Shown here: positions 1 to 64,000 of the stretch, piece by piece
How positions within the stretch are numbered: the first letter of the stretch is position 1
Layout of the letters: each line of letters begins with the position of its first letter
Assembly (NCBI GenBank): GCA_964553825.1
Contig: CAZKLT010000001.1
Location: 51,423 to 115,422, forward strand
Length of the DNA stretch: 64,000 bases
Origin: an uncultured Gammaproteobacteria bacterium
GTDB taxonomy: Bacteria; Patescibacteriota; Microgenomatia; UBA10105; UBA927
Reading direction: 5' to 3'
The notes under the pieces: model-generated
The model's database searches: none
What the model was told of the DNA's origin: nothing
Seen by the model: the letters and a program-made list of their open reading frames with translations, nothing else
Translations under genes and position numbers: made by a program

Positions 1-1671
1 AAAAGTGCTGAGCCAGGCGTTGTTTTCATGGAGCGCTATAACAAGTGGTTCAATAATTATTATTTTGAACACGTAAACTGTGTGAACCCATGCGGTGAAG
101 AAGGGCTTCCAAGCTGGGGTGTATGCAATCTCTGCTCCATAAACGTTGCAGCGTTGGTGAACGAAAAGGGAGAAATGAATTACGACAGGCTTGCCGAAGT
201 GGCGAAGATCGGCGTCCGTTTTCAAGATGACGTCATCGATGCCGATTTTTATGTTTTTGAAGAAATCCGCAAAGTGCAGCAGCAGGGTGAGCGGCGCATT
301 GGGCTGGGCACCATGGGTTTGGGTGATGCACTTATTAAGATGAAGCTGCGATACGGATCTCCTGAAAGTCTTCCGGTCATCGATAAAATTTATCGGACGA
401 TTCGGGATGCTGCTTACGAAGCGTCAGCAGAAATTGCAAAAGAGAAAGGCGCGTTTCCAAAGATTGATATCAAGAAACATTTGGAAGGATATTTCGTAAA
501 GCAGTTGCCGGAAACGGTGAAGAAGAAAATAAAAAAATACGGTGTCCGCAATAGCGTCATCCTTCAACAGGCACCGACGGGCACAACATCGCTTTTGAGC
601 GGTGTCTCAAGCGGCATCGAGCCGGTGTACGAATTTGAATTCATTCGCCGTTCCCGGTTGGGTGAGCATATTTTGCGTCATCCACTGTATGAGGCATGGT
701 ATGAGGATTTCAAAAAAACAAACGGTCGCGAACCTACTCGCGAAGAGCGGCCGGCATGGTTTGTGTCAGCCAATGATTTGACGCCTGAGGATCACGTTTA
801 TGTGCAGGCAACGATTCAGAAGTATGTAGATGCATCCATCAGTAAGACGGTAAACGCGCCGAACGGACACACCGTTGAAGACGTGAAGCGCCTGTATACA
901 CTCGCGTACGAACAGGGATGCAAGGGTATTACGTACATGAGAGAGGGGAGTCGCCAGGGTGTGCTCGAACGAAAAGAAGAACCCAAGAAAGAAGAGGCGG
1001 TGGCCAAACCGGTTGAGGTGCCGATGCCTGAAGTCAAGCCGCGCCCGATGGTTGTTCAGGGGTCGACGTATCAGGTGGAAACCCCGGTAGGACAGGCATA
1101 TGTGACCATTAATACCAATGGAGGAAACAGGCCGCTGGAGATGTTTATTAATGTCGGCAAGGCAGGAAGTGACGTAACCGCTATGGCTGAAGCCATGGGG
1201 AGACTTATCTCTCTTACTCTTCGTATGGCATCACCCATCCCTGCCATTGAGCGTGCGCATAAAATCGCAGCCGAGCTTATTGGAATTGGTGGCGCCCGCA
1301 GTATGGGCTTTGGCGAGAATAGAGTGCGCAGTCTTCCTGATGCGGTGGCAAAAGTTATCGATAGGCATTTTGGATTTTTCACCAAGCATCGATTGGAAGA
1401 GGCCGTACCGGCGGGTGCTGCCGTACATACCGATACCAAGCCAATGGAGGCCAATGGCAATGGGCATACCAATGGGAACGGGAAGTCCTTGCATGCAGAT
1501 GCACCCCAAGTGGAGCCCGCAGAGCAGCCCATGACCGTTCCGGCACAGCAAATGCTCTTCACGCAGAAGCGCATGGTGACGGTGGATCTTTGTCCAAGCT
1601 GTGGAGAGGGGAGCCTGGTCTTTGAAGAATCCTGCAAGAAGTGTTACAGCTGCGGATACTCAGAGTGTTAG
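1..1671 (+). CDS. nrdJ: Ribonucleotide reductase, class II (adenosylcobalamin-dependent), 5'-truncated by window edge
   Basis: Frame is open from nt 1 (no stop before the ATG at 28). NPCGE active-site region, C-terminal CxxC...CxxC zinc-ribbon (CPSCGEGSLVFEESCKKCYSCGY), overall RNR-like sequence. Confidence 0.85.
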   Translation, partial: KSAEPGVVFMERYNKWFNNYYFEHVNCVNPCGEEGLPSWGVCNLCSINVAALVNEKGEMNYDRLAEVAKIGVRFQDDVIDADFYVFEEIRKVQQQGERRIGLGTMGLGDALIKMKLRYGSPESLPVIDKIYRTIRDAAYEASAEIAKEKGAFPKIDIKKHLEGYFVKQLPETVKKKIKKYGVRNSVILQQAPTGTTSLLSGVSSGIEPVYEFEFIRRSRLGEHILRHPLYEAWYEDFKKTNGREPTREERPAWFVSANDLTPEDHVYVQATIQKYVDASISKTVNAPNGHTVEDVKRLYTLAYEQGCKGITYMREGSRQGVLERKEEPKKEEAVAKPVEVPMPEVKPRPMVVQGSTYQVETPVGQAYVTINTNGGNRPLEMFINVGKAGSDVTAMAEAMGRLISLTLRMASPIPAIERAHKIAAELIGIGGARSMGFGENRVRSLPDAVAKVIDRHFGFFTKHRLEEAVPAGAAVHTDTKPMEANGNGHTNGNGKSLHADAPQVEPAEQPMTVPAQQMLFTQKRMVTVDLCPSCGEGSLVFEESCKKCYSCGYSEC

Positions 1672-1677
1672 GACGCT

Positions 1678-2229
1678 ATGCCTATCTATACCCGAACCGG
1701 TGACGCCGGAAAGACAAGTCTTTTTGGGGGCAAGCGCGTCCTGAAGTGTGAAGAACTGGTCGACGCGTATGGCTCGATGGACGAGCTGAACAGCTGGGTA
1801 GGCCTAATCATTTCGGCGGCAAAACACGATCATATCCGTGAGCTTCTGACGAAAATCCAGGGAGATCTTTTTACTATCGGTGGGAATCTTGCCGGCTGGA
1901 AAACGGATTTAGCGACCCTTCCCGTTCGGGTGACGGAAATGGAGGTAGAAATTGACGCGATGGAAGCAGAGCTCCCCGCGCTTACGAATTTTATCCTTCC
2001 CGGTGGATCCGTCTCTGCTTCCTACGTTCATATCGCAAGAAGTATAACAAGACGGGTAGAAAGACAGGTCGTTGCGCTGTCCCAAAAGGAAACAGTAGAT
2101 ACGGATATCATAAAATATCTCAACCGTCTTTCTGACTTGTTTTTTATGCTCGCGCGGTTTATAAATAAGGACGATAACAAAGTGGAAACGGTTTGGTCCG
2201 GTATTCCCCGAAAAGAAACAAAAAAATAA
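1678..2229 (+). CDS. ATP:cob(I)alamin adenosyltransferase, PduO-type
   Basis: N-terminus MPIYTRTGDAGKTSLFGGKRV...DAYGSMDELNSWVG matches the PduO/MMAB adenosyltransferase signature. Lies 7 nt downstream of the B12-dependent RNR. Confidence 0.8.
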   Translation: MPIYTRTGDAGKTSLFGGKRVLKCEELVDAYGSMDELNSWVGLIISAAKHDHIRELLTKIQGDLFTIGGNLAGWKTDLATLPVRVTEMEVEIDAMEAELPALTNFILPGGSVSASYVHIARSITRRVERQVVALSQKETVDTDIIKYLNRLSDLFFMLARFINKDDNKVETVWSGIPRKETKK

Positions 2230-2389
2230 TCTTATCGGAAGCTCCGAATCCCGTGAAATTCGGGAACTGTGCCGCAACGGTAATAGTCCGGTCGCAGGCT
2301 TCTGGTATTTGCGCATCCTTCGAGTCAAAGGAGAAGCCACAAGCACCTTCTCGATTCGAGAAGGTTTTTTGTGGCAGAGAGGCAAGTAT

Positions 2390-4393
2390 ATGGGTCACGA
2401 ATGGGATCCCCAAAACGAAACAAATTATCTGGAAGAAATGCTCAATAGTGGCGTCGGGAAAGATGCGGTGTCCATAGCGCTTGCAAAGGACGCTGTTGCC
2501 TACGAGCACGAATTCATTCTCGCCCAAACACTCATTCCGTTTGACTATGAAATCAATGATCAGGGCAGATGGACCGATAGCGGCGGGAAGACCATCGAGG
2601 AATTGACTGATCCTGATGATGTCGGAGCTGACCGACTCGGCCGTGTGCTTAGGGCCGAGTCGGCGATGATGAACGATCCGTCTATAGCAATGGCTGCGGT
2701 TGCCAGTCCAGATTTGGGGTTCGGTAGGAATTACGTGTATCTTTATTCTCGCGGCGAAGGAAATGCCATACAGGCACTCGCAGTCGAGTTTCATGGCAAT
2801 GAAGATGCTCTGAAAAAATTTTTCCACGGTCTGGGAGCCGCAGGAGAAGCAGACACCTCTCAAAGTGATGATTTTGAGAAACCGCTTCTTTTTTCCCGCG
2901 CCATTACGCCCCAGGAGATTCTCGCACAGGCACAGGAAACAGTCGCACACGAAAAACAAGCTGAAGGGTATCTTACCCGTCTTTCTCGGGACGTATCCGT
3001 ATTTCCGCTTATTTTGCGGGAGCGGGAGCGGCAAGTTGAACAGATGGCGGAAATAGCGCTTGAACATATGATCGCACAGGATGATGTGCGGGAAGGCTTG
3101 GCCGCAGCAGTATACGGCGTAATCGCTCTTTCTGCAGATACGGCGCAGGATACCGCCATGCGGGTCGTAGACGATACAAAAGAAGCGTTCGTCGGTGTGA
3201 TTGACTATGTGAAACGCAGACCCCCTATAGAACAATCGATGACACTCGTGCCTCAGTATGAATCTCCGACGTATACGACACACATAGAAGAAATTGTACG
3301 GGGAGAGAATCCGGCTTTGATACCGGCGCTTACAGCCGAACCTGCAGGCGAGGACTTTGCTCGTCTGACCGAAGAGGAGCAGGTACAGGTTTGGAATGAA
3401 ACGGTACAAGACGTGTTGTCCGTTCCCGAACAGACCGCTCAGCAGATGGCAGCGGAGGTGGTGCAGATTTGGGAAATTACATCCCGGGCAAGAGAAGTAC
3501 TGGAAGTAGCCACAGAGGTATTTGATCAAATACCGGACGTATGCGTACCGGCAGGACTTTTTATGCTGGACGTCCTTGCCATGCAACCGCATGAAGGAGG
3601 CTTGGGAGAGGGAGTTTTCCTGATACCACCCGAAATGGCCCCGGTCGTGTCAGCAGAAACAGCGTCTCAAAAAGGGATACCAGAGCAGATTACTGTTTGG
3701 CATAAGGATATTCCTAATGACTCTTTGGAAGTGGCGCTATCTTTTATTGCCAGTGAGGCAAACGGAAAAGAAAAAACATTTGCACCTGAGCGGCTTTTGC
3801 GCATTGCCGATTCTGTGGATGTGTATACGCTGACGGAAACGGTGGCGTTTGTTAAAACTATCGATACGCTTTCGCTTGCGGAACAAAAAAATGCAATCGC
3901 TCACGAGAAAGCATCGACGGGAGAGAAAATACTATTTCTTACCGGAGAGATTCAAAGAATAATCGTCGGAACGAACCCAGAAACGTTTTCGGCCACAAAA
4001 ACAAAAGAGGAGGCAGAGAAAAAAGAGGTATCTCAATTCTCCCTTGCGGTCGGCCTTTGGCTTATGTTGAAACTTATGAATTATTACTCCGCGCTCTCTT
4101 CCCTCGAGGGCTTCGTCGCCGGTCTGACACTGGGGAAGAACAGATTCGGTCATTCTCAAAACCATGGGTTATTGAGGCATATCTCAGAAGACGGTAAAGC
4201 AGAAGTCCTGGTGCAGCGGGAGTCGGGACAGTGGCTTCTTCTTTCGATCATTTGGCATCTGGCAATGATTCGTGAACAAGGAATGCAGACGACAAAAACC
4301 AATACCGGGAAGAAAAAGACAGTAAAAAAAACCATTGTCGCAAATATGCCGATTATGCCACTCTATGGCGTCATATTTGCCTATGGTTCGTGA
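2390..4393 (+). CDS. Hypothetical large acidic protein with C-terminal hydrophobic segment
   Basis: Long ORF. The track start at 2309 is TTG. The ATG at 2390 is preceded by AGAGAGG at 7 nt spacing. No family motif recognised. C-terminal region has two hydrophobic stretches (FSLAVGLWLMLKLMNYY, WLLLSIIWHLAMI). Confidence 0.5.
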   Translation: MGHEWDPQNETNYLEEMLNSGVGKDAVSIALAKDAVAYEHEFILAQTLIPFDYEINDQGRWTDSGGKTIEELTDPDDVGADRLGRVLRAESAMMNDPSIAMAAVASPDLGFGRNYVYLYSRGEGNAIQALAVEFHGNEDALKKFFHGLGAAGEADTSQSDDFEKPLLFSRAITPQEILAQAQETVAHEKQAEGYLTRLSRDVSVFPLILRERERQVEQMAEIALEHMIAQDDVREGLAAAVYGVIALSADTAQDTAMRVVDDTKEAFVGVIDYVKRRPPIEQSMTLVPQYESPTYTTHIEEIVRGENPALIPALTAEPAGEDFARLTEEEQVQVWNETVQDVLSVPEQTAQQMAAEVVQIWEITSRAREVLEVATEVFDQIPDVCVPAGLFMLDVLAMQPHEGGLGEGVFLIPPEMAPVVSAETASQKGIPEQITVWHKDIPNDSLEVALSFIASEANGKEKTFAPERLLRIADSVDVYTLTETVAFVKTIDTLSLAEQKNAIAHEKASTGEKILFLTGEIQRIIVGTNPETFSATKTKEEAEKKEVSQFSLAVGLWLMLKLMNYYSALSSLEGFVAGLTLGKNRFGHSQNHGLLRHISEDGKAEVLVQRESGQWLLLSIIWHLAMIREQGMQTTKTNTGKKKTVKKTIVANMPIMPLYGVIFAYGS

Positions 4394-4405
4394 TATGATA
4401 CTTCT

Positions 4406-4849
4406 ATGACTAATCTGCCCGCAGATACGAGTGTAACTGATGCACAAACGACTCAGTCGACACCGCCCGTTTCCCCGGTAACGCCGTCGGGGAATAAGGA
4501 AATGGTTGGCGGTACGATTGACGCCAAAGAAGGCCTTATCGATGTTACCGGTCAGGAAATGGCGCTACCCAAGGAAGTCGCTTCAGCGGGAGTGCACATG
4601 CAGCCAACGACGATTCCGATCCCTCCCCCGGTAGCGCAGCTGGGCGTAAAACCGGCAGGACCCAACGTGCCCGTATCGCCAACACCCACAGTGACGCTTC
4701 CTATTTCAGATGACCAGATCGCACAGGGACTTACATTGAGTGTAACCGAGTCATGGAGATGGCTTTCCGAGTGGTGTGTCAAGCGGTTGAAACAGCTACA
4801 TGTCGGCATTCAGACGGTCGGCGGGAAAATAATCCGGGTAAAAATTTAA
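4406..4849 (+). CDS. Hypothetical Pro/Thr-rich protein
   Basis: ATG start 13 nt after the previous stop. Low-complexity P/T/V-rich sequence, no signal peptide seen. The coding call rests only on ORF length and operon context. Confidence 0.4.
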   Translation: MTNLPADTSVTDAQTTQSTPPVSPVTPSGNKEMVGGTIDAKEGLIDVTGQEMALPKEVASAGVHMQPTTIPIPPPVAQLGVKPAGPNVPVSPTPTVTLPISDDQIAQGLTLSVTESWRWLSEWCVKRLKQLHVGIQTVGGKIIRVKI

Positions 4850-4853
4850 TCGT

Positions 4854-7202
4854 ATGCAGGATCAATTACTTGATGGTGTTTATAGACTTGAAGTAATAGG
4901 AATAAGCGTTTTGCTCATGCTGTTTTTTTTGGGCGGGCTTTTTTTGGTGGGCTATATTCTGTTTCTTATGTGGAAATACAGAAACAGGGAAGAACACTCG
5001 CTTGAGACGGTGCTTCTTCAGATTGCCGTGCCCCGCGATAACGAAATTAAGATTGACGCCGCAGAACAGATGTTTTCAAGTCTTCACAGCATCGCACATG
5101 GAGATTTTTGGTCCTTTCTCAAGCCGCAGGAGCATTTGTCCTTTGAGATCGTGGCGCGGCCGGAAGACATTCGATTTTATGTTGCGGTCCCCAAGAAGCT
5201 CACCGACCTCGTCGAGAAGCAAATTCATGGAGCATATCCGGGAGCAGACATTCGGCAGGTAGAGGAATATGCGCTCTTTTCTGAGACCGGTAAAGTGGCT
5301 TTTGCCGCATTGTGTCTCGGAGGCGCGGATTATCAGCCGCTTCGTGTTTTTCGTGATCTTCCCACCGATCCGTTGTCTTCCATAACATCCGTTTTGGCCA
5401 AAATGCGTCCCGGGGAAGCTGCCGTTGTTCAGATATTGGTTCAGCCGGCAAATGATAAATGGCGGGGGCTTGGCAGATCATATATATCGAAAGTAAAGAA
5501 AAATGAAGCAAACCCCGATAAGGCAAGCTTTTCCGTAGATCCCAAGACACTGGAAGCCATTGAGCAGAAGGTAAGTAAGCCAGGATTTAACACCGTTATT
5601 CGGTGTGTGGTGTCGGCGGAAACGAAAGAAAACGCGCAGATGCATCTGGATAATCTATTGACTAGTTTCAGCCAGTTCTCATCCGACCATAATCACTTTA
5701 CGAAAGTAAAAATGCCATTCAAGCAGTTGTTTATGATGGACTTCATTTATCGGTATTTTCCGATTATGAATGTACCGCTTTTTCGCCAATTCAGCGTCAT
5801 GAACAGTGATGAGTTGGCAAGCGTATTTCATCTCCCGAATAAATCAATCGAAACTGCGCATATTTACTGGCTGAATGCAAAGCGGGCACCGGCACCCTCG
5901 CAAATTCCCATGAGCGGTCTGTATTTGGGTAAGTCCCGGTACCGTGGTGTAGAGCGGCCGATTTTCATTGGTGAGGATGACAGAAGAAGGCATATGTACG
6001 TCATCGGGAAAACAGGCACCGGCAAATCACAGTTATTAGAAGAAATGATTATTCAGGATATCAATGAAGGAAAGGGGATCGCCGTTGTCGATCCTCATGG
6101 TGATCTTATTGATGGTATCCTTGCGCGCATGCCCGCGTCCCGCGCAGAAGACGTAATTTATTTTGACCCGTCTGACCTTGAGCGGCCGATGGGGCTCAAC
6201 ATGCTTGAAGCCAAAACAGAAGAGCAAAAACATTTCGTGGTTACCTCCATTGTCGGTCTTATGTATAAGCTGTATGACCCGATGAAAACCGGTATCATCG
6301 GGCCCCGATTCGAACACGCGATTCGAAACGCCATGTTAACGGTTATGGTGGAGCCAGGCAACACGTTTGTGGAAGTAGTGCGTGTGTTAACGGACAGCGC
6401 ATTTGTGCAGGAGCTTTTGCCGAAGCTGCAGGATCCGATTATCCGTCGGTATTGGACTGATCAGATTGCGCAGACAGCTGACTTTCATAAATCTGAGGTG
6501 CTTGATTATATCGTTTCCAAATTCGGCCGATTTGTCACCAATAAACTCATGCGTAATATCATCGGCCAATCCCAATCGTCATTTGATTTCCGCAAAGTAA
6601 TGGATGACGGGAAAATTTTACTGGTCAATCTTGCCAAGGGAAAAATTGGGGAAGAGAACAGTAACTTCCTGGGACTTATTCTGGTGCCGCGCATTCTTAT
6701 ATCCGCTATGAGTCGTCAGGAAATTCCGGAAAGTCAGCGCCGAGATTTCTACTTGTATGTCGATGAATTTCAGAACTTTGCGACACCCGATTTCGCACAA
6801 ATTCTTTCAGAAGCCAGAAAATACCGCCTCAACCTTATCGTAGCGAATCAATTCATCGGTCAAATGGAAGAAGAGGTGAAAAACGCCGTGTTTGGGAATG
6901 TCGGAACCGTTGTTTCGTTCCGCGTTGGTGTTACCGATGCCAACTATCTCCAGCATGAATTCCAGCCGACGTTTAATGAAGCAGATCTTATCAATATCGA
7001 CAAATTCAATGCTTATATAAAGACCAGCGTCAGAAATGAACCGGTTAAACCATTTAGCATGGACTTAACGAAAGACATGACGAAAGTAAATGCTGCAAAA
7101 AATCCAAAAGTGTCCGAGGCAATCATCCAATTATCGCGATTGAAATTCGGCCGATCAAGAGAATTGGTCGAGGCAGAGATTGCACATCGTGCGCGATTGT
7201 AA
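4854..7202 (+). CDS. Type IV secretion coupling protein-like ATPase (VirD4/TraG/TraD family), membrane-anchored
   Basis: N-terminal transmembrane helix pair. Walker A IGKTGTGKS. C-terminal block YVDEFQNFATPDF...RKYRLNLIVANQFIGQ...FGNVGTVVSFRV resembles the TraG-D_C / TrwB C-terminal region (DEF Walker B, Q-rich sensor). Confidence 0.6.
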   Translation: MQDQLLDGVYRLEVIGISVLLMLFFLGGLFLVGYILFLMWKYRNREEHSLETVLLQIAVPRDNEIKIDAAEQMFSSLHSIAHGDFWSFLKPQEHLSFEIVARPEDIRFYVAVPKKLTDLVEKQIHGAYPGADIRQVEEYALFSETGKVAFAALCLGGADYQPLRVFRDLPTDPLSSITSVLAKMRPGEAAVVQILVQPANDKWRGLGRSYISKVKKNEANPDKASFSVDPKTLEAIEQKVSKPGFNTVIRCVVSAETKENAQMHLDNLLTSFSQFSSDHNHFTKVKMPFKQLFMMDFIYRYFPIMNVPLFRQFSVMNSDELASVFHLPNKSIETAHIYWLNAKRAPAPSQIPMSGLYLGKSRYRGVERPIFIGEDDRRRHMYVIGKTGTGKSQLLEEMIIQDINEGKGIAVVDPHGDLIDGILARMPASRAEDVIYFDPSDLERPMGLNMLEAKTEEQKHFVVTSIVGLMYKLYDPMKTGIIGPRFEHAIRNAMLTVMVEPGNTFVEVVRVLTDSAFVQELLPKLQDPIIRRYWTDQIAQTADFHKSEVLDYIVSKFGRFVTNKLMRNIIGQSQSSFDFRKVMDDGKILLVNLAKGKIGEENSNFLGLILVPRILISAMSRQEIPESQRRDFYLYVDEFQNFATPDFAQILSEARKYRLNLIVANQFIGQMEEEVKNAVFGNVGTVVSFRVGVTDANYLQHEFQPTFNEADLINIDKFNAYIKTSVRNEPVKPFSMDLTKDMTKVNAAKNPKVSEAIIQLSRLKFGRSRELVEAEIAHRARL

Positions 7203-7267
7203 TCTGCCTCTTTACATACCTGTAGAAAAAGGTATTCTCCTAATATAGCCAAAAAATAAATATCTTC

Positions 7268-8665
7268 ATGGATATATCTTCCGGACCCACAGGGGCAGCA
7301 AAATTGCCAGAAAAAATAGTCTACTTTTTTAATATGTCTGAGGACGTATGGCCCTTTATCAGCGCCATGTCCGACAAGAAGAGCCGTACCAGCGAAATTC
7401 AGGAGAATGTATTTCTTGCAGACATGCGGTTATTTCAATTTTGCGCGGAGGATGATCATCTCTTTTTCATTTGTCCGCAGGGAGTAAGTCCCGAATTTCT
7501 TGATTACTTCCAGAGTTTGTTCGGAATTAAACATATAACCATCATCACGATGACACATCATACCGGATCACTGTGCGACGATATTCTGAATGACGAAACC
7601 ATAATGAAGAAATTGATAGAAATTGCCAATTCCACGAGACGATTGACGGTTACCAGTTATGCGACGACACCTGAATTCCTTCATTTGATGCGGGAACTGC
7701 GTAACCGGGGCCTGACGATTTACGCGCCGGAGTCGCCGGAGGAAGAAGACGGATGGACGGTGAATTTCTACGGAAGCAAATCAGGGATACGACAACTGGC
7801 ACAACAAAGTCAGAATGTCGAGCCGGATTTTAAGATGGCTGAAGGATTGATATGCGTCGGCATTGAGGACGCAGCGAAGATCGCCGCCAAACGATATGTC
7901 AAAGAAAACGGAGTGGTGATCAAGACCAATAAGGGACACGCGGGGATGGGCGTTCTTCTCTTTCGTCCGGGCGATCTTCCGCAGGATTATTTATCCTGTG
8001 AGCAAATGATACTCAGGGTCCTGGAGAAGGAAGCGTATTGGAGTAAATTTCCGATCATCGTGGAAGATTTTATCCAAATACAAACTTCTATCGGCGGCGG
8101 CTGTCCCAACGTGGAGTTTAAGATTCTGAAAAACGGGAGAGTAGAGTTTCTTTATTATTGTGGCATGCGCATGACTGCGGACGGCATCTTTAAGGGTGTT
8201 GAAATTCATAATGAAGTAGTCAGCGATCGCATTGCCGCACAAATGGTAGATACCGGTTTTTTTGTGGGAGAGCGGTATGCAGCAGCAGGATATAGGGGAT
8301 ATTATGATCTTGATTTTGTGGCCGGAAGAAACGGTCAACTGTTTGTGACGGAGTCGAATGTTCGGACAACGGGAGGAACGTTTGTGTACACGACGGCGTT
8401 AAAACTTTTCGGGAAAGATTTTATGTATATCACCAATGTACTGTCAAATAACAGTTACGATATTTCCCATCTTGGGCATCAGACATTTTCCCAAATTCAG
8501 GAAAAACTCCGTCCCATATTATTTAATAAATCGACGCAGGAAGGAGTATTAACAGTTTCTGAGAACTTGCTTCGAATGGATAAACTGGCGTACATTATAT
8601 TCGGTAAAACGAAAAAACGAGCCTACGATATTGAGGCAGAGATGGAATCGCTTCTGAAAGTCTAA
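7268..8665 (+). CDS. ATP-grasp fold protein (predicted ligase), function unknown
   Basis: Motifs KTNKGHAGMGV (phosphate-binding loop-like), EDFIQ, and DLDFV....LFVTESNVR (ATP-grasp Mg/ATP site E-x-N-like). Family assignment is tentative. Confidence 0.4.
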   Translation: MDISSGPTGAAKLPEKIVYFFNMSEDVWPFISAMSDKKSRTSEIQENVFLADMRLFQFCAEDDHLFFICPQGVSPEFLDYFQSLFGIKHITIITMTHHTGSLCDDILNDETIMKKLIEIANSTRRLTVTSYATTPEFLHLMRELRNRGLTIYAPESPEEEDGWTVNFYGSKSGIRQLAQQSQNVEPDFKMAEGLICVGIEDAAKIAAKRYVKENGVVIKTNKGHAGMGVLLFRPGDLPQDYLSCEQMILRVLEKEAYWSKFPIIVEDFIQIQTSIGGGCPNVEFKILKNGRVEFLYYCGMRMTADGIFKGVEIHNEVVSDRIAAQMVDTGFFVGERYAAAGYRGYYDLDFVAGRNGQLFVTESNVRTTGGTFVYTTALKLFGKDFMYITNVLSNNSYDISHLGHQTFSQIQEKLRPILFNKSTQEGVLTVSENLLRMDKLAYIIFGKTKKRAYDIEAEMESLLKV

Positions 8666-8748
8666 TCCCCACGTTTGATATAATACGTCTACTATTGCTT
8701 CCGAACAAAGATCACTGGAAAGAAGTCGTAGGTGTTTCGTCCCAGAAG

Positions 8749-8820
8749 GCGTCCGTAGCTCAGCGGTAGAGCGATTGTCTTATACACAATTGGTCGGTGG
8801 TTCGAATCCATCCGGACGCA
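8749..8820 (+). tRNA. tRNA with anticodon UAU (decodes AUA; isoleucine by anticodon), no encoded CCA
   Basis: Manual cloverleaf: acceptor GCGTCCG/CGGACGC, D-stem GCTC/GAGC, anticodon stem ATTGT/ACAAT with loop CTTATAC (U33, anticodon TAT at 8781-8783, A37), T-arm GGTGG-TTCGAAT-CCATC, discriminator A. Confidence 0.8.
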
Positions 8821-8821
8821 C

Positions 8822-9346
8822 ATGGAATTAGTTGTTCTTGTTGACGAAGACGATAATCCTATCGGAACGGCACCGAAGGATACTGTGCATACGCAAAATA
8901 CACCGCTTCATCGCGCATTTTCCGTATTTCTTTTTGATAAAAAAAACAGACTGCTTCTCACCAAGCGTTCACTGAAGAAAAAAACATTTCCCGGAGTTTG
9001 GACGAATACGGTTTGTGGTCATGTTGGACCAGATGAAACCGTTATTTCCGCCGCAACCCGGAGACTAAAAGAGGAGTTAGGCATAACTGAAATAGCCGTA
9101 AGACTCGTCGCTCCGTATAGGTATACGTTTACGGATGTGCATGGAATCATGGAAAATGAAATCTGTCCGATTCTTGTCGGATACTTTGACGGTGACCCTA
9201 TTGTCAACCCGTCTGAAATAGACGACTGGAAGCGGGTAGACTGGCATGCTTTTTTGGAAGAAATTAAAGCCAATCCTGGTACGTACTCCCCGTGGAGCGA
9301 ACAAGAGGCGCTTATACTTCAACAGACAGATCCGGCACTGCGGTAA
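8822..9346 (+). CDS. idi: Isopentenyl-diphosphate delta-isomerase, type 1 (Nudix)
   Basis: LHRAFSVFLF...LLLTKRSLKKKTFPGVWTNTVCGHVGPDE matches the IDI-1 signature (Cys and Nudix-like region). Confidence 0.8.
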   Translation: MELVVLVDEDDNPIGTAPKDTVHTQNTPLHRAFSVFLFDKKNRLLLTKRSLKKKTFPGVWTNTVCGHVGPDETVISAATRRLKEELGITEIAVRLVAPYRYTFTDVHGIMENEICPILVGYFDGDPIVNPSEIDDWKRVDWHAFLEEIKANPGTYSPWSEQEALILQQTDPALR

Positions 9347-10334
9347 TCTGGTGCCAGTCAGTTTCTTGTGCTCGGAAGAATCCGTACGATGCGATGTATA
9401 CGGCGTTATCGGTGCAGAGTTCGGGCGCGGGAACATGAATGGTTACGCCATGAGGCTGAGCGGCGGATATGAATTTTTTACGTAACCTGGTATTGGCTGC
9501 AACGCCTCCTGACAAGAAGATGGTTGATGCTGAATATTCTGATACCGCCAAAAGCGTTTTTTTTACGAGCACGTCCGTGATGGCCTCTTCCAATTCGTGA
9601 GCAAGTTGGGCTACTTTATTTTGAGTAAATGCGTTTTTTTCTTTCAGAGAATTCACAGCCCGCAACATAGCAGTCTTTAATCCGCTAAACGAAAAGTTGT
9701 AGCGATTTTCATGATCAAGCATGGGTCTGGGAAGGCGGATGTTTGTGGACTCCTTTGTCTGAGCTGGAACATAGGATGCAGCAGCTGTTGCAATGGCTGG
9801 CCCTCCTCCATGGCCAAATCCCAGCAGTCGAGCCGTTTTGTCAAACGCTTCTCCGGCAGCGTCATCAAGCGTTCCTCCGAGCCACGATAAATCCTTCTCA
9901 TTTTTCATAAGATAGAGCTCGGTGTGTCCGCCACTTGCGACGAGCGATATCGCAGGAAAGCGGGAGACAGATGATTCCACGAAATTGGCATACATGTGTG
10001 CAAGGACATGATTTACTGGCAATAATGGCTTCCCTGTTGCAAAGGCCAGGGTTTTTGCGGTTTCCACGCCAACAAGGAGTGAACCGATGAGCCCCGGTCC
10101 AACCGTGACTGCGATTGCATCGATTTCGTTTAGGGGTATGTCGCCCAAGGCTTCATCAATGACGGGAATAATACACCGGAGTTGCTCCCGGGCTGCAACC
10201 TCAGGGACGATGCCACCGTATTTTTCATGCATGGTTTTGGATGACGCCACTGACGAGCGAATAATTTTTACACCGTTTTCGACGACAGCTGCTGCGGTTT
10301 CATCGCAGCTTGTTTCAATACCCAGTATCTTCAT
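9312..10334 (-). CDS. tsaD: tRNA N6-adenosine threonylcarbamoyltransferase TsaD (Kae1/Gcp)
   Basis: MKILGIETSCDETAAAVV..., GPGLIGSLLVG, HVLAHMYA metal-binding His pair. Full-length match to the TsaD family. Confidence 0.9.
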   Translation of the reverse strand: MKILGIETSCDETAAAVVENGVKIIRSSVASSKTMHEKYGGIVPEVAAREQLRCIIPVIDEALGDIPLNEIDAIAVTVGPGLIGSLLVGVETAKTLAFATGKPLLPVNHVLAHMYANFVESSVSRFPAISLVASGGHTELYLMKNEKDLSWLGGTLDDAAGEAFDKTARLLGFGHGGGPAIATAAASYVPAQTKESTNIRLPRPMLDHENRYNFSFSGLKTAMLRAVNSLKEKNAFTQNKVAQLAHELEEAITDVLVKKTLLAVSEYSASTIFLSGGVAANTRLRKKFISAAQPHGVTIHVPAPELCTDNAVYIASYGFFRAQETDWHQITAVPDLSVEV

Positions 10335-10345
10335 ACGGCGTTATT

Positions 10346-10768
10346 TTACTCGAGGTCAAGAAGTTTCGCGAGTTGGGAGGTTGACGGGGTGTGAATTTTG
10401 GGCACAACTGCAAGTTGTGCGCCGATCATTTCCGCCTGGTGTCTTTTTTTATCCAGGATTGGGTCTCCTTCTGTGACGGCAATGACGGTAGGACGTATTT
10501 GGGTGACCAATTTGAAATAGTCTGCGTCCGTCTTCATAGGCGGCAGGGGAATAACTTCATCGACGAATGAAAGTGATTCCAGCATTTCTTTGCGTTGTTT
10601 CTGCGGATGAATGGGCCTGGTTTCCCCTTTTGTGTGCCGTACATTTTCATCCGATTCCAAAGCGACCACTAATCGCTCACCGAAGGATTTCGCCTGTTTA
10701 AGAAACGAAACATGGCCAAAATGGATAAAATCGAAGCAACCACCGACAAGAACGGTTTTATTATTCAT
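10346..10768 (-). CDS. Cytidylyltransferase-family nucleotidyltransferase (TagD/RibL-like, HxGH motif)
   Basis: VLVGGCFDFIHFGHVSFLKQAK is the (T/H)xGH nucleotidyltransferase signature. About 140 aa, like glycerol-3-phosphate cytidylyltransferase or archaeal-type FAD synthetase. Confidence 0.6.
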   Translation of the reverse strand: MNNKTVLVGGCFDFIHFGHVSFLKQAKSFGERLVVALESDENVRHTKGETRPIHPQKQRKEMLESLSFVDEVIPLPPMKTDADYFKLVTQIRPTVIAVTEGDPILDKKRHQAEMIGAQLAVVPKIHTPSTSQLAKLLDLE

Positions 10769-11486
10769 GGTTTATTTTTCGGCGTATTTCACTGACAGCT
10801 TTCGCATTATCATCTTTAGCCTTATTACTCATCGTTTTAAATTCATCAAATGTAATTTTTTGTGCACCTTGAGTGAAGGGGTTATAGTAATCGACTAATG
10901 TATCATCCTGAAGGTCGGGACAAGTCAGCTCAAACATTTTTCTTATATAGAGTATGGTAGCCGAAAAATGTGTTTGGAGTCCATTGGTTGCCATATCTTC
11001 ATATACTGTCGGATCAACATCCAACAGGTCGGCGACTACTTTTCCATTGTTCATAGCATCTATTTCATTTTCTAGATCGAGTTGCATGAGCGAATATATC
11101 TTTTTAAGACGATCTTCCAATGGTAATTCTCTAAATCCTCTCCCATAGAGTATTTCGTGTCCAGTTTGTAAGTATGTTAATTCTGTTTTTTTAGGATTTT
11201 TCACTAATGCATGTCCACATTCATGGGCAAATATAGCTCTATAGTTCGGATCGGTTAGTAATTCAGGGTTGAAGTATACGATATTTCGTCGAGGTGAGTA
11301 TGAGGGATCATCTGTATCGATTGAAAATTTAATGCCCTTTGGCAATAGCTCATTGAGCGAACGTCCGCTATTAAGTTCGATCGTAAACGCGAGCGGATCC
11401 TCGGGTACTGGTGCCACATCTTTTATGCCGGTAGTAGCGTTGGAATTGACTATCTGTGTCATCCTTTCAAGTTGTGCATCTGACAT
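10761..11486 (-). CDS. Putative zinc metallopeptidase (HExxH motif), function unknown
   Basis: AIFAHECGHAL contains HExxH. No other family signature recognised. Overlaps the downstream gene by 8 nt. Confidence 0.5.
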   Translation of the reverse strand: MSDAQLERMTQIVNSNATTGIKDVAPVPEDPLAFTIELNSGRSLNELLPKGIKFSIDTDDPSYSPRRNIVYFNPELLTDPNYRAIFAHECGHALVKNPKKTELTYLQTGHEILYGRGFRELPLEDRLKKIYSLMQLDLENEIDAMNNGKVVADLLDVDPTVYEDMATNGLQTHFSATILYIRKMFELTCPDLQDDTLVDYYNPFTQGAQKITFDEFKTMSNKAKDDNAKAVSEIRRKINHE

Positions 11487-11504
11487 AGGTTTTCGGAAAA
11501 ATCT

Positions 11505-12926
11505 TTATAACGCAGTCCCTCTCAGGTATACGGCCTGCCATGGCCGGAAAGAAGAGTAAAACGTGGTATCCTGTAAGATTTCGTCGCCTCTGGTTACTCG
11601 GTATTGAAATGACGCTTTGGCTCCCCAGGCAGACCAGTCTACCTGCTTTATGATGCCGGCCTTCAGTGTTGGGTCGTCCTGATAGAGCGGTGGGGGAGGG
11701 GCTGACTGATTCCATACTTTATGGTCGAGAATTTCTGCCTGTCGTCCATCCCGGGTTCCGTAAAGTTCGAAGGTCAGGGTGAGATTTTTGGTGTCGGTTT
11801 TGGTTTGAATAAGAATATGAGCGGGCGTATCATTTTTAATACGCAGATCGACTGTCGGACTAAAAACTGTTGCATCCAGACCGGGTTTAAATCCGCCGTC
11901 TTCATAATAATGTACGCGATAGGCATGAGCATGCCGCTCGATTATAGGAATACCCGCATTGAGGGCCGCCCGAAACAATGTGCTGCTCACCTGACACACT
12001 CCGCCCCCGTCGCCCAGGACTGTTCTGCCATCCTTGATGATATATGCAGATTGATAGCCCGTGGCAGCCGAGATGTCTCCGATCGCGGCGTTAAACGAAA
12101 ATTCCTCGCCGGGCTTGATGAGAATGCCGTTAATACGGGAGGCAGCCAGAGCAACATTATGGATGCGTCCTGGTATTGAACCGGCAAATTCCGAATACCC
12201 GCGTCCGATAAGCTCTTTAATGCCGTATGCATTGGTGTCGTTGGTTTCCGATGAAGGTTGTATCTGGTCAACCGGTAAAAGAATAGTGATACGTTGCTGA
12301 TTCGTGCGTGCCGCGGTGGCAAATGCCTCATTGAGCCTGCGCTTTGTTTCCTCTCGGTTCAGACGTTGGCCGACCTTTGATGGCCGAAAGGATGTAACTT
12401 TTCCGTCCGCAAACTGGAAGAGCGCATCTTCCTCCGGGATATCAAGTTGGGCGGCCAAATTAGCGAGCGCCTCATCTACGACGCTTTCCTTCCATCGGAA
12501 ATACGGTGCGAGATTGACTGTTTTCTGAAGGAACGTGACATTTAGATCGCTAAGAAATCGGCCGGAACGGCCGATAAGATACGCCTGTGTTGCTGAAAGA
12601 TCGGCATCATACCCTAGCTCTATATCACTGCCTGATATCGTAGCGATGGTGGATTTGAATTTTAATTCAAATTGCGCGTCGGCGAACGGTTCGTTTTTTG
12701 ATGTCCAGTATCGGACGACTTCGTCTTTTGTTTGAGATCCAAACGGTACGCCACCGATCATGACGTTGGGATAAATGCGTCCGGCGTAGTATCTGCGATA
12801 GAGCGACACAAAGATCAAACAAAGAAGAAGAAAAACAAGTGAGCCCGCAGCCAGCGCGCGCAGCCATCGAAGGGATGTAGAGTTATGTGATTGCCCCATG
12901 ATATGATAATTGTACTCGAATGCCAT
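11505..12926 (-). CDS. VanW-like protein (membrane-anchored)
   Basis: N-terminal TM anchor. GDGGGVCQVSSTLFRAALNAGIPIIERHAH is the characteristic VanW family core. Confidence 0.75.
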   Translation of the reverse strand: MAFEYNYHIMGQSHNSTSLRWLRALAAGSLVFLLLCLIFVSLYRRYYAGRIYPNVMIGGVPFGSQTKDEVVRYWTSKNEPFADAQFELKFKSTIATISGSDIELGYDADLSATQAYLIGRSGRFLSDLNVTFLQKTVNLAPYFRWKESVVDEALANLAAQLDIPEEDALFQFADGKVTSFRPSKVGQRLNREETKRRLNEAFATAARTNQQRITILLPVDQIQPSSETNDTNAYGIKELIGRGYSEFAGSIPGRIHNVALAASRINGILIKPGEEFSFNAAIGDISAATGYQSAYIIKDGRTVLGDGGGVCQVSSTLFRAALNAGIPIIERHAHAYRVHYYEDGGFKPGLDATVFSPTVDLRIKNDTPAHILIQTKTDTKNLTLTFELYGTRDGRQAEILDHKVWNQSAPPPPLYQDDPTLKAGIIKQVDWSAWGAKASFQYRVTRGDEILQDTTFYSSFRPWQAVYLRGTAL

Positions 12927-14406
12927 GAATGATCCAACTACCCAAGCGGGTGTTTCACCTGTTGTTCCTCAGGCTCCCAATGGGCCCGGTGAGCCGTTTG
13001 TTGTTCCGCCCGCACCTGTCGGAACCAATCCTTTTATCCCCCAGACGCCAACCGGAGGTCCGCCGAACGGAGAAATGGCTGTCACTGCACGACCGAACTC
13101 ATGGTTTCGCCGAATGCTGACTGTTGGCAGTATCCTTATCGTGCTGGCCCTCCTTCTTGTGGGAGGTCGTTTCGCCATGGGAATGTTGTCTGGCGGAAAG
13201 GAAGTAACAATAACCTATTGGGGCCTTTGGGAAAATGAAGCCACGGTAAAGAGCCTTATCGCAGATTTTGAAGCAACGCATCCGAAAATTAAGGTGACCT
13301 ATGTTAAGCAATCCCATCGACAGTATCGAGAGCGGCTTCAAGGGGCGGTTGGACGGGGGGACGGCCCGGACGTATTTCGTTTCCATAATACTTGGGTGCC
13401 GATGTTCCGGAATGAATTGAGTCCGGCCCCGGAAACAGTTATGAGCACGCAGGAGTTTGCCTCGACATTTTATCCGGTGGCAAGCGCTGATTTGGTCGGC
13501 GGGCAGGCGATTTACGGTATGCCTGTGATGATAGACGGACTTGGACTCTACTATAATGAGGATCTTTTTGCGGCTGCAGGTGTAACACCGCCCTCGACGT
13601 GGGAGGAACTGTTGGCGATTGTTCCCAAGTTGACCGTGCGGACCGAAAATGCAATTCTGACATCGGCTATTGCGCTCGGGACATCAGGGAACGTTGAGCA
13701 TTTTAGCGACATTCTCGCAACGATGATGATGCAAAACGGCGCAAAACTGTCTGCGCCCACCGGCGCACAGGCTGAGGAAGCGCTCGTGTTTTACCGGAAG
13801 TTTTCCAATCCTTCCGACCCGGTCTATACGTGGAACGATACGCTTGATAACTCAATTTCTGCTTTTGCCTCCAGTAAGGTTGCGATGATCCTGGCTCCAT
13901 CATGGCGCGTGTTTGATATCAAACAGCTTAATCCCGCGCTTCGGTTTAAGGTTGTGCCCATACCACAGCTTGCCGGGAATACCGTTACATGGGCATCCTA
14001 TTGGGTGGAGGGCGTATCGGCGAAGAGTAAGTACAAAGAGCAGGCATGGGAATTTGTGAACTTTCTGACCAGCAGCGAAGCGACCACGAAATTGTTCACA
14101 GAGGCGTCAAAAACGCGTTTGTTTGGCGAACTGTATGCTCGTGTCGATTTGGGCAACACGCTTATTGACGATCCCTATGCCGGTGCGTATATCAAACAGG
14201 CAGCAACCGCAAAATCGTTTCCCCTGGCATCACGGACGTTTGACAATGGGATAAACGATAAACTCATTAAGTATCTGGAGGATGCAGTAAACGCGGTCGG
14301 TCTTGGTGCCTCGCCCACTGAGGCGCTTCAAACGGCACATAATGGTTTCCGTCAGGTGTTGGGAGACTATGGTCTGACCAGTGGCGCTGCCCCCGCAACC
14401 CCGTAG
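12925..14406 (+). CDS. ABC transporter substrate-binding protein (carbohydrate, family 1-like) with Pro-rich N-terminal tail and TM anchor; orphan (no permease/ATPase adjacent)
   Basis: VTITYWGLWENEA...KIKVTYVKQ...WVPMF resembles a solute-binding family 1 sugar SBP. Start is uncertain: TTG at 12910, ATG at 12925 or ATG at 13075. Confidence 0.7.
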   Translation: MNDPTTQAGVSPVVPQAPNGPGEPFVVPPAPVGTNPFIPQTPTGGPPNGEMAVTARPNSWFRRMLTVGSILIVLALLLVGGRFAMGMLSGGKEVTITYWGLWENEATVKSLIADFEATHPKIKVTYVKQSHRQYRERLQGAVGRGDGPDVFRFHNTWVPMFRNELSPAPETVMSTQEFASTFYPVASADLVGGQAIYGMPVMIDGLGLYYNEDLFAAAGVTPPSTWEELLAIVPKLTVRTENAILTSAIALGTSGNVEHFSDILATMMMQNGAKLSAPTGAQAEEALVFYRKFSNPSDPVYTWNDTLDNSISAFASSKVAMILAPSWRVFDIKQLNPALRFKVVPIPQLAGNTVTWASYWVEGVSAKSKYKEQAWEFVNFLTSSEATTKLFTEASKTRLFGELYARVDLGNTLIDDPYAGAYIKQAATAKSFPLASRTFDNGINDKLIKYLEDAVNAVGLGASPTEALQTAHNGFRQVLGDYGLTSGAAPATP

Positions 14407-14409
14407 GGT

Positions 14410-15309
14410 ATGGCTAAAGAATTATCTGAATCCTTGTACGCGACCGTGGCGTATGCCGATATTTTTGAGTACTCGCTTTCTGCCGATGAGGCGGCGCGAT
14501 GGTTCATTGGAGCAGAAGTGAAGGGCATCCCGCGCCCAGACTCACGCTGGATACGGCAAAAAGGCCGTTTCCTTACGCTACGTGGCAGAGGTCGTCTGGG
14601 TGCGCTCAGGCGTTTGCGACAGCAGGCGGCACGGCAAAAATGGTTAATTGCCAAAAAGGCAGCAGCCTGGCTTCGTTTTGTGCCGACGATTACGCTTGTC
14701 GGCGTCACCGGGGCGCTTGCGATGAACAATGTTACATCAGACGACGATATTGATCTTTTTATCGTTACGAAAAAAGACACGCTTTGGACGACACGTTTCC
14801 TGGCAACACTGCTGCTTGATATGCTCGGCCTTCGAAGAAAACCGAATCAAACGCATGTACGCGATAAGATTTGTCTCAATATGTTTATGAGTGAAGAAGG
14901 TCTTCGGGTTACCCGGAAGGATCAGGATTTATTTTCAGCGCACGAAGTATTGCAGATGACTCCGCTGTGGGAACGCGGATCTGTGCACTATGTATTTCTC
15001 CGGCGGAATGCATGGGCAAGAATATTTCTTCCGAATGCGTGGAGGGAAGCAATCAGCAGCGCGTCAGAGCGTAGAAAAATCCGAACGCCCCGGTTCGATG
15101 CACCTTTTTTGTATTTGTTTCGTTTTGTTGAACCACTGTCGAAACGGTTACAAGCGTGGTATATGCGTCGACATAGGACAACCGAAAGAGTGACGAGTCA
15201 TGTGCTTCAGTTTCACCCGAGAGATGCCCGTGTTTGGGTAAAAGAAGCATTTGAAAAACGGCTAAAATTGCGCGACATACCACTTGACAAGTTTTTTTAT
15301 GACCGCTAA
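14410..15309 (+). CDS. Hypothetical protein, possible minimal nucleotidyltransferase fold
   Basis: GVTGALAMNNVTSDDDIDLFIV resembles the GS-x9-DxD motif of Pol-beta-type nucleotidyltransferases. Weak. Confidence 0.4.
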   Translation: MAKELSESLYATVAYADIFEYSLSADEAARWFIGAEVKGIPRPDSRWIRQKGRFLTLRGRGRLGALRRLRQQAARQKWLIAKKAAAWLRFVPTITLVGVTGALAMNNVTSDDDIDLFIVTKKDTLWTTRFLATLLLDMLGLRRKPNQTHVRDKICLNMFMSEEGLRVTRKDQDLFSAHEVLQMTPLWERGSVHYVFLRRNAWARIFLPNAWREAISSASERRKIRTPRFDAPFLYLFRFVEPLSKRLQAWYMRRHRTTERVTSHVLQFHPRDARVWVKEAFEKRLKLRDIPLDKFFYDR

Positions 15310-15310
15310 A

Positions 15311-15337
15311 ATAGCACTCATCGTAAAAGAGTGATAA
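15311..15337 (+). promoter_or_regulatory. CIRCE-like inverted repeat (HrcA operator) upstream of groES
   Basis: TAGCACTC-N9-GAGTGATAA versus consensus TTAGCACTC-N9-GAGTGCTAA. Sits 34 nt upstream of the groES ATG, with RBS AAGGAGGG following. Confidence 0.7.
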
Positions 15338-15370
15338 ATTGTTTTGTTTTTCTTAAAAAAGGAGGGCCGT

Positions 15371-15667
15371 ATGGCAAAAGTAAATATTCAACCGTTATTT
15401 GATAATGTCCTGGTAAAACCACTTCAGGCCGAGGAAAAGCTTCCGTCTGGCATTATTCTTCCCGATAGCGCAAAAGAGAAGCCCCAAATGGGTGAGATTA
15501 TGGCCATTGGACCCGGGGGAACCGATGACAAAGGAAATGCCGTTAAGATGGTCGTAAAAATCGGACAAAAAGTTATGTATAAAAAATGGGGCGGAAATGA
15601 AATCAAGGTGAATGGTCAGGAATGGATGCTCGTTGAGCAGAAAGATATATTGGCAATCGTAGAATAA
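15371..15667 (+). CDS. groES: Co-chaperonin GroES
   Basis: MAKVNIQPLFDNVLVKP...LPSGIILPDSAKEKPQMGEIMAIGPG is canonical GroES. The ATG at 15371 is preceded by AAGGAGGG. Confidence 0.9.
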   Translation: MAKVNIQPLFDNVLVKPLQAEEKLPSGIILPDSAKEKPQMGEIMAIGPGGTDDKGNAVKMVVKIGQKVMYKKWGGNEIKVNGQEWMLVEQKDILAIVE

Positions 15668-15670
15668 TAA

Positions 15671-17332
<1,662 letters not shown>

Positions 17333-17357
17333 CCTCTCTAGAGAAACGACTAGGAAA

Positions 17358-17381
17358 GCCCCGCGGAAACGCGGGGCTTTT
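17358..17381 (+). terminator. Rho-independent terminator after groEL
   Basis: Perfect 8-bp GC-rich stem GCCCCGCG-GAAA-CGCGGGGC followed by TTTT. Confidence 0.7.
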
Positions 17382-17391
17382 GGTACAATGC

Positions 17392-18276
17392 ATGCATATG
17401 CCATCGTTTACACTTACGGAAATTACCACGCGCGACGGAGTGGTGCATCAGGGATTATTTTTCAAACCGAAAAAACCGGGGAAGAAGGCACTTCTGTGGA
17501 TACATGGATTAACGGGAAAATTTTATGGCAACGTTTCCATGATGAACGCGATGGGTGAAGAGTGCGAAAAGAGGGGATTTGGATTTGCAACATTCAACAA
17601 TCGCGGTCATGACATGATAACCGGTGCGCATAAGCGAGATGAAAGCAGTTCCAAAGGGTACTCCTATGTGACAATCGGTTCCGGTGTGGAGAAGTTTGAG
17701 GAAAGTGTTCTCGATATCCGGGCCGGGATAGATTTTTTGGTAGGAGAGGGGTTTAAGGAGGTATATGTTGTTGGCATGAGTACAGGTGCCAATAAAGCAT
17801 GTTACTACGGCGCGACACAGAGAGATTCGTACCTGTCAGGCGTTATTCTTTTGTCTCCGATTTCAGATCGCCTGTCTCCAAAGTCGCACGTTTCCTGGTT
17901 TAAGAAAATGTATTTGCAGCTTCTTGTTGCGATGGGAAAGGGAGAAATGCTCCTCGTGGGAAACGGGTATTTTCCTGGAACACCGCGGCGGTTTTTGAGT
18001 CTGATTACCCCAAGGTCGGCAGAAGATATCTTTGACTACGGAGACACGAAAGATACGCTTTCCCGGTTTGCAACGATTCATACGCCCGTGTGTATTGCAT
18101 TCGGAGAGAACGATGATAACGCAGACAGGCCAATCCTGGAGATAAAAAAAATATTTGATGCCAATACGAATTCAAAAAAATATAAAAGCTTTATTGTTCG
18201 GGAGGCGACGCACGGTTTTGACGGAAAAGAGCGAGTGCTTGTAGCTACCATTATTCAGTGGGTCGCAACAGTTTGA
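17392..18276 (+). CDS. Alpha/beta hydrolase family protein
   Basis: HGLTG...VVGMSTGANKA (GxSxG nucleophile elbow) and a later D/H region. The track start at 17380 is TTG inside the terminator T-tract, so the ATG at 17392 or 17398 is preferred. Confidence 0.65.
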   Translation: MHMPSFTLTEITTRDGVVHQGLFFKPKKPGKKALLWIHGLTGKFYGNVSMMNAMGEECEKRGFGFATFNNRGHDMITGAHKRDESSSKGYSYVTIGSGVEKFEESVLDIRAGIDFLVGEGFKEVYVVGMSTGANKACYYGATQRDSYLSGVILLSPISDRLSPKSHVSWFKKMYLQLLVAMGKGEMLLVGNGYFPGTPRRFLSLITPRSAEDIFDYGDTKDTLSRFATIHTPVCIAFGENDDNADRPILEIKKIFDANTNSKKYKSFIVREATHGFDGKERVLVATIIQWVATV

Positions 18277-18614
18277 TGGTGGACACTATGAATGCGATGA
18301 TTCTTATCTATATAACCTGTCATGACTCCGACGAAGCGGTGAAAATCGGGACATACCTGCTTCGAAAACGCCTCATCGCCTGTTATAACATTATTGATAA
18401 TATGACCTCAGGATACTGGTGGCCTCCGGGTGCCGGACAGATAGAAACAGCGCATGAAACGATTCTTATCGTAAAAACGTTGCAGAGGAAATTCGATCTG
18501 ATCGAAAGATCGGTAGAGCGTATTCATTCATCGGACACGCCGTGCTTAATTGCAATTCCTGCTGTCCGGGTTGCCAAAAAATATCTTGCATGGATAGAAG
18601 GGGAAGTGAAGTAG
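18276..18614 (+). CDS. cutA: Divalent-cation tolerance protein CutA
   Basis: ILIYITCHDSDEAVKIGTYLLRKRLIACYNI...GYWW matches the CutA1 family. Its ATG overlaps the upstream stop (TGATG). The alternative ATG is 18288. Confidence 0.7.
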   Translation: MVDTMNAMILIYITCHDSDEAVKIGTYLLRKRLIACYNIIDNMTSGYWWPPGAGQIETAHETILIVKTLQRKFDLIERSVERIHSSDTPCLIAIPAVRVAKKYLAWIEGEVK

Positions 18615-18630
18615 CGTCGTGCCTCCGAAA

Positions 18631-19263
18631 TTAAATTTTGGGTAATACCTCAAGCGGATTTATGGGGACATCTCTCACATAGATTTCCAGATGGAGATGG
18701 CTCCCGGTCGACTGTCCTGTTATACCAATCTGGCCAAGCGCAGTATTTTTTAAGATATGATCGCCCTGCTTGACGAAAACCTTCGATAAATGCGCGTAGA
18801 GAGATTTTACTCCGTCCGGATGTTCGACAAGCACATGGTGGCCGTAGCCATACGGGAGAAATTCTACCCACGCGACTGTGCCTTCCCGGATCGGGTACAC
18901 CGGCGTGCCAATGGGATCGGTCAGATCCATACCCGGATGGTAGAATGAGAAGCTCTGCGAGATGCCGAAGGCAGAGAGTGGCCACTGAAAGGTCGAGCCT
19001 ACTGCATCTACGACGATGATGGTTTGAGTCGTTTCGAGTGTAACTTCGAGGCTCGAGATGGCCTCCTGCGTTTGGGGGACGACGATACCTGCGAAGAACG
19101 CAAGTCCAGCCAGATTCACGCCTATAGCCTGGCGCCAATGAAACGCTTTGAGATTCGTGCGCAAAAAGATACCCAGACCGCTGCCTGCGGGGGATATCGT
19201 CGTTAAGTTTTTTTGTATGTAGGCACGAATTCGGGCAAAAAGCCTGAAATATTTTTGCTTCAT
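18631..19263 (-). CDS. M23 family metallopeptidase (LytM domain), membrane-anchored
   Basis: HPGMDLT...GTPVYPIREGTV...GYGHHVLVEH...GQSTGSHLHLE is the M23 signature (HxxxD, HxH). Confidence 0.8.
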   Translation of the reverse strand: MKQKYFRLFARIRAYIQKNLTTISPAGSGLGIFLRTNLKAFHWRQAIGVNLAGLAFFAGIVVPQTQEAISSLEVTLETTQTIIVVDAVGSTFQWPLSAFGISQSFSFYHPGMDLTDPIGTPVYPIREGTVAWVEFLPYGYGHHVLVEHPDGVKSLYAHLSKVFVKQGDHILKNTALGQIGITGQSTGSHLHLEIYVRDVPINPLEVLPKI

Positions 19264-19387
19264 ACAAATGACCGCTCAAGACGAGCGAAGGCAGTGATTG
19301 TAGCATAACTATAGGATATTGTCAATGGAATAGGGGAGGGTAGAATTGGTTGCCGGGCTGGTACTGGTGTGCTATGATCGAATCCAC

Positions 19388-20272
19388 ATGAAGCGTAAAA
19401 TCTTCTTTCTCATCGCTCTTATCGGCATCGTTATAATAATCGCGGTATTAGTCAGATGGCTCAATAATCGTGGTCCCAAACAAGGTGAACTTCGGGTGGA
19501 GAGTCAGCCTGCTGCAACGGTTTTTCTTGATAATAAAAATATAGGTAAGACGCCATTCAAAGATTCGGTGGATGTCGGAGAATACACGATTAAGTTGGTC
19601 CCGGAATCCGCGACGACCCAAATGACGACATGGGAAGGCCGTATCGTTGTCGGAGGAAACCTTCTGACGTATGTAAGTGCGAATTTAAGCGAATCGGAAC
19701 TGGCAACATCGGTTGATGTCGTATGGCTTGAGAAAATTACCAGTAAGAATTCGGAGCTGTCAGTGACGACAAATCCCGATGGAGCCACTGTTCTTGTTGA
19801 CGATGAAACAAAAGGAGTTACCCCGCTTTCTGTTGCTGATATTGCTTCTGGCGATCACACGCTGAGTATTACGAGTTCAGGGTTTCTTTCCCGGACACTG
19901 AAAATAAAAACGACGCCCGGGTACCGGGTTATCGCCAATCTCAAGCTCGCGCTTTCTGCAGGTGGCCCCGCGCCAACACCCGCCGCGTCTCCTCCTTCTG
20001 AGCTTTCAGGAACGCCAACGCCCTCAAAGGCTGCCACCTCATCCGGGAATCAGGGCATAGATCCGCCAAAGCCATTCGTCGTAATTAAGGACACACCGAC
20101 CGGGTTCTTGCGGGTGCGCATTGAGCCCTCAACGAGCGCTTCTGAAGCAGCGCGTGTGAATCCCGGCGAGAAGTATTCTTATTTTGATACCGAAAGCGGA
20201 TGGTATCAGATTAAGTATGATGGGAAGAGCGCGGGTTGGGTTTCTGGGCAATACGTCGAAGTGGTTGAATAG
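19388..20272 (+). CDS. PEGA-domain protein with C-terminal SH3b-like domain, signal-anchored
   Basis: N-terminus MKRKIFFLIALIGIVIIIAV. ATVLVDDETKGVTPLSVADIASGDHTLSIT is PEGA-like. The C-terminal GWYQIKYDGKSAGWVSGQYV is SH3b-like. The alternative TTG start at 19346 has a GGGGAGGG RBS. Confidence 0.6.
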   Translation: MKRKIFFLIALIGIVIIIAVLVRWLNNRGPKQGELRVESQPAATVFLDNKNIGKTPFKDSVDVGEYTIKLVPESATTQMTTWEGRIVVGGNLLTYVSANLSESELATSVDVVWLEKITSKNSELSVTTNPDGATVLVDDETKGVTPLSVADIASGDHTLSITSSGFLSRTLKIKTTPGYRVIANLKLALSAGGPAPTPAASPPSELSGTPTPSKAATSSGNQGIDPPKPFVVIKDTPTGFLRVRIEPSTSASEAARVNPGEKYSYFDTESGWYQIKYDGKSAGWVSGQYVEVVE

Positions 20273-20488
20273 CTAGGGTAATTCCTTAAGCTTGAAATCA
20301 TCCATGACGAGTATTATTAAGCCCACGATAATGCCCAGGAGAGCACTGAATACTGCGTGTTCGGGAAACAAATACGTATCTATGATATTCCATGCGCCCC
20401 TCCAGATAAGAATTATTGCAACAAGGTCGATGATTGTGTGGAAGTTGAGCCCAACACGGTGAAAGCGTTTCCGTTTCTTGCCGATCAT
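20273..20488 (-). CDS. Small hypothetical membrane protein (71 aa)
   Basis: Two hydrophobic helices. Tightly packed between neighbouring genes. No family recognised. Confidence 0.3.
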   Translation of the reverse strand: MIGKKRKRFHRVGLNFHTIIDLVAIILIWRGAWNIIDTYLFPEHAVFSALLGIIVGLIILVMDDFKLKELP

Positions 20489-20491
20489 TCG

Positions 20492-21430
20492 TTATCCTCC
20501 AATGCCGTATACCACCAGGAAAACACTTGCAGTCCACAAGAGAACCGTCGTAAGGAGCGGTAGATCTGAGGTGAGAATTTTTTCGGGCGACTCCCCCTTT
20601 CCTTCATAGATTAATTGCATATATCGCATGATTCCGTACAGAACGAACGGAATTGTGATCATCATCCATTTACGCTCTGGAAGGTCTGAGGTGAATTCCG
20701 AATAATTCCGGAAAATGAACCCCTGATAAATCGGTCGTTCCAGAAACGTATAAAAGGCATAGGTAATGAAGGTTGAATTGGCGAACATAGCCGTATATGT
20801 GTCCAACAGCTTTTCGGAATAGTGCGAAAGGCTGGTTCTGGTGTCGTGTGGCAGGACGCCTTTGTATCCCTGTACGAGCGTCAGTTCAGCACGGCGTTTT
20901 CCGATCGCGAGAAACAGAGCAAGTGAAAGAGCGGCAAGAGCAAGCCATACGGAGATGTGATAGCCGCTTGCGGCCTCGCCAGCGTAGACGCGTAGAAAAT
21001 AGGCTGCCGTAATGGCGAGAATATCGATCACGCTTATGTGCTTGAGAAACAACGTATATGAGTATTGAAGGATAACAAACAGCACTGCAAGGAGGAAAAA
21101 TCCGCGACCCAGCGAGGCTGCGGTGATAAGTCCCAGGGTTACGAATGCTACGGAGGAAGCAATCGCCAGACTTGGTGAAAGCATACCGCTGGCGACAGGA
21201 CGGAATTTTTTAAACGGGTGCTTGCGGTCGCGGGAGGCATCCATGACGTCATTGAAGATATAGTTGGAAGATGATAACAAGCAAAAAGAGATAAAACCGA
21301 AGAATGTCGCTGATAGTGCCTCTGCGCTAAATATATGTCCCGTGATAAGGATGGTCGTAAATAAGGCTAAGTTTTTCAGCCACTGTCGGGGTCTTGCTGT
21401 TTTGAGAATTGCGAAAAGAATGCGACCCAT
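20492..21430 (-). CDS. Decaprenyl-phosphate 5-phosphoribosyltransferase homologue (UbiA superfamily, DPPR synthase-like)
   Basis: ARPRQWLKN...NDVMDASRDRKHPFKKFRPVASG...KHISVIDI...IGKRRAEL...IPFVLYGIMRY closely parallels mycobacterial Rv3806c/UbiA motifs. The track start at 21610 is GTG, so the ATG at 21430 (MGRILF) is preferred. Confidence 0.8.
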   Translation of the reverse strand: MGRILFAILKTARPRQWLKNLALFTTILITGHIFSAEALSATFFGFISFCLLSSSNYIFNDVMDASRDRKHPFKKFRPVASGMLSPSLAIASSVAFVTLGLITAASLGRGFFLLAVLFVILQYSYTLFLKHISVIDILAITAAYFLRVYAGEAASGYHISVWLALAALSLALFLAIGKRRAELTLVQGYKGVLPHDTRTSLSHYSEKLLDTYTAMFANSTFITYAFYTFLERPIYQGFIFRNYSEFTSDLPERKWMMITIPFVLYGIMRYMQLIYEGKGESPEKILTSDLPLLTTVLLWTASVFLVVYGIGG

Positions 21431-22458
21431 AATGAAAATGCTAAAAATCCGACCCCCACAAGAAGAAACGCAAATAATTTTTGTTGACTTGTGACGGTAA
21501 GCGCTATCACACCAAGTATAGCCGACACCCCCCAGTAAAACAAGGCAATTCGCCGCTTCCCCCAGCCTAAATCCAGGAGTCGGTGATGCAGATGTCCCCT
21601 GTCTGCCCACACGGGTGATTGTTTTTTTCCGATGCGCCGTATAAGAGTAAAGACCGCGTCGGTCATAGGAATGCCTAAGACAAGAAGCGCCGTTCCGAGT
21701 TTCCCATACGAAAGTATTCCCAGAACAGCAAGAAGAAAACCAGCAAGTGTTTTACCGCCATAGCCGGGCATAATTTTTTGAGGATAGAAATTCCATGGAA
21801 TAAATCCACTGAAGGCACCCGCGATAATAAATGCTAAGACCGTAACGGTGAGTTGGCTGGGATCAGAAACCGCAAACCGTAGTGACAGAAGGCCCAACAC
21901 AAAAGCGCTTATTGCCACAAATCCTGGCATTTGGCCGTCAACACCTGCTGACCATCCGACAATATTCATAGTCCACATTATCCATAAAAATGCGAATATA
22001 TCCGCCCATACTAAAAGAGAGTGGCTTCCGAAAAGATCAAACGATATGCGAAACGTATCCAGGGGTATTACCCCTCCTGCCAGTGGGTTCGTGATATAGG
22101 GAATTCCGGCTCCAGCGAGGACAACGATGATTGCAGCAAGCGCATTGGTTCCAAGTCGAACATATGGGCTTATGTCGTGATGATCGTCGATAAGACCTAT
22201 GGTTACTAGGAGTGCCGAGCCCAGCATGATGCCAATAAGAATTTTTGTCATTGGCAACAGGATTATTATCGGGATGAAGATTCCAAATATGATCGCAAGT
22301 CCTCCCGCCCTTGGGATAATTCCCTTGTGCGTATGGGCCGGATGGAACCGTTTTTTGGGGTCATCGACCAGCTTATATTTCCGGGCAAAGTGGATAACCA
22401 TTGGGGTAATTCCAAGCGTTATGAAAAATGCGCTGGCAAACGGTAACAAAAAATTCAT
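21376..22458 (-). CDS. Polyprenyl-phosphate N-acetylhexosamine-1-phosphate transferase (MraY/WecA family, GT4)
   Basis: Multi-TM. LIDDHHDISP (DDxxD), MNIVGWSAGVDG and HLHHRL motifs are typical of the WecA/TagO/MraY family. Confidence 0.8.
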   Translation of the reverse strand: MNFLLPFASAFFITLGITPMVIHFARKYKLVDDPKKRFHPAHTHKGIIPRAGGLAIIFGIFIPIIILLPMTKILIGIMLGSALLVTIGLIDDHHDISPYVRLGTNALAAIIVVLAGAGIPYITNPLAGGVIPLDTFRISFDLFGSHSLLVWADIFAFLWIMWTMNIVGWSAGVDGQMPGFVAISAFVLGLLSLRFAVSDPSQLTVTVLAFIIAGAFSGFIPWNFYPQKIMPGYGGKTLAGFLLAVLGILSYGKLGTALLVLGIPMTDAVFTLIRRIGKKQSPVWADRGHLHHRLLDLGWGKRRIALFYWGVSAILGVIALTVTSQQKLFAFLLVGVGFLAFSLWVAFFSQFSKQQDPDSG

Positions 22459-22461
22459 GCG

Positions 22462-22842
22462 TTACGTGATAAGAAAAAGAATTTTGGCAAGAGCGACGAA
22501 TGACAACAACGCAACAATAAGAGATGTCAGGAATGCTATCTGCGAAAAAATGAGATATTCAGAGAGAAGATAAATTGCCAAAAGCGAATTTAAGACATAG
22601 AGAAATAGACTGCCAAGGGGCAGCAATAGAAGGAGTGCCGGGTGTGCAAGCTGGTCGCTGCCCCATGGTTGCGAATACCAGAGAGGAACCTGTGCCGGTA
22701 GCGACCGATACTTGATCAATAACAAAACAAACGAAAGGATTGTAACCCCAAAAACAATTTTTGAGGATAGCCCGATGATCCAGTTGGAGTTCATCTGTTT
22801 CCATGCACTTTGGGCCTCTTTTGTGTGGAGTTGTACTTTCAT
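22462..22842 (-). CDS. Small hypothetical membrane protein (126 aa)
   Basis: Three to four hydrophobic helices. Sits between the GT-C and WecA-like genes on the same strand. Confidence 0.4.
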   Translation of the reverse strand: MKVQLHTKEAQSAWKQMNSNWIIGLSSKIVFGVTILSFVLLLIKYRSLPAQVPLWYSQPWGSDQLAHPALLLLLPLGSLFLYVLNSLLAIYLLSEYLIFSQIAFLTSLIVALLSFVALAKILFLIT

Positions 22843-22847
22843 ACCTG

Positions 22848-24197
22848 TTACCGAGCTCCGGAAGGTTTTGTGTTTTGTTGCGAAATGGGCGCTTGGTACG
22901 AAATGTCGTAGGTTCCGTCCTGATGAATAATAAACGCCCGAATCGGGTAGGGAGGCAAATCATAAGCGATATTTGATGCGGACATAATGATATCACCTAT
23001 ATACCAGGGAAATGCTTCGCGTTGCGGATTGTACCAGTAAACGCCTGAAGCGGTAGTGTTGTAGTACATAGCTTCAAAGAGGATGAGTGGGCTATCGGTC
23101 ATGATGACATCGCGTTCTGTCGCCATAGCGTTAATTTGAGCGAGCGTATCTCGCATTGTGCCCTTCGGGCGCAGCGGAGCATACCAAAGATTGAATCCCA
23201 ACACGAAAAGCAGTGCTACAGTTGCAGCGCCTTTCTGCAGATGCGTATTTTTAATTTGTTCGATGGCCAGAACAATAAGAAAGATCAGAGCAATGGAGGC
23301 GAAGATAACATACCGCATAACAAAGAGCGGTTTTATTAGTGAAACACCGAGAATTATTATAAGAGGCAAAAAAACCATCAGAAAAAAGAATGCATTTCGC
23401 TCTCGAGTTTTTAGAGGAATGAGTGTCGAGATTGAGATAACGAGCAGGATGAGGGAGAGTCTTGCAGTGTGCTGCCACAGATACCATGGTGTCCCCTCAT
23501 AGCCAATGAATACGTTTCCCAGCACCGACTTTATGAGTTGCATGTCTACGGGAAAATACCAGGAATACTTTAACCTGTGCAAATCAATAACTGCTTTTGT
23601 CATCCATGGGATAAACGCAACGAAAACCGTAGCAAACGATCGGAGCATGGGATCAGCGAGTACTGACCGGATCGTCCATTTTTGGGAATGCTTCGATCGA
23701 TAGGTCAAGTAGTGAATTCCCTGAACAAGCGGAATGAATGCCATATAGGCGTGTGTATACATGCCAAGGGTCGTTGCCAAAATATGCCACGGGTATTTGC
23801 GTTCCATATACGTAAACATGGACGCCACAGCAAAAAACATATACCAGCCATACGCCCGTATTTCGAATGCATAATATAAAAGCATAGGGTTAAAAAAGAA
23901 AAAGACAGGAAGAAACCAAGAGAGCCAGTGTTTCTTGAATATACGTTCGGCCCAAAAAATAACCAGCACGGTAGCCAGGCTAAATCCGACAAGTGAGAGG
24001 CTTCGTGCGGCTATTTCGCCGGTACCAAAAAGCTTCATCCAGATATGGAGAAATACGTAATAGAGCGGTGGTTCAAAGGAGATAGATGTGATAAATGAGC
24101 TTATCGGTCTTTGCGCCAAAAGGAGGGAAAACGCTTCATCTCGCCATATGCCTTGAGTGAGATAGAGAAGCGGACTATGCGATAAGAGGAATTCCAT
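22848..24197 (-). CDS. GT-C fold membrane glycosyltransferase (ArnT/PMT-like, polyprenyl-phosphate-sugar dependent)
   Basis: Multi-TM N-terminal domain with early GIWRDEAFS (DE motif in the first extracytoplasmic loop) and a soluble C-terminal domain. This architecture is typical of GT39/GT83-type GT-C enzymes. Confidence 0.65.
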   Translation of the reverse strand: MEFLLSHSPLLYLTQGIWRDEAFSLLLAQRPISSFITSISFEPPLYYVFLHIWMKLFGTGEIAARSLSLVGFSLATVLVIFWAERIFKKHWLSWFLPVFFFFNPMLLYYAFEIRAYGWYMFFAVASMFTYMERKYPWHILATTLGMYTHAYMAFIPLVQGIHYLTYRSKHSQKWTIRSVLADPMLRSFATVFVAFIPWMTKAVIDLHRLKYSWYFPVDMQLIKSVLGNVFIGYEGTPWYLWQHTARLSLILLVISISTLIPLKTRERNAFFFLMVFLPLIIILGVSLIKPLFVMRYVIFASIALIFLIVLAIEQIKNTHLQKGAATVALLFVLGFNLWYAPLRPKGTMRDTLAQINAMATERDVIMTDSPLILFEAMYYNTTASGVYWYNPQREAFPWYIGDIIMSASNIAYDLPPYPIRAFIIHQDGTYDISYQAPISQQNTKPSGAR

Positions 24198-24204
24198 GGA
24201 TCTA

Positions 24205-25686
24205 TTATACTTTTTCTGTCACCCTATATTCTAATCTTTTTCCGAGGATCATGCGCGTGTGGGCATCCAGACCCGGTAGCGCTGCCAGGAAGAACGATAC
24301 AATCGGAACGGTAAGCCACTGAATGTAGAGAAACGGTAATCGCCACGAACTAAAATCTTTCGGGCGCGGCGGCTTGGTGCGCCAATCAAGAATGATAATA
24401 ATGAAAAGGAAAATAAGGGATAGTGTCAGAATTCCGGATGAAAGTTGGGATAAATTGTGTCCAAGAACTGTTCGGCCAAACGCCGGATTTACCAAAGGCG
24501 GCAGAACGCTTCCGATCGTGAGAATAAACCAATTTGATGGCCAAAACACATGCTGTTCCAAGAGCTGCAGTACCCGACGCAAACGATCGGACGGTGGAAT
24601 TTCATTATGCATTACTGCACTTTTTACGACATAGGGAACGTCTGAAATTCCCCATGCCCACCGTTTTGACTGTTCGTACTGATTGATCATCGTTCGCCAG
24701 AATCCGTGGCTCTCGGCGGAATCAAGAAGTAACGGAAGGAAGATGCTTTTTGTTCGAACCCGTTCTCCCAGGGTGAAATATACTTTGAAAAACATGTGAT
24801 AGTCCTCCGGAATAACATCTACTGCCCAGAAGCCTGCCTTCATAGCGGTAGATAATCCCAACGAATAGGTCGAAAAATTGATGAGCTTATTCTTCTGGGA
24901 CAACATTGCCAGATTTGAAATGCTAAACATGGTATTAACAACACGGCTCGGAAGCGGAATGCGCCAGATATTATTGTAGAAAAGAATCGCCCCTTGGTAG
25001 AAATGATACTCGCGTTCGGGATCCTTCAGATACGAATGAGCAAGATACGAGAAGTATTTCGGATGGAGCAGTGCGTCAGCATCGCAGGATGTTATGGTCG
25101 TGAATGCAACAGGAATGCGCCATTCTTTAAGTTTCGCAACCGCCTGTCGAGCGGCGTGAGCCATATTTGATGATTTGCCTGCGACCTCCCCTGGTTTCAA
25201 TTCATGGCTCGTAACAAGAAATTTACCGAATTTTTTAGCGAATTCTTTGGTAAGAATTTTTCCGGTTTGCGTGGCCTCGGGATCTTTGGCTTCCGTTGCT
25301 AGAACGATAATGAGTTTTTCCTTGGGAAAATCCTGTTTTGTCAGATTATCAAGGGTCCGTTCGAGGATATGAAGCGGTTCATGGTATTCGGGAATTATCA
25401 CAATGTGATAGAGATCCCGGAAATTTGGTAGGATTTTTGCCATTGATAGCCAGTCGATTTTTACATGGGCATTCATGGTAACGAACGATTTGATAGCGTG
25501 GACGGCAAGGGTAAATGATTTGTAGAACCAGAAGACATCAAAGGTGATTATCAGATATGCTACGAGTGCCGGATGCCAAAAAGAAAGCCACAGAGGCATG
25601 GTGATGAGGAGCCAGGACAGGCTTGGGATGATTACTTCCAGAAATCGTGTAGTTCTTACGGGATAACGATTGAAAAAATAGCGCAT
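24205..25686 (-). CDS. Processive family-2 glycosyltransferase (cellulose/chitin-synthase-like)
   Basis: TSCDADALL (DxD), ED motif and QYEQSKRWAWG (QxxRW) embedded between TM helices. Confidence 0.75.
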   Translation of the reverse strand: MRYFFNRYPVRTTRFLEVIIPSLSWLLITMPLWLSFWHPALVAYLIITFDVFWFYKSFTLAVHAIKSFVTMNAHVKIDWLSMAKILPNFRDLYHIVIIPEYHEPLHILERTLDNLTKQDFPKEKLIIVLATEAKDPEATQTGKILTKEFAKKFGKFLVTSHELKPGEVAGKSSNMAHAARQAVAKLKEWRIPVAFTTITSCDADALLHPKYFSYLAHSYLKDPEREYHFYQGAILFYNNIWRIPLPSRVVNTMFSISNLAMLSQKNKLINFSTYSLGLSTAMKAGFWAVDVIPEDYHMFFKVYFTLGERVRTKSIFLPLLLDSAESHGFWRTMINQYEQSKRWAWGISDVPYVVKSAVMHNEIPPSDRLRRVLQLLEQHVFWPSNWFILTIGSVLPPLVNPAFGRTVLGHNLSQLSSGILTLSLIFLFIIIILDWRTKPPRPKDFSSWRLPFLYIQWLTVPIVSFFLAALPGLDAHTRMILGKRLEYRVTEKV

Positions 25687-25699
25687 AGTAACAGGCTAA

Positions 25700-26482
25700 T
25701 TATATCACGGGCAACCCAAACAAAGATTGCGCTGACTGCGTCGTCGTATTTTCTATATCTGTTTGCTGTTTTCCTAAAACATCGGCTATTTTTGCGGCGA
25801 TGAGTGGTATATATTGAGGCTCGTTTCTGGTTCCGCGATGTGGAACCGGCGTAAGGTATGGCGCGTCTGTCTCGAGTACGATCATCGAAAGAGGAATGCT
25901 TGCTACGATTGCTGCCAGCTGTTTGGAATAGGTAATGTTTCCATCAATGCCCAGGAAAAGGTTGTGGCGTTTGGCCTCACGCATTTCCTGTAGTCCGCCC
26001 GAAAAACAATGAATGACTCCGCGAACGGAGGGTCCTTCTTCCAGGACTGAGAAAAAATCATCGAATGCATTCCTGCAATGCATAATAACAGGGAGGTTGT
26101 ACTTTGCGGCAAGATGAAGATGCTCCGCAAACAGGGCTCTTTGCTGCTGTTTTTTTCCGAGGGCTGGCTCTCCCTTATACAGGTGGTAATCCAAACCGCA
26201 TTCTCCGATCGCGACCACTCCGTCTGCATTTTTTCCTTGGAGAAGTCGTTCAATATCCCGAATGTCCGGAGAATATGCGGCTTCGTACGGATGAAAACCA
26301 ACGGATGCAAAAACAGTGCCGCGGTTGGCATCGGCAAGTTCGATTGCCAGCCGGGATGACAGAAGGTTGACCCCGGGAACGATGCACATGCGCACATTTT
26401 GCGCTATGGCATTTGTCAAAACTTCATTTCTGTCGTTTTGAAACTGCTCAAGCTGAAGGTGGCAGTGTGTATCGATATACAT
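25700..26482 (-). CDS. tatD: TatD family metal-dependent hydrolase/DNase
   Basis: MYIDTHCHLQ...GFHPYEA...GECGLDY...HCF..G are the TatD signatures. Confidence 0.85.
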   Translation of the reverse strand: MYIDTHCHLQLEQFQNDRNEVLTNAIAQNVRMCIVPGVNLLSSRLAIELADANRGTVFASVGFHPYEAAYSPDIRDIERLLQGKNADGVVAIGECGLDYHLYKGEPALGKKQQQRALFAEHLHLAAKYNLPVIMHCRNAFDDFFSVLEEGPSVRGVIHCFSGGLQEMREAKRHNLFLGIDGNITYSKQLAAIVASIPLSMIVLETDAPYLTPVPHRGTRNEPQYIPLIAAKIADVLGKQQTDIENTTTQSAQSLFGLPVI

Positions 26483-26512
26483 ACTTTTATAAACGTAACA
26501 AATTAACTCTTT

Positions 26513-27949
26513 TTATGATAGGCGGGGGAATAAAGGAGGTTGAGCCTTGATAGTCGGACTCGAAAATTGGTTAAGAATGGTTGCCGACGTTTGCGGGAGA
26601 AAGGGTTGAAGGAGAATTGCGATTTCTGCAATCTGGGCGATTGCGATTGTCAGGATATCTGCCAAATCATCGCCGGTACGTTTCCACGGTTGCTTATCAT
26701 TAATGAGTTGATCAGTTGCTTTTATTTTATCCCAAATAATACTTAATGCATCATGAAGGCGATACTCATCCATCGCATGTTGGAACGCTGATGGCGCTAC
26801 CTCGGAAAAAGTTTTTTTCGTTACCTCAAGGCGTATCGGGGCCGCAAGCTTAGCTACGCGAGAGATGAGGTTGCCTAATCCGTTTGCAAGATCCGCATTA
26901 TACAACTCGATAAACCTTCGTTCGGAATAGTCTCCGTCGCCATAGGAGGGTATTTCGCGGAGCAGATAATACCGAACAGCGTCCGATCCAAACCGGTCAA
27001 TAACGCCGACCGGATCCACGACGTTGCCAACGGTTTTGCTCATTTTCTGGCCATCAACCGTGAGATATCCGTGTACGAAAAGGCGCTTGGGGATTTGTAG
27101 CCCGGCGGATTGAAGAATTGCCGGCCAGTAGATCGCGTGAAATCGGAGTATCCCCTTCCCAATGACCATAAGATCAGCTGGGGCCCATTGAGAGAATAAC
27201 GCATCATCCCACCCGAAGCCTATCCCGCTGTGATAAATATTGAGCGCGTCGAACCATACATACATAATCTGACTCGCGTCACCGGGTACCGGGACGCCCC
27301 ATCCTTTTGCACGGGTGTGGCTTCGTGAAACGGAGAAGTCTTCCAATCCTCTTTTCACGAAGGCGAGTGCTTCATTTTTTCGAATTTTAGGAACTATTTT
27401 CAGTTCATCATTTTCAATGAGGTTCACAAAAAAATCCTGGTAGTTTGATAATCTGAAGAAGTAATTTTCTTCGGATACTTTTTCCAGTTTTCGTCCCGGA
27501 TGTTCAAAGCACTCGCCATTTTTATCGATCTCGTCCGCTGCATAGAAGGATTCACATCCTACGCAGTAGAGTCCTTCGTATGATTTTTTGTATATGTCTC
27601 CTTTTGCCACGCAACGTTCCCAAAGTTTTTGGGAAGACGGGAAATGATGCGTGCGATCTGTCCCGCGTTGCCAGAAGTCAAAATGAACATCCAGCTTTTT
27701 GGCGACGTCAACAAATTCTTTCTGATGAAGATCACAGAAGGTCTGCGGATTCATGTTTGCCTTTTCGGCCGCTTGGACGATTTTTAGTGCGTTTTCATCT
27801 GCGCCACATAAATAGGCAACGTCACGGCCCAGGAGCGTTTGGTATCGGCGGATCGTGTCTGCATAAACAAATTCCTGTGCATGTCCAATATGCGGAGCGG
27901 CATTTACATAGGGAATTGCGCTATGAAGATAGTATTTCTTGGGCGACAT
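26513..27949 (-). CDS. metG: Methionine--tRNA ligase (short form, no C-terminal tRNA-binding extension)
   Basis: HIGHAQ (HIGH), KMSKTVGNVV (KMSKS) and a CxxC zinc knuckle in the connective peptide. Confidence 0.9.
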   Translation of the reverse strand: MSPKKYYLHSAIPYVNAAPHIGHAQEFVYADTIRRYQTLLGRDVAYLCGADENALKIVQAAEKANMNPQTFCDLHQKEFVDVAKKLDVHFDFWQRGTDRTHHFPSSQKLWERCVAKGDIYKKSYEGLYCVGCESFYAADEIDKNGECFEHPGRKLEKVSEENYFFRLSNYQDFFVNLIENDELKIVPKIRKNEALAFVKRGLEDFSVSRSHTRAKGWGVPVPGDASQIMYVWFDALNIYHSGIGFGWDDALFSQWAPADLMVIGKGILRFHAIYWPAILQSAGLQIPKRLFVHGYLTVDGQKMSKTVGNVVDPVGVIDRFGSDAVRYYLLREIPSYGDGDYSERRFIELYNADLANGLGNLISRVAKLAAPIRLEVTKKTFSEVAPSAFQHAMDEYRLHDALSIIWDKIKATDQLINDKQPWKRTGDDLADILTIAIAQIAEIAILLQPFLPQTSATILNQFSSPTIKAQPPLFPRLS

Positions 27950-27958
27950 GAGCTCATT

Positions 27959-28327
27959 TTACCGTTTATCGAGGTATACCTCAAGCGAAATCAGGCTCGC
28001 AGCAAGCAAGATGACGTATACAGGCTCCCGCAGTTCGATGAGCCGTAGGAAGAAAAAAATTATGACTCCTATTCCTGCAAGCAGTGCGCGTCTTGGTGAT
28101 CGCGTTAAAAAAAAGATAAACGAAAAAACGGAAAGAAAAATCAGAAGGAAAAGCCCGATGACTTTATTGGTGTCCGGAGGAAACGAGTGTGTGAGCCATC
28201 CTATAGCAGAAAGGCCGGTGACGGCGACGAGGAGAGAGGCTACATTTCTTTCTTTTTTCATTTGTGATATATCTAACACTATGAGTATTTCGCTCGACAT
28301 GCTCGTCCAGTACTCAAAGCGTATCAT
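27959..28327 (-). CDS. Hypothetical membrane protein (122 aa)
   Basis: ATG start. Three predicted TM helices. Lies immediately upstream of metG on the same strand. The overlapping plus-strand ORF 27939-28628 is less plausible. Confidence 0.35.
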   Translation of the reverse strand: MIRFEYWTSMSSEILIVLDISQMKKERNVASLLVAVTGLSAIGWLTHSFPPDTNKVIGLFLLIFLSVFSFIFFLTRSPRRALLAGIGVIIFFFLRLIELREPVYVILLAASLISLEVYLDKR

Positions 28328-28709
28328 ATTCCTTTGCCTTTTCGCTTTGTTTGTTGCGCAGATTGCGGTACATCGGTTTGACCCCTCTCATCCCAAGGCT
28401 TTGACAAACGAATGTATCCAGACGACCGTTACAATGCTCCAAAAAAACGGATGGATTGTCTGGCTTGCCGTTGTGGCGGCATCGTTGTGGCGGCGACATG
28501 ATCTGGGCACTGTGCTTGATCGATTTGGGACATCATCACCTTCTTTCCGGAAAAACGAATTATTTGTAGATGATCCTATACGTCGCGCTCTTCGGGAGGG
28601 CAGGCTCAGACGACTGACATATCATTAATTGCTCCGTATTCTTCCGCACAGCGAGCCGTGCCCGCTCTTCAATACAATAATGGTACGGATATTTATTAGG
28701 AGGTATCAC

Positions 28710-29330
28710 ATGGAAAAAATAAAATATGCAGGAGTTGCTCTAGGAATTGCCTTATTCGTCGCTGGGCCTGTGTCAGCCCACATAACAGTACAGCCGAAGG
28801 AGGCAGTCGCGGGGTATTCCGTTTCTGTCATTCGCGTGCCGAATGAAAAAGATGTCGCAACGACCAACGTGCGCGTGGTGGTGCCGGAGGGCGTGGATGT
28901 TCATGGCATTATGCCTATTGCCGGTTGGCAATATTCTGTGAAGCGGGAAACGCCTCCTGAATCAAGTGCCAATACCGATGATCATGGAGGTGATGATCAT
29001 GCGGACTCCGGTAGAATTACTGAGGTTACCTGGTCAGGTGGAAAAATCGGTGCAGGGGAGTTTATGGAATTTCCTCTTTCGGTGCAGTACGCTGCAGGCA
29101 GCCAAAAGGTTGAATGGAAGGCGTATCAAACGTACGCGGGTGGCGAGATTGTTCCCTGGGACGGATCTGATGAGAAGCATCCGGCCCCAGTCGTAACTGT
29201 GGTATCGCAAGTATCACAGCCGGCAGCACCGGGTATGCAGGTGGTGAAGAATGACAAAGCAGTCTGGACGAGTGTCGTCGCGCTCCTGGTATCGGTCGGT
29301 GCATTTGCTGTCGCATTGAAGAAAAAATAA
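28710..29330 (+). CDS. YcnI-like (DUF1775) exported protein, C-terminally membrane-anchored; mature N-terminus predicted His
   Basis: TAGGAGG RBS. Signal peptide ...AGPVSA|HITVQPKEA is the hallmark N-terminus of the DUF1775/YcnI copper-binding family. C-terminal TM VWTSVVALLVSVGAFAVALKKK. Confidence 0.6.
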   Translation: MEKIKYAGVALGIALFVAGPVSAHITVQPKEAVAGYSVSVIRVPNEKDVATTNVRVVVPEGVDVHGIMPIAGWQYSVKRETPPESSANTDDHGGDDHADSGRITEVTWSGGKIGAGEFMEFPLSVQYAAGSQKVEWKAYQTYAGGEIVPWDGSDEKHPAPVVTVVSQVSQPAAPGMQVVKNDKAVWTSVVALLVSVGAFAVALKKK

Positions 29331-29342
29331 GCGGTAGTTACA

Positions 29343-30212
29343 ATGATGAACGTGAAGAGAATTGTGCAAAGCTGCATGGTGGTTCTAGTTGCCCTGATGG
29401 CGTCCCGGCTTATTGCCGGGACGCCCGTTCGGGCACACGGTTCTGGTCCGCCGTATGTGAAAATAAACGGAGATTATGCGCTTTCAAACCCCATCCTGAA
29501 TATAGCGCAGCCTACGAAGTTTACGGTGGGTGCTGACGTTGCTTCAGCGAGTGGATACCTTATTGGAAAACCTATAGCATTCTCGATAGATGAACAATTT
29601 TTTCCGAATCCCTATTTGCAGGCACAAAACCCATTTGGTTTACCCGTGACTAATGCCCCGGATGTTCCCAAGGCCTTGTTCCGTTGGGACTTTAAGGACG
29701 GATCTGCGCTCACGGAGGGAACAAGCGTTACTCATATTTTTACAAAACCGGGTACCTATGTTGTCGATTTGCAGGTGAAATTTGCAGGAAAAACTGAAGA
29801 ATACAGCACGGTAAACACTATCCAGATGGATGTGCTGCCGACACAATCATATACACGTCCTCAAGCGCGTATTCGGGTAAATGATACGACGATTGAAAAT
29901 CAGGAACGTGACACTGCTGACATTAAGCCTGCCGTTCCGGTTTCTTTCGATGCGTCAAATTCCGTGGGCTCGGTCGTGAAGTATGAATGGGATTTCGGGG
30001 ACGGGAAAGGATCACAAGAAAAAGTGACGACACATAGGTATTCCCGAGATGAGTATTTCCCGGTGGCCGTTCTGCGGGTCACGGATGAAAATAATATTGC
30101 TGCTGATACGTATGCGCTGCTCAATATGCCCTTTGAGAGGCCGAATATAATCTTGAAAATTTGGTATGCCATTTCGGATTTTGTGACCGGCATCTTTACT
30201 AAGAGTCAATAA
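29343..30212 (+). CDS. Secreted PKD-domain protein; mature N-terminus predicted His
   Basis: Signal peptide ...GTPVRA|HGSGPP. Two PKD-like motifs WDFKDGS and WDFGDGKG. Confidence 0.6.
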   Translation: MMNVKRIVQSCMVVLVALMASRLIAGTPVRAHGSGPPYVKINGDYALSNPILNIAQPTKFTVGADVASASGYLIGKPIAFSIDEQFFPNPYLQAQNPFGLPVTNAPDVPKALFRWDFKDGSALTEGTSVTHIFTKPGTYVVDLQVKFAGKTEEYSTVNTIQMDVLPTQSYTRPQARIRVNDTTIENQERDTADIKPAVPVSFDASNSVGSVVKYEWDFGDGKGSQEKVTTHRYSRDEYFPVAVLRVTDENNIAADTYALLNMPFERPNIILKIWYAISDFVTGIFTKSQ

Positions 30213-30216
30213 ACAT

Positions 30217-31683
30217 ATGATTTTTTTCTTCAAGTACGGGAGGCGTTTCGTCTATGGCTTGGCGCTCATTTGGGCTTTTGTACTTTATTACAAAGCAGCG
30301 GTAAGTTTTCCGACGACCGGATCCGCACTTTCTGCACTCATGCGAAATTACGCATTGACGTCCCTGTTTCTCTTGTATGGCGTGTTGGTGCCGGGTTTGT
30401 TGGGAAGTTTTTTTCCGAAATTTTATTTGAATGGTATTTTGGTGCATATACGACGGGCTCTCGGTGTGAGCGTCTTCTTCTTTGCTTTTCTCCACGCCCT
30501 CATTGCCTATTTTCATTCCTTGTCGGGCACGCTGGCCTCTGTTTTGTTTTTGTCGGCTCGTAATCAATGGGCCCTCGTTTTTAGCGCTACTGCCTTCATT
30601 ATTTTTTCTGCGCTCGCCGTTACATCATTTGATTTTATGGTCCGAAAATTGGGGAAAAAGTGGAAGCAGCTGCATAAACTCGTATATATCGCGGGCATTC
30701 TCGTAGTGTTTCATGCTTTTTTTATCGGCTCTCACTTTACGGTTCCTACGAATCCGATCCCTGTTATCGTCAATGTGCTTTCGTTAGTTTTTATTTTTCT
30801 TGAAGTTACGGCAACGGTGAAACGCCGTTGGCAACTATCACCCGGATTCACGAAGAAGAATGCCGGATTATTTTTTTTCCTTACATTGGTGATGGTGTTT
30901 GCAGTCGGCGCAAGTTATCGTGGCTTTACGAGCAGATATGACCCTCATGCCGCGCATAGAAAGGGGTATAGTCCGCACTACACACTTACGGTGACTCCCG
31001 AAACGAAAGACGTTCAGGCGGGGAAACCGACGAAACTTATCCTGCAGGTAATCGATAAACGAACGGGACGGCCGCTGACTCGGTATCAGGTGTTGCAGGA
31101 GAAATTAATGCATGTGGTTATATTACGGAAAGATCTTCGTGTGTACGCGCACATTCATCCTGAGTATGACGGGAAGGATGCTTTTTCCGTTACGCATACG
31201 TTTCCGACGGACGGGACATACAATCTGTATGTTGAATATTCACCACCTGATTTTTATGAGAATCTTTCAGTCGCGCAAATGGTGGTTGGGTCCGCGGGAG
31301 ACGCAAGCGCGTCTTTGTCCGTCGATGAGCGGACGAAAATTTTTGAAGATGCCTATAAAGTCACCCTGACGGCGCCGGCCGAAATTAAGGTAAACGATAC
31401 AGTAGATTTTGCGCTCACTCTAGAAGATGCAAAAACGGGGAGCCCTATCGTAAACCTGGAACCGTATCTTGGAGCATTTGGGCATATGTCCGCCGCAAGC
31501 GAAAATATGCAGACGTATACGCATGTGCACCCCCTTACCGTTCCTCTTGGCCCAAACGACTCTGGCGGTCCGACGGTTCAGTTCAGCACCTTCTTTCCAA
31601 AGACCGGGAAGTATAAATTATTTACGCAATTTAAACATAACGGTGAAGTATTTGTGACGGACTTTGTGGTGGAGGTGCGATGA
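30217..31683 (+). CDS. MsrQ/YedZ-like ferric-reductase-type di-heme transmembrane domain fused to extracytoplasmic beta-sandwich domain(s) with HxHP motifs
   Basis: RRALGVSVFFFAFLHALIAY and WKQLHKLVYIAGILVVFHAFF reproduce the MsrQ/FRD heme-ligand helices (LH....Y, H-x13-H). About 280 aa of C-terminal soluble domain contains YAHIHPEYDG and YTHVHPLTVP. Confidence 0.6.
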   Translation: MIFFFKYGRRFVYGLALIWAFVLYYKAAVSFPTTGSALSALMRNYALTSLFLLYGVLVPGLLGSFFPKFYLNGILVHIRRALGVSVFFFAFLHALIAYFHSLSGTLASVLFLSARNQWALVFSATAFIIFSALAVTSFDFMVRKLGKKWKQLHKLVYIAGILVVFHAFFIGSHFTVPTNPIPVIVNVLSLVFIFLEVTATVKRRWQLSPGFTKKNAGLFFFLTLVMVFAVGASYRGFTSRYDPHAAHRKGYSPHYTLTVTPETKDVQAGKPTKLILQVIDKRTGRPLTRYQVLQEKLMHVVILRKDLRVYAHIHPEYDGKDAFSVTHTFPTDGTYNLYVEYSPPDFYENLSVAQMVVGSAGDASASLSVDERTKIFEDAYKVTLTAPAEIKVNDTVDFALTLEDAKTGSPIVNLEPYLGAFGHMSAASENMQTYTHVHPLTVPLGPNDSGGPTVQFSTFFPKTGKYKLFTQFKHNGEVFVTDFVVEVR

Positions 31684-32198
31684 ACAGACGATTGCATACA
31701 ATCATCCTTATTATCGTTTTCTTCAGTTGGGTGCCCTCCGTGTCGGCACACACGCTAAAAATAGATGGGGCAATCGGCGTGAATCTTCATGTGGATCCTG
31801 ATGATGCGCCCGTTGGTGGCGTGGAATCCAAATTTCTTCTGGATATTACTGACAAAAACGGACGGTTTAATCCGAATAATCCGGCTAATTGTGAATGTAC
31901 CCTCACGATTTTGAAAGACGGGACAGTGATCAAGACGTTGCCTGTCGTTGCAGGGGGATCCTATGCACAGCTTCGATATACGTTTCCACAATCTGGCATA
32001 TATACCGTCGTGGTTGAAGGAAAACCAAAAGGGGAAGGCGTGCCGTTTCAATCGTTTCGTACAGAGTTTGAGTATTTTGTGAAAAGCGGATTAGGAGAAG
32101 ACATTTCCATACCCCCAAATAATAACGCTTTGGCACAGTGGCTTCCGTATGTCGTATTAGTCATGGGGATCTTCCTCATCGCATTGTTTGTCCTCTGA
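31680..32198 (+). CDS. Small exported protein, C-terminally membrane-anchored; mature N-terminus predicted His (CopC-like?)
   Basis: Start codon overlaps the upstream stop (ATGA), preceded by a GGAGGTG RBS. Signal peptide ...PSVSA|HTLKIDGAIGVNLHVDPDD. A roughly 120 aa beta-rich domain, then a TM helix. Confidence 0.45.
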   Translation: MNRRLHTIILIIVFFSWVPSVSAHTLKIDGAIGVNLHVDPDDAPVGGVESKFLLDITDKNGRFNPNNPANCECTLTILKDGTVIKTLPVVAGGSYAQLRYTFPQSGIYTVVVEGKPKGEGVPFQSFRTEFEYFVKSGLGEDISIPPNNNALAQWLPYVVLVMGIFLIALFVL

Positions 32199-32223
32199 AT
32201 GAAGCTGTGATATCGTGTGATGG

Positions 32224-33249
32224 ATGCAAATGGACCTTGTTATTGTCGTGAGTGTTATCGTGGGCGGATTCTTATTGCTGGCACTGCTTCTGAAGCGTGA
32301 ATTGGGTCGGATGAATCAAGGCGCGGACACAACGACGCTCATTGAGTGGCTTAAGGCAATGCAATCAACGATTGAGCACACCAATACGACGCTCAATGAG
32401 GCAATGCGCGGGACATCAACGGAAATGACTCGAACGCTTCAGTCGAACACCAGGCAGCTGAATGATCGGTTGGATGAAGCCGCACGGGTTATTGGCACCC
32501 TTAACAAGCATGTAGGAGAAATGTCTGAAGTGGGGCGTGGCATCAAGAGTCTTCAGGAGTTTCTCCAGTCTCCCAAGCTTCGTGGCAATATCGGCGAGCA
32601 GGTGTTGCGGGACATGATCGGACAGACGTTTCCCAAGAATTCCTTTCACCTGCAATATGGGTTCAAGTCAGGGGTTAAGGTTGACGCCGTTTTGAAAACT
32701 GACGCTGGGCTTCTGTGTATAGATTCCAAATTTCCGATGGAAAATTTTACGCTTATGCATAAAGGCGATACCGAAGCGGTACGCTCACAGGCAAAACGCG
32801 AATTTGTATCCGATGTAAAAAAACATGTGTCTGATATAAGCAAAAAATATATCCTTCCTGAGGAAGATACCTTGGATTTCGCCCTTATGTATATTCCGTC
32901 TGAGTCGGTGTATTACGAAATTGCCAATATGAATGAGCTTATGGAATATGCGCGTACGTTGCGCGTTTACCCCGTTTCACCGAACACGCTGTATGCGCAT
33001 CTCCAGGTGCTATTGTTGAGCTTCCAGGGAAAGGAGCTCGAGCAGAAGTCCCGAGAAATTTTTCGGCTCCTTCGGGCAATTCAAAAGGATTACGGCAAAG
33101 TAGAAGAGGGCCTTGGCGTCTTAGGGAAACACGTCGGGAACGCGTATAATTCCATGAGCACGGTTACTGGAGCGTTCACAGTGCTCGGGCAAAAGTTGTC
33201 CAAAACAAGATCATTTGACGGGGTAAGTGAAGAAAAGTTGCTAGACTAA
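32224..33249 (+). CDS. rmuC: DNA recombination protein RmuC
   Basis: N-terminal TM helix and coiled coil. C-terminal LLCIDSKFP...YIPSESVYYE...VSPNTLYAHLQ matches the RmuC family. Confidence 0.8.
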   Translation: MQMDLVIVVSVIVGGFLLLALLLKRELGRMNQGADTTTLIEWLKAMQSTIEHTNTTLNEAMRGTSTEMTRTLQSNTRQLNDRLDEAARVIGTLNKHVGEMSEVGRGIKSLQEFLQSPKLRGNIGEQVLRDMIGQTFPKNSFHLQYGFKSGVKVDAVLKTDAGLLCIDSKFPMENFTLMHKGDTEAVRSQAKREFVSDVKKHVSDISKKYILPEEDTLDFALMYIPSESVYYEIANMNELMEYARTLRVYPVSPNTLYAHLQVLLLSFQGKELEQKSREIFRLLRAIQKDYGKVEEGLGVLGKHVGNAYNSMSTVTGAFTVLGQKLSKTRSFDGVSEEKLLD

Positions 33250-33256
33250 CGTGTAT

Positions 33257-33811
33257 ATGAAAAACGCGCTTATTCTTCACGGTACAGCAAACAATTCCAA
33301 AGGAAATTGGTTTCCATGGCTTGCCGGTGAACTCACAAGGAGTGGATACGATGTATGGTTGCCGGATCTTCCTGTTGCCACGAATCCTGATAGTCGACGG
33401 TACAATTCATTTCTTTTTTCAAACAATGCATGGAAGTTTACCCATGAATCCCTTTTGGTAGGTCATTCATCGGGTGGAGTTGCTGCTCTGAAGGTGCTCC
33501 AGGAGTTGCCGCAGGATAGCATTGTCGATACATGTGTTACGGTCGGAGCTTTCGTAAACACGCACGGTTGGGATGATATTAAAGGGTTGTTTACGGAGCC
33601 GTTTGATTTTGAGGTGATCAGATCACATGCGAAAAAATTTATCATCTATCATTCTGATGATGATCCATATGTGCCGCTTGACGATGCTTATGTTTTGCAA
33701 GAAAAACTGAAAGGCGAATTAATCATTATGAAAGGACAAGGTCATTTTAATCTAGAAAAAGGCCCGCAATACAGGCAGTTTCCCGAGCTCCTCGAAAAGA
33801 TCTTGGAGTGA
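33257..33811 (+). CDS. Serine hydrolase, YdeN/RBBP9-like alpha/beta fold
   Basis: ILHGTANNS...LVGHSSGG (GxSxG)...HSDDDPYVP...GQGHF. The track start at 33251 is GTG, so the ATG at 33257 is preferred. Confidence 0.6.
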   Translation: MKNALILHGTANNSKGNWFPWLAGELTRSGYDVWLPDLPVATNPDSRRYNSFLFSNNAWKFTHESLLVGHSSGGVAALKVLQELPQDSIVDTCVTVGAFVNTHGWDDIKGLFTEPFDFEVIRSHAKKFIIYHSDDDPYVPLDDAYVLQEKLKGELIIMKGQGHFNLEKGPQYRQFPELLEKILE

Positions 33812-33828
33812 GCTATAATACCGTCACG

Positions 33829-36747
33829 ATGGCAACGGTTCCCGAAGAAGAGAGAATTCTTAATAAAGAACAAAAAATAGCCGTAGAATTTGGCGATGGG
33901 CCGCTTATGATTATCGCCGGTGCCGGGACCGGAAAAACAACAGTCGTTACGGAGCGTATAAAGTATCTCATAACCCAGGAAAAGGCTAAACCGCAGGAAA
34001 TTCTTGCCCTTACATTTACCGAGAAAGCCAGCAGAGAGATGGAAGAGCGGATTGACCGTGCACTTCCGTATGGAGTGACGAACATGTGGATCTCTACGTT
34101 CCATTCTTTCTGTGACCGTATCTTGAAAAATGAAGCGATCAGTATTGGCCTGGATCCCGCATACAAACTAATGACGGAAGCCGAAACTATTCTCTTTTTC
34201 CGAAAAAATATTTTTTCGTTTGAGCTCGCGTACTTTCGTCCGCTTGGAAATCCGTCCAAGTTTATCGGCGGTATGATTCAGCATTTTAGCCGTCTCAAAG
34301 ACGAAGATGTGACCCCGGAAGCATATGTGAAGTGGTCGCAGTCACGGAAGAAAATGGGAAAAACGAAAGAAGAGAAAGAGGAGTGGGAAAAACACGCAGA
34401 GTTGGCGCATGCGTTCCGAACGTATGAAGAGTTAAAAGTGAAAAACGGGGTTGTCGATTACGCCGATCTTATAGCCAATACATTAAAACTTTTTCGTGCG
34501 CGCCCAAGCATACTTGCGCGGTATCAGGAGCAGTTTAAATATATCCTTATCGATGAGTTCCAGGATACGAATTTTGCTCAAAATGAACTTGCGGTATTGA
34601 TTGCAGGAAAAAGAAAAAATATTACGGTGGTGGGAGATGATGACCAGGCCATTTACCGATGGCGGGGAGCAGCTGTTTCCAACATGCTTCAATTTCGAAA
34701 AACATATCCCAAAGCAACGATTGTCGTTCTGACGAAAAACTATCGTTCGACGAAAGAAATTTTGGATCGGTCCTACGATCTTATTCAGTACAACAATCCT
34801 GACCGACTGGAAAAAGTGGCAAACTTTGACAAGAAATTGGAAAGCATGCGTCGGATAGAAGGCGCTCCTGTAGAGATACTGTATGCCCAACGAGTTGAAC
34901 ATGAGGCCGACGCAACAGTAAAAGCAATCGTGCAGCGTCTCGCGCAAAATAAAACATATACCTATTCCGATGTGGCCATTCTGGTGCGGGCGAATAATCA
35001 TGCAGAGCCGTTTGTTCGGGCGCTTGCCAGGGAGGGGATTCCCTATCAATTTTTGGGGCCAGGACATTTATTTCGGCAACCTGAAATCAAAGATCTTATT
35101 GCGTATCTGAAAGTTCTGTACAACTTTGAAGACAACGTGGCAATGTACCGGGTTTTGGTTATGGACTGGTTGGCCCTACCCGCGCGAGATGTCGCGGTGC
35201 TGTCCAACTATGCCAGAAAATACGGCGTGTCGATATTTGAAGCCTGTGAGAAAGCGATAACTGATGTTGTTTCACGTCCCTCAGTTTCTGAACAATCAGT
35301 GCAAAAAGTAGGCGCACTGGTTGCAATGCTTCATAAGCATTTGGATCTCATAAAAAAGGAGACAGCGGGACAAATACTGTATTACTTTTTGGAAACATCG
35401 GGTCTCTTAAAGCGTTTGGCGGAATTCAAGACTGCAAAAGAAGAGAAAATCGCGGGCAACATTTCGAAGTTTTTTAATAAATTGAAAACATACGAAGCGG
35501 AGCATGATGATGCCAGTGTGTTTACGGTTGTTGACTGGATCGATCTTTCTATGAACCTTGGGGAGTCGCCTTTGGCGACGGATACAGACTGGAATCAAAA
35601 TAACGCTGTCAATATTATGACTGTGCATTCGGCGAAAGGCTTGGAATTCCCCATCGTCTTTCTCGTGAATCTCGTTGCGCAACGGTTTCCTACGATGGAA
35701 CGCAGAGAGCAGATACCGGTTCCGGATGCCCTTATTAATGAAATTCTCCCGGAAGGAGACTTTCATATTCAGGAAGAGCGAAGGTTGTTTTATGTCGCCA
35801 TGACGAGGGCCCGTGATTATCTTTATTTCACCGCAGCGAAATATTACGGGGAAGGCAAGCGCGAAAAGAAACTTACTCCATTTATCGGAGAGGCACTTGG
35901 GACTGGTGATACGCCAGAATTAACGTACCAACCATTTGAAGAGAGTGCCAAACAGCTTTCGTTTCTGGATTGGAAAAAGAATGAGGACCCGCCAGAAAAA
36001 ACGGTAAAGCAAGCGGTGCGTTATCTTTCGCATTCGCAATTAGCAACGTTTGAAACGTGCCCGCTTCAGTATAAATATCGGTACATTCTGAAAATTCCCG
36101 TGCCTCCATCGGCCGCTTTGACATTCGGTGACACGATCCATCGAACGGTTCGGGCATTTTATGAACTCGTAAAAGCAGGAGAACACCCAACGGTTGAAAC
36201 ACTGCTCGGTCTGTATAAGAGCCATTGGGTGTCAGTCGGATTCGGCGGGAAGGCATATGAGGAAAAAATGAAACAGCATGGATTCGACCTTCTCAGGGAG
36301 TTTTATAAAAAGGGATACACACCGGACCGGATTCCTACAAGCCTTGAGGAGCCGTTTCGGATTAAAATAACGCCGGATCTTACCCTGGGCGGGAAAATAG
36401 ACAGAATTGATACGCTTCCGGACGGGACGATAGAAATAATTGATTACAAAACGGGGCAGGCACCAAAAACAAAAGATGTTTCTTCGGATTCGCAGCTCAC
36501 TGTCTATGCGCTTTCGGCTGCAGGAGAGGGAATATATAAAAAGGCGCCGGAGAAAGTCGTCGTATCGTTTTATTTTTTTGAAGATCAATCAAAGGTTTCC
36601 GCTGTCCGAACGAAAGATGAACTTGAAGCCGCAAGAAAAGACATCGCTGCCCGCGCCGACGAGATAGCCAAGAGCGATTTTGCTCCGACCCCCGGGAAGC
36701 ACTGCGATTTCTGCGAATTTCGTCTTATCTGTGAGGCATGGAACTGA
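33829..36747 (+). CDS. UvrD/PcrA-family ATP-dependent DNA helicase fused to C-terminal PD-(D/E)xK nuclease domain with Cys cluster (AddA/Cas4-like)
   Basis: Helicase motifs: IIAGAGTGKT, VDEFQDTN, VVGDDDQAIYRWRGA, TVHSAKGLEFP. C-terminal GGKIDRID...EIIDYKTG (D, ExK) and CPLQ...CDFCEFRLICE Cys cluster. Confidence 0.8.
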   Translation: MATVPEEERILNKEQKIAVEFGDGPLMIIAGAGTGKTTVVTERIKYLITQEKAKPQEILALTFTEKASREMEERIDRALPYGVTNMWISTFHSFCDRILKNEAISIGLDPAYKLMTEAETILFFRKNIFSFELAYFRPLGNPSKFIGGMIQHFSRLKDEDVTPEAYVKWSQSRKKMGKTKEEKEEWEKHAELAHAFRTYEELKVKNGVVDYADLIANTLKLFRARPSILARYQEQFKYILIDEFQDTNFAQNELAVLIAGKRKNITVVGDDDQAIYRWRGAAVSNMLQFRKTYPKATIVVLTKNYRSTKEILDRSYDLIQYNNPDRLEKVANFDKKLESMRRIEGAPVEILYAQRVEHEADATVKAIVQRLAQNKTYTYSDVAILVRANNHAEPFVRALAREGIPYQFLGPGHLFRQPEIKDLIAYLKVLYNFEDNVAMYRVLVMDWLALPARDVAVLSNYARKYGVSIFEACEKAITDVVSRPSVSEQSVQKVGALVAMLHKHLDLIKKETAGQILYYFLETSGLLKRLAEFKTAKEEKIAGNISKFFNKLKTYEAEHDDASVFTVVDWIDLSMNLGESPLATDTDWNQNNAVNIMTVHSAKGLEFPIVFLVNLVAQRFPTMERREQIPVPDALINEILPEGDFHIQEERRLFYVAMTRARDYLYFTAAKYYGEGKREKKLTPFIGEALGTGDTPELTYQPFEESAKQLSFLDWKKNEDPPEKTVKQAVRYLSHSQLATFETCPLQYKYRYILKIPVPPSAALTFGDTIHRTVRAFYELVKAGEHPTVETLLGLYKSHWVSVGFGGKAYEEKMKQHGFDLLREFYKKGYTPDRIPTSLEEPFRIKITPDLTLGGKIDRIDTLPDGTIEIIDYKTGQAPKTKDVSSDSQLTVYALSAAGEGIYKKAPEKVVVSFYFFEDQSKVSAVRTKDELEAARKDIAARADEIAKSDFAPTPGKHCDFCEFRLICEAWN

Positions 36748-36798
36748 CGCTTGACAGAAGATAAATCAAGTCGCACACTAAAAGAAGGATTTATCCGT

Positions 36799-38007
36799 AT
36801 GGCATCCCGCAAATCACTTGTCCGCTACGATAAGATATTCGCTACACTCCTGTTTGCGTTGTTTGGCATTATTGCCCTCGTGCTTGGGTATAAGGCGGTC
36901 ATGACGAATACAGAGCAGCGGTCCCGCGCAGCAGAAACACAGACAATTTATAAGCAGTGGGAATTTAACGGCAGGGATTCCCAGGGATGGAGTGTCAGTT
37001 CACCAACGACAAGTGTCATGAAAGCAGGTGCCTTGGTCGTGACCGCAGGGAGAAGCGCGCTCCCATCGCTTCGAAATACAACTGTTGACGCTTCCGTTCC
37101 CGCCGGACTAAAAACGGTATCCTTTTCTCTGTCCGTTGGGTCCGTTCAGGTACCTGCGCGAAGAGAAGGTGATGGTTCATGCGGACCTGCTCCGGACTGT
37201 CGGGGACGCTTGATAGAGCTTCCGACGGCATCTCGATGTCCGGTGTACCGATGTCAACAAGAAGAGCATTCCAGTGAGGGGATGCAGGAGTCCGATGACT
37301 CGTATTTTCGCAGATCCATAAGCAATCGATATGCGTGTCCCGAGGATACGCGAACATGCGCAGATGGCACATCGGTCGGACGAATATTGCCGAATTGTGA
37401 TTTCGTTGCGTGTCCGGGTACGAGCGGAACCGTCAATCAGCGCAGGAGGGTGGCACGTAAATTCACAGCACTTTTGTATTATCGTCTCAAATCAAAGGAT
37501 CGATTCGAGAGGCCTATTGAGTTTAAAGGATCGGTGGGTGGCGGGTATCAAACCTACAGCGTGACGCTTCATGATATCGCTGCCATGGATATCAATAGTC
37601 TCCGCATTGTGTTTACCTCAGGAGTAAAGGCAGGCGAAGCCGTTGCTTTTGATTGGATCAGATTACTGGGTCCCGTAAATGCATCAAGCACCCATGCGCC
37701 AACGCCGCATGCAACGCCAACGCTTGTTGCATGTGACGGTCCGGATGGGTCAGCGTGTCAACTAGAAGGATGTCAGCCATGTCCAACAGGGCGGCCCTGT
37801 CCGATGGTTTGCCGGCCGCAATATGGCACGTGTCTTAATCATCGGTGTATTAATGAGACGCCGCAAGCTCCAGAGGGATGCCATTATCAGCAGGTTCGCT
37901 GTGTTCGGGCGCCGTGTAACCCCGTGCTTGTTTGCCCTTCAGGGTCTCCCGCGCGCGGCGGATGGGGCACGTCTGGGGGTGGCGGATCTACGGGATTTTC
38001 CCACTAA
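36799..38007 (+). CDS. Cysteine-rich extracytoplasmic protein with N-terminal membrane anchor, function unknown
   Basis: ATG at 36799 has an AAGGA RBS. TM helix IFATLLFALFGIIALVLGY. About 28 Cys in CxC/CxxC-type clusters (CGPAPDCRG, CPVYRC, ACDGPDGSACQLEGCQPCPTGRPCPMVCRPQYGTCLNHRC) and a Gly-rich C-terminus. Confidence 0.5.
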   Translation: MASRKSLVRYDKIFATLLFALFGIIALVLGYKAVMTNTEQRSRAAETQTIYKQWEFNGRDSQGWSVSSPTTSVMKAGALVVTAGRSALPSLRNTTVDASVPAGLKTVSFSLSVGSVQVPARREGDGSCGPAPDCRGRLIELPTASRCPVYRCQQEEHSSEGMQESDDSYFRRSISNRYACPEDTRTCADGTSVGRILPNCDFVACPGTSGTVNQRRRVARKFTALLYYRLKSKDRFERPIEFKGSVGGGYQTYSVTLHDIAAMDINSLRIVFTSGVKAGEAVAFDWIRLLGPVNASSTHAPTPHATPTLVACDGPDGSACQLEGCQPCPTGRPCPMVCRPQYGTCLNHRCINETPQAPEGCHYQQVRCVRAPCNPVLVCPSGSPARGGWGTSGGGGSTGFSH

Positions 38008-38827
38008 GCGGATAATAGAGGATTTTGCCTCCAAACCCTTCCTTGAATTTCGTAAATCCTTTCCATGACGTATTCTCCCGGGGAATGCGTTCATCCCAGA
38101 CGCCGACGAGATCGAGTTGTTTGGCACCACGACGTTTGCTCACTTTTGCCGCTTCATAGAGAAGTAATGTGGGGGCAAATTGTTTTTTCCCCGTTCTTGT
38201 TGCTCCTGCAATCCAGTAGTAGGCGATGTTATCCCAAAAGAGGATAAGAACGCCTCCGATCAGTCGGGGAGATGCCCCGGAATAACCGAGCAGAATTGTT
38301 GCGTTTTGGGGTGAAAATGCCTCCCATAACTCTTTTATGCCGGTTGTGGTAATAAATCCAAAGAGTCCGGCGGATGCATTTTTAACCCGAATAAGTGCGT
38401 TGATATCATCGGATTCTTTGACAATAACATTGTGTTTGAGGGCTCTTCTGACCGCGCGCCTTTTGGCTTCGGAAAACGAGGAAAAAATTCGGTCTTCCCG
38501 GGGAGTTAAATCGATTCGAATGGTTTTTGTGGGAAGATAGGGTGATTTGACGACAGATATGTTTGCCGGGAGGGAAGCAATCCATGTATGCAGTGCAGCG
38601 GAATTTTGCGTATGAACGGGTTCAACCACGAGCCGTCGCACGCCGAGGGTCGTCAAAACCGGGGCAAGCTTTTCCATGCTAGGGAGAGCAACTGGTCTGT
38701 GAATTTTGGCGAGCCTTCCCAAAAGCGGGAAGGATTTGTGATAGATGGCGACGCCATCGACACTGGTGACGCCCCACTTCAGGCGTTTCATATATTCAAT
38801 GAACGGCGCCGCCTGTTGAGGTTCCAT
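37988..38827 (-). CDS. FemAB-family peptidoglycan aminoacyltransferase (bridge formation)
   Basis: ILFWDNIAYYWIAGATR...LLLYEAAKVSKRRGAKQLDLVGV...FKEGFG is the FemABX GNAT-like core. Confidence 0.7.
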   Translation of the reverse strand: MEPQQAAPFIEYMKRLKWGVTSVDGVAIYHKSFPLLGRLAKIHRPVALPSMEKLAPVLTTLGVRRLVVEPVHTQNSAALHTWIASLPANISVVKSPYLPTKTIRIDLTPREDRIFSSFSEAKRRAVRRALKHNVIVKESDDINALIRVKNASAGLFGFITTTGIKELWEAFSPQNATILLGYSGASPRLIGGVLILFWDNIAYYWIAGATRTGKKQFAPTLLLYEAAKVSKRRGAKQLDLVGVWDERIPRENTSWKGFTKFKEGFGGKILYYPLSGKIP

Positions 38828-39771
38828 TATTTTTTAAAATGTTTCAGAATAGTCCACCGTATTTTGTCAGCAAGGATGTAGCACTGATACAGCATTGGCT
38901 TAAGAACAAGGTCATATGAGCCCGCAAATTCCAACAGCGTTGGACGGAAGCCTTCCTTAAATCGATGGAAACCGTACCATGGGTCATTGGGATCAGGATC
39001 TGGTCCCATAGCCCCCCATAAATCAAATCGCTTCAAATTACGTTTTTTTGCCCACTTGGCGATTTCCCATAACAGAAGATGGGGTGCCATGACTTCGCGA
39101 TATGCTCGGGACGAGGTGCCGTATGGATAGTAGGCAGTATTTTCCCAAACGAAGATTATCCAGGCTGCGATAATCTCCCCTTTGAATGAAGCAGTGAACA
39201 GATGGGCAATCCCGGCCCCGCGCAACACTTCCCACATTGTTTCGTGGTATGTTCTGCTGTGAGCATAGAAACCCTGCCTGGATGTCGTTTCTTCAGAAAG
39301 TCGCAGATATGCGTTAAATGCGGCGGATGAATTATCTTCCTTAATCTGAACACCGTGTTTTTGTGCAACTCTGATGTTGTATCGGGTTTTGGGGTGCATG
39401 GCTTTCAACAAATCTTCTTCTGATTTCGTAAGATCCAGGACGAACGTGAATTGTGTAAACAAAGGATGGTGTGAAGGTTTTATCCCGTCCAGTTGGGATA
39501 TTTTTGTTTTTTGGGATGCCGGTATATTGGGTTCGAGCTGTATAAACACCGCGTTTTTCTGGCGTCCTAATTGTTGTAGCTGGCTGACCATCGTTTTCGT
39601 TGGCATGGGTCCTTTCGGAAAGTAGCCGATGGTCCAAGGAGTATGAGGAATACGATGAAAAGTGACAAGCCAGTCGTCCTGTGTTGCAGTATGAATGCCC
39701 ATTCTCGTACGGAATTCTCCCCACGCAGGTGACTGCAGCGGATGGGGCGGGATTATTTTCTCCTGATTCAT
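38827..39771 (-). CDS. FemAB-family peptidoglycan aminoacyltransferase (second paralogue)
   Basis: IIFVWENTAYYPYGTSS...HLLLWEIAKWAKKRNLKRFDLWGA...FKEGF. Its stop overlaps the downstream paralogue's start (TAATG). Confidence 0.7.
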   Translation of the reverse strand: MNQEKIIPPHPLQSPAWGEFRTRMGIHTATQDDWLVTFHRIPHTPWTIGYFPKGPMPTKTMVSQLQQLGRQKNAVFIQLEPNIPASQKTKISQLDGIKPSHHPLFTQFTFVLDLTKSEEDLLKAMHPKTRYNIRVAQKHGVQIKEDNSSAAFNAYLRLSEETTSRQGFYAHSRTYHETMWEVLRGAGIAHLFTASFKGEIIAAWIIFVWENTAYYPYGTSSRAYREVMAPHLLLWEIAKWAKKRNLKRFDLWGAMGPDPDPNDPWYGFHRFKEGFRPTLLEFAGSYDLVLKPMLYQCYILADKIRWTILKHFKK

Positions 39772-40134
39772 CCGTTTATTATAGCAAGAACGCCGATGGT
39801 ATTATTTGATCGGTCGCACGGAAAGAAGCAGTTTTTCCGTCTGTGGGGCTTTATGTATGATTGGAGTGATCAGTGTTGCCCAGGCGCAGGGGTATTGGGA
39901 GTTTTGGCCTGTGATACAATGGAAATTAATGCAAAAGAGACGGATAAGAAAGAGTATGAGCGCCATGGATAAGCCTATTGATTGGTTGCCGATTGACAGC
40001 CGTCTTTTTCCGTTTTTTTCGTTCCCACACGTACGTGGTATTGCACGAATTTTTCTCCTTATAGAGATGTCCCTCTGCGTCCTCGTCGTTGCGGGGACAT
40101 TGGTGGTGGCGATAAGCTCGCTTTTCTAAAATTC

Positions 40135-41979
40135 TTATAATAAAAAGTCGTCGTCCTGGAAAGGACGCGATGAATTGAGTGACACATTGAGCGCAAGCGT
40201 ATCTCCGGGGATATCCGCAATAAAGCGCGAAATCATGTTTTGTGTTCTGGTACCAAAGAAAAGTCGTTTATTTGCGTATGTAAGATAGAGCCGTTCCTTG
40301 GCTCGTGTTATACCGACATAGCAAAGTCGGCGTTCCTCTTCCAGTTCTTCTTTGTCAGCAAGCGTTCTGCTGTGCGGAAAGAGGCCTTCTTCCATGCCCA
40401 CTATGGAAACGATAGGAAATTCAAGTCCTTTGGCAGCATGGAGCGTCATGAGGGTTACTGCGTCTCGATTTTTTTCGCGTAACTTCACTGTTGTCGGCTC
40501 ATATTCCTGCTCGACGAGGGCGACCGTTTCAAGAAATGCATTGATTTGCGGAAATTCGGTGGCGACGGAACGCAGTTCCTTGATGTTTTCCAATCGGTAA
40601 GCCTCTTCCTCAACATTGGCGTCATAGAGTTCCAGATACTGAGTTCGGGCGAGTGTCTGATCAAGAAGTTCAAGAGTGGAAAGTTCAACCAGCTTACGTG
40701 ATTCGTTCAGTTCGGTGAGATAGTTTTTGAATTTTTCGAGTCGGCCTTTTCCCAGTTTTTCAATACGTCTGAGGGAGATAGAGTCTTTGGGGTTTGCGAT
40801 GACACGAAGATATGCAAGCACGTCTTTGATTTCCTTCCGTTCATAAAATCGGGTGCCGCCGATAAGCACGTAGGGAATGCCGGCATGAAGAAACGCCTCT
40901 TCGATGACGCGTGATTGCGCGTTCGTCCGGTAGAGAACCGCAAAATCATGAAACGGACGGGAAGCTTGCAGGATAATCTGGGTGAGGAAATTGGCTTCGT
41001 CATGCTCGGTACGAGCCTCATACAGCGTAATCTGATCCCCCTTACTTTTGTCGGTCCACAGCTTTAAGATGGGATGAGACGTATTTTTTGAGATGACTCC
41101 GTGTGCTGCATCCAGGATATTTTGAGTCGAACGATAGTTTTGTTCCAGGTGAAACTCCTGGGCATCGGGATAGTCGTTCTTGAAATTTACGATATTGCGG
41201 AAATCCGCCCCGCGCCACCGATAGATGCTTTGGGAGGCATCTCCTACCACGCAGATATTGCGATGTCTGGCTGAAATGAGCTTCGTGATAAGGTATTGTG
41301 CCCGGTTTGTATCCTGATATTCATCTACCAGAACATATTCATACGTTTCCTGATATTTGCCGAGAATTTCCGGGTTTTTCTGAAAAAGGATTACCGTTTT
41401 GGCAAGTAAATCGTCAAAATCCATCGCGCCGTTTTTTGTGAGCAGCTGCTGGTACCCCAGGTAGACACGGGCGGCTGCCTCCTGAAAATACCCACGGGCA
41501 AACTGCGCGTACTCCGTTGGACTGATAAGTTCGTTTTTTGCTTGGGATATCGTGTGTCGGATAGCGCCGGGGTTATAGTTTTTTGTTGACAAGTCAAGCG
41601 TTTTCATCACTTCCTTGACGGCTTCGGTTTGATCCTGGTCGTCATAGATAACAAAATTGGGTGACAGTCCGAGGGTAACTCCGTCGCGCCGTAATATTTG
41701 GACACAGAGGGCATGGAACGTTCCCGCAAAGGGGAGATCACGTGATTTGAGAAGGGATCCGATACGTGCCTTCATTTCTCCTGCCGCCTTATTCGTAAAG
41801 GTAAGCATGAGAATCCGGTGAGGGTTTACGTGTTTCTCACTGATGAGATGGACAACCCGGTACGTAAGTACACGAGTTTTGCCCGATCCTGCACCAGCCA
41901 GTATGAGAACAGGTCCTTCTGTTTTTTCGGCTGCTTTGCGCTGATGAGGATTTAAGTCATTGAGAACCGATTTCGTCAT
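40135..41979 (-). CDS. uvrD: ATP-dependent DNA helicase PcrA/UvrD
   Basis: LNPHQRKAAEKTEGPVLILAGAGSGKT, VDEYQDTN, VVGDASQSIYRWRGA, TLHAAKGLEFP, GITRAKERL. The track start at 42036 is TTG, so the ATG at 41979 is preferred (or 42015). Confidence 0.85.
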   Translation of the reverse strand: MTKSVLNDLNPHQRKAAEKTEGPVLILAGAGSGKTRVLTYRVVHLISEKHVNPHRILMLTFTNKAAGEMKARIGSLLKSRDLPFAGTFHALCVQILRRDGVTLGLSPNFVIYDDQDQTEAVKEVMKTLDLSTKNYNPGAIRHTISQAKNELISPTEYAQFARGYFQEAAARVYLGYQQLLTKNGAMDFDDLLAKTVILFQKNPEILGKYQETYEYVLVDEYQDTNRAQYLITKLISARHRNICVVGDASQSIYRWRGADFRNIVNFKNDYPDAQEFHLEQNYRSTQNILDAAHGVISKNTSHPILKLWTDKSKGDQITLYEARTEHDEANFLTQIILQASRPFHDFAVLYRTNAQSRVIEEAFLHAGIPYVLIGGTRFYERKEIKDVLAYLRVIANPKDSISLRRIEKLGKGRLEKFKNYLTELNESRKLVELSTLELLDQTLARTQYLELYDANVEEEAYRLENIKELRSVATEFPQINAFLETVALVEQEYEPTTVKLREKNRDAVTLMTLHAAKGLEFPIVSIVGMEEGLFPHSRTLADKEELEEERRLCYVGITRAKERLYLTYANKRLFFGTRTQNMISRFIADIPGDTLALNVSLNSSRPFQDDDFLL

Positions 41980-41998
41980 AACATATAATACTATCACA

Positions 41999-42682
41999 AT
42001 GAAATCTCTCTTCATCGCCGGTAACTGGAAAAGCAATAAAACGGCACATGAGGCGATAGAATGGGTAAGCCTTTTTCACCGTGAGTTTGCCGGAAAACAA
42101 TTCCCAACCGGTTTAACCGCTGTAATTTGCGCCCCGTTTACCGCATTGGCCTCACTGAATGATGCCCTCAAAAATACCAAGCTTCCGCTTGGTTTGGGAG
42201 CCCAAGATGTGTCAGCCTACGATGATGGCGCATATACCGGAGAAGTGAGTGCACGGCAAGTGGGTGAGTTTGCCCAATGGGTAATAATCGGGCATTCTGA
42301 ACGCCGCCATCATCAGCGCGAAACTGATGATGAGCTTGCACAGAAAGTAGGCAAAGCGAAAGCCGCGGATCTTCATGTAATCTATTGTGTTCCTGATGCC
42401 CAAACTGTTGTTCCCGCTGGGGTTGATGTTGTGGCGTACGAGCCCGTATGGGCTATTGGGACCGGTAAAGCAGACACTCCTGACAACGCCAATGGTGTAT
42501 GCGGCCAGATACAAGCCAGTACGCATGCGCCCCTTGTTATATATGGGGGAAGCGTGACGGATCAAAACGTTGTTTCATTCGTTTCGATGCCGCATATTGA
42601 CGGGGTATTGCCAGGAGCGGCAAGCCTTGATGCCCGTACTTTTTTTAGGCTCCTTATGGTCGCCGGTCAGGTAATCTCATAA
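41999..42682 (+). CDS. tpiA: Triose-phosphate isomerase
   Basis: MKSLFIAGNWKSN, IIGHSERR, YEPVWAIGTG, YGGSV are the canonical TIM motifs. The track start at 41960 is TTG. Confidence 0.85.
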   Translation: MKSLFIAGNWKSNKTAHEAIEWVSLFHREFAGKQFPTGLTAVICAPFTALASLNDALKNTKLPLGLGAQDVSAYDDGAYTGEVSARQVGEFAQWVIIGHSERRHHQRETDDELAQKVGKAKAADLHVIYCVPDAQTVVPAGVDVVAYEPVWAIGTGKADTPDNANGVCGQIQASTHAPLVIYGGSVTDQNVVSFVSMPHIDGVLPGAASLDARTFFRLLMVAGQVIS

Positions 42683-42688
42683 CATTAT

Positions 42689-43723
42689 ATGGAAGTAAGA
42701 CCAAAGCGCAGGAGTTTACCCGGGATTGGAATTGCGTTCGTGTGGGCCGTCGTAATCGGTCTCGCGATTCTTCTTTCGTACGGCATCGTTACCTGTCTGC
42801 GGTTTATGCGTACCACGGGTCTGACACCGTCGCTTGCAGCCCGACTTATCGTTGATGACGGTGAAGAGCTGAAATCCACAAGCGACAGGACCAATATTCT
42901 TTTGCTAGGTGTCGGAGGCGGAGACCATGAGGGTGCAGATCTGACCGACACGATGATGGTCGTATCCCTGGATCAGGATCAGAAGTCTGCGGCGTTTATC
43001 TCTATCCCCCGTGATATCTGGTCAGATACGCTTAAGGACAAAGTAAACAGTGCCTATCACTATGGAGAAGAGAAAAAAGAGGGCGGCGGACTGCTTCTGG
43101 CCAAAGTAATCGCGGAAGATGTCGTGGGAGTGCCGATTCATTACAGTCTGCTTCTCGACTTTTCCGGATTTAAGGAAATTATCGATCTGCTGGGCGGCAT
43201 AAACGTGAATGTCTCGTCTGCCTTTACCGACAATGATTATCCGATCGCCGGGAAGGAAAAGGATACTTGTCCCGGCGACCCGACGAATAGGTGTGTCTAT
43301 GAGACTATTCATTTCGATGCAGGGATGCAGCACATGGATGGGGAACGTGCACTCAAATATGTGAGAAGCAGACATGCTGAAGGCGCAGAGGGGAGTGATT
43401 TTGCACGGTCCAGAAGGCAGCAGGATGTACTGATTGCCATAAAAGACACGGTCGTTCACCCGACAAGGTGGTTTACGGTGGAGCGTGCAGGAAAATTGCA
43501 GGATGTCATAGATCGGGCAACTGATACGGATATGAACATTGCTCAGCTTTTGACGGTCGCGAAATTAATCGCTGGAATTCCAGATGAGCGGATAGAGAAA
43601 ATTTCCATAGACGAGCTTCTGTATAACCCGGCATCGTATCTGTACGGAAGATATGTGCTCATCCCCAAAGAGGGATGGAGGGAAGTTCACACATTTATAA
43701 AAGACGCCCTTCAGAAACCGTAA
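42689..43723 (+). CDS. LytR-CpsA-Psr (LCP) family cell-envelope glycopolymer transferase
   Basis: N-terminal TM. NILLLGVGGGDHEGADLTDTMMVVSL...ISIPRDIW is the LCP signature. Confidence 0.8.
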   Translation: MEVRPKRRSLPGIGIAFVWAVVIGLAILLSYGIVTCLRFMRTTGLTPSLAARLIVDDGEELKSTSDRTNILLLGVGGGDHEGADLTDTMMVVSLDQDQKSAAFISIPRDIWSDTLKDKVNSAYHYGEEKKEGGGLLLAKVIAEDVVGVPIHYSLLLDFSGFKEIIDLLGGINVNVSSAFTDNDYPIAGKEKDTCPGDPTNRCVYETIHFDAGMQHMDGERALKYVRSRHAEGAEGSDFARSRRQQDVLIAIKDTVVHPTRWFTVERAGKLQDVIDRATDTDMNIAQLLTVAKLIAGIPDERIEKISIDELLYNPASYLYGRYVLIPKEGWREVHTFIKDALQKP

Positions 43724-45091
43724 TTACCACAGAAGCGCGGCGGTACCGCCAATAAATAAACCAATACCAATCATCAGGAGCATAAGCATGGGCAGTTCGT
43801 TTCCACTAATTGGTATTTCCTGACCGGCAAGCGTCGACGTGGGTTCCGCCGCAGTCGGTGTAGGTGAATCAGTCGCAGCCAGTATCGTGGTTGGGGTTGG
43901 TGTTTGCGTAATTGCGAGTGTCGCCGATGGCGTGGCGTCTCCCAGAACCTGAGTGCCGCTTTTGAATACCTCGAAGGTATGCGTGAGGGCGACGGGTTTA
44001 TTGTTTTTATCGACGGTCGTAATCGTGACGCTTTGTTTTCCTGCTGCCAGCGGTTTGGGTGGCGTATAGCTCCATGTCCCATCTGATTTCACGCGGGTCG
44101 ATCCGCTCATGGGATTGGTGATCCCGATTGTTATGCTGACGAATTTATCTGCGACACCGGTTCCTGAAATGAGCGGAAGGGCAGTGGCAAGCGATGCGTT
44201 TTGCGCAGGTGTGGCCAGGGTCACACCCAGTGTTTTTGGGGTTGATTCGCCCAATACAGCACCTCCCACCGGCAAGGGCGGGGCCGTGGTCACGATAGGG
44301 AGCGCCGGAGTGGCGGGGCGTAACGCCAAAGTGTTGGAGGCTGTTGTTTTGGCGTTTTGTCGGCGGAAATCATATGTACCGGCAGCTTTCATGTCGGGAA
44401 CAGGCGAGTCGTTGAGCGTATCGGTTTGGGCCGTGATATCTCCATCCGGATGTTTAACGAAGATTGTCTCTTCCATGCGTTCTACGATCGGGAGAAACGT
44501 TGTCAGGTCTTCCGTGCGCAGCTGATTGAGCGGGATAAGCCATATGCCTGATGGCTTGGTTAAAGCCGACAGCTTTTGCCCGCCTGCAACGGTGAGATAT
44601 ACCAGCGTATCGTCAGCAGGTGCGTCTGCGGAGTTTAATATGGTGCCGTATGCAGGCTCCAATCCATTAGTATTTGCCGGGAGTAATCCGGGCGTAGTAA
44701 GTTCATACGGTTTGTCCTTGTTTTGATATTGTCGGCCGTTTGAGAGGATTTTGAATGTATACAGGGTATTTGGCTGCGCATCGCGAACAGTGATACTGTG
44801 AGAAATGTAACTGCCGAGTTTGCCTGCGGTATCGCGTTCGTCATAGTAAATTCTGTTGGTTTTCCCGGCGGAAGTGACAAGTACTGTACCTGTCGCCTTG
44901 CTATCCGTCGTCCAGGAGACCGTAAAGGCAGAGTCGCCGATGTTGGTAATTTCTACCTGTTTTGGTTCTTGTGAGCCGGAAGCATTTGATGGGGCCCGCA
45001 GGGATCGTTCGACTGCAAAGATAATTGTGCCCACGACAAGCACGACCATAAGAAGGCCGATAATCATAGGCATTTTTGCCGGCGTATTCAT
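43724..45091 (-). CDS. Cell-surface protein with FN3-like and Ig-like domains, C-terminal TM anchor
   Basis: N-terminal signal anchor. FTVSWTTDSKATGTV is FN3-like. DGTWSYTPPKPLAAGKQSVT is bacterial Ig-like. The C-terminus carries a T/P-rich linker and a hydrophobic helix. Confidence 0.55.
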   Translation of the reverse strand: MNTPAKMPMIIGLLMVVLVVGTIIFAVERSLRAPSNASGSQEPKQVEITNIGDSAFTVSWTTDSKATGTVLVTSAGKTNRIYYDERDTAGKLGSYISHSITVRDAQPNTLYTFKILSNGRQYQNKDKPYELTTPGLLPANTNGLEPAYGTILNSADAPADDTLVYLTVAGGQKLSALTKPSGIWLIPLNQLRTEDLTTFLPIVERMEETIFVKHPDGDITAQTDTLNDSPVPDMKAAGTYDFRRQNAKTTASNTLALRPATPALPIVTTAPPLPVGGAVLGESTPKTLGVTLATPAQNASLATALPLISGTGVADKFVSITIGITNPMSGSTRVKSDGTWSYTPPKPLAAGKQSVTITTVDKNNKPVALTHTFEVFKSGTQVLGDATPSATLAITQTPTPTTILAATDSPTPTAAEPTSTLAGQEIPISGNELPMLMLLMIGIGLFIGGTAALLW

Positions 45092-45145
45092 GAGACTGCT
45101 TTTTCGTTTATATGACGTACAGAAATCATTGGCAAGTTTTGTGGG

Positions 45146-45340
45146 TTAATACACCCGTTTGTTTGTAATATTTGTAAGGGTATCGATGTCGAATTCAGGA
45201 TTGAGGGGCACCACGATTTGTTGTGTTGTTGCCGAGACGGTTGTTGTTTTTACTGTCTTGATGAGTTCAAAGACAATCCAAAGTGAAACCGTCATGAAGG
45301 TAAAAATGGAAATAAGCAGTAAGTCCCGATCGTTGTCCAT
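45146..45340 (-). CDS. Small hypothetical membrane protein (64 aa) between pilO and the surface-protein gene
   Basis: ATG lies 3 nt after the pilO stop. One TM helix. No SD sequence. A weak call. Confidence 0.25.
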   Translation of the reverse strand: MDNDRDLLLISIFTFMTVSLWIVFELIKTVKTTTVSATTQQIVVPLNPEFDIDTLTNITNKRVY

Positions 45341-45343
45341 AGA

Positions 45344-46012
45344 TTATTTACTGATAAGATAGTACGATTTGAGCTTCATGGTGAGTTGTAGCTGTCGGGT
45401 GCTTGCCTGTGCACTGTCTGAGCCAGAAGCACGGCTTGCCCGCATGGGCTGCACGGACATGCCCTCAATAGAAACGATTCTTCTCATGGCGCGAAGACCC
45501 TCAAGAAATCTTTGGATAGCCGGATACTCGCCTTGAATGGCGAGCGTGAAATCAAATGTTTGCTGCCCTGATGTTTTATCAGCACTCCTGGTCGCATCAT
45601 TGGCAAGCAGGGGAACCGTCGGGAGTTGAACGCCTGAGATGAGCGCTTCACTTTCATTGGCGAGATTACGCAGTTGCAGTATGAGTCCGATTGCCTCAGG
45701 GTTCGGCGGCATGGCATCATCGATGTTTGGAATAAACGACTCGAGCTGTTGATATCCGGCCTGGGCAAGAATAAGTGCGGCAATTTTGTCTTCCATTTTT
45801 TTACTGAGTTCGGTTTTATCTTTGATTTCCCGTCTTAAATAGAGAATCGTTGTGATTGTCGGTCTGATGGCATACCAGCCAAACAGCGATACGGTGAGGA
45901 ACGAAAAAATAATCGTTGTGTATGTCTGATTTTTTGGTTTGGACAGGATCGGCTCTAAAGACTGATAGTATCGTCTGTACCGTTCCAGCTCTGTCTTGTA
46001 GTTGTATGGCAT
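45344..46012 (-). CDS. pilO: Type IV pilus assembly protein PilO-like
   Basis: Short cytoplasmic N-terminus, a single TM, a coiled-coil segment, then a periplasmic domain. Positioned directly after the PilN-like gene. Confidence 0.55.
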   Translation of the reverse strand: MPYNYKTELERYRRYYQSLEPILSKPKNQTYTTIIFSFLTVSLFGWYAIRPTITTILYLRREIKDKTELSKKMEDKIAALILAQAGYQQLESFIPNIDDAMPPNPEAIGLILQLRNLANESEALISGVQLPTVPLLANDATRSADKTSGQQTFDFTLAIQGEYPAIQRFLEGLRAMRRIVSIEGMSVQPMRASRASGSDSAQASTRQLQLTMKLKSYYLISK

Positions 46013-46014
46013 AG

Positions 46015-46566
46015 TTATTTCTTTGCGACCGGTTTTGGTATTTGCGCCGTAAAGACAAATTGAATTCCCAAAAGCGGATCTCTTGATATGTCTCCGATAA
46101 TGATATTTGTTACGGTTTTTGTGCCCTTCAGGTTTGCAATAAACTGGGCGAAGGAGCCGGTGGAACCTGAAACCGCCTCAACGGTTAACAGATCTCTCGT
46201 TACGTTCATAGATGAGATATAGGTTCCGTTCGGAAGCAGCGTTTGGAAAAGGGGCAACACGTCAAACATGGGTGTCGGTTCTTCTGTGAGTTTCTTTACT
46301 TTCGCCAACTTGTCCTGAAGCGTGCGAATGTCGGTTTCAAAATCGCTGTTTGCCGTGATGATATCTTGTTTTTGGGCAACATCTTCTTTTAGATCGGTGA
46401 GCTTGCGGTCCAAGCTAAACCGGGAAATAAAGGCAAGTAGCACCACAATTTCGGTACCAATCATAATATACCTGCCGTAGGTCATCGCCCAGCTTACGAT
46501 CCGGCCGGCCGGCGTGTGCTCCATCTCGGATTCGCCTAATAAATTTATGGTGATATCGGCAGGCAT
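46015..46566 (-). CDS. pilN: Type IV pilus assembly protein PilN-like
   Basis: N-terminal ITINLLGE matches the conserved PilN INLLP PilM-binding motif, followed by a TM, coiled coil and periplasmic domain. GGGAAAAGAG RBS. Confidence 0.6.
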   Translation of the reverse strand: MPADITINLLGESEMEHTPAGRIVSWAMTYGRYIMIGTEIVVLLAFISRFSLDRKLTDLKEDVAQKQDIITANSDFETDIRTLQDKLAKVKKLTEEPTPMFDVLPLFQTLLPNGTYISSMNVTRDLLTVEAVSGSTGSFAQFIANLKGTKTVTNIIIGDISRDPLLGIQFVFTAQIPKPVAKK

Positions 46567-46685
46567 AGTGTCTCTTTTCCCACTGCAAAAAATGGATAAC
46601 TGGTATCCGAATAATACTGTGGTTCACCCACGAATCCAGTATACCAAGAGTAGGCGCAAAGGGGTATCGGGGAGTTTGAAGCGGA

Positions 46686-46925
46686 TTACTTTTTGGCTAT
46701 GAGCTTGGCGAGGTTTGCCTTCAGGCGGGCAGCTTTGTTTTTGTGGATGATATTCCGTTTGGCAGCTTTATCCAGTGCGCTGAATGCGCTTGAAAGCGTT
46801 TTGGCGGTCGGCGTTTTGCGCATCGACTTGATGATATCCCGAAGGTCAGTACGGGCGGCCATTGTCTGGCGTGTCCGTTTCCGGTCGTGTCGTAGCTTCT
46901 TTGCGGCCTGTGCAATAACTGGCAT
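46686..46925 (-). CDS. rpsT: 30S ribosomal protein S20
   Basis: MPVIAQAAKKLRHDRKRTRQ...NIIHKNKAARLKANLAKLIAKK is typical S20. The longer track ORF (to 46994) adds a non-S20 N-terminal extension and is probably not used. Confidence 0.8.
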   Translation of the reverse strand: MPVIAQAAKKLRHDRKRTRQTMAARTDLRDIIKSMRKTPTAKTLSSAFSALDKAAKRNIIHKNKAARLKANLAKLIAKK

Positions 46926-47023
46926 AGGATCGAAGTATATCATAGATCGTGCTGAATCAAAATAGGTAAATGGCGGGAAACATGCTGTATCCATGGGTAA
47001 ATCGGTGCGTTATAATAGGTGAA

Positions 47024-48676
47024 ATGAATCGCGTGTGGGATTTTTTTTCGCGAAGACAACTATCGGTGGGCTCCGCGGCAACCATTCTTGTTTCCATGGT
47101 ATTTGCCTCAAGGGTGATGGGTCTCGTCCGCGATCGGCTTCTGTCGGCGAGATTTGTTCCGGATGAATTGGGTGTCTATTTTGCCGCATTCCGAATTCCC
47201 AATTTAATCTTTGAACTCCTCATTATGGGCGCTCTTACGAGCGCTTTTATTCCGGTGTTCACGAAGTATCTCACGCACGGTGAAGCCCAAAAAGGATGGC
47301 GGATGACAGCTATTCTTATTAATCTGACTCTTATTTTTCTTTTCCTTCTGGCAATTCCGCTTCTCATTTGGACAAAAGAGCTTTCCTCCCTGTTGGCTCC
47401 GGGGTTTAGTGATGACCAGATAGCCCAAATGGTCCAGTTCACCCGTTTTATGATTATCTTTCAGGTGACGCCGCTTCTTATCGGAAATTTCTTTACGGGT
47501 GTTTTGCAGTCTCATAAGTTGTTCTTGGTGCCCGCAGTTGCGCCTGTGATTTACAACGTCGGGATAATTATCGGTATCCTTGCGTTTTCTCCCGCGTGGG
47601 GCCTGTACGGTGCGGTTATTGGCGTGGGGATTGGCGCCGTGTTGTTCATGTCAATCCAGCTGCCGCTTTTGCTTCGGATCGGATATCGGCATGAGCCGGC
47701 AATCGATCTGAAAGATAAAGGAGTGCGTGAGGTAGGTCGTCTTATCGGTCCTCGGACATTAGGCTTGGCAGTGTCTCAAATTGACCTTACTGTGGATCTC
47801 ATTTTGGCGAGCCTCCTGGGTGCGCGTATGGTTACTATTTTCAGCTTTGCCCAGCATTTGCAACAACTTCCTGTTGGACTTTTTGGTGCCAGTGTTGCAC
47901 AGGCCGCTCTCCCGACGCTTTCGGCGGCTACCGTGAAAGAGGATATGGATCAGTTCAAAAGAACAGTCATCCGCGCGATACATCAGATACTTTTCTTTGT
48001 GCTTCCCGCGTCAGTGCTTTTTATTGTGCTGCGTATTCCTATTGTCCGATTAGTATTCGGTGCATCGAGATTTGATTGGGAGGCGACCGTACTGACGGGT
48101 ATGACCCTGTCTGCGTTCAGTATCTCCTTATTTGCGCAGTCACTCGTGCACATATTGGCGCGTGGATTTTATGCGCTTTACGATACGAAGACACCGGTCA
48201 TTGTGAGCGTCATTGCGATAACCATAAATACGGTTTTAAGCATCGTATTCATTCAATATTTACACCTTCCCGTATGGGCCCTGGGCCTGTCGACGTCAAT
48301 AGCCAGCATCGTAAACGCAGTTTTGCTGTTTGTACTCTTGGACCGGCGGGTTGGTTGGTTTCCACGATGGGAACTCTTGGGGTCGCCTGTGAAGATGGCG
48401 CTTGCATCGCTATTGGCAGGAATAGCTATTTATGTACCGCTTAAGGTTTTCGACCAGCTTGTATTTGACACCACGCGGACAGTCGGGCTTATATTGCTGA
48501 CGGGTTTTGCCGGATCTGCCGGGCTTGTCATGTATTTTGCTTTGGCATGGCTGTTTAATATTAATGAGGTTCTATCAGTCTTCGCGCTTCTGCGGCGTGT
48601 TGGTAGCGGAAAGATGATCGTGCTTGAGCCCGCAAATGAGGTAGTAAACGGCGGAATTCAGGATAAACTTTCCTAG
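47024..48676 (+). CDS. murJ: Lipid II flippase MurJ (MviN)
   Basis: About 14 TM helices. SRVMGLVRDRLLSARFVPDELGVYFAAFRIPNL is the MurJ N-terminal signature. An upstream in-frame ATG at 46970 is also possible. Confidence 0.8.
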   Translation: MNRVWDFFSRRQLSVGSAATILVSMVFASRVMGLVRDRLLSARFVPDELGVYFAAFRIPNLIFELLIMGALTSAFIPVFTKYLTHGEAQKGWRMTAILINLTLIFLFLLAIPLLIWTKELSSLLAPGFSDDQIAQMVQFTRFMIIFQVTPLLIGNFFTGVLQSHKLFLVPAVAPVIYNVGIIIGILAFSPAWGLYGAVIGVGIGAVLFMSIQLPLLLRIGYRHEPAIDLKDKGVREVGRLIGPRTLGLAVSQIDLTVDLILASLLGARMVTIFSFAQHLQQLPVGLFGASVAQAALPTLSAATVKEDMDQFKRTVIRAIHQILFFVLPASVLFIVLRIPIVRLVFGASRFDWEATVLTGMTLSAFSISLFAQSLVHILARGFYALYDTKTPVIVSVIAITINTVLSIVFIQYLHLPVWALGLSTSIASIVNAVLLFVLLDRRVGWFPRWELLGSPVKMALASLLAGIAIYVPLKVFDQLVFDTTRTVGLILLTGFAGSAGLVMYFALAWLFNINEVLSVFALLRRVGSGKMIVLEPANEVVNGGIQDKLS

Positions 48677-50079
48677 CCTTTTCGCGTAATCTCCAGGATA
48701 ACGATACTTGATGCAGGCATAAATATTTCTTTCTTCAGCGATGTTTCGGTGACCTGTTCGGTAAGCGTGACATCCGTTCCCTGGAAAAACCGTTGGCGAT
48801 AGGTGTATGTGCCCGGAGTAAGGCCGTCTATGGATACCGGGACCTTCTCCGAGCGAGTGCCGCGGGTGTCAAAATTGACGAGGAGGACACGAAGGACATT
48901 GTCTCGGGTTGAAGCAAAGCCAGTGACCCAGGTGCCTTCACCGGAGAGTGACACACGCTGTCCTGCCATGGAATCGATAAATGGATACACGAAGTAGCGT
49001 GGCTTTTTCCTTTTGCCGTTATTTTCGTGTGTGATGAGCCCCCAGCCGCTTCCGTCTTCCTGGTTGGGTCCGTCTTTGGGTTGGAAAGAGAAGGCATACG
49101 TCGGTCCGCCACTTATAAACTGACGAATGACCGCTGCCGCGTGCGCTGCCGCGTATGCCGTGCCATATTGGGTTGATTTGTCTCCCGTGATTCCGAATTC
49201 CGTTATGAGTGTCGGGATAAGCGTAAATTTCGGATAGGGGAGAAGCCATGAAATGAGATCTTCCTGATCCTTCGCGTATCGAGCGGGATCCCGTTGATAG
49301 GTGTGCCAGGAAAGAAAATCAATCCTGTTGCCGCTGCCGATGAGCGCCAGTATCCAATTCTTGTACAGGCCTGTTGTTGAAGGGCCGCCGAGATAAAATG
49401 TGTTGACATTCTGCGCGCGCCCCGCGCCCGCCGCCGCATACCGATAGAGTGTAACATAGCTTTTTTCTCCGCTATATTTCCATGATCCGAATTGTGCCAA
49501 ATCCGGCTCGTTCCATACTTCGTAATATACGCCGCTTAAGTTTTTCCCGTTCCGACCGCTATAGTGTTCAATAGTACGCTGTACGACAAGAGACCATTCA
49601 TCCCAGTTGTTGGGCGGATTTATAATGATGCCATCCTTGGCGATAACCGAGGGCATATACGATAACGCCAGAAGCGGCTTGGCTCCCGTCGCGAGGATGG
49701 TATCCACTGCGGCATCAAGTTTTGACCAGTTGAACGTAAGACCGCTTCCGTCCCGTCCTACGACATCGTGATGATCATATAAGTGATCGAGGCGTATAAT
49801 TTTGGGATTAAGCGCACGGATATCGTCGACCACCGGCGCGATCATATCCGTACTTTCTTCTCCTCCCTGCGAAAAGGCATGATAGAAAGAAAGATCAAGT
49901 TGTTCCAGCTTCAGCTGCGCGTTTACCGAGATATTGGCGGGTTTCCCTGAGGCGCGCGTGATAACCGTGACAACTTCGCGGGTACCCAGAATCAGCAGGG
50001 GCATGAATACAAGAAGGGCGACAAGGGATACGATTTGGGTTGCTTTAAACGATGTCTGCCTGACAAATATATTTGCCAT
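48673..50079 (-). CDS. Secreted glycoside hydrolase, clan GH-A (GH39/GH5-like)
   Basis: Signal anchor. YYEVWNEPD (NEP acid/base motif of (beta/alpha)8 clan A hydrolases) and a later TEFG nucleophile-like region. Confidence 0.6.
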   Translation of the reverse strand: MANIFVRQTSFKATQIVSLVALLVFMPLLILGTREVVTVITRASGKPANISVNAQLKLEQLDLSFYHAFSQGGEESTDMIAPVVDDIRALNPKIIRLDHLYDHHDVVGRDGSGLTFNWSKLDAAVDTILATGAKPLLALSYMPSVIAKDGIIINPPNNWDEWSLVVQRTIEHYSGRNGKNLSGVYYEVWNEPDLAQFGSWKYSGEKSYVTLYRYAAAGAGRAQNVNTFYLGGPSTTGLYKNWILALIGSGNRIDFLSWHTYQRDPARYAKDQEDLISWLLPYPKFTLIPTLITEFGITGDKSTQYGTAYAAAHAAAVIRQFISGGPTYAFSFQPKDGPNQEDGSGWGLITHENNGKRKKPRYFVYPFIDSMAGQRVSLSGEGTWVTGFASTRDNVLRVLLVNFDTRGTRSEKVPVSIDGLTPGTYTYRQRFFQGTDVTLTEQVTETSLKKEIFMPASSIVILEITRKG

Positions 50080-50083
50080 AGAA

Positions 50084-51145
50084 TTATTTTATAAATACCG
50101 GTATCAATGCACCAGAGAGTAAAAATATCACGCCGACCACGATAAGCATGATCGTCATATCGACGCTTCCGGAGACCGGGATGCCGCTTCCTGACGCATC
50201 GACCACGAATGGGACTGTAGTTGTTTGTGTTTCTCCGGTTGTCGGATCGGATGCTACTGCAACCACGGTGTGTGGCCCCGGTTCAAGCGCCTCATCCGGC
50301 GTATATGTCCAGTTGCCATTTTCATCTACGGTAACAACGACGGTTTTCGGTTCGGAATAAATAGTCAGCGTGACGGTAGAACCGGGAGGTGCTGTCCCGC
50401 TGAAGGTTGGTTTATCGGTTAGCACCTGTTCGTTTTCGGCTATCGTATCAATCGTTATGGAGGATGGCGTTGCCTCAGCACTACCGGTGGCGGCGAGCGT
50501 GGGTGTAAGGGTAGGTGTGAGGCTACCTGAAGGTGTGCCTGTGGGCGTCGTTGTTATGGTGACTGATGGCGGTGGCGTAACGGATGTTGTAGCGGTTTCC
50601 TGTGTTCCGTCTGCGCGCAGAAGCGTGATATTTGATGGCGTTGTGCCGATAAGAACGTTGTTTTCTCCTTCTCCTATGGCGTTTGCGAAGGTTTCCGGTG
50701 CGGGAGCAAACCGTACTGATACGGGCGATGCGGAAGAATCGATAACTTTCATGGTCAAGACTGCGACCGTGCCAGCTCCGGTAATCGGTTCTGCGGTGCT
50801 TTTGGCACTGACGGTGATGGAGGCTTTGCCGACGGGATCGATTTTTCCGGACACGCGGATGCTTGGTGCAAGTGGTCCGTTGGTGATGTCCAGGCCCTGC
50901 AGTTTGGCGGGATCGTAGACAATGCGGATTTGGACGACGCCAACTTGGTTGGAGGCAGTATCCAGTTTCACCTCAAGGGTAAACGTGTCGCCAACCTTTT
51001 TCGTAAGCGCCGTCGGTGCCAGGGTGATTGTTGAGGCAGGGGCTGCCTTTTTGCGAACTTCCTGATTTTTCCCTACCAAAAAGACCGTAGCAGGAATGGC
51101 AAGGAGCATAAGTCCAATAGAAACAAAAAGGAACAGTTTTTTCAT
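50084..51145 (-). CDS. Cell-surface protein with cohesin/Ig-like domains, Thr/Pro-rich linker and C-terminal TM anchor
   Basis: MKKLFLF signal anchor. TPTGTPSGSLTPTLTPTL linker. DENGNWTYTPDEALEPGPHTVV is a bacterial Ig-like motif. C-terminal hydrophobic helix. Lies 4 nt upstream of the GH gene on the same strand. Confidence 0.5.
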   Translation of the reverse strand: MKKLFLFVSIGLMLLAIPATVFLVGKNQEVRKKAAPASTITLAPTALTKKVGDTFTLEVKLDTASNQVGVVQIRIVYDPAKLQGLDITNGPLAPSIRVSGKIDPVGKASITVSAKSTAEPITGAGTVAVLTMKVIDSSASPVSVRFAPAPETFANAIGEGENNVLIGTTPSNITLLRADGTQETATTSVTPPPSVTITTTPTGTPSGSLTPTLTPTLAATGSAEATPSSITIDTIAENEQVLTDKPTFSGTAPPGSTVTLTIYSEPKTVVVTVDENGNWTYTPDEALEPGPHTVVAVASDPTTGETQTTTVPFVVDASGSGIPVSGSVDMTIMLIVVGVIFLLSGALIPVFIK

Positions 51146-51201
51146 CCGTACATCCATTATGGTCGTATATATATAAAAATCGCAAGTGTAAGATGAAGGG
51201 G

Positions 51202-51238
51202 TTGACAGGTGTTAGCACTCAATGTATATTATTGCTAA
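51202..51238 (+). promoter_or_regulatory. sigma70-like promoter (TTGACA-17-TATATT) overlapping a CIRCE operator upstream of hrcA
   Basis: TTGACA at 51202-51207, a 17 nt spacer, TATATT at 51225-51230. CIRCE TTAGCACTC-N9-TATTGCTAA at 51212-51238 has its left half perfect and its right half degenerate. Confidence 0.6.
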
Positions 51239-51262
51239 TCTTGCCTAGTTAGGAGATTGTAT

Positions 51263-52000
51263 ATGGACGACCAAGTGAAGGATCTCACACCACGACAAAT
51301 TCAGATTCTCAAGGCAATTATTGAGGAATATATCTCGACGGCTGAGCCTGTCGGAAGCGAAACACTCGACAAAAAACATAACCTTGGCGTCTCTCCAGCA
51401 ACGATCAGAAATGAAATGGTCAGACTTACCGAGATGAAGCTCCTTCATCAGCCCCATACGTCTGCAGGTCGCAGTCCCACACCGATTGCCATGAAGTACT
51501 ATGTGGATGAACTCATGAAGCCCAGAGACATGTCGGTCACCGAAGAGGTTTCCGTAAAGGAAAAAATCTGGGATTACCGTCAGGAAGTCGATAAATTGCT
51601 TCGCGAAGCGACCAAGACGTTGGCAGAGAACACCAAAACGCTTGCAATTTCCGCGACCAAAGAAGGTGACCTGTATTATGCGGGTGCGGCAAACATTCTG
51701 GATATGCCCGAGTTTTACGATTACGAATTGACGCATCAACTGTTTGAAACACTTGATCAGTTTGATTTTTGGTGGAGAATTTTGGAAGGACAGAGTGCGC
51801 CATTTCATATCGTGCTCGGTGAAGAGTTCGGGTCAAAAGGGAGTCTTGACCAGTGCGGATTCATTTATACGAAATTTGTAACGCCACACGTGTCGGGAGC
51901 TATTGGCGTCGTGGGACCATCACGTCTGAATTATCAGCAAATCGTGCCCGTCGTGCGCTACATGGGCGGACTTATCGATGAATTTGCAAGTGCTTGGTAA
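51263..52000 (+). CDS. hrcA: Heat-inducible transcription repressor HrcA (short form)
   Basis: LTPRQIQILKAIIEEYISTAEPVGSETL...GVSPATIRNEM is the HrcA winged-helix N-terminus. ATG at 51263 with a TAGGAGA RBS (the track start at 51257 is TTG). Confidence 0.85.
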   Translation: MDDQVKDLTPRQIQILKAIIEEYISTAEPVGSETLDKKHNLGVSPATIRNEMVRLTEMKLLHQPHTSAGRSPTPIAMKYYVDELMKPRDMSVTEEVSVKEKIWDYRQEVDKLLREATKTLAENTKTLAISATKEGDLYYAGAANILDMPEFYDYELTHQLFETLDQFDFWWRILEGQSAPFHIVLGEEFGSKGSLDQCGFIYTKFVTPHVSGAIGVVGPSRLNYQQIVPVVRYMGGLIDEFASAW

Positions 52001-52011
52001 ATACACATACC

Positions 52012-52473
52012 ATGAAGAAGACAAACGACCAAAATAATCAAAAAGTCGATGCGCCAACCGAAAACGTCAACGGAGAAGCGGAAGAATGGAAAAACAAATA
52101 TCTTCGGGCGCTTGCGGATTATCAGAATCTGGAAAAGCGTACGCAGGGTGAGGTGCAGGAGGCACGCAAATTTGCGGCAGAACGAATTCTGTCCCGCCTC
52201 CTTCCTGTGGCAGATACCTTCCGTAAGGTGCGTGAACATATCCATGACGCCGGGTTGGAGTTGGCAATTAAGGAATATAACGCAGTGCTCGCAGAACACG
52301 GGGTAGAACAGATAGCCGTAGTTGGCCGTCCATTTGATCCGCATGAGATGGAATGCATCGAGGTCGTTGTCGGACCGGACAACGAGGTTGTTGAAGAAGT
52401 GCTCCCGGGTTACCGGTTGCACGGTAAAATTTTGAGAGTAGCCCAAGTAAAAGTTGGAAAACGTGCTACTTAA
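52012..52473 (+). CDS. grpE: Nucleotide exchange factor GrpE
   Basis: [14 protein letters not shown]...[13 protein letters not shown]...[17 protein letters not shown]. The track start at 51994 is TTG, so the ATG at 52012 is preferred. Confidence 0.85.
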
Positions 52474-52490
52474 ACATTAAAGGAGGATAT

Positions 52491-54398
52491 ATGGCAAAAA
52501 TTATCGGTATTGATCTGGGTACAACCAATTCGTGTGTCGCCGTTATGGAGGGAGGATCTCCCAAAGTTATTCATTCAGCTGAGGGAAGAAATGTCATCCC
52601 TTCTGTTGTCGATCCGATCAAGAACATTGTGGGTGATGTGGCCAAGCGGCAAATGGTGATGAATCCAAAGTCGACGATTTACTCTGTTAAACGACTCGTC
52701 GGCCGAAAGTTGAGCGATCCATCCGTGCAAACGGATATTAAATTGCTTCCTTATGCCATCAAATCCGGGAAAAATGATATGGCGGTCGTTGAAGTAGAAG
52801 GAAAAGAGTTTACCCCGCAGGAGATTTCCGCCAAAGTATTGGCAAAAATTAAGGCTGATGCCGAAAAGTATTTGGGAGAGCCGGTAAAACAAGCGGTTAT
52901 TACCGTGCCAGCCTATTTTGACGACAGCCAGAGACAAGCCACAAAACAGGCCGGAGAGATTGCGGGACTTGAGGTTATGCGCATTCTCAACGAGCCGACA
53001 GCTGCGGCTCTCGCATACGGGCTCGATAAGAAAAATGCCCACACCATCGCAGTGTATGACCTGGGAGGTGGAACTTTTGACATTTCCATCCTTGAGTTGG
53101 GTGACGGAGTGTATCAGGTGAAAGCTACCAATGGTGATACACACCTAGGGGGCGATGATTTTGACAAGGCAATTTTGGATTATCTTGCTGATGAGTTTAA
53201 AAAAGAACATGGTGTAGACCTGCGAAAAGATCCACAAGCGCTGCAGCGACTGCGTGATTCCGCGGAAAAGGCCAAAATCGAGCTTTCGTCTTCCATGGAA
53301 GCGGAGATTAACCTCCCCTTTATCACCCAGGGAAAAGATGGTCCCGTTCATTTGGTTACGAAGCTGACCCGGGCAAAGCTCGAGGGGTTAGTTGAAGGTC
53401 TTATCGAGCGGACGATTGAGCCGGTAAAGAAATGTCTGGCAGATGCCAAAGTGAGCGTTTCGGATGTCAATGAAGTGGTGCTGGTCGGCGGCATGACCCG
53501 TATGCCGAAAGTTATTGAGTCGGTGAAGAAATTCTTCGGCAAGGACCCCAACGCGTCGGTAAACCCCGATGAGGTGGTCGCTGTAGGCGCCGCCGTTCAG
53601 GCAGGCGTTCTGTCCGGAGACGTAAAAGATGTGGTATTGCTGGACGTTACGCCGCTCACACTGGGCGTGGAAACGCTTGGCGGTGTTTCAACACCGCTTA
53701 TCTCCCGGAATACCACGGTACCCACAAGTAAGTCTGAAATTTTTTCGACTGCCGCTGATAATCAGACATCGGTGGAAATTAATGTTCTGCAGGGAGAGCG
53801 GCCTATGGCCGCTGATAATAAATCCCTGGGTCGGTTTATCTTGTCAGGCATCCCTGCAGCACCTCGTGGAGTACCGCAGGTGGAGGTGACCTTTGATATC
53901 GATGCCTCGGGCATTTTGAACGTTACCGCTAAAGATAAGGCCAGCGGAAAGACCGCCAATATTAAAATTACGGGGTCTACCGGTCTGTCAAAAGAGGAAG
54001 TAGAAAAAATGAAGAAAGAGGCGGAAGCCAACGCCGCAGCTGATGCCGAGAAAAAGGAGAAAATTGAAGCAAGAAATAAAGCGGATAATTTGCTCTATGT
54101 TGCAGAGAAGACGCTGAAAGACGCAGGTGACAAGGCAAAGCCGGAGGACAAAAAGGATGTTGAAGACAAGGTAAAAGCGCTCAAAGACATCCTAGATTCC
54201 GGTTCGAAAGAAGATCTCGAAAAGAAAACAAGCGAACTATCGGATGCCGTCCAAAAAGTTGGTGCCGCGGCCTACCAGCAGGGACAACCGCCAGCTGATG
54301 CAGGGGCTCAGGCAGGTTCCGGAAGCCAGAATGCTGAGGAGAAAAAAGACGACAAAAAAGACGATAAAAAAGTCGAAGAAGGGGAAGTCGTCAGCTGA
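52491..54398 (+). CDS. dnaK: Molecular chaperone DnaK (Hsp70)
   Basis: [34 protein letters not shown]. Full-length Hsp70. AGGAGG RBS. Confidence 0.95.
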
Positions 54399-54424
54399 TA
54401 TACCGTTGGTCATTTGCGAAAATG

Positions 54425-54442
54425 GGCGCGCGAAAGCGCGCC
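54425..54442 (+). other. GC-rich stem-loop in the dnaK-dnaJ intergenic region (no T-tract)
   Basis: GGCGCGC-GAAA-GCGCGCC perfect 7-bp stem. Not followed by a U-run, so it is more likely a processing or stability element or a partial attenuator than a terminator. Confidence 0.4.
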
Positions 54443-54457
54443 TATTGAGTGGAGAGT

Positions 54458-55360
54458 ATGGCAACAAAACGTGATTACTATGACGTATTGGGGGTCGCAA
54501 AGACCGCTTCCTCCGATGAGTTAAAAAAAGCATATCGAAAGCTTGCTCTGGAGTGGCACCCGGATCGCAACAAGAGCGCAGACGCCCACGAGAAATTTAA
54601 GGAAATTAATGAGGCGTACGAAGTGCTTTCAGATGCCAAAAAGCGGTCGACCTATGATCAGTTTGGCCATCAGGCGTTCCAGCCGGGTATGGGTGGCGCA
54701 GGGGCGCACGGTGGTCCGTATGGGGGTGGAGGATTCAGGCAGGGGCCGTTTACCTATTATTATCAGAGCGGAGGCAATGGCGGAAGTCCGTTTGACGGCG
54801 TTGATTTTTCCGATCCCTTTGATATTTTCGAACAGTTTTTTGGAGGCGGATTTGGCGGAGGATTCGGACGCGGTGGCGGAAGGCCACGTGAGGCATACCA
54901 GCTGACCATCGAATTCATGGACGCCGTGAAGGGTGCGTCCCGTGAGATTCATCTACCGCGTGGAGCTGCAGGGCAGGGTAGCACAAAAAAAACGATCAAG
55001 ATACCTGCAGGAGTTGATACAGGTTCACGTATCCGGTTCGATGAGTTCGATGTCATTATTGAAGTGCGTCCGGATAAGAAATTTAAGCGGGAGGGAAACG
55101 ATCTGGTGACTGAGCAGGAAATTACGTTTAGTCAGGCTGCACTTGGCGCGGTTATTGAGGTTCCCACTATTGATGATCCGGTCAAAATTCGGGTGCAACC
55201 TGGTACGCAACCCGGTACCCTCATACGTTTGCGAGGGAAAGGTGTGCCCAGTGTGCGCGGAGGCGCGCGGGGAGATCAATATGTTCGGGTCACGCTCAAG
55301 GTCCCGACTCATCTTACAAAGCGTCAAAAAGAGATTCTCGAAGAATTGGAGCAAAGTTGA
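54458..55360 (+). CDS. dnaJ: DnaJ-family co-chaperone lacking the Cys-rich zinc-finger domain (type II/CbpA-like)
   Basis: J-domain DYYDVLGV...[14 protein letters not shown] (HPD), a G/F-rich region and C-terminal substrate-binding domains. No CxxCxGxG repeats are present. Confidence 0.8.
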
Positions 55361-55407
55361 CTCAAACGTCGTTCATGCTATAATAGGCATAAGAATAGAG
55401 GGAGATG

Positions 55408-55433
55408 AGGTGGGAGCAGACCCCACCTTTTTT
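55408..55433 (+). terminator. Rho-independent terminator after dnaJ
   Basis: GGTGGG-AGCAGA-CCCACC stem-loop followed by TTTTTT. It lies inside the track's N-terminal extension of the nusA ORF, which supports the later nusA start. Confidence 0.7.
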
Positions 55434-55455
55434 ATTAAGTAAAGGAAAAAAACGT

Positions 55456-56574
55456 ATGCCAGCAACAGTCAGAAGTGAATTCAGCTTAGCGTTAAATCAG
55501 GTTGCCACCGAGCGGGGAATTGACCCGACCATCGTTTTGGAAACTATCAAGGCAGCAATACTGGCTGCATATCGAAAAGATTACGGCATGGATGAGCTCG
55601 AGCAGCTGTCCGTTGAATTGAATCCGGATACGGGCGAGGCAAAAATCTTCAAAGAAGGGAAAGATATAACCCCTCCAGGATTTGGCCGCATTGCTGCCCA
55701 GACGGCCAAACAGGTAATTCTTCAGCGTATCCGTGAGGCGGAAAAGCAGGCAGTTCTGGCGGATTACGAAACAAAAGTAGGTAATATTGTTCCCGGCATG
55801 GTACTGCGATTTGACGGACCCAATGTGGTTGTTGATATCGGCAGGACACAGGCGGTTATGCCGGTATCTGAGCAGAGTCAGGGCGAGCGGTATCACCTCA
55901 ACCAGCGGCTGACGTTCTATATCGAAGGAATTCGAGAGACCACCCGTGGTAATGAAATTATCGTGTCCCGTGCGCACAAGGGTCTCGTCGAGGGATTGTT
56001 CCGACGAGAAGTTCCTGAAGTGGCACAGGGCGCAGTTGAACTCAAGATTATAGCGCGTGAGGCCGGCGGCAGGACAAAGATTGCCGTCCACTCAACGCAG
56101 AGCGGTGTGGATCCGGTTGGTTCCTGTGTGGGACAGAAGGGCGTTCGCGTCCAGGGCGTTATCAGTGAACTTGGCGGAAGTGAAAAAGTAGATATCATCC
56201 AATACAGCGAAGATGCCAAACAATTTATAACGGCAGCACTGGCTCCAGCCAAAGATGTCGAAGTCATTCTTGATAACGAGAAGAAATCAGCAACGGTGCT
56301 CGTGCCTGAAGATCAGTTGTCTTTGGCTATCGGCCGGGATGGTCAGAATGTCCGTTTGGCAGCCAAGCTGACGGGCTGGAAAATTGATATTCAAGGAAAG
56401 GCAGTGGTTAAGCCGGAAGTGGTTGAAGATCAGCCGCAGACAGCGGGCACGAATGAAGCACCTGAAGTGCAGGCAGCCTCAGAAGCGCCTCAAGCGCCAC
56501 CCGCAGTGTCCCAGCCAACCGATCCGTCGCAACAGAATGTAACTTCTCCGCAAGATTCCGGGAAACAGGAATAG
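55456..56574 (+). CDS. nusA: Transcription termination/antitermination factor NusA
   Basis: NTD, S1 and KH1/KH2 organisation (GGRTKIAVHS...GQKGVRVQ...AIGRDGQNVRLAAKLTGWKIDI). ATG at 55456 with an AAGGA RBS. Confidence 0.85.
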   Translation: MPATVRSEFSLALNQVATERGIDPTIVLETIKAAILAAYRKDYGMDELEQLSVELNPDTGEAKIFKEGKDITPPGFGRIAAQTAKQVILQRIREAEKQAVLADYETKVGNIVPGMVLRFDGPNVVVDIGRTQAVMPVSEQSQGERYHLNQRLTFYIEGIRETTRGNEIIVSRAHKGLVEGLFRREVPEVAQGAVELKIIAREAGGRTKIAVHSTQSGVDPVGSCVGQKGVRVQGVISELGGSEKVDIIQYSEDAKQFITAALAPAKDVEVILDNEKKSATVLVPEDQLSLAIGRDGQNVRLAAKLTGWKIDIQGKAVVKPEVVEDQPQTAGTNEAPEVQAASEAPQAPPAVSQPTDPSQQNVTSPQDSGKQE

Positions 56575-56608
56575 CGTATGAAACGTGGGGAGTTTTTTAT
56601 TATAAGCA

Positions 56609-58087
56609 ATGAACAAGCAGGAAAAACAGTCTTCTTTGCAGACTCGGCCGCCAATCGTTGCGGTTCTCGGGCACGTTGATCACGGAAAAACCTCTCTCCT
56701 TGATACCATTCGCCAGGCAGACGTCGCCTCCCGCGAGCACGGGGGCATCACCCAACATATAGGTGCGTATCAGATTGTCGTTGATGGAAAGCCGATTACC
56801 TTCATTGATACTCCCGGTCATGAGGCTTTCGCAAAAATGCGGTCCCGGGGCGCTACAGTGGCTGACATCGTCCTTCTTGTCGTTGCGGCGGATGATAGCG
56901 TGAAACCGCAAACACAAGAATCTATCGCGCAGATAAAAAGCGCCGGAGTAAGTCTTATTGTGGTGGTGAATAAAATTGATCTTCCCGGTGCCAATGCTGA
57001 ACGCGTAAAAAAGGATTTAGCCCGTGAAGGGGTTCAGGTGGAGGGATTCGGAGGAGATGTGCCCATTGCGCTTGTATCTGCAAAAGCAAAAACGGGCATA
57101 AAAGAACTTCTGGAGCTTATTCTTCTTGTCGCACAGATGAAGGAGCTTCAGGCGGATGCCAACGGTCCTTTTGAAGCGATTGTGATAGAAACGAGAGTAG
57201 ATAAAGGAAAGGGACTGGTCGCTTCTATCGTCGTGAAAAATGGAATGCTTCGAGGAGGGATGAATATTTTTGAAGATGCACGGCAGGTGGCCCGGGTGCG
57301 GGCAATGTTTGATGAGCACGGAAAAGGTGTTGTCGAAGCATTGCCGGCTCGTCCGGTGGAAGTGCTAGGGTTTACAACCCTCCCGTCAGTCGGTGGCATT
57401 CTCAAAGATGTGCCTCAGAAACCGGTTGTTGAAGCGGGAACCGAAGTGAAGCCGGATGCCGGTGCACTTATGGGCCTTCCTGATTGGCTTAAACCGGTAG
57501 CCGAACAGGAAAAAGAAAAGCTCAACATCGTTTTGAAGGCTGATACGGCAGGATCACTCGAGGCAATCGTCGCTGCCCTGCCTGACCGGATTCGGGTAGT
57601 CAGTAGCAGCGTCGGTGACATTAGCGAGGCGGATGTGCTTCTGGCGCGAGGCTCTAAGGCGTTTGTCATTGGATTTGCCGTAAAGTGTCCGGCGAATGTG
57701 GCGAAACTCGCCCAGACAGAAAAGGTGGTCCATAGAACCTATAACATAATTTATGAGCTTATTGATGAATTGACGGAAGTGGTAAGCGGCATTAAGGAAG
57801 TACTGACTTCCGAACGGGAACTCGGGACAGGACTTATCATTGCCCAGTTTCCGTATGAAAAGTCACGTATCGCCGGCACAAAGGTTCAGTCAGGACGTCT
57901 TGCCCGCGGGGATATGGTGAAAATAGTCCGCGCTGAAGTTGAAATCGGTCGTGCTAAGATCAAATCGATCCGAAAAGGTAAAGAAGAAGTGACCAAAGTG
58001 GAAGAGGGGACGGAGTGCGGAATTCTCCTGGACCGCGAAGTTGCGTTTGAGGTAAATGATGGTATAATTGCCGTCACTACAGGCTAA
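56609..58087 (+). CDS. infB: Translation initiation factor IF-2, short form (G-domain onward, 492 aa)
   Basis: PPIVAVLGHVDHGKTSLLD, DTPGHEAF, NKID. The long N-terminal domains of canonical bacterial IF2 are absent. Confidence 0.9.
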   Translation: MNKQEKQSSLQTRPPIVAVLGHVDHGKTSLLDTIRQADVASREHGGITQHIGAYQIVVDGKPITFIDTPGHEAFAKMRSRGATVADIVLLVVAADDSVKPQTQESIAQIKSAGVSLIVVVNKIDLPGANAERVKKDLAREGVQVEGFGGDVPIALVSAKAKTGIKELLELILLVAQMKELQADANGPFEAIVIETRVDKGKGLVASIVVKNGMLRGGMNIFEDARQVARVRAMFDEHGKGVVEALPARPVEVLGFTTLPSVGGILKDVPQKPVVEAGTEVKPDAGALMGLPDWLKPVAEQEKEKLNIVLKADTAGSLEAIVAALPDRIRVVSSSVGDISEADVLLARGSKAFVIGFAVKCPANVAKLAQTEKVVHRTYNIIYELIDELTEVVSGIKEVLTSERELGTGLIIAQFPYEKSRIAGTKVQSGRLARGDMVKIVRAEVEIGRAKIKSIRKGKEEVTKVEEGTECGILLDREVAFEVNDGIIAVTTG

Positions 58088-58090
58088 CTT

Positions 58091-59014
58091 ATGGACTTTG
58101 CGAATGACATACAAAAGGTGAAGGAGCTTCTGGATAAGTCCCAGGATATCCTCATTGTTACCCATGAGCGACCCACGGCTGATAGTGTGGGAAGCGCGCT
58201 TGCGCTTTATTTGGCGTTGGCGAACATGGGTAAACGGGTTACCATTGCGTGTCCGGACCCTATGATCGTGGAACATTCCAGTTTCGTAGGTGCCAATAAA
58301 TTCATAACGACACTCGGAAAGAAAAATTTTGTCATTTCTCTTGATTATGTTGATGGCTCCATTGAGAAGGTAAGCTATAACATCGAGGGCAACAAATTTA
58401 ATTTGGTTATTGAGCCGCGGGTTGGATTTGATGTGTTTTCGCCCGACAAAGTGCATTACGCGTATGCCGGAAGCAATGCTCAGCTTATTTTTACTGTGGA
58501 CACCATTCATCTCGGCGGTCTGAAAAAACTGTTTGACGATGATAAGGATATGTATGCGACGAAACCCGTGGTGAATCTCGACCGTCATCCGAACAACGCA
58601 CATTACGGACACACCAATATGATCGATGCTGGGGCATCGTCAACAGCTGAAATTGTTTACACGCTTCTTGACGGAATTGCCGCTCCCATAACTGAAGATA
58701 TCGCGACGAATCTTTTAAATGCGGTGTATGGGGCAACCAATAATTTTCAGAATCCGAATGTAGGCGCTGGCGCATTTGCATTGGCAGCTGCGGCATTAAA
58801 TGCCGGCGGTAAACGTTTCACCCGTACGGTCGTTAAAGAGGAAATTGTGCCACAGCCCGTACAGGAAACGCCCGTGGACATGCCGGTGAAACCAGAAGTT
58901 CGTGCGCAGTCTTCCGTCGGTGCGCAGCCGCCGTCCGCCGTAGATGCATCAAAAACAAAAGCTCCTCCTGACTGGCTCAAGCCGAAAATATTTAAGAGTT
59001 CGCACCTCTCATAA
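58091..59014 (+). CDS. DHH-family phosphoesterase (NrnA-like oligoribonuclease/pAp phosphatase)
   Basis: ILIVTHERPTADSVGSALAL, DRHPNN and a GGH-like region resemble the DHH/DHHA1 family. Sits at the position rbfA/truB occupy in other bacteria. Confidence 0.7.
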   Translation: MDFANDIQKVKELLDKSQDILIVTHERPTADSVGSALALYLALANMGKRVTIACPDPMIVEHSSFVGANKFITTLGKKNFVISLDYVDGSIEKVSYNIEGNKFNLVIEPRVGFDVFSPDKVHYAYAGSNAQLIFTVDTIHLGGLKKLFDDDKDMYATKPVVNLDRHPNNAHYGHTNMIDAGASSTAEIVYTLLDGIAAPITEDIATNLLNAVYGATNNFQNPNVGAGAFALAAAALNAGGKRFTRTVVKEEIVPQPVQETPVDMPVKPEVRAQSSVGAQPPSAVDASKTKAPPDWLKPKIFKSSHLS

Positions 59015-59096
59015 CCAAATGTCGTCTTGTACATTTCCTCAGAATGCTGTAAAATACGAATAATCGGAGCAGAACAGCGCTCCTTTTTCAATAGAT

Positions 59097-59501
59097 ATGG
59101 CAAAAGCTAAAACGACAAAAAAAGCCTCGGTAAAAGAAACGGAAGTAAAAAAATCAGCGAAAGCTGCAAAAGCCACAAAGCCTGCAAAGACGACGAAGGC
59201 CGCCAAAACGTCGAAAGTTGTGGAAGCAATGCTCGCCGCACCCAGTGAAGAGAAAAAAGAAGTGATCTCCCAATATCAGGTGAAAGATGGAGACACGGGG
59301 AGTCCCGAGGTCCAAGTCGCACTACTTACCAAACGTATTGAAAAACTGGTTTCACATCTGAAGACGAATCCTGCGGATAATCACTCACGAAGAGGGCTTC
59401 TGGGGATTGTCAGCAAAAGACGACGTCTTCTTAACTATCTGGAAAAGAAAGACACGAAACGATACAAGGGCATAACCCAGAAATTAGGCTTAGGTAAGTA
59501 A
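59097..59501 (+). CDS. rpsO: 30S ribosomal protein S15 with ~45-aa Lys/Ala-rich N-terminal extension
   Basis: C-terminal 89 aa ([19 protein letters not shown]...HSRRGLL...[11 protein letters not shown]) is canonical S15. The N-terminus [39 protein letters not shown] is a histone-H1-like tail. Confidence 0.85.
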
Positions 59502-59620
59502 ATACAAACGGTTCTAAGAAAGGAGCTTGGGCCGAGGAAGAAGTGTGATGTCATGAATTTTTGACGAATCAAGAATTCACGTGATCCCACTTCACCTCAC
59601 ATATCCCAAGAACGAACAAT

Positions 59621-61807
59621 ATGAAAAAACAATCCCTGGTGACGAAGTCACTTGAATTAAGTGGACGAACGCTGACGCTGGAAGTTGGCCGATTTGCAGA
59701 GCAGGCAAATGCCGCCGTGCTTGCCCGTTATGGGGACACCATGGTATTGGCAACAGCCGTAGCGTCTTCAAAGGAAACGACATTGGATTATTTCCCGTTA
59801 TCTGTGGAATACGTGGAACGGCTGTATGCCGGCGGACGCATTAAGGGATCCCGATGGGTGAAACGTGAAGGAAGACCCACTGATGATGCGGTTTTGGCTG
59901 GACGTGTTATTGATCGGTCAATCCGCCCGTTGTTCCCCAAGACATACAAACATGACGTACAGGTGATTATCACTGTTCTGTCTGTTGACGGAGTCAATGA
60001 TCCGGATGTGCTCGGATTGGTGGCGACATCAGCAGCGTTGGCCATATCATCCATTCCCTGGAAAGGTCCGGTGGCAGCGGTTCGCATGGGATACGTAAAA
60101 AATGCCAATGGAGATGGCGGCTCATATGTCGTCAATCCGACGATTTCGGAGCAGGAAATGAGTGATTTTGATTTTGTCGTTTCTTCGACAAAAGAAAAAG
60201 TTCTCATGCTTGAAGGTGGTTTCTGTGAGACGTCAGATGACGTGACCTATGAATCCATCCTGGTCGCCAAGGAAGCCAACGGAAAGATTATTAAACTTAT
60301 AGAGGATCTTGTTGCGGAAGTTGGCAAAACGAAAGAGGTTGCGCCGGAGCATGCGGCCGCCGATGAGCTGAAAGAGAAGATCGTCAAGGACTACAAGAAG
60401 GAAATGGAGCTTGCATTTGCAAAGAAAGCGGAAAAAGAATTTGGCGGTACTGAGGTTGCGGAGTTGGCCAAAGTAATCGCAGAAGCATATGGCACGGAAT
60501 ATACCGTTAAAGCGGTCGAAGAAGCGCTTGACGGATTATTTAAGAAGAAAGTACGGGAAAATATCCTTGAGGAAGGAAAACGTTTTGACGGTCGGAAAGT
60601 CGATGAAATTCGTTCATTGGAAGCAGCGGTTGGGATTTTACCCCGCACACATGGAAGTGCGATGTTTAAACGTGGACAAACACAGGTTTTGACTGTTGCA
60701 ACGCTTGGAACACCGTCACTGGAACAGCTCATTGAGAGTCCTGCCGGTGAAGAATCAAAGCGATACATCCATCACTACAGCATGCCTCCGTATTCGGTGG
60801 GTGAAACGGGAAGAGTCGGTACACCGAATCGGCGCGAAATCGGGCACGGTGCGTTAGCGGAGCGTGCACTTTTGGCGGTTATACCGTCAGAAACAGAATT
60901 TCCTTATACCATCCGATTGGTAAGCGAAGTGATGTCCAGCAATGGGTCGACCTCAATGGCTTCTACTTGTGGTTCGACGCTTGCGCTTATGGACGCCGGT
61001 GTTCCTATTCGGGAGCCTGTTGCCGGTATTTCGATCGGACTTATGACCGGACCGAAGAAGTATGTCCTTCTGACGGATATTTTGGGTATCGAGGATTTTG
61101 CCGGGGATATGGATTTTAAAGTGGCCGGAACGAAAAATGGCATAACCGCCATTCAGCTGGATGTCAAGATTGACGGACTGACGGATGAAATGATGAAGGA
61201 AACGTTCGTTCGAGCTCGGGAGGCACGGATGAAGATTCTTGAGAAAATGCTTTCAGTCATCCCATCATCCCGTGCATCATTGTCACAATATGCACCCAAG
61301 GTGCAGGTGGTGAAGATTCCGACCGAGAAAATTGGCGAAGTCATCGGTCCCGGAGGGAAGATGATCCGCAATATCATGGCATCGACGACGACAACAGTCG
61401 ACGTCGACGATGACGGATCAGTCGTTATTTCAGGAATGGACGACACTGCCGTCAAGAAAGCGGTTGATTGGGTGACCGGTCTTACCCGCGATGTGCAGGT
61501 TGGTGAAGAATTTGAGGGCGAAGTGAAACGGATACTCCCGTTCGGAGCGTTTGTTGAGATATTGCCCGGAAAAGAAGGCATGGTGCATGTTTCACAGATG
61601 TCGACAGAATATGTCAGCAAGCCAGAAGATGTGGTGAGTCTCGGACAGAAAGTGAAAGTCCGAGTCATGGAAATTGATGAACAGCGACGGGTGAACCTCT
61701 CCATGCTTTTCGGAGAGGACGCAAAAAAGGCACCGCCCCGTGAGCGCCGTGAAGGCGCCCCGGGTGGCGGCAGGCGTCCCTTCGACCGCGGACGAAGACG
61801 ATTTTAG
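59621..61807 (+). CDS. pnp: Polyribonucleotide nucleotidyltransferase (PNPase)
   Basis: Two RNase PH domains, KH (GPGGKMIRNI) and S1 domains. Full-length. Confidence 0.95.
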   Translation: MKKQSLVTKSLELSGRTLTLEVGRFAEQANAAVLARYGDTMVLATAVASSKETTLDYFPLSVEYVERLYAGGRIKGSRWVKREGRPTDDAVLAGRVIDRSIRPLFPKTYKHDVQVIITVLSVDGVNDPDVLGLVATSAALAISSIPWKGPVAAVRMGYVKNANGDGGSYVVNPTISEQEMSDFDFVVSSTKEKVLMLEGGFCETSDDVTYESILVAKEANGKIIKLIEDLVAEVGKTKEVAPEHAAADELKEKIVKDYKKEMELAFAKKAEKEFGGTEVAELAKVIAEAYGTEYTVKAVEEALDGLFKKKVRENILEEGKRFDGRKVDEIRSLEAAVGILPRTHGSAMFKRGQTQVLTVATLGTPSLEQLIESPAGEESKRYIHHYSMPPYSVGETGRVGTPNRREIGHGALAERALLAVIPSETEFPYTIRLVSEVMSSNGSTSMASTCGSTLALMDAGVPIREPVAGISIGLMTGPKKYVLLTDILGIEDFAGDMDFKVAGTKNGITAIQLDVKIDGLTDEMMKETFVRAREARMKILEKMLSVIPSSRASLSQYAPKVQVVKIPTEKIGEVIGPGGKMIRNIMASTTTTVDVDDDGSVVISGMDDTAVKKAVDWVTGLTRDVQVGEEFEGEVKRILPFGAFVEILPGKEGMVHVSQMSTEYVSKPEDVVSLGQKVKVRVMEIDEQRRVNLSMLFGEDAKKAPPRERREGAPGGGRRPFDRGRRRF

Positions 61808-61863
61808 TCGTCTCATCATCTGAGATATTTTCTTCGTTCTTCTAAGTAAGGTATGATGGATAT

Positions 61864-62973
61864 ATGTCCAAATTGACGGATGATGTTAACATGCTTCGCA
61901 CGAAAATTGCGGATGCAAAACTCCCGCCGGATCTCGAGTCGCGTGTTTTGGGTAGCCTGGAAGAAGCTCAGAGGCTTGAGAGTGATATCACAGCGAGAGT
62001 ACATATAGAGCAGATGCTGCGATATATCGACTGGATCGTTCACCTTCCCTGGAACATGCGGACGAAAGATGAGTTGGAATTGGGTCGGGCAAAGGAAATG
62101 CTTGAAAAAAATCACTATGGCTTACAGCCGGTGAAAGAGCGTATTCTTGAATATCTTGCCGTACTGAAACTTAATTCTGATCGATGGTTGGCCGAAGAGC
62201 AGGGGAAAGCCCGATCAGCTGATGTCGGAGCGGATGCTAAATTATCTCACGCAATGCTTGCACGCCGGGCGCCTATTCTGTGTCTTGTGGGACTGGTGGG
62301 TACCGGAAAAACGACACTCGCCAAATCCATAGCCCAGGCGATGGGCCGACGGTTTGTCCGTATTCCTTTCGGAGGAATGAGTGACGCGCTTGAATTGCGC
62401 GGCCAGTCGAGGGTCAGGCCGGACGCGGAAATTGGCCTTATTCTCAAGGGAATGCGATTTGCGGGATCACGAAATCCGGTTATTCTTTTGGATGAAATTG
62501 ACCGTGTGGCCGAGCATGCCCGGGGAGATATCATGGGTGTGTTGGTTGAGCTTTTGGATCCCGAGCAAAACGCAGCGTTCACCGATCATTACCTTGATTA
62601 TCCGTTCAATTTGTCAGAAGTTCTGTTTATTGCGACGGCCAATAATACGACACATATAGCCACTGCGGTATTGGATCGTCTTGAGCCTATTCAGATGCCT
62701 TCATATACGGATGAGGAAAAGACAAAAATTGCCAAGGATTACGTATTGCCGGAGCTTATGCGTGAATCTGGCTTGACAAGTGAAAATTTGACGATCGACG
62801 AAGCAGTGTGGCCCAAATTGGTGCGTCCACTCGGATTTGATGCAGGTATTCGTAGTCTTGAGCGGGGCATAAACAGTGTTTGTCGGAAAGTTGCACGCAT
62901 GATCGTAGAGGGAAAAACAAAAGCAGTGAAAATTGATGAATCTAATATAAAGGAGTTTATTGAAAGCTATTAA
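61864..62973 (+). CDS. Lon-like AAA+ ATPase module without a protease domain (and without the long Lon N-domain)
   Basis: HYGLQPVKERILEYLAV...PILCLVGLVGTGKTTLAKSIAQAMGRRFVRIPFGG...NPVILLDEIDRV...RGD...LVELLDPEQNAAFTDHYL...ATANN...LDRLEPIQMPSYTDEEKTKIAKDY...AGIRSLER parallels the Lon A-domain block for block. The ORF stops where the S16 protease domain would begin. Confidence 0.75.
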   Translation: MSKLTDDVNMLRTKIADAKLPPDLESRVLGSLEEAQRLESDITARVHIEQMLRYIDWIVHLPWNMRTKDELELGRAKEMLEKNHYGLQPVKERILEYLAVLKLNSDRWLAEEQGKARSADVGADAKLSHAMLARRAPILCLVGLVGTGKTTLAKSIAQAMGRRFVRIPFGGMSDALELRGQSRVRPDAEIGLILKGMRFAGSRNPVILLDEIDRVAEHARGDIMGVLVELLDPEQNAAFTDHYLDYPFNLSEVLFIATANNTTHIATAVLDRLEPIQMPSYTDEEKTKIAKDYVLPELMRESGLTSENLTIDEAVWPKLVRPLGFDAGIRSLERGINSVCRKVARMIVEGKTKAVKIDESNIKEFIESY

Positions 62974-64000
62974 CCCATTTTTAAAACGTATAAAACAAAA
63001 AGGCCAGATATTTACTGGCTCATCCCAAAGCGGAAAAGAATCAATCCGCCTTATCCCCCTGGGTGGCACGGGAAACGTCACGAAAAACATGTTTGTTTAT
63101 GAGTATCGGTATGACGGTGACTTGCGGGATATTCTCATCGTCGATTGTGGTATCGGTTTTCCTGATCCGGAGATGTTTGGTGTAGATCTTGTACTTCCCG
63201 ACGTGCGGTATCTCGAAAGTAAAAAGGATAAAATCAGAGGACTCGTGTTTACGCATGGTCATGACGACCATATCGGTGGTATTGCGCATATATATCCGAA
63301 ATTAGGAAAAGTTCCCATGTGGGGAACAACGCTTACTTCAGCATTTGCCAATATTAAATTGCGCGAACGGCTGCCAAAAGTAAAAGTAACACCGGTAAAG
63401 TTTGACCAGGTTCTTCGTATAGGACCATTTATCGTATCCTTTGCCCGGGTTACGCATTCGGTTCCGGACGCAGCCAATCTCATAATCGAGACACCGATAG
63501 GTATTTTTTATCACGGAAGCGATTTTAAGTTCGATTTCGATCCGTTGGACGGAAAATTGTCTGAGCTGGATAAAATTACCCAGACGGGGAAACGTGGCGT
63601 ACTGTGTATGCTTACCGATTGTCTGGGCAGTGAGCGGCCGGGATTTACCGCATCGGAGCAGATCGTAGGACAGACGCTTGAGAAGGAGTTATCGCTTGCC
63701 AGCGGGAAGTTTATTTTTACGACACAGTCGAGTAATATTTCCCGAATTCAGCGGGCGATCGAAATAGCGCTGAAGTACGGACGGAAAATTGCGATTTTCG
63801 GACGGAGTATGGACCAAAATATCGAAGAGGCACTTAAGCTCGGATATATGCACTTTCCCAGGGAAGCAATTATTCTTGACCGGGACTTGCGGCGTGTGCC
63901 CCGGACAAAGCAATTTCTGATCGTTGCGGGCGCACAGGGACAGGAAGGGTCAGCGTTGTCACGGATAGCCAACGATGATCACAAGTTCGTGAAGCTGGAA
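62960..64000 (+). CDS. rnj: Ribonuclease J (metallo-beta-lactamase/beta-CASP), 3'-truncated by window edge; start uncertain
   Basis: IRLIPLGGTGNVTKNMFVYEY, HGHDDHIGG (HxHxDH) and later beta-CASP-like motifs. No in-frame ATG before the beta-lactamase core. A TTG at 62960 sits 4 nt after AAGGAG. Not in the ORF track because there is no stop within the window. Confidence 0.7.
   Translation, partial: MKAINPFLKRIKQKGQIFTGSSQSGKESIRLIPLGGTGNVTKNMFVYEYRYDGDLRDILIVDCGIGFPDPEMFGVDLVLPDVRYLESKKDKIRGLVFTHGHDDHIGGIAHIYPKLGKVPMWGTTLTSAFANIKLRERLPKVKVTPVKFDQVLRIGPFIVSFARVTHSVPDAANLIIETPIGIFYHGSDFKFDFDPLDGKLSELDKITQTGKRGVLCMLTDCLGSERPGFTASEQIVGQTLEKELSLASGKFIFTTQSSNISRIQRAIEIALKYGRKIAIFGRSMDQNIEEALKLGYMHFPREAIILDRDLRRVPRTKQFLIVAGAQGQEGSALSRIANDDHKFVKLE

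Follow-up and report, generated by a model that had tools for sequence, protein, structure and literature searches.

A Patescibacteria-wide T4CP-like ATPase among housekeeping genes: family identity, gene neighbourhood, and probable conjugative ancestry

What does a coupling-protein-like ATPase do when its gene lies among housekeeping genes, and does it act together with the genes beside it? This question is raised by a 64-kb stretch of DNA (64,000 nucleotides, hereafter the window) in which four genes follow one another on the + strand with gaps of 12, 4, and 65 nt. They encode a 667-aa acidic protein, a 147-aa protein, a 782-aa ATPase, and a 465-aa ATP-grasp ligase. A sequence-only reading, whose gene positions agree with ours, took the ATPase for an orphan relative of type IV coupling proteins (T4CPs) and the four genes for one dedicated translocation module, with the ATP-grasp enzyme modifying the cargo. 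The first part of this interpretation holds, whereas the four-gene module does not.

Architecture and family identity of the ATPase

The 782-aa protein (4854..7202, + strand) combines a membrane anchor with a nucleotide-binding motor. Its single strongly hydrophobic segment spans residues ~14-39 (nt 4893-4970), and the AF2 model has a long helix at residues 2-50. The motif KYRNREEH follows the hydrophobic segment directly, which under the positive-inside rule would place the bulk of the protein in the cytoplasm. A DUF8128 domain (residues ~50-345) precedes a nucleotide-binding domain (~355-740), which appears to be interrupted by a helical insertion and includes Walker A (GKTGTGKS, 6006-6029) and Walker B (YLYVDEFQNF, 6750-6779). 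Two helices bearing an LSRLK(F/Y)GR motif form the C-terminus. When 23 diverse members were aligned, both Walker motifs and other motor residues proved invariant.

Most T4CPs, but not all, carry an N-terminal transmembrane domain, which in VirD4 and TrwB comprises two helices. The membrane domain of the ATPase, with one predicted helix, represents a variant of this topology; the difference weighs against the explanation favoured below. Sequence identity to the T4CPs with characterised structures (TrwB of R388, VirD4, DotL, and Cagbeta) is ~17%. Further differences are the ~300-aa DUF8128 domain between membrane and motor, which is missing from TrwB, and the lack of a cognate relaxosome, unlike in TrwB/VirD4-class T4CPs.

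A nucleotide-binding domain with Walker A and B motifs is the defining feature of the T4CP family (PMC7431656), and in the ATPase this conserved domain is accompanied by recognition through T4CP profiles. The Pfam models TrwB_AAD_bind (30.6 bits, cut-off 20.5), T4SS-DNA_transf (30.0, cut-off 20.1), and TraG-D_C (25.8, cut-off 22.0) all exceed their thresholds, and DUF87 also lies above its gathering cut-off. The top NCBIfam matches are TraD/VirD4-type models, of which none reaches its equivalog cut-off (TIGR03743 SXT_TraD, NF045973 CD1115 family, TIGR03754, TIGR02759); the best reaches 56.3 bits where 366 are required, and the others 15-38 bits where 250-648 are. TrwB and DotL are the top PDB sequence matches, and TrwB is also the top structural match. 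Judged by an AAA_10 or CagE_TrbE_VirB profile match together with a VirB4-type N-terminal domain, the protein does not qualify as a VirB4. From profiles, fold prediction, and alignment, the ATPase is thus classified as a genuine T4CP-like protein, with the membrane anchor, Walker motifs, and TraG-D_C block that the sequence-only reading had recognised.

It is highly improbable that the protein is instead a HerA/FtsK-type or defence-system NTPase (HerA-nuclease or MADS mad8-like). Whereas the T4CP-specific Pfam models pass, FtsK_SpoIIIE (13.2 bits, cut-off 24) and HerA_C (11.8 bits, cut-off 22) stay below threshold; these profiles, together with TrwB as top structural match, led us to reject a HerA/FtsK-SpoIIIE translocase identity. 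The protein is also membrane-anchored, and its genomic context is a housekeeping one with no defence island: no NurA, Sir2, nuclease, or other mad gene is found nearby in the window or in the annotation of the related loci L001 and L002. Moreover, the gene of its closest homologue outside the CPR stands next to a MOB_C relaxase gene, in the position of the T4CP, and the same operon has a separate VirB4.

Neighbouring genes and the four-gene model

The upstream part of the gene block belongs to a cobalamin context. It begins with the 3' part of a class II-type ribonucleotide reductase (RNR) gene (28-1671, + strand; Pfam, TSCPD domain and Cys-rich tail), which in L001 and L002 is seen at its full length of 808 aa with NrdR upstream. 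A gene for a PduO-type cob(I)alamin adenosyltransferase follows (1678-2229, + strand; Pfam). Between pduO and the 667-aa gene, directly upstream of the latter, lies a structured element (2228..2372, + strand) whose expression platform is an intrinsic terminator (hairpin 2345-2365 and T-run). The Rfam AdoCbl-II model scores 35.4 bits here, 1.1 below its gathering threshold of 36.5 (E 2.3e-5). A covariance model built in this analysis (R1) finds the element after pduO/RNR in L001, L003, L004, L005, L012, L014 (twice), L021, L085, and L086, and the element also recurs before DUF4430/DUF6580 B12-uptake genes. Both sides have changed in 10 of 21 base pairs with 93% of cells paired, a result reached by 0 of 500 shuffles. 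With its aptamer, covariation, and B12 context, the element is, as far as covariance modelling can tell, an AdoCbl-type cobalamin riboswitch (Rfam clan CL00101). The sequence-only reading had missed it.

The riboswitch-controlled gene (2390..4393, + strand) encodes the 667-aa acidic orphan protein (pI 4.68), whose start at the ATG at 2390 is assigned because homologues share MSHEW N-termini and the riboswitch occupies 2228-2372. A conserved N-terminal alpha/beta domain (~1-250) and a variable helical middle are followed by two conserved hydrophobic helices at the C-terminus, ending in ...GVIFAYGS. As the earlier description of an acidic protein of no recognisable family implied, Pfam, NCBIfam, PADLOC, and PHROG return no match; structure prediction gave an AF2 pLDDT of 51.6 and no fold match. 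Only 8 homologues occur in 5.8 billion proteins, and identity to the L001 counterpart is 51%, compared with 97% for the ATPase. The gene tracks the riboswitch: in L086 it follows DUF4430 and DUF6580 B12-uptake genes, and in L021 a different riboswitch-controlled gene stands on the strand opposite to the ATPase. It is absent from L085, where the B12 genes and the ATPase unit are set apart by a gene on the minus strand, and in L004 (ATPase identity 79%) only the C-terminal motif of the upstream protein is retained, the rest being unrecognisable. These patterns characterise the 667-aa protein as a putative lineage-restricted, fast-evolving member of a B12 regulon (class II RNR, PduO, DUF4430/DUF6580), and not as a conserved partner of the ATPase. 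Nevertheless, with gaps of only 12 and 4 nt, one transcript may still span this gene and the ATPase gene in the window, a point against the explanation favoured below.

On the downstream side, the predicted ATP-grasp ligase (7268..8665, + strand) is borne out as a PGM1/BesA-like enzyme of 465 aa. A Pre-ATP-grasp domain is recognised (PF18604 PreAtp-grasp, 1.2e-7, 32.6 bits against a cut-off of 27.5), PDB matches comprise 8ynd (an ATP-grasp peptide ligase, 2.6e-7, residues 56-392), BesA, and PGM1, and relatives among its 802 homologues are annotated with PF18604/PF18105 (PGM1_C). The Pre-ATP-grasp domain and ATP-grasp core are thus common to this protein and the PGM1/BesA family, but the 465-aa family is confined to one Patescibacteria clade and scores far under the equivalog cut-offs (27 bits against 750 for BesA in NCBIfam, and likewise for the others). 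A promoter-like site at 7211-7238, in the 65-nt gap, possibly gives the gene its own promoter. The same-strand block is closed by a tRNA-Ile gene (anticodon TAT; 8749..8821, + strand; ARAGORN, Rfam tRNA 74 bits), which, like the promoter-like site, had escaped the first reading.

Could these four genes nevertheless form one operon for an export module, in which cargo is modified by the ATP-grasp enzyme while the 667-aa and 147-aa proteins serve as structural parts or as cargo? The shared strand, the short gaps, and the lack of a terminator-like site in any of the three gaps are consistent with it, and the order 650-aa protein/147-aa protein/ATPase/ATP-grasp recurs in Gottesmanbacteria-like relatives, with ATP-grasp identities down to ~59-61%. 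However, the arrangement recurs only where the entire region from RNR to GroEL is syntenic, so that the adjacency of ATPase and ATP-grasp carries no specific functional signal. The ATP-grasp gene is present in only 3 of 82 loci; a D-Ala-D-Ala ligase (Ddl) takes its place in L004, and it is absent beside the ATPase in all other classes among the loci compared. Together with the B12 linkage of the 667-aa gene and the promoter-like site before the ATP-grasp gene, this makes the export operon very unlikely. Across 80 loci, the 667-aa protein and the ATP-grasp enzyme accompany the ATPase only in its closest relatives. Comparative genomics therefore largely refutes the four-gene model: the proposed operon appears to be a mix of unrelated neighbours, with the ATP-grasp ligase a clade-specific neighbour and not part of the ATPase machine.

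Of the four genes, the only one whose type tracks the ATPase phylum-wide is that of the small upstream protein (4406..4849, + strand), whose stop lies 4 nt before the ATPase start. The 147-aa product has no Pfam match, contains 17 Pro and 17 Thr, and combines a Pro/Thr-rich N-terminal region of low complexity with a conserved basic amphipathic helix at the C-terminus (SWRWLSEWCVKRLKQL...). In Microgenomates, homologues lie directly 5' of the ATPase gene (clusters c40/c46, hhalign probability 97.9). Other classes have small genes of similar architecture in the same position, between which no homology is detectable across classes; they may hence be unrelated genes, which weighs against a common partner role. 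A small, N-terminally low-complexity protein is encoded upstream of 52 of 79 ATPase genes, compared with 53 of 289 background genes (OR 8.6).

Distribution of the family and its conjugative relatives

As the sequence-only reading had proposed from the flanking DNA, the ATPase is physically orphan. Single-query searches found no VirB4, relaxase, or FtsK homologue in the 64-kb window, which is part of a 241-kb contig. Pfam scans of 7 ORFs and 20 further ones, with GroEL inferred from synteny, took in every window ORF long enough to be VirB4 and detected no T4SS component, a scope that does not systematically exclude smaller components. At L001 and L002, two syntenic loci with precomputed Pfam annotation, the 10 kb on either side are free of T4SS and relaxase genes. 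A single-sequence search of 80 related loci from many Patescibacteria classes, all of them in housekeeping context, revealed no VirB4-like or MOB_C-like gene within 8 kb. The association with a relaxase and a VirB4-containing T4SS is accordingly absent from the window and from these loci.

This status is not special to the locus, as it is the published norm in Patescibacteria (Quinonero-Coronel et al. 2025, Microb Genom, PMC12102498). That survey counts 5,713 VirD4-type T4CPs, spread over 2,918 of 3,035 Patescibacteria genomes; no more than 148 of them lie close to virB4. Like the window ATPase, these near-universal proteins of the same phylum are chromosomally encoded, remote from virB4, and without a relaxase; they were counted by ConjScan profiles, and the ATPase is matched to them at family level only. 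The ATPase belongs to a family that was known from almost all Patescibacteria and that combines DUF8128 with a T4CP ATPase domain. Precomputed annotation assigns PF26449 (DUF8128) along with PF10412, PF02534, and PF12696 to it and its relatives. The survey describes neither the architecture with DUF8128 nor how strongly the proteins are conserved, and it mentions neither the small partner encoded upstream nor a connection to T4CPs paired with MOB_C.

More than 7,900 homologues were scored, the top 120 of which (>=79% identity) are labelled Gottesmanbacteria or Patescibacteria, and the family comprises 6,279 cluster representatives (50% identity) at E<=1e-30. The ATPase is the most conserved protein of its neighbourhood, with 97% identity to L001 and 79% to L004, compared with 92 and 79% for RNR, 80 and 58% for PduO, and 72% and no hit for TsaD. 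This conservation pattern suggests vertical inheritance of the lineage.

Outside the phylum, tblastn identified homologues that match over the full length, DUF8128 region included, on plasmids of Bacillus, Streptomyces, Sulfolobus, and haloarchaea and in Bacillus phages. Such homologues are encoded next to MOB_C relaxases, and on one Bacillus plasmid the gene opens a conjugation operon. The protein WP_121549396 ('DUF87 domain-containing protein') of the B. subtilis MH-1 plasmid NZ_CP032854 is homologous over nearly the full length of the ATPase, DUF8128-like region included (hhalign probability 100, E 1.8e-50, 668 columns, 25% identity), with a C-terminus ~100 aa longer. Its gene heads an operon that continues with a Replic_Relax relaxase (the MOB_C family; PMC5357655), TcpC, TcpE, and an AAA_10 VirB4-like ATPase. 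None of these operon genes lies within the 64 kb of the window, where the surroundings are housekeeping genes. The phage-encoded SPO1 gp27.4 and phage G gp156 (PHROG 5156) are also full-length homologues (phrog_5156, E 8.6e-92; tblastn coverage 73-84%), and gp27.4 is followed by gp27.3, a Replic_Relax protein.

Possible roles of the ATPase in Patescibacteria

The best explanation, which we regard as probable, is that the ATPase descends from the T4CP of a monoderm conjugative element but has no relaxase, and belongs to a Patescibacteria-wide lineage that most plausibly feeds a distant chromosomal T4SS in trans. This lineage consists of chromosomally fixed T4CPs anchored by a membrane helix, with DUF8128 on the cytoplasmic side and a VirD4/TrwB-type ATPase domain whose catalytic motifs are all intact. 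The ancestor was probably the coupling protein of a conjugative element of Gram-positive or archaeal type; in such elements, a protein of the same full-length architecture is encoded next to a MOB_C relaxase and a VirB4/TcpC/TcpE apparatus. Patescibacteria would then have lost the relaxase, leaving the T4CP gene among housekeeping genes. By analogy with TrwB, the protein may form a membrane-anchored hexameric ring and, as inferred from T4CPs, use ATP to recognise a substrate and feed it into a membrane channel, with the small upstream protein (147 aa here) as adaptor or substrate. Most Patescibacteria are reported to have a T4SS, and the channel would most plausibly be their relaxase-less MPF_FATA-like T4SS, located elsewhere on the chromosome.

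Alternatively, the motor may have been exapted for a T4SS-independent housekeeping job that requires no VirB4 apparatus. The ATPase and its small partner might then act on DNA at the membrane (chromosome segregation or dimer resolution, DNA uptake or export) or translocate a specific protein. Conservation of housekeeping grade, at least that of RNR and TsaD, points in this direction, as does the lack of VirB4-like and MOB_C-like genes around the 80 related loci. The T4CP family is also wider than VirB4 (2,918 against 2,417 of 3,035 genomes), which leaves at least 501 genomes with a T4CP homologue and no detected VirB4 (PMC12102498), although incompleteness of metagenome-assembled genomes inflates this count. 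In Southlakia epibionticum, a single Tn-seq study found the t4cp homologue non-essential for epibiotic growth and the T4SS genes essential, which argues against an obligate partnership of the two; exaptation is raised in the same survey (PMC12102498). DNA-metabolism genes recur as neighbours (a Xer-type recombinase at 16 loci, DnaX at 13, RNR at 11, GyrB/GyrA at 8), but in a genome of ~1 Mb any gene is expected to have dense housekeeping neighbours, and most of the Xer genes are convergent with the ATPase gene instead of running in the same direction. Furthermore, T4CPs commonly lie far from virB4 even in conjugative systems (PMC12102498), and an ftsK gene is reported in Saccharibacteria TM7x, where a replacement for FtsK is thus unneeded. 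On balance, exaptation is possible but doubtful, and the in trans coupling protein remains our preferred explanation.

A more far-reaching proposal, which we consider rather improbable, holds that the DUF8128-T4CP and its small low-complexity partner have formed an autonomous two-component machine since the origin of Patescibacteria, without VirB4 or relaxase, and that read-through of the riboswitch gates it by cobalamin at this locus. If so, the cobalamin gating of ATPase transcription would be limited to this Gottesmanbacteria lineage. The machine itself might translocate or anchor DNA or a specific protein at the membrane, and would then belong to the core cell biology of these ultra-small episymbionts.

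Identity and surroundings of the ATPase

The sequence-only reading had joined four genes of the window into a possible translocation module built around an orphan coupling ATPase. The four open reading frames (ORFs) were found as claimed, all on the + strand and separated by 12, 4, and 65 nt. They encode a 667-aa protein (p667; 2390-4393, pI 4.68), a 147-aa protein with 17 Pro and 17 Thr (p147; 4406-4849), the 782-aa ATPase (4854-7202), and a 465-aa ATP-grasp enzyme (7268-8665). A 477-aa antisense ORF (2159-3592, - strand), with a Cys/Arg/Phe-rich product, overlaps the p667 gene and is taken to be a mechanical ORF and no gene.

The ATPase displays a single strongly hydrophobic N-terminal segment (residues 14-39), a Walker A motif GKTGTGKS (6006-6029), and a Walker B motif YLYVDEFQNF (6750-6779). 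It exceeds the Pfam gathering cut-offs of TrwB_AAD_bind, T4SS-DNA_transf, and TraG-D_C, plus the generic DUF87, whereas FtsK_SpoIIIE and HerA_C score below theirs. The enzyme thus scored best with neither HerA nor FtsK, and its proposed identity as a type IV coupling protein (T4CP) stands. Its best NCBIfam matches are TraD/VirD4-type models, none of which reaches the curated cut-off, and TrwB and DotL are its top sequence matches of solved structure. By structure alone, T4CPs are not cleanly told apart from VirB4 or HerA. About 300 N-terminal residues correspond to Pfam DUF8128 (PF26449) in precomputed annotation; a search of the accessible literature returned no papers on this domain. Motor residues are invariant throughout the DUF8128-T4CP family. 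Membership of the ATPase in the T4CP family is very probable, and its sequence shows a membrane anchor and a T4CP-type motor that is intact.

Matches to PADLOC mad8 and HerA were considered as signs of a defence system and set aside, as they reflect the shared P-loop fold and the partner genes are absent. Domain fusions were likewise uninformative on function, with members of 1,400-2,000 aa carrying only TPR repeats or regions without a Pfam match. In a sister group (representatives P0193, P0202, and ~20 others), proteins of ~1,450 aa end in this ATPase domain, at 48-52% identity to the window protein, and their N-terminal ~1,000 residues carry TPR repeats in place of DUF8128. Further members have C-terminal extensions of 600-1,200 aa that match no Pfam family.

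The suggested orphan status also holds locally, as neither a relaxase nor VirB4 was found in the 64-kb window. VirB4 was absent among window ORFs of sufficient size, and tblastn of the 64 kb detected nothing resembling VirB4, MOB_C, FtsK, or Xer, nor a further T4CP paralogue. The composition profile reveals no atypical island. The genes scanned are ordinary chromosomal ones, encoding ribonucleotide reductase (RNR), PduO, NUDIX, UvrD/AddA-type helicases, DnaK, NusA, IF2, PNPase, MetRS, MurJ, RmuC, and cell-envelope enzymes; TsaD and GroES/GroEL are assigned through synteny with the related loci L001 and L002. The window also carries a tRNA-Ile with anticodon TAT (UAU; 8749-8821, +). In bacteria, AUA is usually read by a lysidine-modified CAU anticodon, and tRNA-Ile with UAU is uncommon.

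Conservation of the ATPase and turnover of its neighbours

More than 7,900 homologues of the ATPase were scored, and 6,279 cluster representatives were retrieved at E<=1e-30 from a 50%-identity library. The best 120 homologues are at least 79% identical, and those named in their source are labelled Gottesmanbacteria or Patescibacteria. Scanning of species-representative genomes yielded 80 loci with a family member. They stem from Levy-, Curtiss-, Roizman-, Woese-, Davies-, and Shapirobacteria, Dojkabacteria, WWE3, Saccharibacteria, Magasanik-, Uhr-, Berkel-, Staskawicz-, and Portnoybacteria, and Peregrinibacteria. On this evidence the DNA of the window comes from a Gottesmanbacteria-like bacterium within the Candidate Phyla Radiation. 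Identity of the ATPase to its counterparts in L001 and L004 (97% and 79%) matches or exceeds that of every neighbour: RNR (92% and 79%), PduO (80% and 58%), NUDIX (77% and 63%), TsaD (72% and no hit), p147 (75% and 44%), and p667 (51% and unalignable). The DUF8128-T4CP family is hence shown to be phylum-wide and under strong constraint.

Orphan T4CPs in Patescibacteria are already published at phylum scale. VirD4-type T4CPs number 5,713 homologues across 2,918 of 3,035 genomes, with just 148 near virB4, and relaxases were found in only 103 genomes (Quinonero-Coronel et al. 2025, PMC12102498). In the present set, a single-sequence search found no VirB4-like or MOB_C-like gene within 8 kb in any of the 80 patescibacterial loci. 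In some lineages (L036, L042, L047, and L051) the DUF8128-T4CP occurs as two paralogues, placed in tandem or separated by a few genes, and the same ~200-aa (cluster c4) and ~346-aa (cluster c32) genes sometimes lie between them. Paceibacteria-like loci display the order small protein, ATPase, c34 (another protein cluster), c4, and dnaX.

For neighbourhood comparison, ORFs were called in all loci and then clustered. Homologues of p667 and of the ATP-grasp enzyme adjoin the ATPase in only the three closest loci, which argues against the four genes as one dedicated module. Only 8 homologues of p667 occur among 5.8 billion proteins; in L004 a C-terminal motif of ~45 residues is all that remains, and in L085, a further related locus, the gene is absent. 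The ATP-grasp enzyme is PGM1/BesA-like, has 802 homologues, and keeps its place beside the ATPase only within a clade with synteny across the entire RNR-to-GroEL region. Both neighbours are thus probably decoupled from the ATPase. Of the original interpretation, the T4CP-like identity and the local orphan status are retained, and the four-gene module is dropped. In L004, a D-Ala-D-Ala ligase (Ddl; 10359-11426), another ATP-grasp enzyme, replaces the PGM1-like ligase after the 79%-identical ATPase. This could be coincidence or displacement; Ddl was not found in the 64-kb window.

Across loci, the ATPase travels with only one small partner gene. For 52 of 79 ATPase genes, a same-strand gene for a 90-200-aa protein lies at most 130 nt upstream, compared with 53 of 289 among the remaining large genes of these loci (odds ratio 8.6, with p-values inflated by the phylogenetic dependence of the loci). 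The N-terminal part of these small proteins is markedly enriched in P/T/S/Q/E/A (fraction 0.53 vs 0.32). Those of Microgenomates are homologous to p147 and have in common a basic W-L-x-x-W/F helix (hhalign probability 97.9). Their counterparts in other classes belong to separate families of like architecture, and no homology between classes was detected by hhalign (probabilities <1). We presume that the basic C-terminus of the small partner is reminiscent of type IV secretion system (T4SS) signals.

A cobalamin riboswitch upstream of p667

Between pduO (end 2229) and the p667 gene lies a cobalamin riboswitch with terminator (2228-2372, +). It scores 35.4 bits with Rfam AdoCbl-II, just below the gathering score of 36.5 (E 2.3e-5), and has a terminator hairpin with a T-run at 2345-2365. 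A covariance model built on seven copies finds more in L005, L012, L085, and L086. Compensatory changes affect 10 of 21 base pairs, and 93% of cells pair. None of 500 shuffles reaches the observed covariation, and slid controls collapse.

In Microgenomates relatives the riboswitch is always located 3' of RNR or pduO, and it is followed in some loci by cobalamin-uptake-type genes (DUF4430, DUF6580) and in others by a lineage-specific protein of 460-670 aa. From this genomic context, p667 is assigned as a member of the B12 regulon; the organism encodes a class II-type RNR together with a PduO adenosyltransferase. The gene order of L086 runs riboswitch, DUF4430, DUF6580, a 664-aa protein, a 147-aa protein, and the ATPase; in L021 the gene that follows the riboswitch and the ATPase gene lie on opposite strands. 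In the window, the riboswitch could gate the ATPase genes by read-through, because no terminator-like site separates them from the p667 gene; this arrangement is not general.

AF2 models p667 poorly (pLDDT 51.6), and Foldseek gave no match to the model at E<=0.001. No homology was detected between p667 and the other riboswitch-preceded proteins of 460-480 aa, its C-terminal motif being common to the L004 protein only. Such proteins in L012 (6147-7538), L014 (5741-7189), and L021 (5980-7422, -) match no Pfam family and end in CxxC...CxxC zinc-ribbon-like tails, like the Cys-rich C-terminus of the adjoining class II-type RNR. In L085, two genes lie 3' of the riboswitch (2843-4556), one for a DUF4430 protein and the other for a 441-aa product whose prenyltransferase/SQHop_cyclase-like matches are faint. 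An alpha/alpha-barrel with DUF4430 presumably recalls the two-domain architecture of transcobalamin and intrinsic factor, and the two proteins may be a bacterial B12-binding pair. An RNR with an intein (Intein_splicing plus LAGLIDADG endonuclease; 1,197-aa product) occurs at 1-2037 of L087.

Plasmid and phage relatives, and the candidate role

Beyond the phylum, full-length homologues that include the DUF8128 region share 20-30% identity and are encoded by plasmids of Bacillus, Streptomyces, Staphylococcus, Clostridium, Sulfolobus, and haloarchaea, and by Bacillus phages such as SPO1 (gp27.4) and G (gp156), with PHROG 5156 matched at E 8.6e-92. A conjugation operon on a 24.7-kb B. subtilis plasmid begins with such a homologue, followed by Replic_Relax, TcpC, TcpE, and an AAA_10 VirB4-like ATPase. 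Profile-profile alignment joins the plasmid homologue to the Patescibacteria family over 668 columns (probability 100, E 1.8e-50). Replic_Relax is the MOB_C relaxase family (PMC5357655), and in SPO1, as in the plasmid, gp27.4 is followed by a Replic_Relax protein. The pair spans 5794-9331 in SPO1 (L089) and 11919-15478 in the plasmid (L088, NZ_CP032854); in SPO1, a lytic phage, both genes (gp27.4/gp27.3) are unannotated. The Patescibacteria T4SS has been concluded to derive from the monoderm MPF_FATA class. The MOB_C-paired homologues agree with this origin, and the window ATPase would fit as a relaxase-less descendant of the coupling protein of an MPF_FATA system.

As a working mechanism, the ATPase would assemble into a membrane-bound hexameric ring that carries DUF8128 as a cytoplasmic collar and consumes ATP as it engages a substrate, with the small partner perhaps acting as adaptor or substrate. 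Delivery would proceed through a distant, chromosomal MPF_FATA-like T4SS. Such coupling in trans is put forward tentatively. Its main rival is an exapted motor with a role independent of the T4SS. Exaptation was raised as a possibility from Southlakia, where t4cp is not essential and the T4SS is (Quinonero-Coronel et al. 2025, PMC12102498). It is favoured by this non-essentiality, by T4CP-positive genomes outnumbering VirB4-positive ones, and by genes of DNA metabolism that recur nearby (Xer in 16 loci, DnaX in 13, RNR in 11, gyrase in 8), and is rated slightly less likely than coupling in trans. Replacement of FtsK by the ATPase was not adopted, given the ftsK gene reported in TM7x; a tblastn query with the E. 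coli FtsK motor, of little power, returned nothing from the window or from 1.18 Mb of locus sequence.

A large part of bacterial diversity belongs to Patescibacteria, whose T4SS is the first found to be indispensable for growth of its own carrier bacterium. Its locus lacks a recognisable coupling protein. The DUF8128-T4CP family, at least as conserved as the RNR of the same genomes, is the obvious candidate to fill this gap; alternatively, it would be an exapted motor. The sole small partner, the full-length homology with MOB_C-paired plasmid T4CPs, and the assignment of the adjoining unknown proteins to other systems provide handles for experiments in tractable Saccharibacteria. The riboswitch, in turn, places the orphan p667 in the B12 regulon of organisms obliged to scavenge cobalamin for a class II RNR. 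Interest remains in what an orphan T4CP that is nearly universal and highly conserved does, in its small partner, in the link to MOB_C-type T4CPs of plasmids and phages, and in the riboswitch-controlled p667.

Follow-up and report, generated by a model that had tools for sequence, protein, structure and literature searches.

Four membrane glycosyltransferases of Candidatus Gottesmanbacteria, a groundwater bacterium of the CPR/Patescibacteria with a tiny genome, are encoded in one conserved operon on the minus strand. In our preferred reading, to which we give a probability of roughly 45%, this is a core-genome operon for the assembly of an envelope glycan, in which a lineage-specific ribose-lipid synthase has joined two older two-gene modules and a GT-C enzyme would decorate the glycan. 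The reading is built on the established enzyme classes, the conserved active site of the phosphoribosyltransferase, the GT-C fold and the synteny patterns. The order of the genes is shared by ~80 Gottesmanbacteria species whose genomes measure ~1 Mb, so what the operon makes is probably a core glycan of the wall or surface, in a group of bacteria for whose cell envelope almost nothing is known experimentally. The predicted products of the cluster and of relevant genes around it, within the 64-kb stretch of DNA analysed (the window), are as follows.

20273-20488, minus strand: 71-aa ORF with 2 TM helices (Pfam 'Fuseless', E = 1.5e-8), a doubtful part of the cluster
20492-21430, minus strand: UbiA-superfamily polyprenyl-phosphate 5-phosphoribosyltransferase (PPPRS, Rv3806c-type), 312 aa
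21376-22458, minus strand: polyprenyl-phosphate N-acetylhexosamine-1-phosphate transferase (PNPT; WecA/TagO/MraY superfamily; GT4), 360 aa
22462-22842, minus strand: small membrane protein with ~3 TM helices, 126 aa
22848-24197, minus strand: GT-C fold glycosyltransferase, 449 aa
24205-25686, minus strand: integral-membrane GT2 of the cellulose/hyaluronan-synthase type, 493 aa
25700-26482, minus strand: TatD-family hydrolase (Pfam TatD_DNase, E = 1.5e-70)
26513-27949, minus strand: methionyl-tRNA synthetase (MetRS; Pfam tRNA-synt_1g, E = 1.5e-90)
42689-43723, plus strand: LytR-CpsA-Psr (LCP) family protein (Pfam LytR_cpsA_psr, E = 9e-34)

All ORFs of the cluster are real, lie on the minus strand and are closely spaced, with intergenic gaps of 3-13 nt. 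The GT4 and UbiA genes overlap by 55 nt, the UbiA ATG (at 21430) lying inside the GT4 gene. The motifs on which the original prediction relied are all present in the translations: ARPRQWLKN, NDVMDASRDRKHPFKKFRPV and IGKRRAEL in the UbiA protein, GIWRDEAFS in the GT-C protein, and QxxRW, as QSKRW, in the GT2 protein. That prediction also counted two small membrane proteins. The 126-aa protein is conserved, but the 71-aa ORF, which lies 3 nt downstream of UbiA and beyond the 20492-25686 range then considered, has a homologue in only one of 82 related loci (L061, at the same position) and is thus not conserved.

By sequence, the UbiA protein is convincingly related to the enzyme with which M. tuberculosis produces a lipid-linked ribose donor. 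It is UbiA throughout its length, with no extra domain (Pfam UbiA, E = 3e-20). The NCBIfam DPPR-synthase models score 202.4, 199.2 and 141 bits against it, the first two narrowly missing their equivalog cut-offs (207 for NF008978 and 234 for NF008977, respectively). Every quinone, haem, chlorophyll or GGGP prenyltransferase model, in contrast, gives 48 bits or less (PRK12884 prenyltransferase 48, haem O synthase 36, UbiA 26-34, ChlG 17), and the DPPR models score ~4-fold or more higher. Homologues in Gottesmanbacteria with 73-75% identity are named 'decaprenyl-phosphate phosphoribosyltransferase' by NCBI, and JGI also names homologues DPPR synthase. Among PDB structures, Rv3806c (8j8j, E = 2e-32) matches it best, at 116 bits versus 30 for AfUbiA; both are 9-TM UbiA-fold proteins (312 vs 302 aa) that align over their full length, although their overall identity is low. 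Twelve residues contacting the PRPP pyrophosphate, Mg2+, ribose and 5-phosphate have been defined from cryo-EM structures of Rv3806c (PMC10994848). Eleven are identical here (R22, K28, Y70, N73, D77, K87, R90, Q135, Y138, K143, and Y157), whereas K208 of Rv3806c is replaced by T; across 15 homologues, ten contact residues are invariant and Q122 is either Q or E. It should be noted that the identical residues include phosphoribose contacts of Rv3806c that are not conserved in ordinary UbiA prenyltransferases (PMC10994848). The protein groups with DPPR synthases rather than with quinone or haem prenyltransferases and keeps the PRPP-binding residues, as had been proposed from its motifs. The UbiA-family, GT4 and GT2 assignments are all, by their profile matches, far above chance.

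The GT4 protein is, on the same kind of evidence, a member of the PNPT superfamily (Pfam Glycos_transf_4, PF00953, E = 1.4e-21, 77.6 bits against a cut-off of 27) whose sugar specificity is not fixed by the family scores: the NCBIfam WecA model (TIGR02380, 84 bits) ranks above that of MraY (TIGR00445, 52 bits), and neither equivalog cut-off (326 for WecA, 192 for MraY) is reached. MraY structures match it at E = 2e-9. It is found in all 82 related loci with 57-81% identity, and in sister lineages with 52-54%. Its constant partner is the 126-aa protein, which is encoded directly upstream of it in Gottesmanbacteria and in loci L084, L087, L088, and L091, and which co-varies with GT4 and not with the GT2/GT-C pair. 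This small protein carries the loop LPxQ(I/V)PLxYSxxWGxDQLA, conserved in the alignment, and a weak Pfam match to DUF1648 (E = 0.004), seen in three of six orthologues; Pfam gave no GtrA match for it.

The GT2 protein (Pfam Glyco_trans_2_3, E = 2e-9, and Glyco_tranf_2_3) has an N-terminal TM region, a GT-A domain and a C-terminal TM region, with hydrophobic segments at both ends. D202xD204, E294-D295, and Q339-S-K-R342-W343 do not vary among 20 homologues. From these motifs and the flanking TM regions, it is cellulose/hyaluronan/chitin-synthase-like and putatively processive. Foldseek placed PcManGT (6yv7), the Chlorella virus and Xenopus hyaluronan synthases, and BcsA at the top of its matches for a poor model (pLDDT 59); because the TM region is poorly modelled, a role for GT2 as exporter is a guess.

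The GT-C structure model is confident, and its top fold matches are all GT-C. The predicted structure shows the multi-TM GT-C fold with an acidic motif in the first extracytoplasmic loop (WRDE, residues 18-21, invariant). The segment at its N-terminus is unusually short, and the C-terminus carries a small alpha/beta domain. The closest structures are Pmt4, ALG12, ArnT, and AftA, with oligosaccharyltransferases less close, so an oligosaccharyltransferase identity, which would have spoken against the original prediction, is not what the fold suggests. These closest fold relatives use polyprenyl-monophosphate sugar donors. Weak PMT_2 similarity in 10 of 30 GT-C homologues argues for a GT39/GT83-like lineage over GT136.

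Gene order is identical in every one of the 82 related loci that reaches far enough. PPPRS and GT-C, with two genes between them, share one operon in 77 of the 82, the exceptions being truncated contigs. At least 28 loci contain additional, variable Leloir glycosyltransferases, insertions that are expected of a glycan locus. TatD and MetRS continue the gene string upstream in the same direction; they probably have no functional relation to the glycan cluster, and they keep their upstream position in 67-69 of the 82 loci.

Loci of sister lineages gave a different picture. Their GT-C orthologues (28-34% identity) have GT2 in the same locus in eight of eight cases, directly upstream in seven of them, and the WecA-like gene keeps its small membrane protein. 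However, no UbiA homologue was present in any of the eight loci within the recovered DNA, up to 8 kb on each side. What has stayed together in evolution is thus GT2 with GT-C and the small membrane protein with PNPT, and, with no UbiA gene nearby in these loci, UbiA is read as an addition to an older glycan module of four genes. The catalytic-core residues of GT-C are unchanged in the lineages without UbiA, which implies that the GT-C family predates the UbiA association or needs no adjacent UbiA. Adjacency conserved inside a single CPR lineage is a poor guide to functional linkage, as this comparison makes clear. The link from UbiA to GT-C is positional only; the adjacency comes from one lineage, in which MetRS and TatD, both unrelated, are kept in the string as well. 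Of the proposed pentosyl-lipid pathway from UbiA to GT-C, therefore, both enzyme classes stand, but the connection between them is not borne out by the sister lineages. It is plausible that the UbiA product may feed the neighbouring GT-C.

An alternative that we regard as possible but unlikely is that the operon holds two independent systems. GT2 and GT-C would then work as a pair on their own, of the Ppm1/Pmt, GtrB/GtrV or CsbB/YfhO type: GT2 would make, and perhaps flip, a polyprenyl-P-hexose, and on the outer face GT-C would move the hexose to a protein, a teichoic-acid-like polymer or a lipid. Another GT-C elsewhere in the genome would use the PPPRS product, or this product would have some other fate. 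The clustering of a GT2, a small membrane protein and a GT-C does resemble GtrA/GtrB/GtrV of Shigella and Salmonella and GtcA/CsbB/YfhO of Bacillus and Listeria. However, GT2 differs from GtrB in its N-terminal TM pair and its ED and QxxRW synthase motifs, features that, to our knowledge, known polyprenyl-P-sugar synthases (GtrB, DPMS, ArnC, CsbB) do not have. The small protein differs from GtrA in its weak DUF1648 similarity, its lack of a Pfam GtrA match and its tracking of the WecA-like gene. Furthermore, the window contains no second GT-C for the PPPRS product, and PPPRS is kept in the same operon in ~80 species.

Under the preferred reading of a single glycan assembly operon, we infer the substrates and the order of steps as follows. 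The WecA-type transferase, with its small membrane partner, would load HexNAc-1-phosphate on polyprenyl phosphate and so prime a lipid-linked glycan. The membrane GT2 would extend this primer, or an unprimed chain, and would probably aid its crossing of the membrane, resembling the WecA-initiated, synthase-dependent O-antigen route, for which there is precedent (PMC2841628). UbiA would move 5-phosphoribose from PRPP onto polyprenyl phosphate, and dephosphorylation and flipping by further proteins would yield polyprenyl-P-ribofuranose outside the cell. GT-C, on the outer face, would add to the glycan, as decoration or extension, the sugar of a polyprenyl-monophosphate donor, the simplest such sugar in Gottesmanbacteria being the UbiA-made ribofuranose. 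Linking the product to peptidoglycan could fall to the LCP enzyme, whose gene lies elsewhere in the window; that this enzyme is the ligase joining the PNPT-initiated polymer to the wall is possible by analogy, its tie to the cluster being drawn from the known role of LCP proteins. That a peptidoglycan wall is available for attachment is shown by genes for LCP, FemAB and MurJ in the window, MurJ 25 kb from the cluster.

The nearest precedent for the priming and polymerising steps is Salmonella O:54 WbbE/WbbF (PMC2841628), which pairs a PNPT initiator with an integral-membrane GT2 synthase for which both polymerisation and export have been proposed; WbbF was compared by description. Some relatives have gained an additional enzyme upstream, a soluble GT2 or a GT-B, and the optional GT2 is comparable to WbbE. 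In contrast to Salmonella, the organism here has a single membrane and no LPS, and its locus has GT-C and PPPRS in addition.

No DprE1/DprE2-type protein was found in the 64-kb window, as the original prediction had stated. None of a FAD-oxidase/SDR epimerase pair, a PAP2 phosphatase and a GtrA-like protein (an Rv3789-type small transporter) was present in the window or noticed among the genes examined in related loci. In addition, a Pfam scan of ~55 window ORFs gave no 5-phosphatase (HAD/PRP, or PAP2 as in Rv3807c), and no flippase of MATE, SMR or GtrA type was matched in the window. The setting thus differs from the mycobacterial DPA pathway, whose DprE1/DprE2, PAP2 phosphatase and GtrA-like Rv3789 have no homologue near UbiA or in the window; UbiA here is translationally coupled to the WecA-like gene, whereas Rv3806c lies beside Rv3807c (phosphatase) and glfT2. 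Since there is no epimerase pair in the window, ribofuranose itself is the simplest predicted sugar.

Direct use of undecaprenyl-P-ribofuranose by a GT-C without epimerases has been described outside Actinobacteria in Citrobacter (Kelly et al. 2024 PNAS, PMC11127046). The Citrobacter youngae O1/O2 set comprises a PPPRS-PRP (ORF15), a MATE flippase (ORF14) and a GT-C of family GT136 (ORF12). The Gottesmanbacteria operon resembles it in having PPPRS and GT-C in one cluster, within a locus for a WecA-type-initiated glycan, with no obligatory epimerase and with polyprenyl-P-ribofuranose as the would-be direct extracytoplasmic donor. However, it lacks both a MATE flippase and a HAD phosphatase, whether fused or adjacent, and its GT-C (449 aa) is PMT_2/ArnT-like and without a CBM, while GT136 is described as unlike existing families. 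Across lineages, the partner of GT-C here is the synthase-like GT2 and not PPPRS, and the locus belongs to the core genome with fixed gene order, in contrast to a serotype-variable add-on.

In a true arabinogalactan- or arabinan-like pathway, epimerases with genes outside the window, DprE1/DprE2-like or of another kind, would convert the lipid-ribose to arabinofuranose or xylofuranose, and GT-C would polymerise or attach the pentofuranose like mycobacterial Aft/Emb or like TfpW on Pseudomonas pilins. We consider this improbable: the epimerase pair, PAP2 phosphatase and GtrA-like protein are missing from the window and were not noticed among the genes examined in related loci, PMT, ALG, and ArnT come out ahead of the Aft and Emb enzymes among the fold matches of GT-C, no pilin gene is adjacent, CPR genomes of ~1 Mb are gene-poor, and ribofuranose can be used directly (PMC11127046). 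Pilin pentosylation, suggested by the original prediction, finds no support either, as nothing ties the cluster to pilins.

That UbiA is a conventional prenyltransferase, or a transferase with another phosphosugar donor in a cluster unrelated to pentoses, would fit the narrowly missed cut-offs, the modest identity to Rv3806c and the loss of K208, but is very improbable given the eleven identical contacts, including those for 5-phosphate and ribose that are specific to Rv3806c, the four-fold or more lower scores of all other UbiA subfamilies, and the general want of quinone and haem pathways in CPR genomes, as far as we know.

If PPPRS does feed GT-C in the preferred single-operon scheme, lipid-linked ribofuranose glycosylation would extend to CPR, and the operon would offer a minimal epimerase-free system for studying it. 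A lipid-linked pentofuranose donor outside Actinobacteria is no longer as unusual as the earlier reading supposed: such pathways, long known as arabinofuranose in mycobacteria, have recently been established in Proteobacteria, and three-component pentofuranose systems were reported as widespread in 2024 (PMC11127046). The Gottesmanbacteria operon adds a further case to a kind of pathway already known elsewhere. A more far-reaching view, which we hold to be doubtful, is that Gottesmanbacteria, and perhaps other Microgenomates, have an essential peptidoglycan-linked wall polymer with or of ribofuranose. Its arabinogalactan-like logic would be independent of Actinobacteria, with a PNPT translationally coupled to PPPRS, a synthase-type GT2 paired with a GT-C of short N-terminus, no epimerase, and phosphatase and flippase functions provided by other means.

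Some further features of the window were recorded. A 145-aa ORF at 22559-22996 is out of frame and overlapping. PilN/PilO-like genes were confirmed at 45344-46566. The number of promoter-like sites is not above chance; the only one outside coding sequence on the minus strand lies at 27984-27956, just upstream of MetRS.

Lying on one strand, the genes of the cluster follow directly upon two upstream neighbours, MetRS and TatD:

26513-27949, minus strand, MetRS
25700-26482, minus strand, TatD
24205-25686, minus strand, membrane GT2 of 493 aa
22848-24197, minus strand, polytopic GT-C protein of 449 aa
22462-22842, minus strand, membrane protein of 126 aa
21376-22458, minus strand, Glycos_transf_4 protein (GT4) of 360 aa
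20492-21430, minus strand, UbiA-family protein of 312 aa

The intergenic gaps from MetRS to UbiA were 3-30 nt, and the UbiA start codon was located inside the GT4 gene by 55 nt. The cluster described in the original prediction was confirmed, as its ORFs were present and all of the cited motifs were found in their translations. Promoter and terminator scans showed no excess over shuffled expectation. The window was assigned to Candidatus Gottesmanbacteria (Microgenomates, CPR/Patescibacteria) from the names of close homologues, and a GT-C and a GT2 that were 100% identical to those of the window were present on one 241-kb NCBI contig.

The UbiA-family protein matched the UbiA family in Pfam, and its best NCBIfam models were three decaprenyl-phosphate phosphoribosyltransferase (DPPR synthase) equivalogs (202, 199, and 141 bits), the first two scores being narrowly under the model cut-offs. 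Models of quinone, haem, chlorophyll, and GGGP prenyltransferases scored 48 bits or less each, which placed the protein with the DPPR synthases rather than the quinone/haem prenyltransferases, as had been predicted. The best match among solved structures was Rv3806c (8j8j), with an end-to-end alignment and an E value of 2e-32, while the ordinary UbiA structure 4tq3 gave 30 bits. Cryo-EM of Rv3806c has defined the residues that hold Mg2+ and the pyrophosphate, ribose, and 5-phosphate of PRPP, and its phosphoribose contacts are not common to ordinary UbiA enzymes (PMC10994848). When these substrate-contact residues were mapped through a HMMER alignment, 11 of the 12 were identical in the window protein (K208 was the sole difference), and ten of them were invariant across 15 Gottesmanbacteria homologues. 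Based on the model scores, the structure match, and the contact residues, we consider the protein very probably a polyprenyl-phosphate 5-phosphoribosyltransferase (PPPRS). Its homologues have already been named DPPR synthase by the NCBI and JGI pipelines. The metagenome-assembled genome (MAG) UBA10118 carried two GT4-UbiA pairs on separate contigs (loci L012 and L077), with UbiA proteins 75% and 61% identical to that of the window; the cause is a mixed bin or a genuine duplication.

Species-representative genomes were scanned with the UbiA alignment, and the closest 80 loci listed all belonged to Gottesmanbacteria or Patescibacteria MAGs. The order MetRS-TatD-GT2-GT-C-126aa-GT4-UbiA, followed by a convergent PEGA/SH3 gene, was found in each locus that was long enough. 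Across the related loci, identities to the window proteins were 60-89% for UbiA, 57-81% for GT4, 59-87% for GT2, 35-63% for GT-C, and 26-59% for the 126-aa protein. An additional soluble GT2 of 231 aa (PF00535) was inserted between TatD and the membrane GT2 in 28 loci (including L008, L013, L018, L021, L026-L029, L031, and L033, at locus positions of about 5000-5750), and three loci (L030, L032, and L034) had a GT-B glycosyltransferase at that site (about 4350-5650). The window genome has no such insertion. Such variable glycosyltransferase insertions are usual for loci of glycan assembly. Located 3 nt downstream of UbiA and abutting the convergent PEGA gene at its stop codon, a 71-aa ORF (20273-20488, minus strand) encodes two TM helices and matched Pfam 'Fuseless' (E 1.5e-8). 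Since 81 of the 82 related loci lacked it and only L061 had it, at the same position, it was rejected as a cluster member (a candidate flippase) and placed outside the system. Dozens of TPA MAG records with the Gottesmanbacteria-type operon are titled uncultured Gammaproteobacteria bacterium, with UbiA 67-89% identical to the window protein (L003, L004, L006, L007, L009-L011, and many others); such titles appear to be placeholders or mistaken taxonomic labels.

The fold of the GT-C protein was compared with reference enzymes, giving the following figures.

Fold comparison of the GT-C protein
Pmt4, 22.8
ALG12, 21.2
ArnT, 20.9
AftA, 17.5
AglB, 16.3
STT3B, 15.4
PglB, 13.6
AftB, 12.8
AftD, 11.4
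EmbA, 8.6

By these figures, the protein is nearest to GT-C enzymes that use polyprenyl-monophosphate sugars and not to oligosaccharyltransferases; the fold is silent on which sugar is used. Its invariant WRDE motif is at residues 18-21, and the expected TM1 segment is therefore only ~17 residues long. This short N-terminus was family-wide: relative to canonical GT-C enzymes, TM1 is either absent or of unusually small length. In more distant relatives the N-terminus was 25-30 residues longer. Neither the GT-C nor the small proteins matched any PADLOC defence system.

The membrane GT2 has invariant DxD, ED, and QxxRW motifs and hydrophobic segments at both ends. Because its AlphaFold model was poor (pLDDT 59), fold matches, of which the best were PcManGT, the Chlorella virus and Xenopus hyaluronan synthases, and BcsA, were used to judge no more than the GT-A core and the overall architecture; a profile search of the PDB yielded nothing further. 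Within GT2, the protein falls into the synthase-like branch and not into that of GtrB/DPMS, and it is putatively processive. GT4 is a PNPT-superfamily enzyme, with a WecA score above its MraY score in NCBIfam, both below cut-off; on these scores a housekeeping MraY was rejected. With roughly three TM helices, the 126-aa protein carries the conserved loop LPxQ(I/V)PLxYSxxWGxDQLA, shows weak similarity to DUF1648, and is not GtrA-like.

Among about 55 window ORFs searched against Pfam, none belonged to a DprE1/DprE2-type pair, in agreement with the original prediction, and phosphatases of the PAP2 or HAD type were likewise missing, as were GtrA, SMR, and MATE proteins. Other genes found in the window were as follows:

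37988-39771, minus strand, two tandem FemAB-family genes
42689-43723, plus strand, LCP (LytR-CpsA-Psr) ligase gene
45344-46566, minus strand, PilO-like and PilN-like genes (weak Pfam matches)
46970-48676, plus strand, MurJ

The FemAB pair, LCP, and MurJ indicate a peptidoglycan with an interpeptide bridge and a capacity for wall-polymer attachment, and thus a wall that a PNPT-initiated polymer could join. A GH39-family glycoside hydrolase adjoins a protein that looks secreted and has cohesin and Big_13 domains (48673-51157, minus strand), and the pair may be surface carbohydrate-handling machinery.

We propose that the PNPT would prime a lipid-linked glycan, which the synthase-like GT2 would extend and perhaps export, assisted in some species by the additional Leloir enzyme. 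The PPPRS would make polyprenyl-P-(5-P)-ribose, to be dephosphorylated and flipped by other proteins. The GT-C would then add ribofuranose to the glycan on the outer side of the membrane, and LCP may ligate the finished product to peptidoglycan. The enzyme classes of the PNPT, GT2, PPPRS, and GT-C are well supported. As we infer what the enzymes act on, in which order the steps run, and above all the link from PPPRS to GT-C, we give the mechanism as a whole a probability of roughly 45%.

Adjacency in Gottesmanbacteria alone cannot prove a functional link, since the string also holds MetRS and TatD, and a GT-C profile was therefore searched beyond the lineage. Against 1.8 billion representative proteins, it recovered 282 representatives at E ≤ 1e-30, and the contigs of distant members yielded eight orthologous sister-lineage loci with GT-C proteins 28-34% identical to that of the window. 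Four of them (L083, L085, L089, and L090) had ATP synthase genes followed by GT2-GT-C-SecE-NusG. Three (L084, L087, and L088) had GT2-GT-C, then 1-3.5 kb of unrelated genes, then GT4 immediately preceded by a 101-aa homologue of the 126-aa protein; a radical-SAM gene came after GT4, joined in L087 and L088 by NDP-sugar enzymes. The last (L091) had GT-C-108aa-GT4 with a convergent PEGA gene directly after and GT2 beyond it. No UbiA homologue was found in the DNA recovered from any of the eight loci. These loci show that the stable evolutionary units are GT2 with GT-C and the small protein with GT4, often near each other, and that UbiA is an addition, among the compared loci only in Gottesmanbacteria.

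The main rival explanation is that GT2 and GT-C work together as a self-contained pair of donor synthase and transferase, with the PPPRS serving another purpose. The putative GT-C catalytic core was unchanged in the UbiA-less lineages (WRDE, E61, R65, N103-P104, E112, R114, Y116, R295-Y296, and others), and the loop Y233-E-G-T-P ... W241 was Gottesmanbacteria-specific and differed in those lineages. With the GT2 in the synthase-like branch, we regard this rival as rather unlikely. The original prediction thus stood in part: the ribosyl-lipid synthase and the GT-C class were upheld, but the UbiA-to-GT-C link was weakened by the eight loci in which no UbiA was found, and the novelty of the central idea by published work (PMC11127046).

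Kelly et al. (PNAS 2024, PMC11127046) showed that Citrobacter youngae adds alpha-ribofuranose directly from undecaprenyl-P-ribofuranose by means of a GT-C, the founder of GT136, together with a MATE flippase and a PPPRS to which a HAD phosphatase is fused, epimerases being optional diversifiers. Use of a ribosyl-lipid donor without DprE1/DprE2 outside Actinobacteria, the central idea of the prediction, is therefore an already established mechanism. Unlike that system, the window lacks a recognisable phosphatase or flippase, its GT-C is PMT/ArnT-like, and its PPPRS is translationally coupled to a PNPT. In pairing a PNPT with a membrane synthase GT2, the cluster resembles the O-antigen route that is synthase-dependent and initiated by WecA (PMC2841628). 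In the literature library searched, we found no relevant paper on PPPRS, UbiA, or teichoic acid in CPR/Patescibacteria, and the supplement of Kelly et al. (PMC11127046) contained no CPR example. With the window case, lipid-linked ribofuranose glycosylation would gain a new member at phylum level, a core envelope locus from a phylum that is poorly understood, but no new principle is demonstrated.

The type IV pilus components of the prediction were recovered as the PilN/PilO-like genes, with no pilin or glycosylation gene seen beside them. As no pilin gene or other supporting sign was found near the cluster, pilin glycosylation was kept only as an improbable part of a rival explanation.

A 782-aa protein (4854-7202, plus strand) has TrwB/TraG/VirD4-type coupling-protein domains, hinting at conjugation or type IV secretion. 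A 694-aa ORF (2309-4393, plus strand) is overlapped by a 477-aa antisense ORF (2159-3592, minus strand), both without a Pfam match. The sole tRNA in the 64-kb window is a tRNA-Ile with anticodon TAT (UAU) at 8749-8821 (plus strand); in most bacteria, AUA is read by a lysidine-modified CAU tRNA.

Follow-up and report, generated by a model that had tools for sequence, protein, structure and literature searches.

The gene at positions 61864-62973 of the window, by which we mean the whole 64-kb stretch of DNA analysed here, encodes the ATPase module of a Lon protease with no peptidase attached. Is this a decaying lon gene, one half of a two-component protease, or an ATPase with a function of its own? 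To our knowledge, a Lon is by definition an ATPase and a protease in one chain, and the peptidase is present in each of the recognised subfamilies (A, B and C). The features of the locus are the following.

59621-61807, plus strand: pnp, encoding PNPase (728 aa), from the open reading frame and from Pfam on the orthologues in contigs L001 and L002; its end lies 56 nt ahead of the ATPase gene
61864-62973, plus strand: gene of the protease-less Lon-type AAA+ ATPase (369 aa), stop codon included, from the list of open reading frames and the sequence
61864-62175, plus strand: helical N-terminal part (residues 1-104), equivalent to NTD-3H, aligning to 3m6a 7-103 and to E. coli Lon ~244-340
62176-62265, plus strand: family-specific insertion (residues 105-134), hydrophilic and variable in length, between the helical bundle and Walker A
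62290-62313, plus strand: Walker A, GLVGTGKT (GPPGVGKT in LonA), read from the sequence
62398-62436, plus strand: pore-loop-1 segment RGQSRVRPDAEIG, opposite RGHRRTYIGSMPG of LonA in an ungapped alignment
62473-62502, plus strand: Walker B, NPVILLDEID (D210, E211), with D and E kept in at least 95% of the family and of LonA
62641-62853, plus strand: sensor-1 N260 (ATANN), arginine finger R272 (LDR) and sensor-2 R330 (GIRSLER), each kept in at least 95% of the family and of LonA
62960-64000, plus strand: 5' part of rnj (RNase J) from its most likely start, running off the window, from translations and Pfam (Lactamase_B and RNase_J_b_CASP)

Domain content and relation to the Lon subfamilies

The reading frame is intact, as the preliminary description of this DNA had reported, with an ATG start, a TAA stop and a product of 369 residues. 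Pfam places AAA (PF00004) at residues 139-276 and Lon_lid (PF22667) at residues 301-353, and finds no match to Lon_C (PF05362) or LON_substr_bdg (PF02190) in this product. In NCBIfam, the lon model TIGR00763 is covered from profile position 252 to 573 of 795 with 325.5 bits, below the equivalog whole-protein cutoff for LonA (608.05), and NF008053 gives a score of 264.6 for a cutoff of 891. The top relative in the PDB is B. subtilis LonA (3m6a, E 1.4e-81, residues 5-366 aligned), and the closest solved proteins found by sequence search are all LonA. The partial TIGR00763 match, the two Pfam domains and the 3m6a alignment bear out the earlier assignment of the product to the central ATPase module of Lon. 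The span matched in E. coli Lon, residues ~242-579, runs from the three-helix bundle through the AAA+ lid. The C-terminus lies opposite residue ~579, immediately ahead of the peptidase domain, so the product does end where the S16 domain begins, as first noticed. With tblastn, only residues 242-308 of the N-region of E. coli Lon align with the window, and nothing else of the N-domain or of the P-domain (585-784) is found in any frame of the 64 kb. The earlier statement that the protease domain is not in an adjacent reading frame is thus upheld by a six-frame search. The loss of the Lon N-domain needs to be restated: the domain is absent, but ~240 residues are missing rather than ~300, and the three-helix bundle is kept.

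The AlphaFold2 monomer model of the ATPase (pLDDT 87, pTM 0.81) superposes in a fold search on the ATPase modules of LonA and LONP1, with a TM-score of 0.88 to the isolated E. coli AAA+ domain 6n2i. For the N-terminal part, helices are predicted at residues 2-18, 22-40, 42-59, 73-83 and 88-117. Y54, W57 and P62/W63 correspond to Y294, W297 and the PW motif of LonA, Y54 and W57 being retained. The bundle that these residues belong to caps the AAA ring in LonA. The insertion at residues 105-134 is found in neither E. coli nor B. subtilis Lon. Its residues 118-134 are the only part of the model predicted to be disordered (pLDDT <50), and its length ahead of Walker A differs widely over the wider family.

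The motor itself appears complete. All the motifs listed in the preliminary description are present, namely GLVGTGKT, ILLDEID, RGD, LDPEQN, ATANN, LDR, SYTDEEKTKIAK and GIRSLER. At K149, D210/E211, N260, R272 and R330, conservation is 95% or more both in the family and in LonA sequences. Walker A and B, sensor 1, the trans-acting arginine finger and the sensor-2 arginine in the lid, by which the HCLR clade is recognised in sequence, are all found. Pfam, conservation and fold agree on an AAA+ module with a Lon-specific lid and intact ATPase motifs. The Walker A sequence GLVGTGKT is identical in all 85 close homologues that could be scored by motif scan; P357/P358 of the LonA Walker A, present in 100% of 46 LonA sequences, are replaced in the protease-less family.

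With LonA (MEROPS S16; 3m6a, 6u5z/6n2i, human LONP1) the ATPase has in common the three-helix bundle, the alpha/beta ATPase domain and the Lon-specific lid, at 37-46% identity over ~340 residues, together with Walker A and B, sensors 1 and 2, the arginine finger and the LDPEQN, RGD and YT..EK..IAK blocks. Both the LON substrate-binding domain and the Ser-Lys peptidase (S16) of LonA are lacking. The variable insertion ahead of Walker A is an addition with respect to LonA, the protein is acidic where LonA is basic, and it falls in a separate monophyletic clade. Walker A is GL[VAQ]G.GKT in the family versus GPPGVGKT in LonA, and pore loop 1 is DAE[P/I]G (preceded by Arg-Pro here) versus Y-[IV]-G-[SA]-M-P-G. 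Of the features that define LonA, the S16 domain with its Ser-Lys dyad, PF02190 with the long helix and the Y398-I399 pair are thus missing. The archaeal or membrane LonB, which has no N-domain, is marked by a transmembrane insertion in the AAA+ domain and carries a fused S16 peptidase. Unlike LonB, the ATPase lacks the peptidase, and its sole insertion (105-134) is hydrophilic, predicted to be disordered and located before Walker A; its best matches are LonA rather than LonB. LonC has degenerate, ATPase-inactive Walker motifs and an active S16 peptidase. It is the opposite case, with the peptidase kept and the ATPase degenerate, whereas here the ATPase motifs are intact and the peptidase is absent. 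Comparison with the subfamilies, for which an alignment had been proposed as a check, indicates that the protein is clearly derived from LonA, yet it fits the definition of neither LonA, LonB nor LonC.

Extent, selection and pore loop of the family

Among 5.8 billion proteins searched, close homologues form 120 clusters of 76-100% identity and 358-378 aa, none with Lon_C, under the source names Patescibacteria, Microgenomates and Gottesmanbacteria. In an exhaustive HMMER search of 50%-identity representatives, P0121 (71% identity) alone stood for this close clade. The search also brought up further protease-less Lon-type proteins of 350-670 aa with AAA and Lon_lid only. These diverse representatives end about 10 aa past the lid and differ chiefly in low-complexity N-terminal tails. 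A second large clade found by profile search belongs to Candidatus Dojkabacteria (more than 115 clusters, 377-632 aa), where the sole Lon_C-bearing match is one aberrant sequence of 992 aa. A scan of one genome per GTDB species contributed another 35 loci of the family, along with 45 of LonA. Analysed in one uniform way, the 43 family loci have complete reading frames of 341-511 aa with GL[VAQ]G[TVI]GKT, and no S16 or Lon N-domain occurs in any of them, either in the reading frame or in up to 10 kb of DNA on each side. The 45 LonA loci, analysed in the same way, have a single reading frame of 780-870 aa that shows GPPGVGKT and RGHRRTY and contains the two additional domains. The two sets are clearly distinct; the E. 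coli P-domain is found by tblastn in 45/45 LonA loci and in 0/43 family loci. Leaving out the 992-aa match, the family amounts to more than 230 homologue clusters plus 43 loci (341-632 aa) with the same C-terminal boundary. The question raised earlier, whether relatives encode the same protease-less form, is thereby answered in the affirmative. Named members belong to Microgenomates and Dojkabacteria.

Between genomes, the ATPase is about as conserved in amino-acid identity as PNPase and RNase J (e.g. 83/83/83% and 76/78/71%) and more conserved than IF2 or the DHH protein. Among the 120 homologues, 117 of the 369 columns are invariant. Because synonymous sites are saturated, dN/dS was computable for only 1 of 10 pairs and we report pN (0.13-0.22) and pS (~0.8, saturated) instead. 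The selection check suggested in the preliminary description, together with a conservation close to that of PNPase and RNase J, goes in the direction of its lean against a pseudogene. Neighbour-joining places the 40 family sequences in a single monophyletic clade apart from 46 full-length LonA in 40/40 bootstraps, the LonA set including LonA of metagenome-assembled genomes labelled Woesebacteria (L082) and Saccharibacteria (L053). The mean pI is 6.1 (acidic) for the family versus 8.0 for LonA AAA modules. Judged from these sequences, the family is large, strongly conserved and under strong purifying selection.

The main departure from LonA concerns pore loop 1. RGHRRT-Y-I-GSMPG of LonA is replaced by RGQSRV-R-P-DAEIG, i.e. 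Arg185-Pro186 stand at the positions of Y398-I399 and GSMPG has become DAEIG. The segment is nearly invariant within the close clade, and DAE[P/I]G at this place is family-wide. The tyrosine is present in 100% of 46 LonA sequences and variable in the protease-less family: in the clade of the window the position holds R, H or Q, followed by Pro, in 84/84 scored sequences. F or Y survives in Dojkabacteria and some Microgenomates (about 14/40 species-level sequences), so that an aromatic residue is seen in roughly a third to a half of members outside the window's clade. The family has lost 15 residues whose invariance in LonA reaches at least 90%, and these losses are clustered. Pore loop 1 and the stretch just ahead of it (E. 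coli 388-400) account for most of them (eleven), including E388, A389, I391, H394, R395, T397, Y398 and G400; the remaining ones are the Walker-A Pro-Pro, P436 of pore loop 2 and, ahead of sensor 2, Y535/T536/E538. The pair Y398 and I399 of Y. pestis Lon grips the translocating polypeptide as a pincer, and the I399A variant is defective in degradation with ATP hydrolysis only minimally changed (PMC7239648). The preliminary description had spoken of an unfoldase or remodeller. Because the substrate-gripping Tyr-Ile pair is replaced by Arg-Pro in the window's clade, "unfoldase" is unsupported as written and we retain "remodeller" as the safer term. Since pore loop 1 has been rebuilt, substrate engagement would differ from the canonical hand-over-hand grip of LonA. 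As F or Y occurs at the Tyr position in other members, threading may persist in parts of the family.

Gene neighbourhood and alternative readings

In the window, the gene order is hrcA-grpE-dnaK-dnaJ-nusA-infB-DHH-rpsO-pnp-ATPase-rnj, and the same order is found in two contigs of more than 1 Mb (L001 and L002). No terminator-like site was found between pnp and the ATPase gene. The most likely start of rnj, as read from the sequence, is TTG 62960, located behind a perfect AAGGAG at 62950-62955. Given this start, rnj overlaps the ATPase gene by 14 nt, with its Shine-Dalgarno sequence inside the ATPase gene, and does not begin within 14 nt after it, as was stated at first. Of the 43 family loci, 31 have pnp upstream in the same orientation and 32 have rnj downstream. 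This context is present in most Microgenomates-type loci and holds for proteins only 44-50% identical to that of the window. In at least 11 loci, another gene separates the ATPase gene from rnj and was considered as a conserved partner; it encodes a uracil-DNA glycosylase, and the idea was rejected. The members from Dojkabacteria have other neighbours, either an M23 peptidase or L25/groESL/clpB. The tail of the PNPase encoded next to the ATPase is rich in Arg and Gly, and S15 carries an extension rich in Lys. Heat-shock control through CIRCE was also considered and rejected, the operator being present before the groE and hrcA-dnaK operons of the window and missing ahead of the ATPase gene. A role as an AAA+ protein of anti-phage defence was likewise discarded: PADLOC defence models gave only weak, partial P-loop matches (the best, TRIP13, at 26.6 bits), and the gene lies in a core housekeeping context.

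That the gene is a decaying lon, part of an adjacent split gene, or a product of frameshift or misassembly is hardly credible. Truncated Lon genes do occur in assemblies of candidate-phyla-radiation (CPR) bacteria (L089, L090, L091, L172 and L173), where they are caused by scaffold gaps, frameshifts or a nonsense codon. Here, however, the same reading-frame boundaries recur in more than 230 clusters of independent assemblies and in 43 loci, the family-specific motifs are conserved under strong purifying selection, the family is monophyletic and distinct from LonA, and the flanking genes are PNPase and RNase J, with S16 coding potential in no frame of the window. We regard these readings as refuted because of the recurrence, the selection, the monophyly and the absence of a nearby S16 domain. 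Between the two options of the preliminary description, a decayed lon or a stand-alone Lon-type ATPase, the recurrent architecture, selection, separate clade and lack of a local S16 domain thus favour the latter. A stand-alone ATPase could still be the motor of a two-component Lon, in which the ring docks on a separately encoded S16 or other self-compartmentalised peptidase and the pair acts as an ATP-dependent protease. HslU and ClpX are such stand-alone unfoldases of the HCLR clade, docking on the separately encoded HslV and ClpP; they have aromatic pore loops and dedicated docking elements, and their partners are normally encoded nearby. Like them, the ATPase is a single-ring-type AAA+ protein of the same clade with no fused peptidase. 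Unlike them, it has no partner that we found near its gene, and the pore-loop aromatic is lost in the window's clade. We consider a two-component Lon rather unlikely. In its favour, the ATPase keeps precisely the part of LonA that sits atop the peptidase ring, and the view of the genome covers 64 kb here and up to 10 kb on each side elsewhere. Full-length LonA occurs in Microgenomates-labelled genomes (838 aa in L082, Woesebacteria), and the LonA genes of L089 (Roizmanbacteria) and L090 are interrupted only by N-run scaffold gaps. With Woesebacteria/CPR LonP queries, no contig was common to the LonP-domain and family match lists among the matches listed. In a metagenome contig (L172), a canonical LonA has an in-frame TAA exactly at the lid/peptidase boundary, which makes separate expression of the two halves conceivable. 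Against a two-component Lon, no S16 domain is present in the window or around 43/43 family loci, and the family lacks the LonA pore-loop residues for translocating substrate into a chamber. The short "S16-only" matches in CPR-type genomes were examined as trans-acting peptidases and rejected: all those inspected (P0401, P0387, P0484, P0450 and P0465) are pieces of a LonA of full length that N-run gaps, frameshifts or a stop codon in frame have interrupted, with the canonical ATPase half adjoining, and none is a free-standing S16 gene. With Woesebacteria/CPR LonP queries, no contig was common to the LonP-domain and family match lists among the matches listed.

The flanking genes raise another reading, namely that the ATPase is an accessory of PNPase and RNase J and, for example, helps to assemble, recycle or regulate a complex that degrades RNA, or the RNP substrates of that complex. 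Helicases fill the ATP-driven role in the RNA-decay machinery of other bacteria, and the ATPase would take the place held by these ATP-dependent enzymes in other degradosomes. We judge this unlikely. The conserved context (pnp in 31/43 and rnj in 32/43 loci) extends across proteins 44-83% identical to that of the window, and the 14-nt overlap with rnj, the internal Shine-Dalgarno sequence and the lack of a terminator-like site after pnp are consistent with it. Possible basic, disordered clients also adjoin the gene, i.e. the tail of PNPase and the extension of S15, which the acidic pore loop could grip. However, the unrelated uracil-DNA glycosylase gene intervenes before rnj in at least 11 loci, so that the neighbourhood looks like a conserved housekeeping order and not a functional module. 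The different neighbours in Dojkabacteria also speak against the reading, and the acidity of the family (mean pI 6.1 vs 8.0) disfavours RNA binding. A link of the ATPase to RNA decay through pnp and rnj is possible but weak. It seems quite improbable that the family is a novel type of Lon-derived machine, in which a ring free of peptidase grips basic disordered tails with its acidic loop and is an ATP-driven part of a PNPase/RNase J machinery for RNA decay or ribosome turnover in Microgenomates. The Lys- or Arg-rich extensions of CPR ribosomal proteins and of PNPase would be the candidate clients.

Proposed role and meaning of a Lon without peptidase

The explanation that we favour, with moderate confidence, is that the ATPase is a functional stand-alone AAA+ ring derived from LonA that remodels proteins rather than degrading them. 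At the same level of confidence, this reading includes an old, vertically inherited and monophyletic family in the ultra-small candidate-phyla-radiation bacteria. The ATPase would descend from a LonA of which the three-helix cap, the ATPase core and the lid were kept, while the substrate-recognition domain at the N-terminus was lost along with the S16 peptidase. A Lon-like ring that hydrolyses ATP is proposed because conservation extends to every catalytic residue and to the arginine finger acting in trans, and this ring would most likely be a hexamer. We assume that it can assemble without the peptidase domain. Feeding no protease, it would spend the energy of ATP to remodel, hold or disassemble its clients. 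The conserved acidic DAE[P/I]G loop, with Arg-Pro in this clade, may engage them in a manner unlike the grip of LonA. The data establish the domain architecture, the conservation and purifying selection, the separate clade, the altered motifs and the gene context. Ring formation, ATPase activity and the remodelling role are inferred from sequence and predicted structure, and the protein is probably a ring-shaped remodeller or chaperone-like factor and not part of a protease.

Precedents exist for AAA+ proteases of which one half of the activity was kept and a new role taken. LonC is one of them, and others are FtsHi and Ycf2, protease-dead relatives of FtsH; the FtsHi proteins retain an inactivated peptidase domain. 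Unlike in FtsHi, the peptidase domain has been deleted in the ATPase and not kept in an inactive form. For Lon itself, two articles on mitochondrial LONP1 report that its ATPase ring is able to keep proteins from aggregating or to promote their folding independently of proteolysis (PMC8368198, PMC7801493); in the first, the chaperone-like anti-aggregation activity is reported to need ATP hydrolysis and not proteolysis (PMC8368198). In LONP1, the peptidase and the N-domain are still present, whereas the ATPase of the window has neither. A preprint attributes the chaperone-like activity of LonP1 to the N-domain, independently of the ATPase (bioRxiv 10.64898/2026.05.06.723147). That the ATPase lacks the very domain credited with this activity was counted against the reading of a remodelling ring. 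Also counted against it were the missing CIRCE before its gene, the F or Y kept in other members, and the chance that a peptidase partner or a LonA is encoded in the same genome beyond the 64 kb covered.

The protease-less Lon family is apparently undescribed: a search of the full-text literature returned no description of it in these bacteria, and the curated libraries Pfam and NCBIfam hold no model specific to it. In source annotations, its members are named "ATP-dependent Lon protease" or "AAA family ATPase". If these genes are taken for Lon, the proteolytic capacity deduced for these reduced genomes would come out too high. The family lends itself to testing the "chaperone" activity of Lon independent of its protease, which is under debate. 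A large motor-only family under strong selection, with its substrate channel rewired, shows that the ATPase of Lon can be useful by itself.

Interrupted LonA genes and unreliable record titles

Tracing of short S16 matches in CPR-type assemblies led to LonA genes whose reading frames are interrupted:

L172 (LonA locus), 3291-5657, canonical LonA (GPPGVGKT, RGHRRTYVGALPG) with an in-frame TAA
L089 (Roizmanbacteria MAG), 4505-6795, LonA gene interrupted by N runs
L090 (MAG related to that of L089), 4909-6972, LonA gene interrupted by N runs

The TAA of L172 lies exactly at the lid/peptidase boundary, so that gene calling yields two genes, one for a 553-aa ATPase and one for a 218-aa S16 protein. 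Three explanations of this codon are conceivable: an error in sequencing, a recent nonsense mutation, or a true division of the gene. In L089 and L090, the annotation of LonA as a short 'S16' or hypothetical protein is due solely to the N runs, i.e. scaffold gaps, that break the gene.

Among the loci carrying the protease-less Lon-type ATPase family, L009, L015, L017-L019, L021, L023, L025 and others are filed under names like 'uncultured Gammaproteobacteria bacterium' and 'Candidatus Methanoperedens sp.' in their record titles. Gene content and order of these contigs (L009, L015, L017-L019 etc.) are plainly Microgenomates-like; their taxonomic labels are unreliable.

Genes around the Lon-type ATPase gene

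In many Microgenomates-type genomes, the Lon-type ATPase gene is separated from rnj by an inserted, conserved gene whose product has about 200 aa:

L012, 11082-11735, uracil-DNA glycosylase superfamily gene (PF03167)
L014, L016, L017, L020, L029, L030, L034, L036, L038 and L041, equivalent positions, uracil-DNA glycosylase superfamily gene

Upstream of the ATPase gene, the window encodes an IF2 of just 492 aa (56609-58087), in which the extended N-terminal part usual for bacterial IF2 is missing; this short form (494-495 aa) is also found in related genomes. A DHH-family phosphoesterase gene (58091-59014) is flanked by infB and rpsO, an interval where many bacteria have rbfA/truB, and the infB-DHH-rpsO arrangement is kept in related loci. 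In ribosomal protein S15 (59097-59501, 134 aa), the Pfam S15 domain is confined to residues 53-132 and is preceded by an N-terminal extension, rich in Lys and Ala, of some 50 residues. The C-terminal tail of PNPase (61730-61807) is Arg/Gly-rich (…PPRERREGAPGGGRRPFDRGRRRF) and of the type known from RNA-binding disordered regions.

Further away, a 782-aa protein (4854-7202) weakly matches the HerA P-loop as well as coupling proteins of type IV secretion (TrwB/VirD4). Two Dojkabacteria loci, L006 and L008, have similar TraG/DUF87 genes in the vicinity of their ATPase gene.

Probable heat-shock operators

Two CIRCE-like inverted repeats, with two mismatches apiece, were found in the window, versus 0.02 expected by chance:

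15311-15337, upstream of groEL (15689-17332)
51212-51238, directly upstream of hrcA-grpE-dnaK-dnaJ

The latter repeat overlaps the best promoter-like site (51202-51230). Given the position of both repeats before these genes, this reduced genome seems to possess an HrcA/CIRCE heat-shock regulon.
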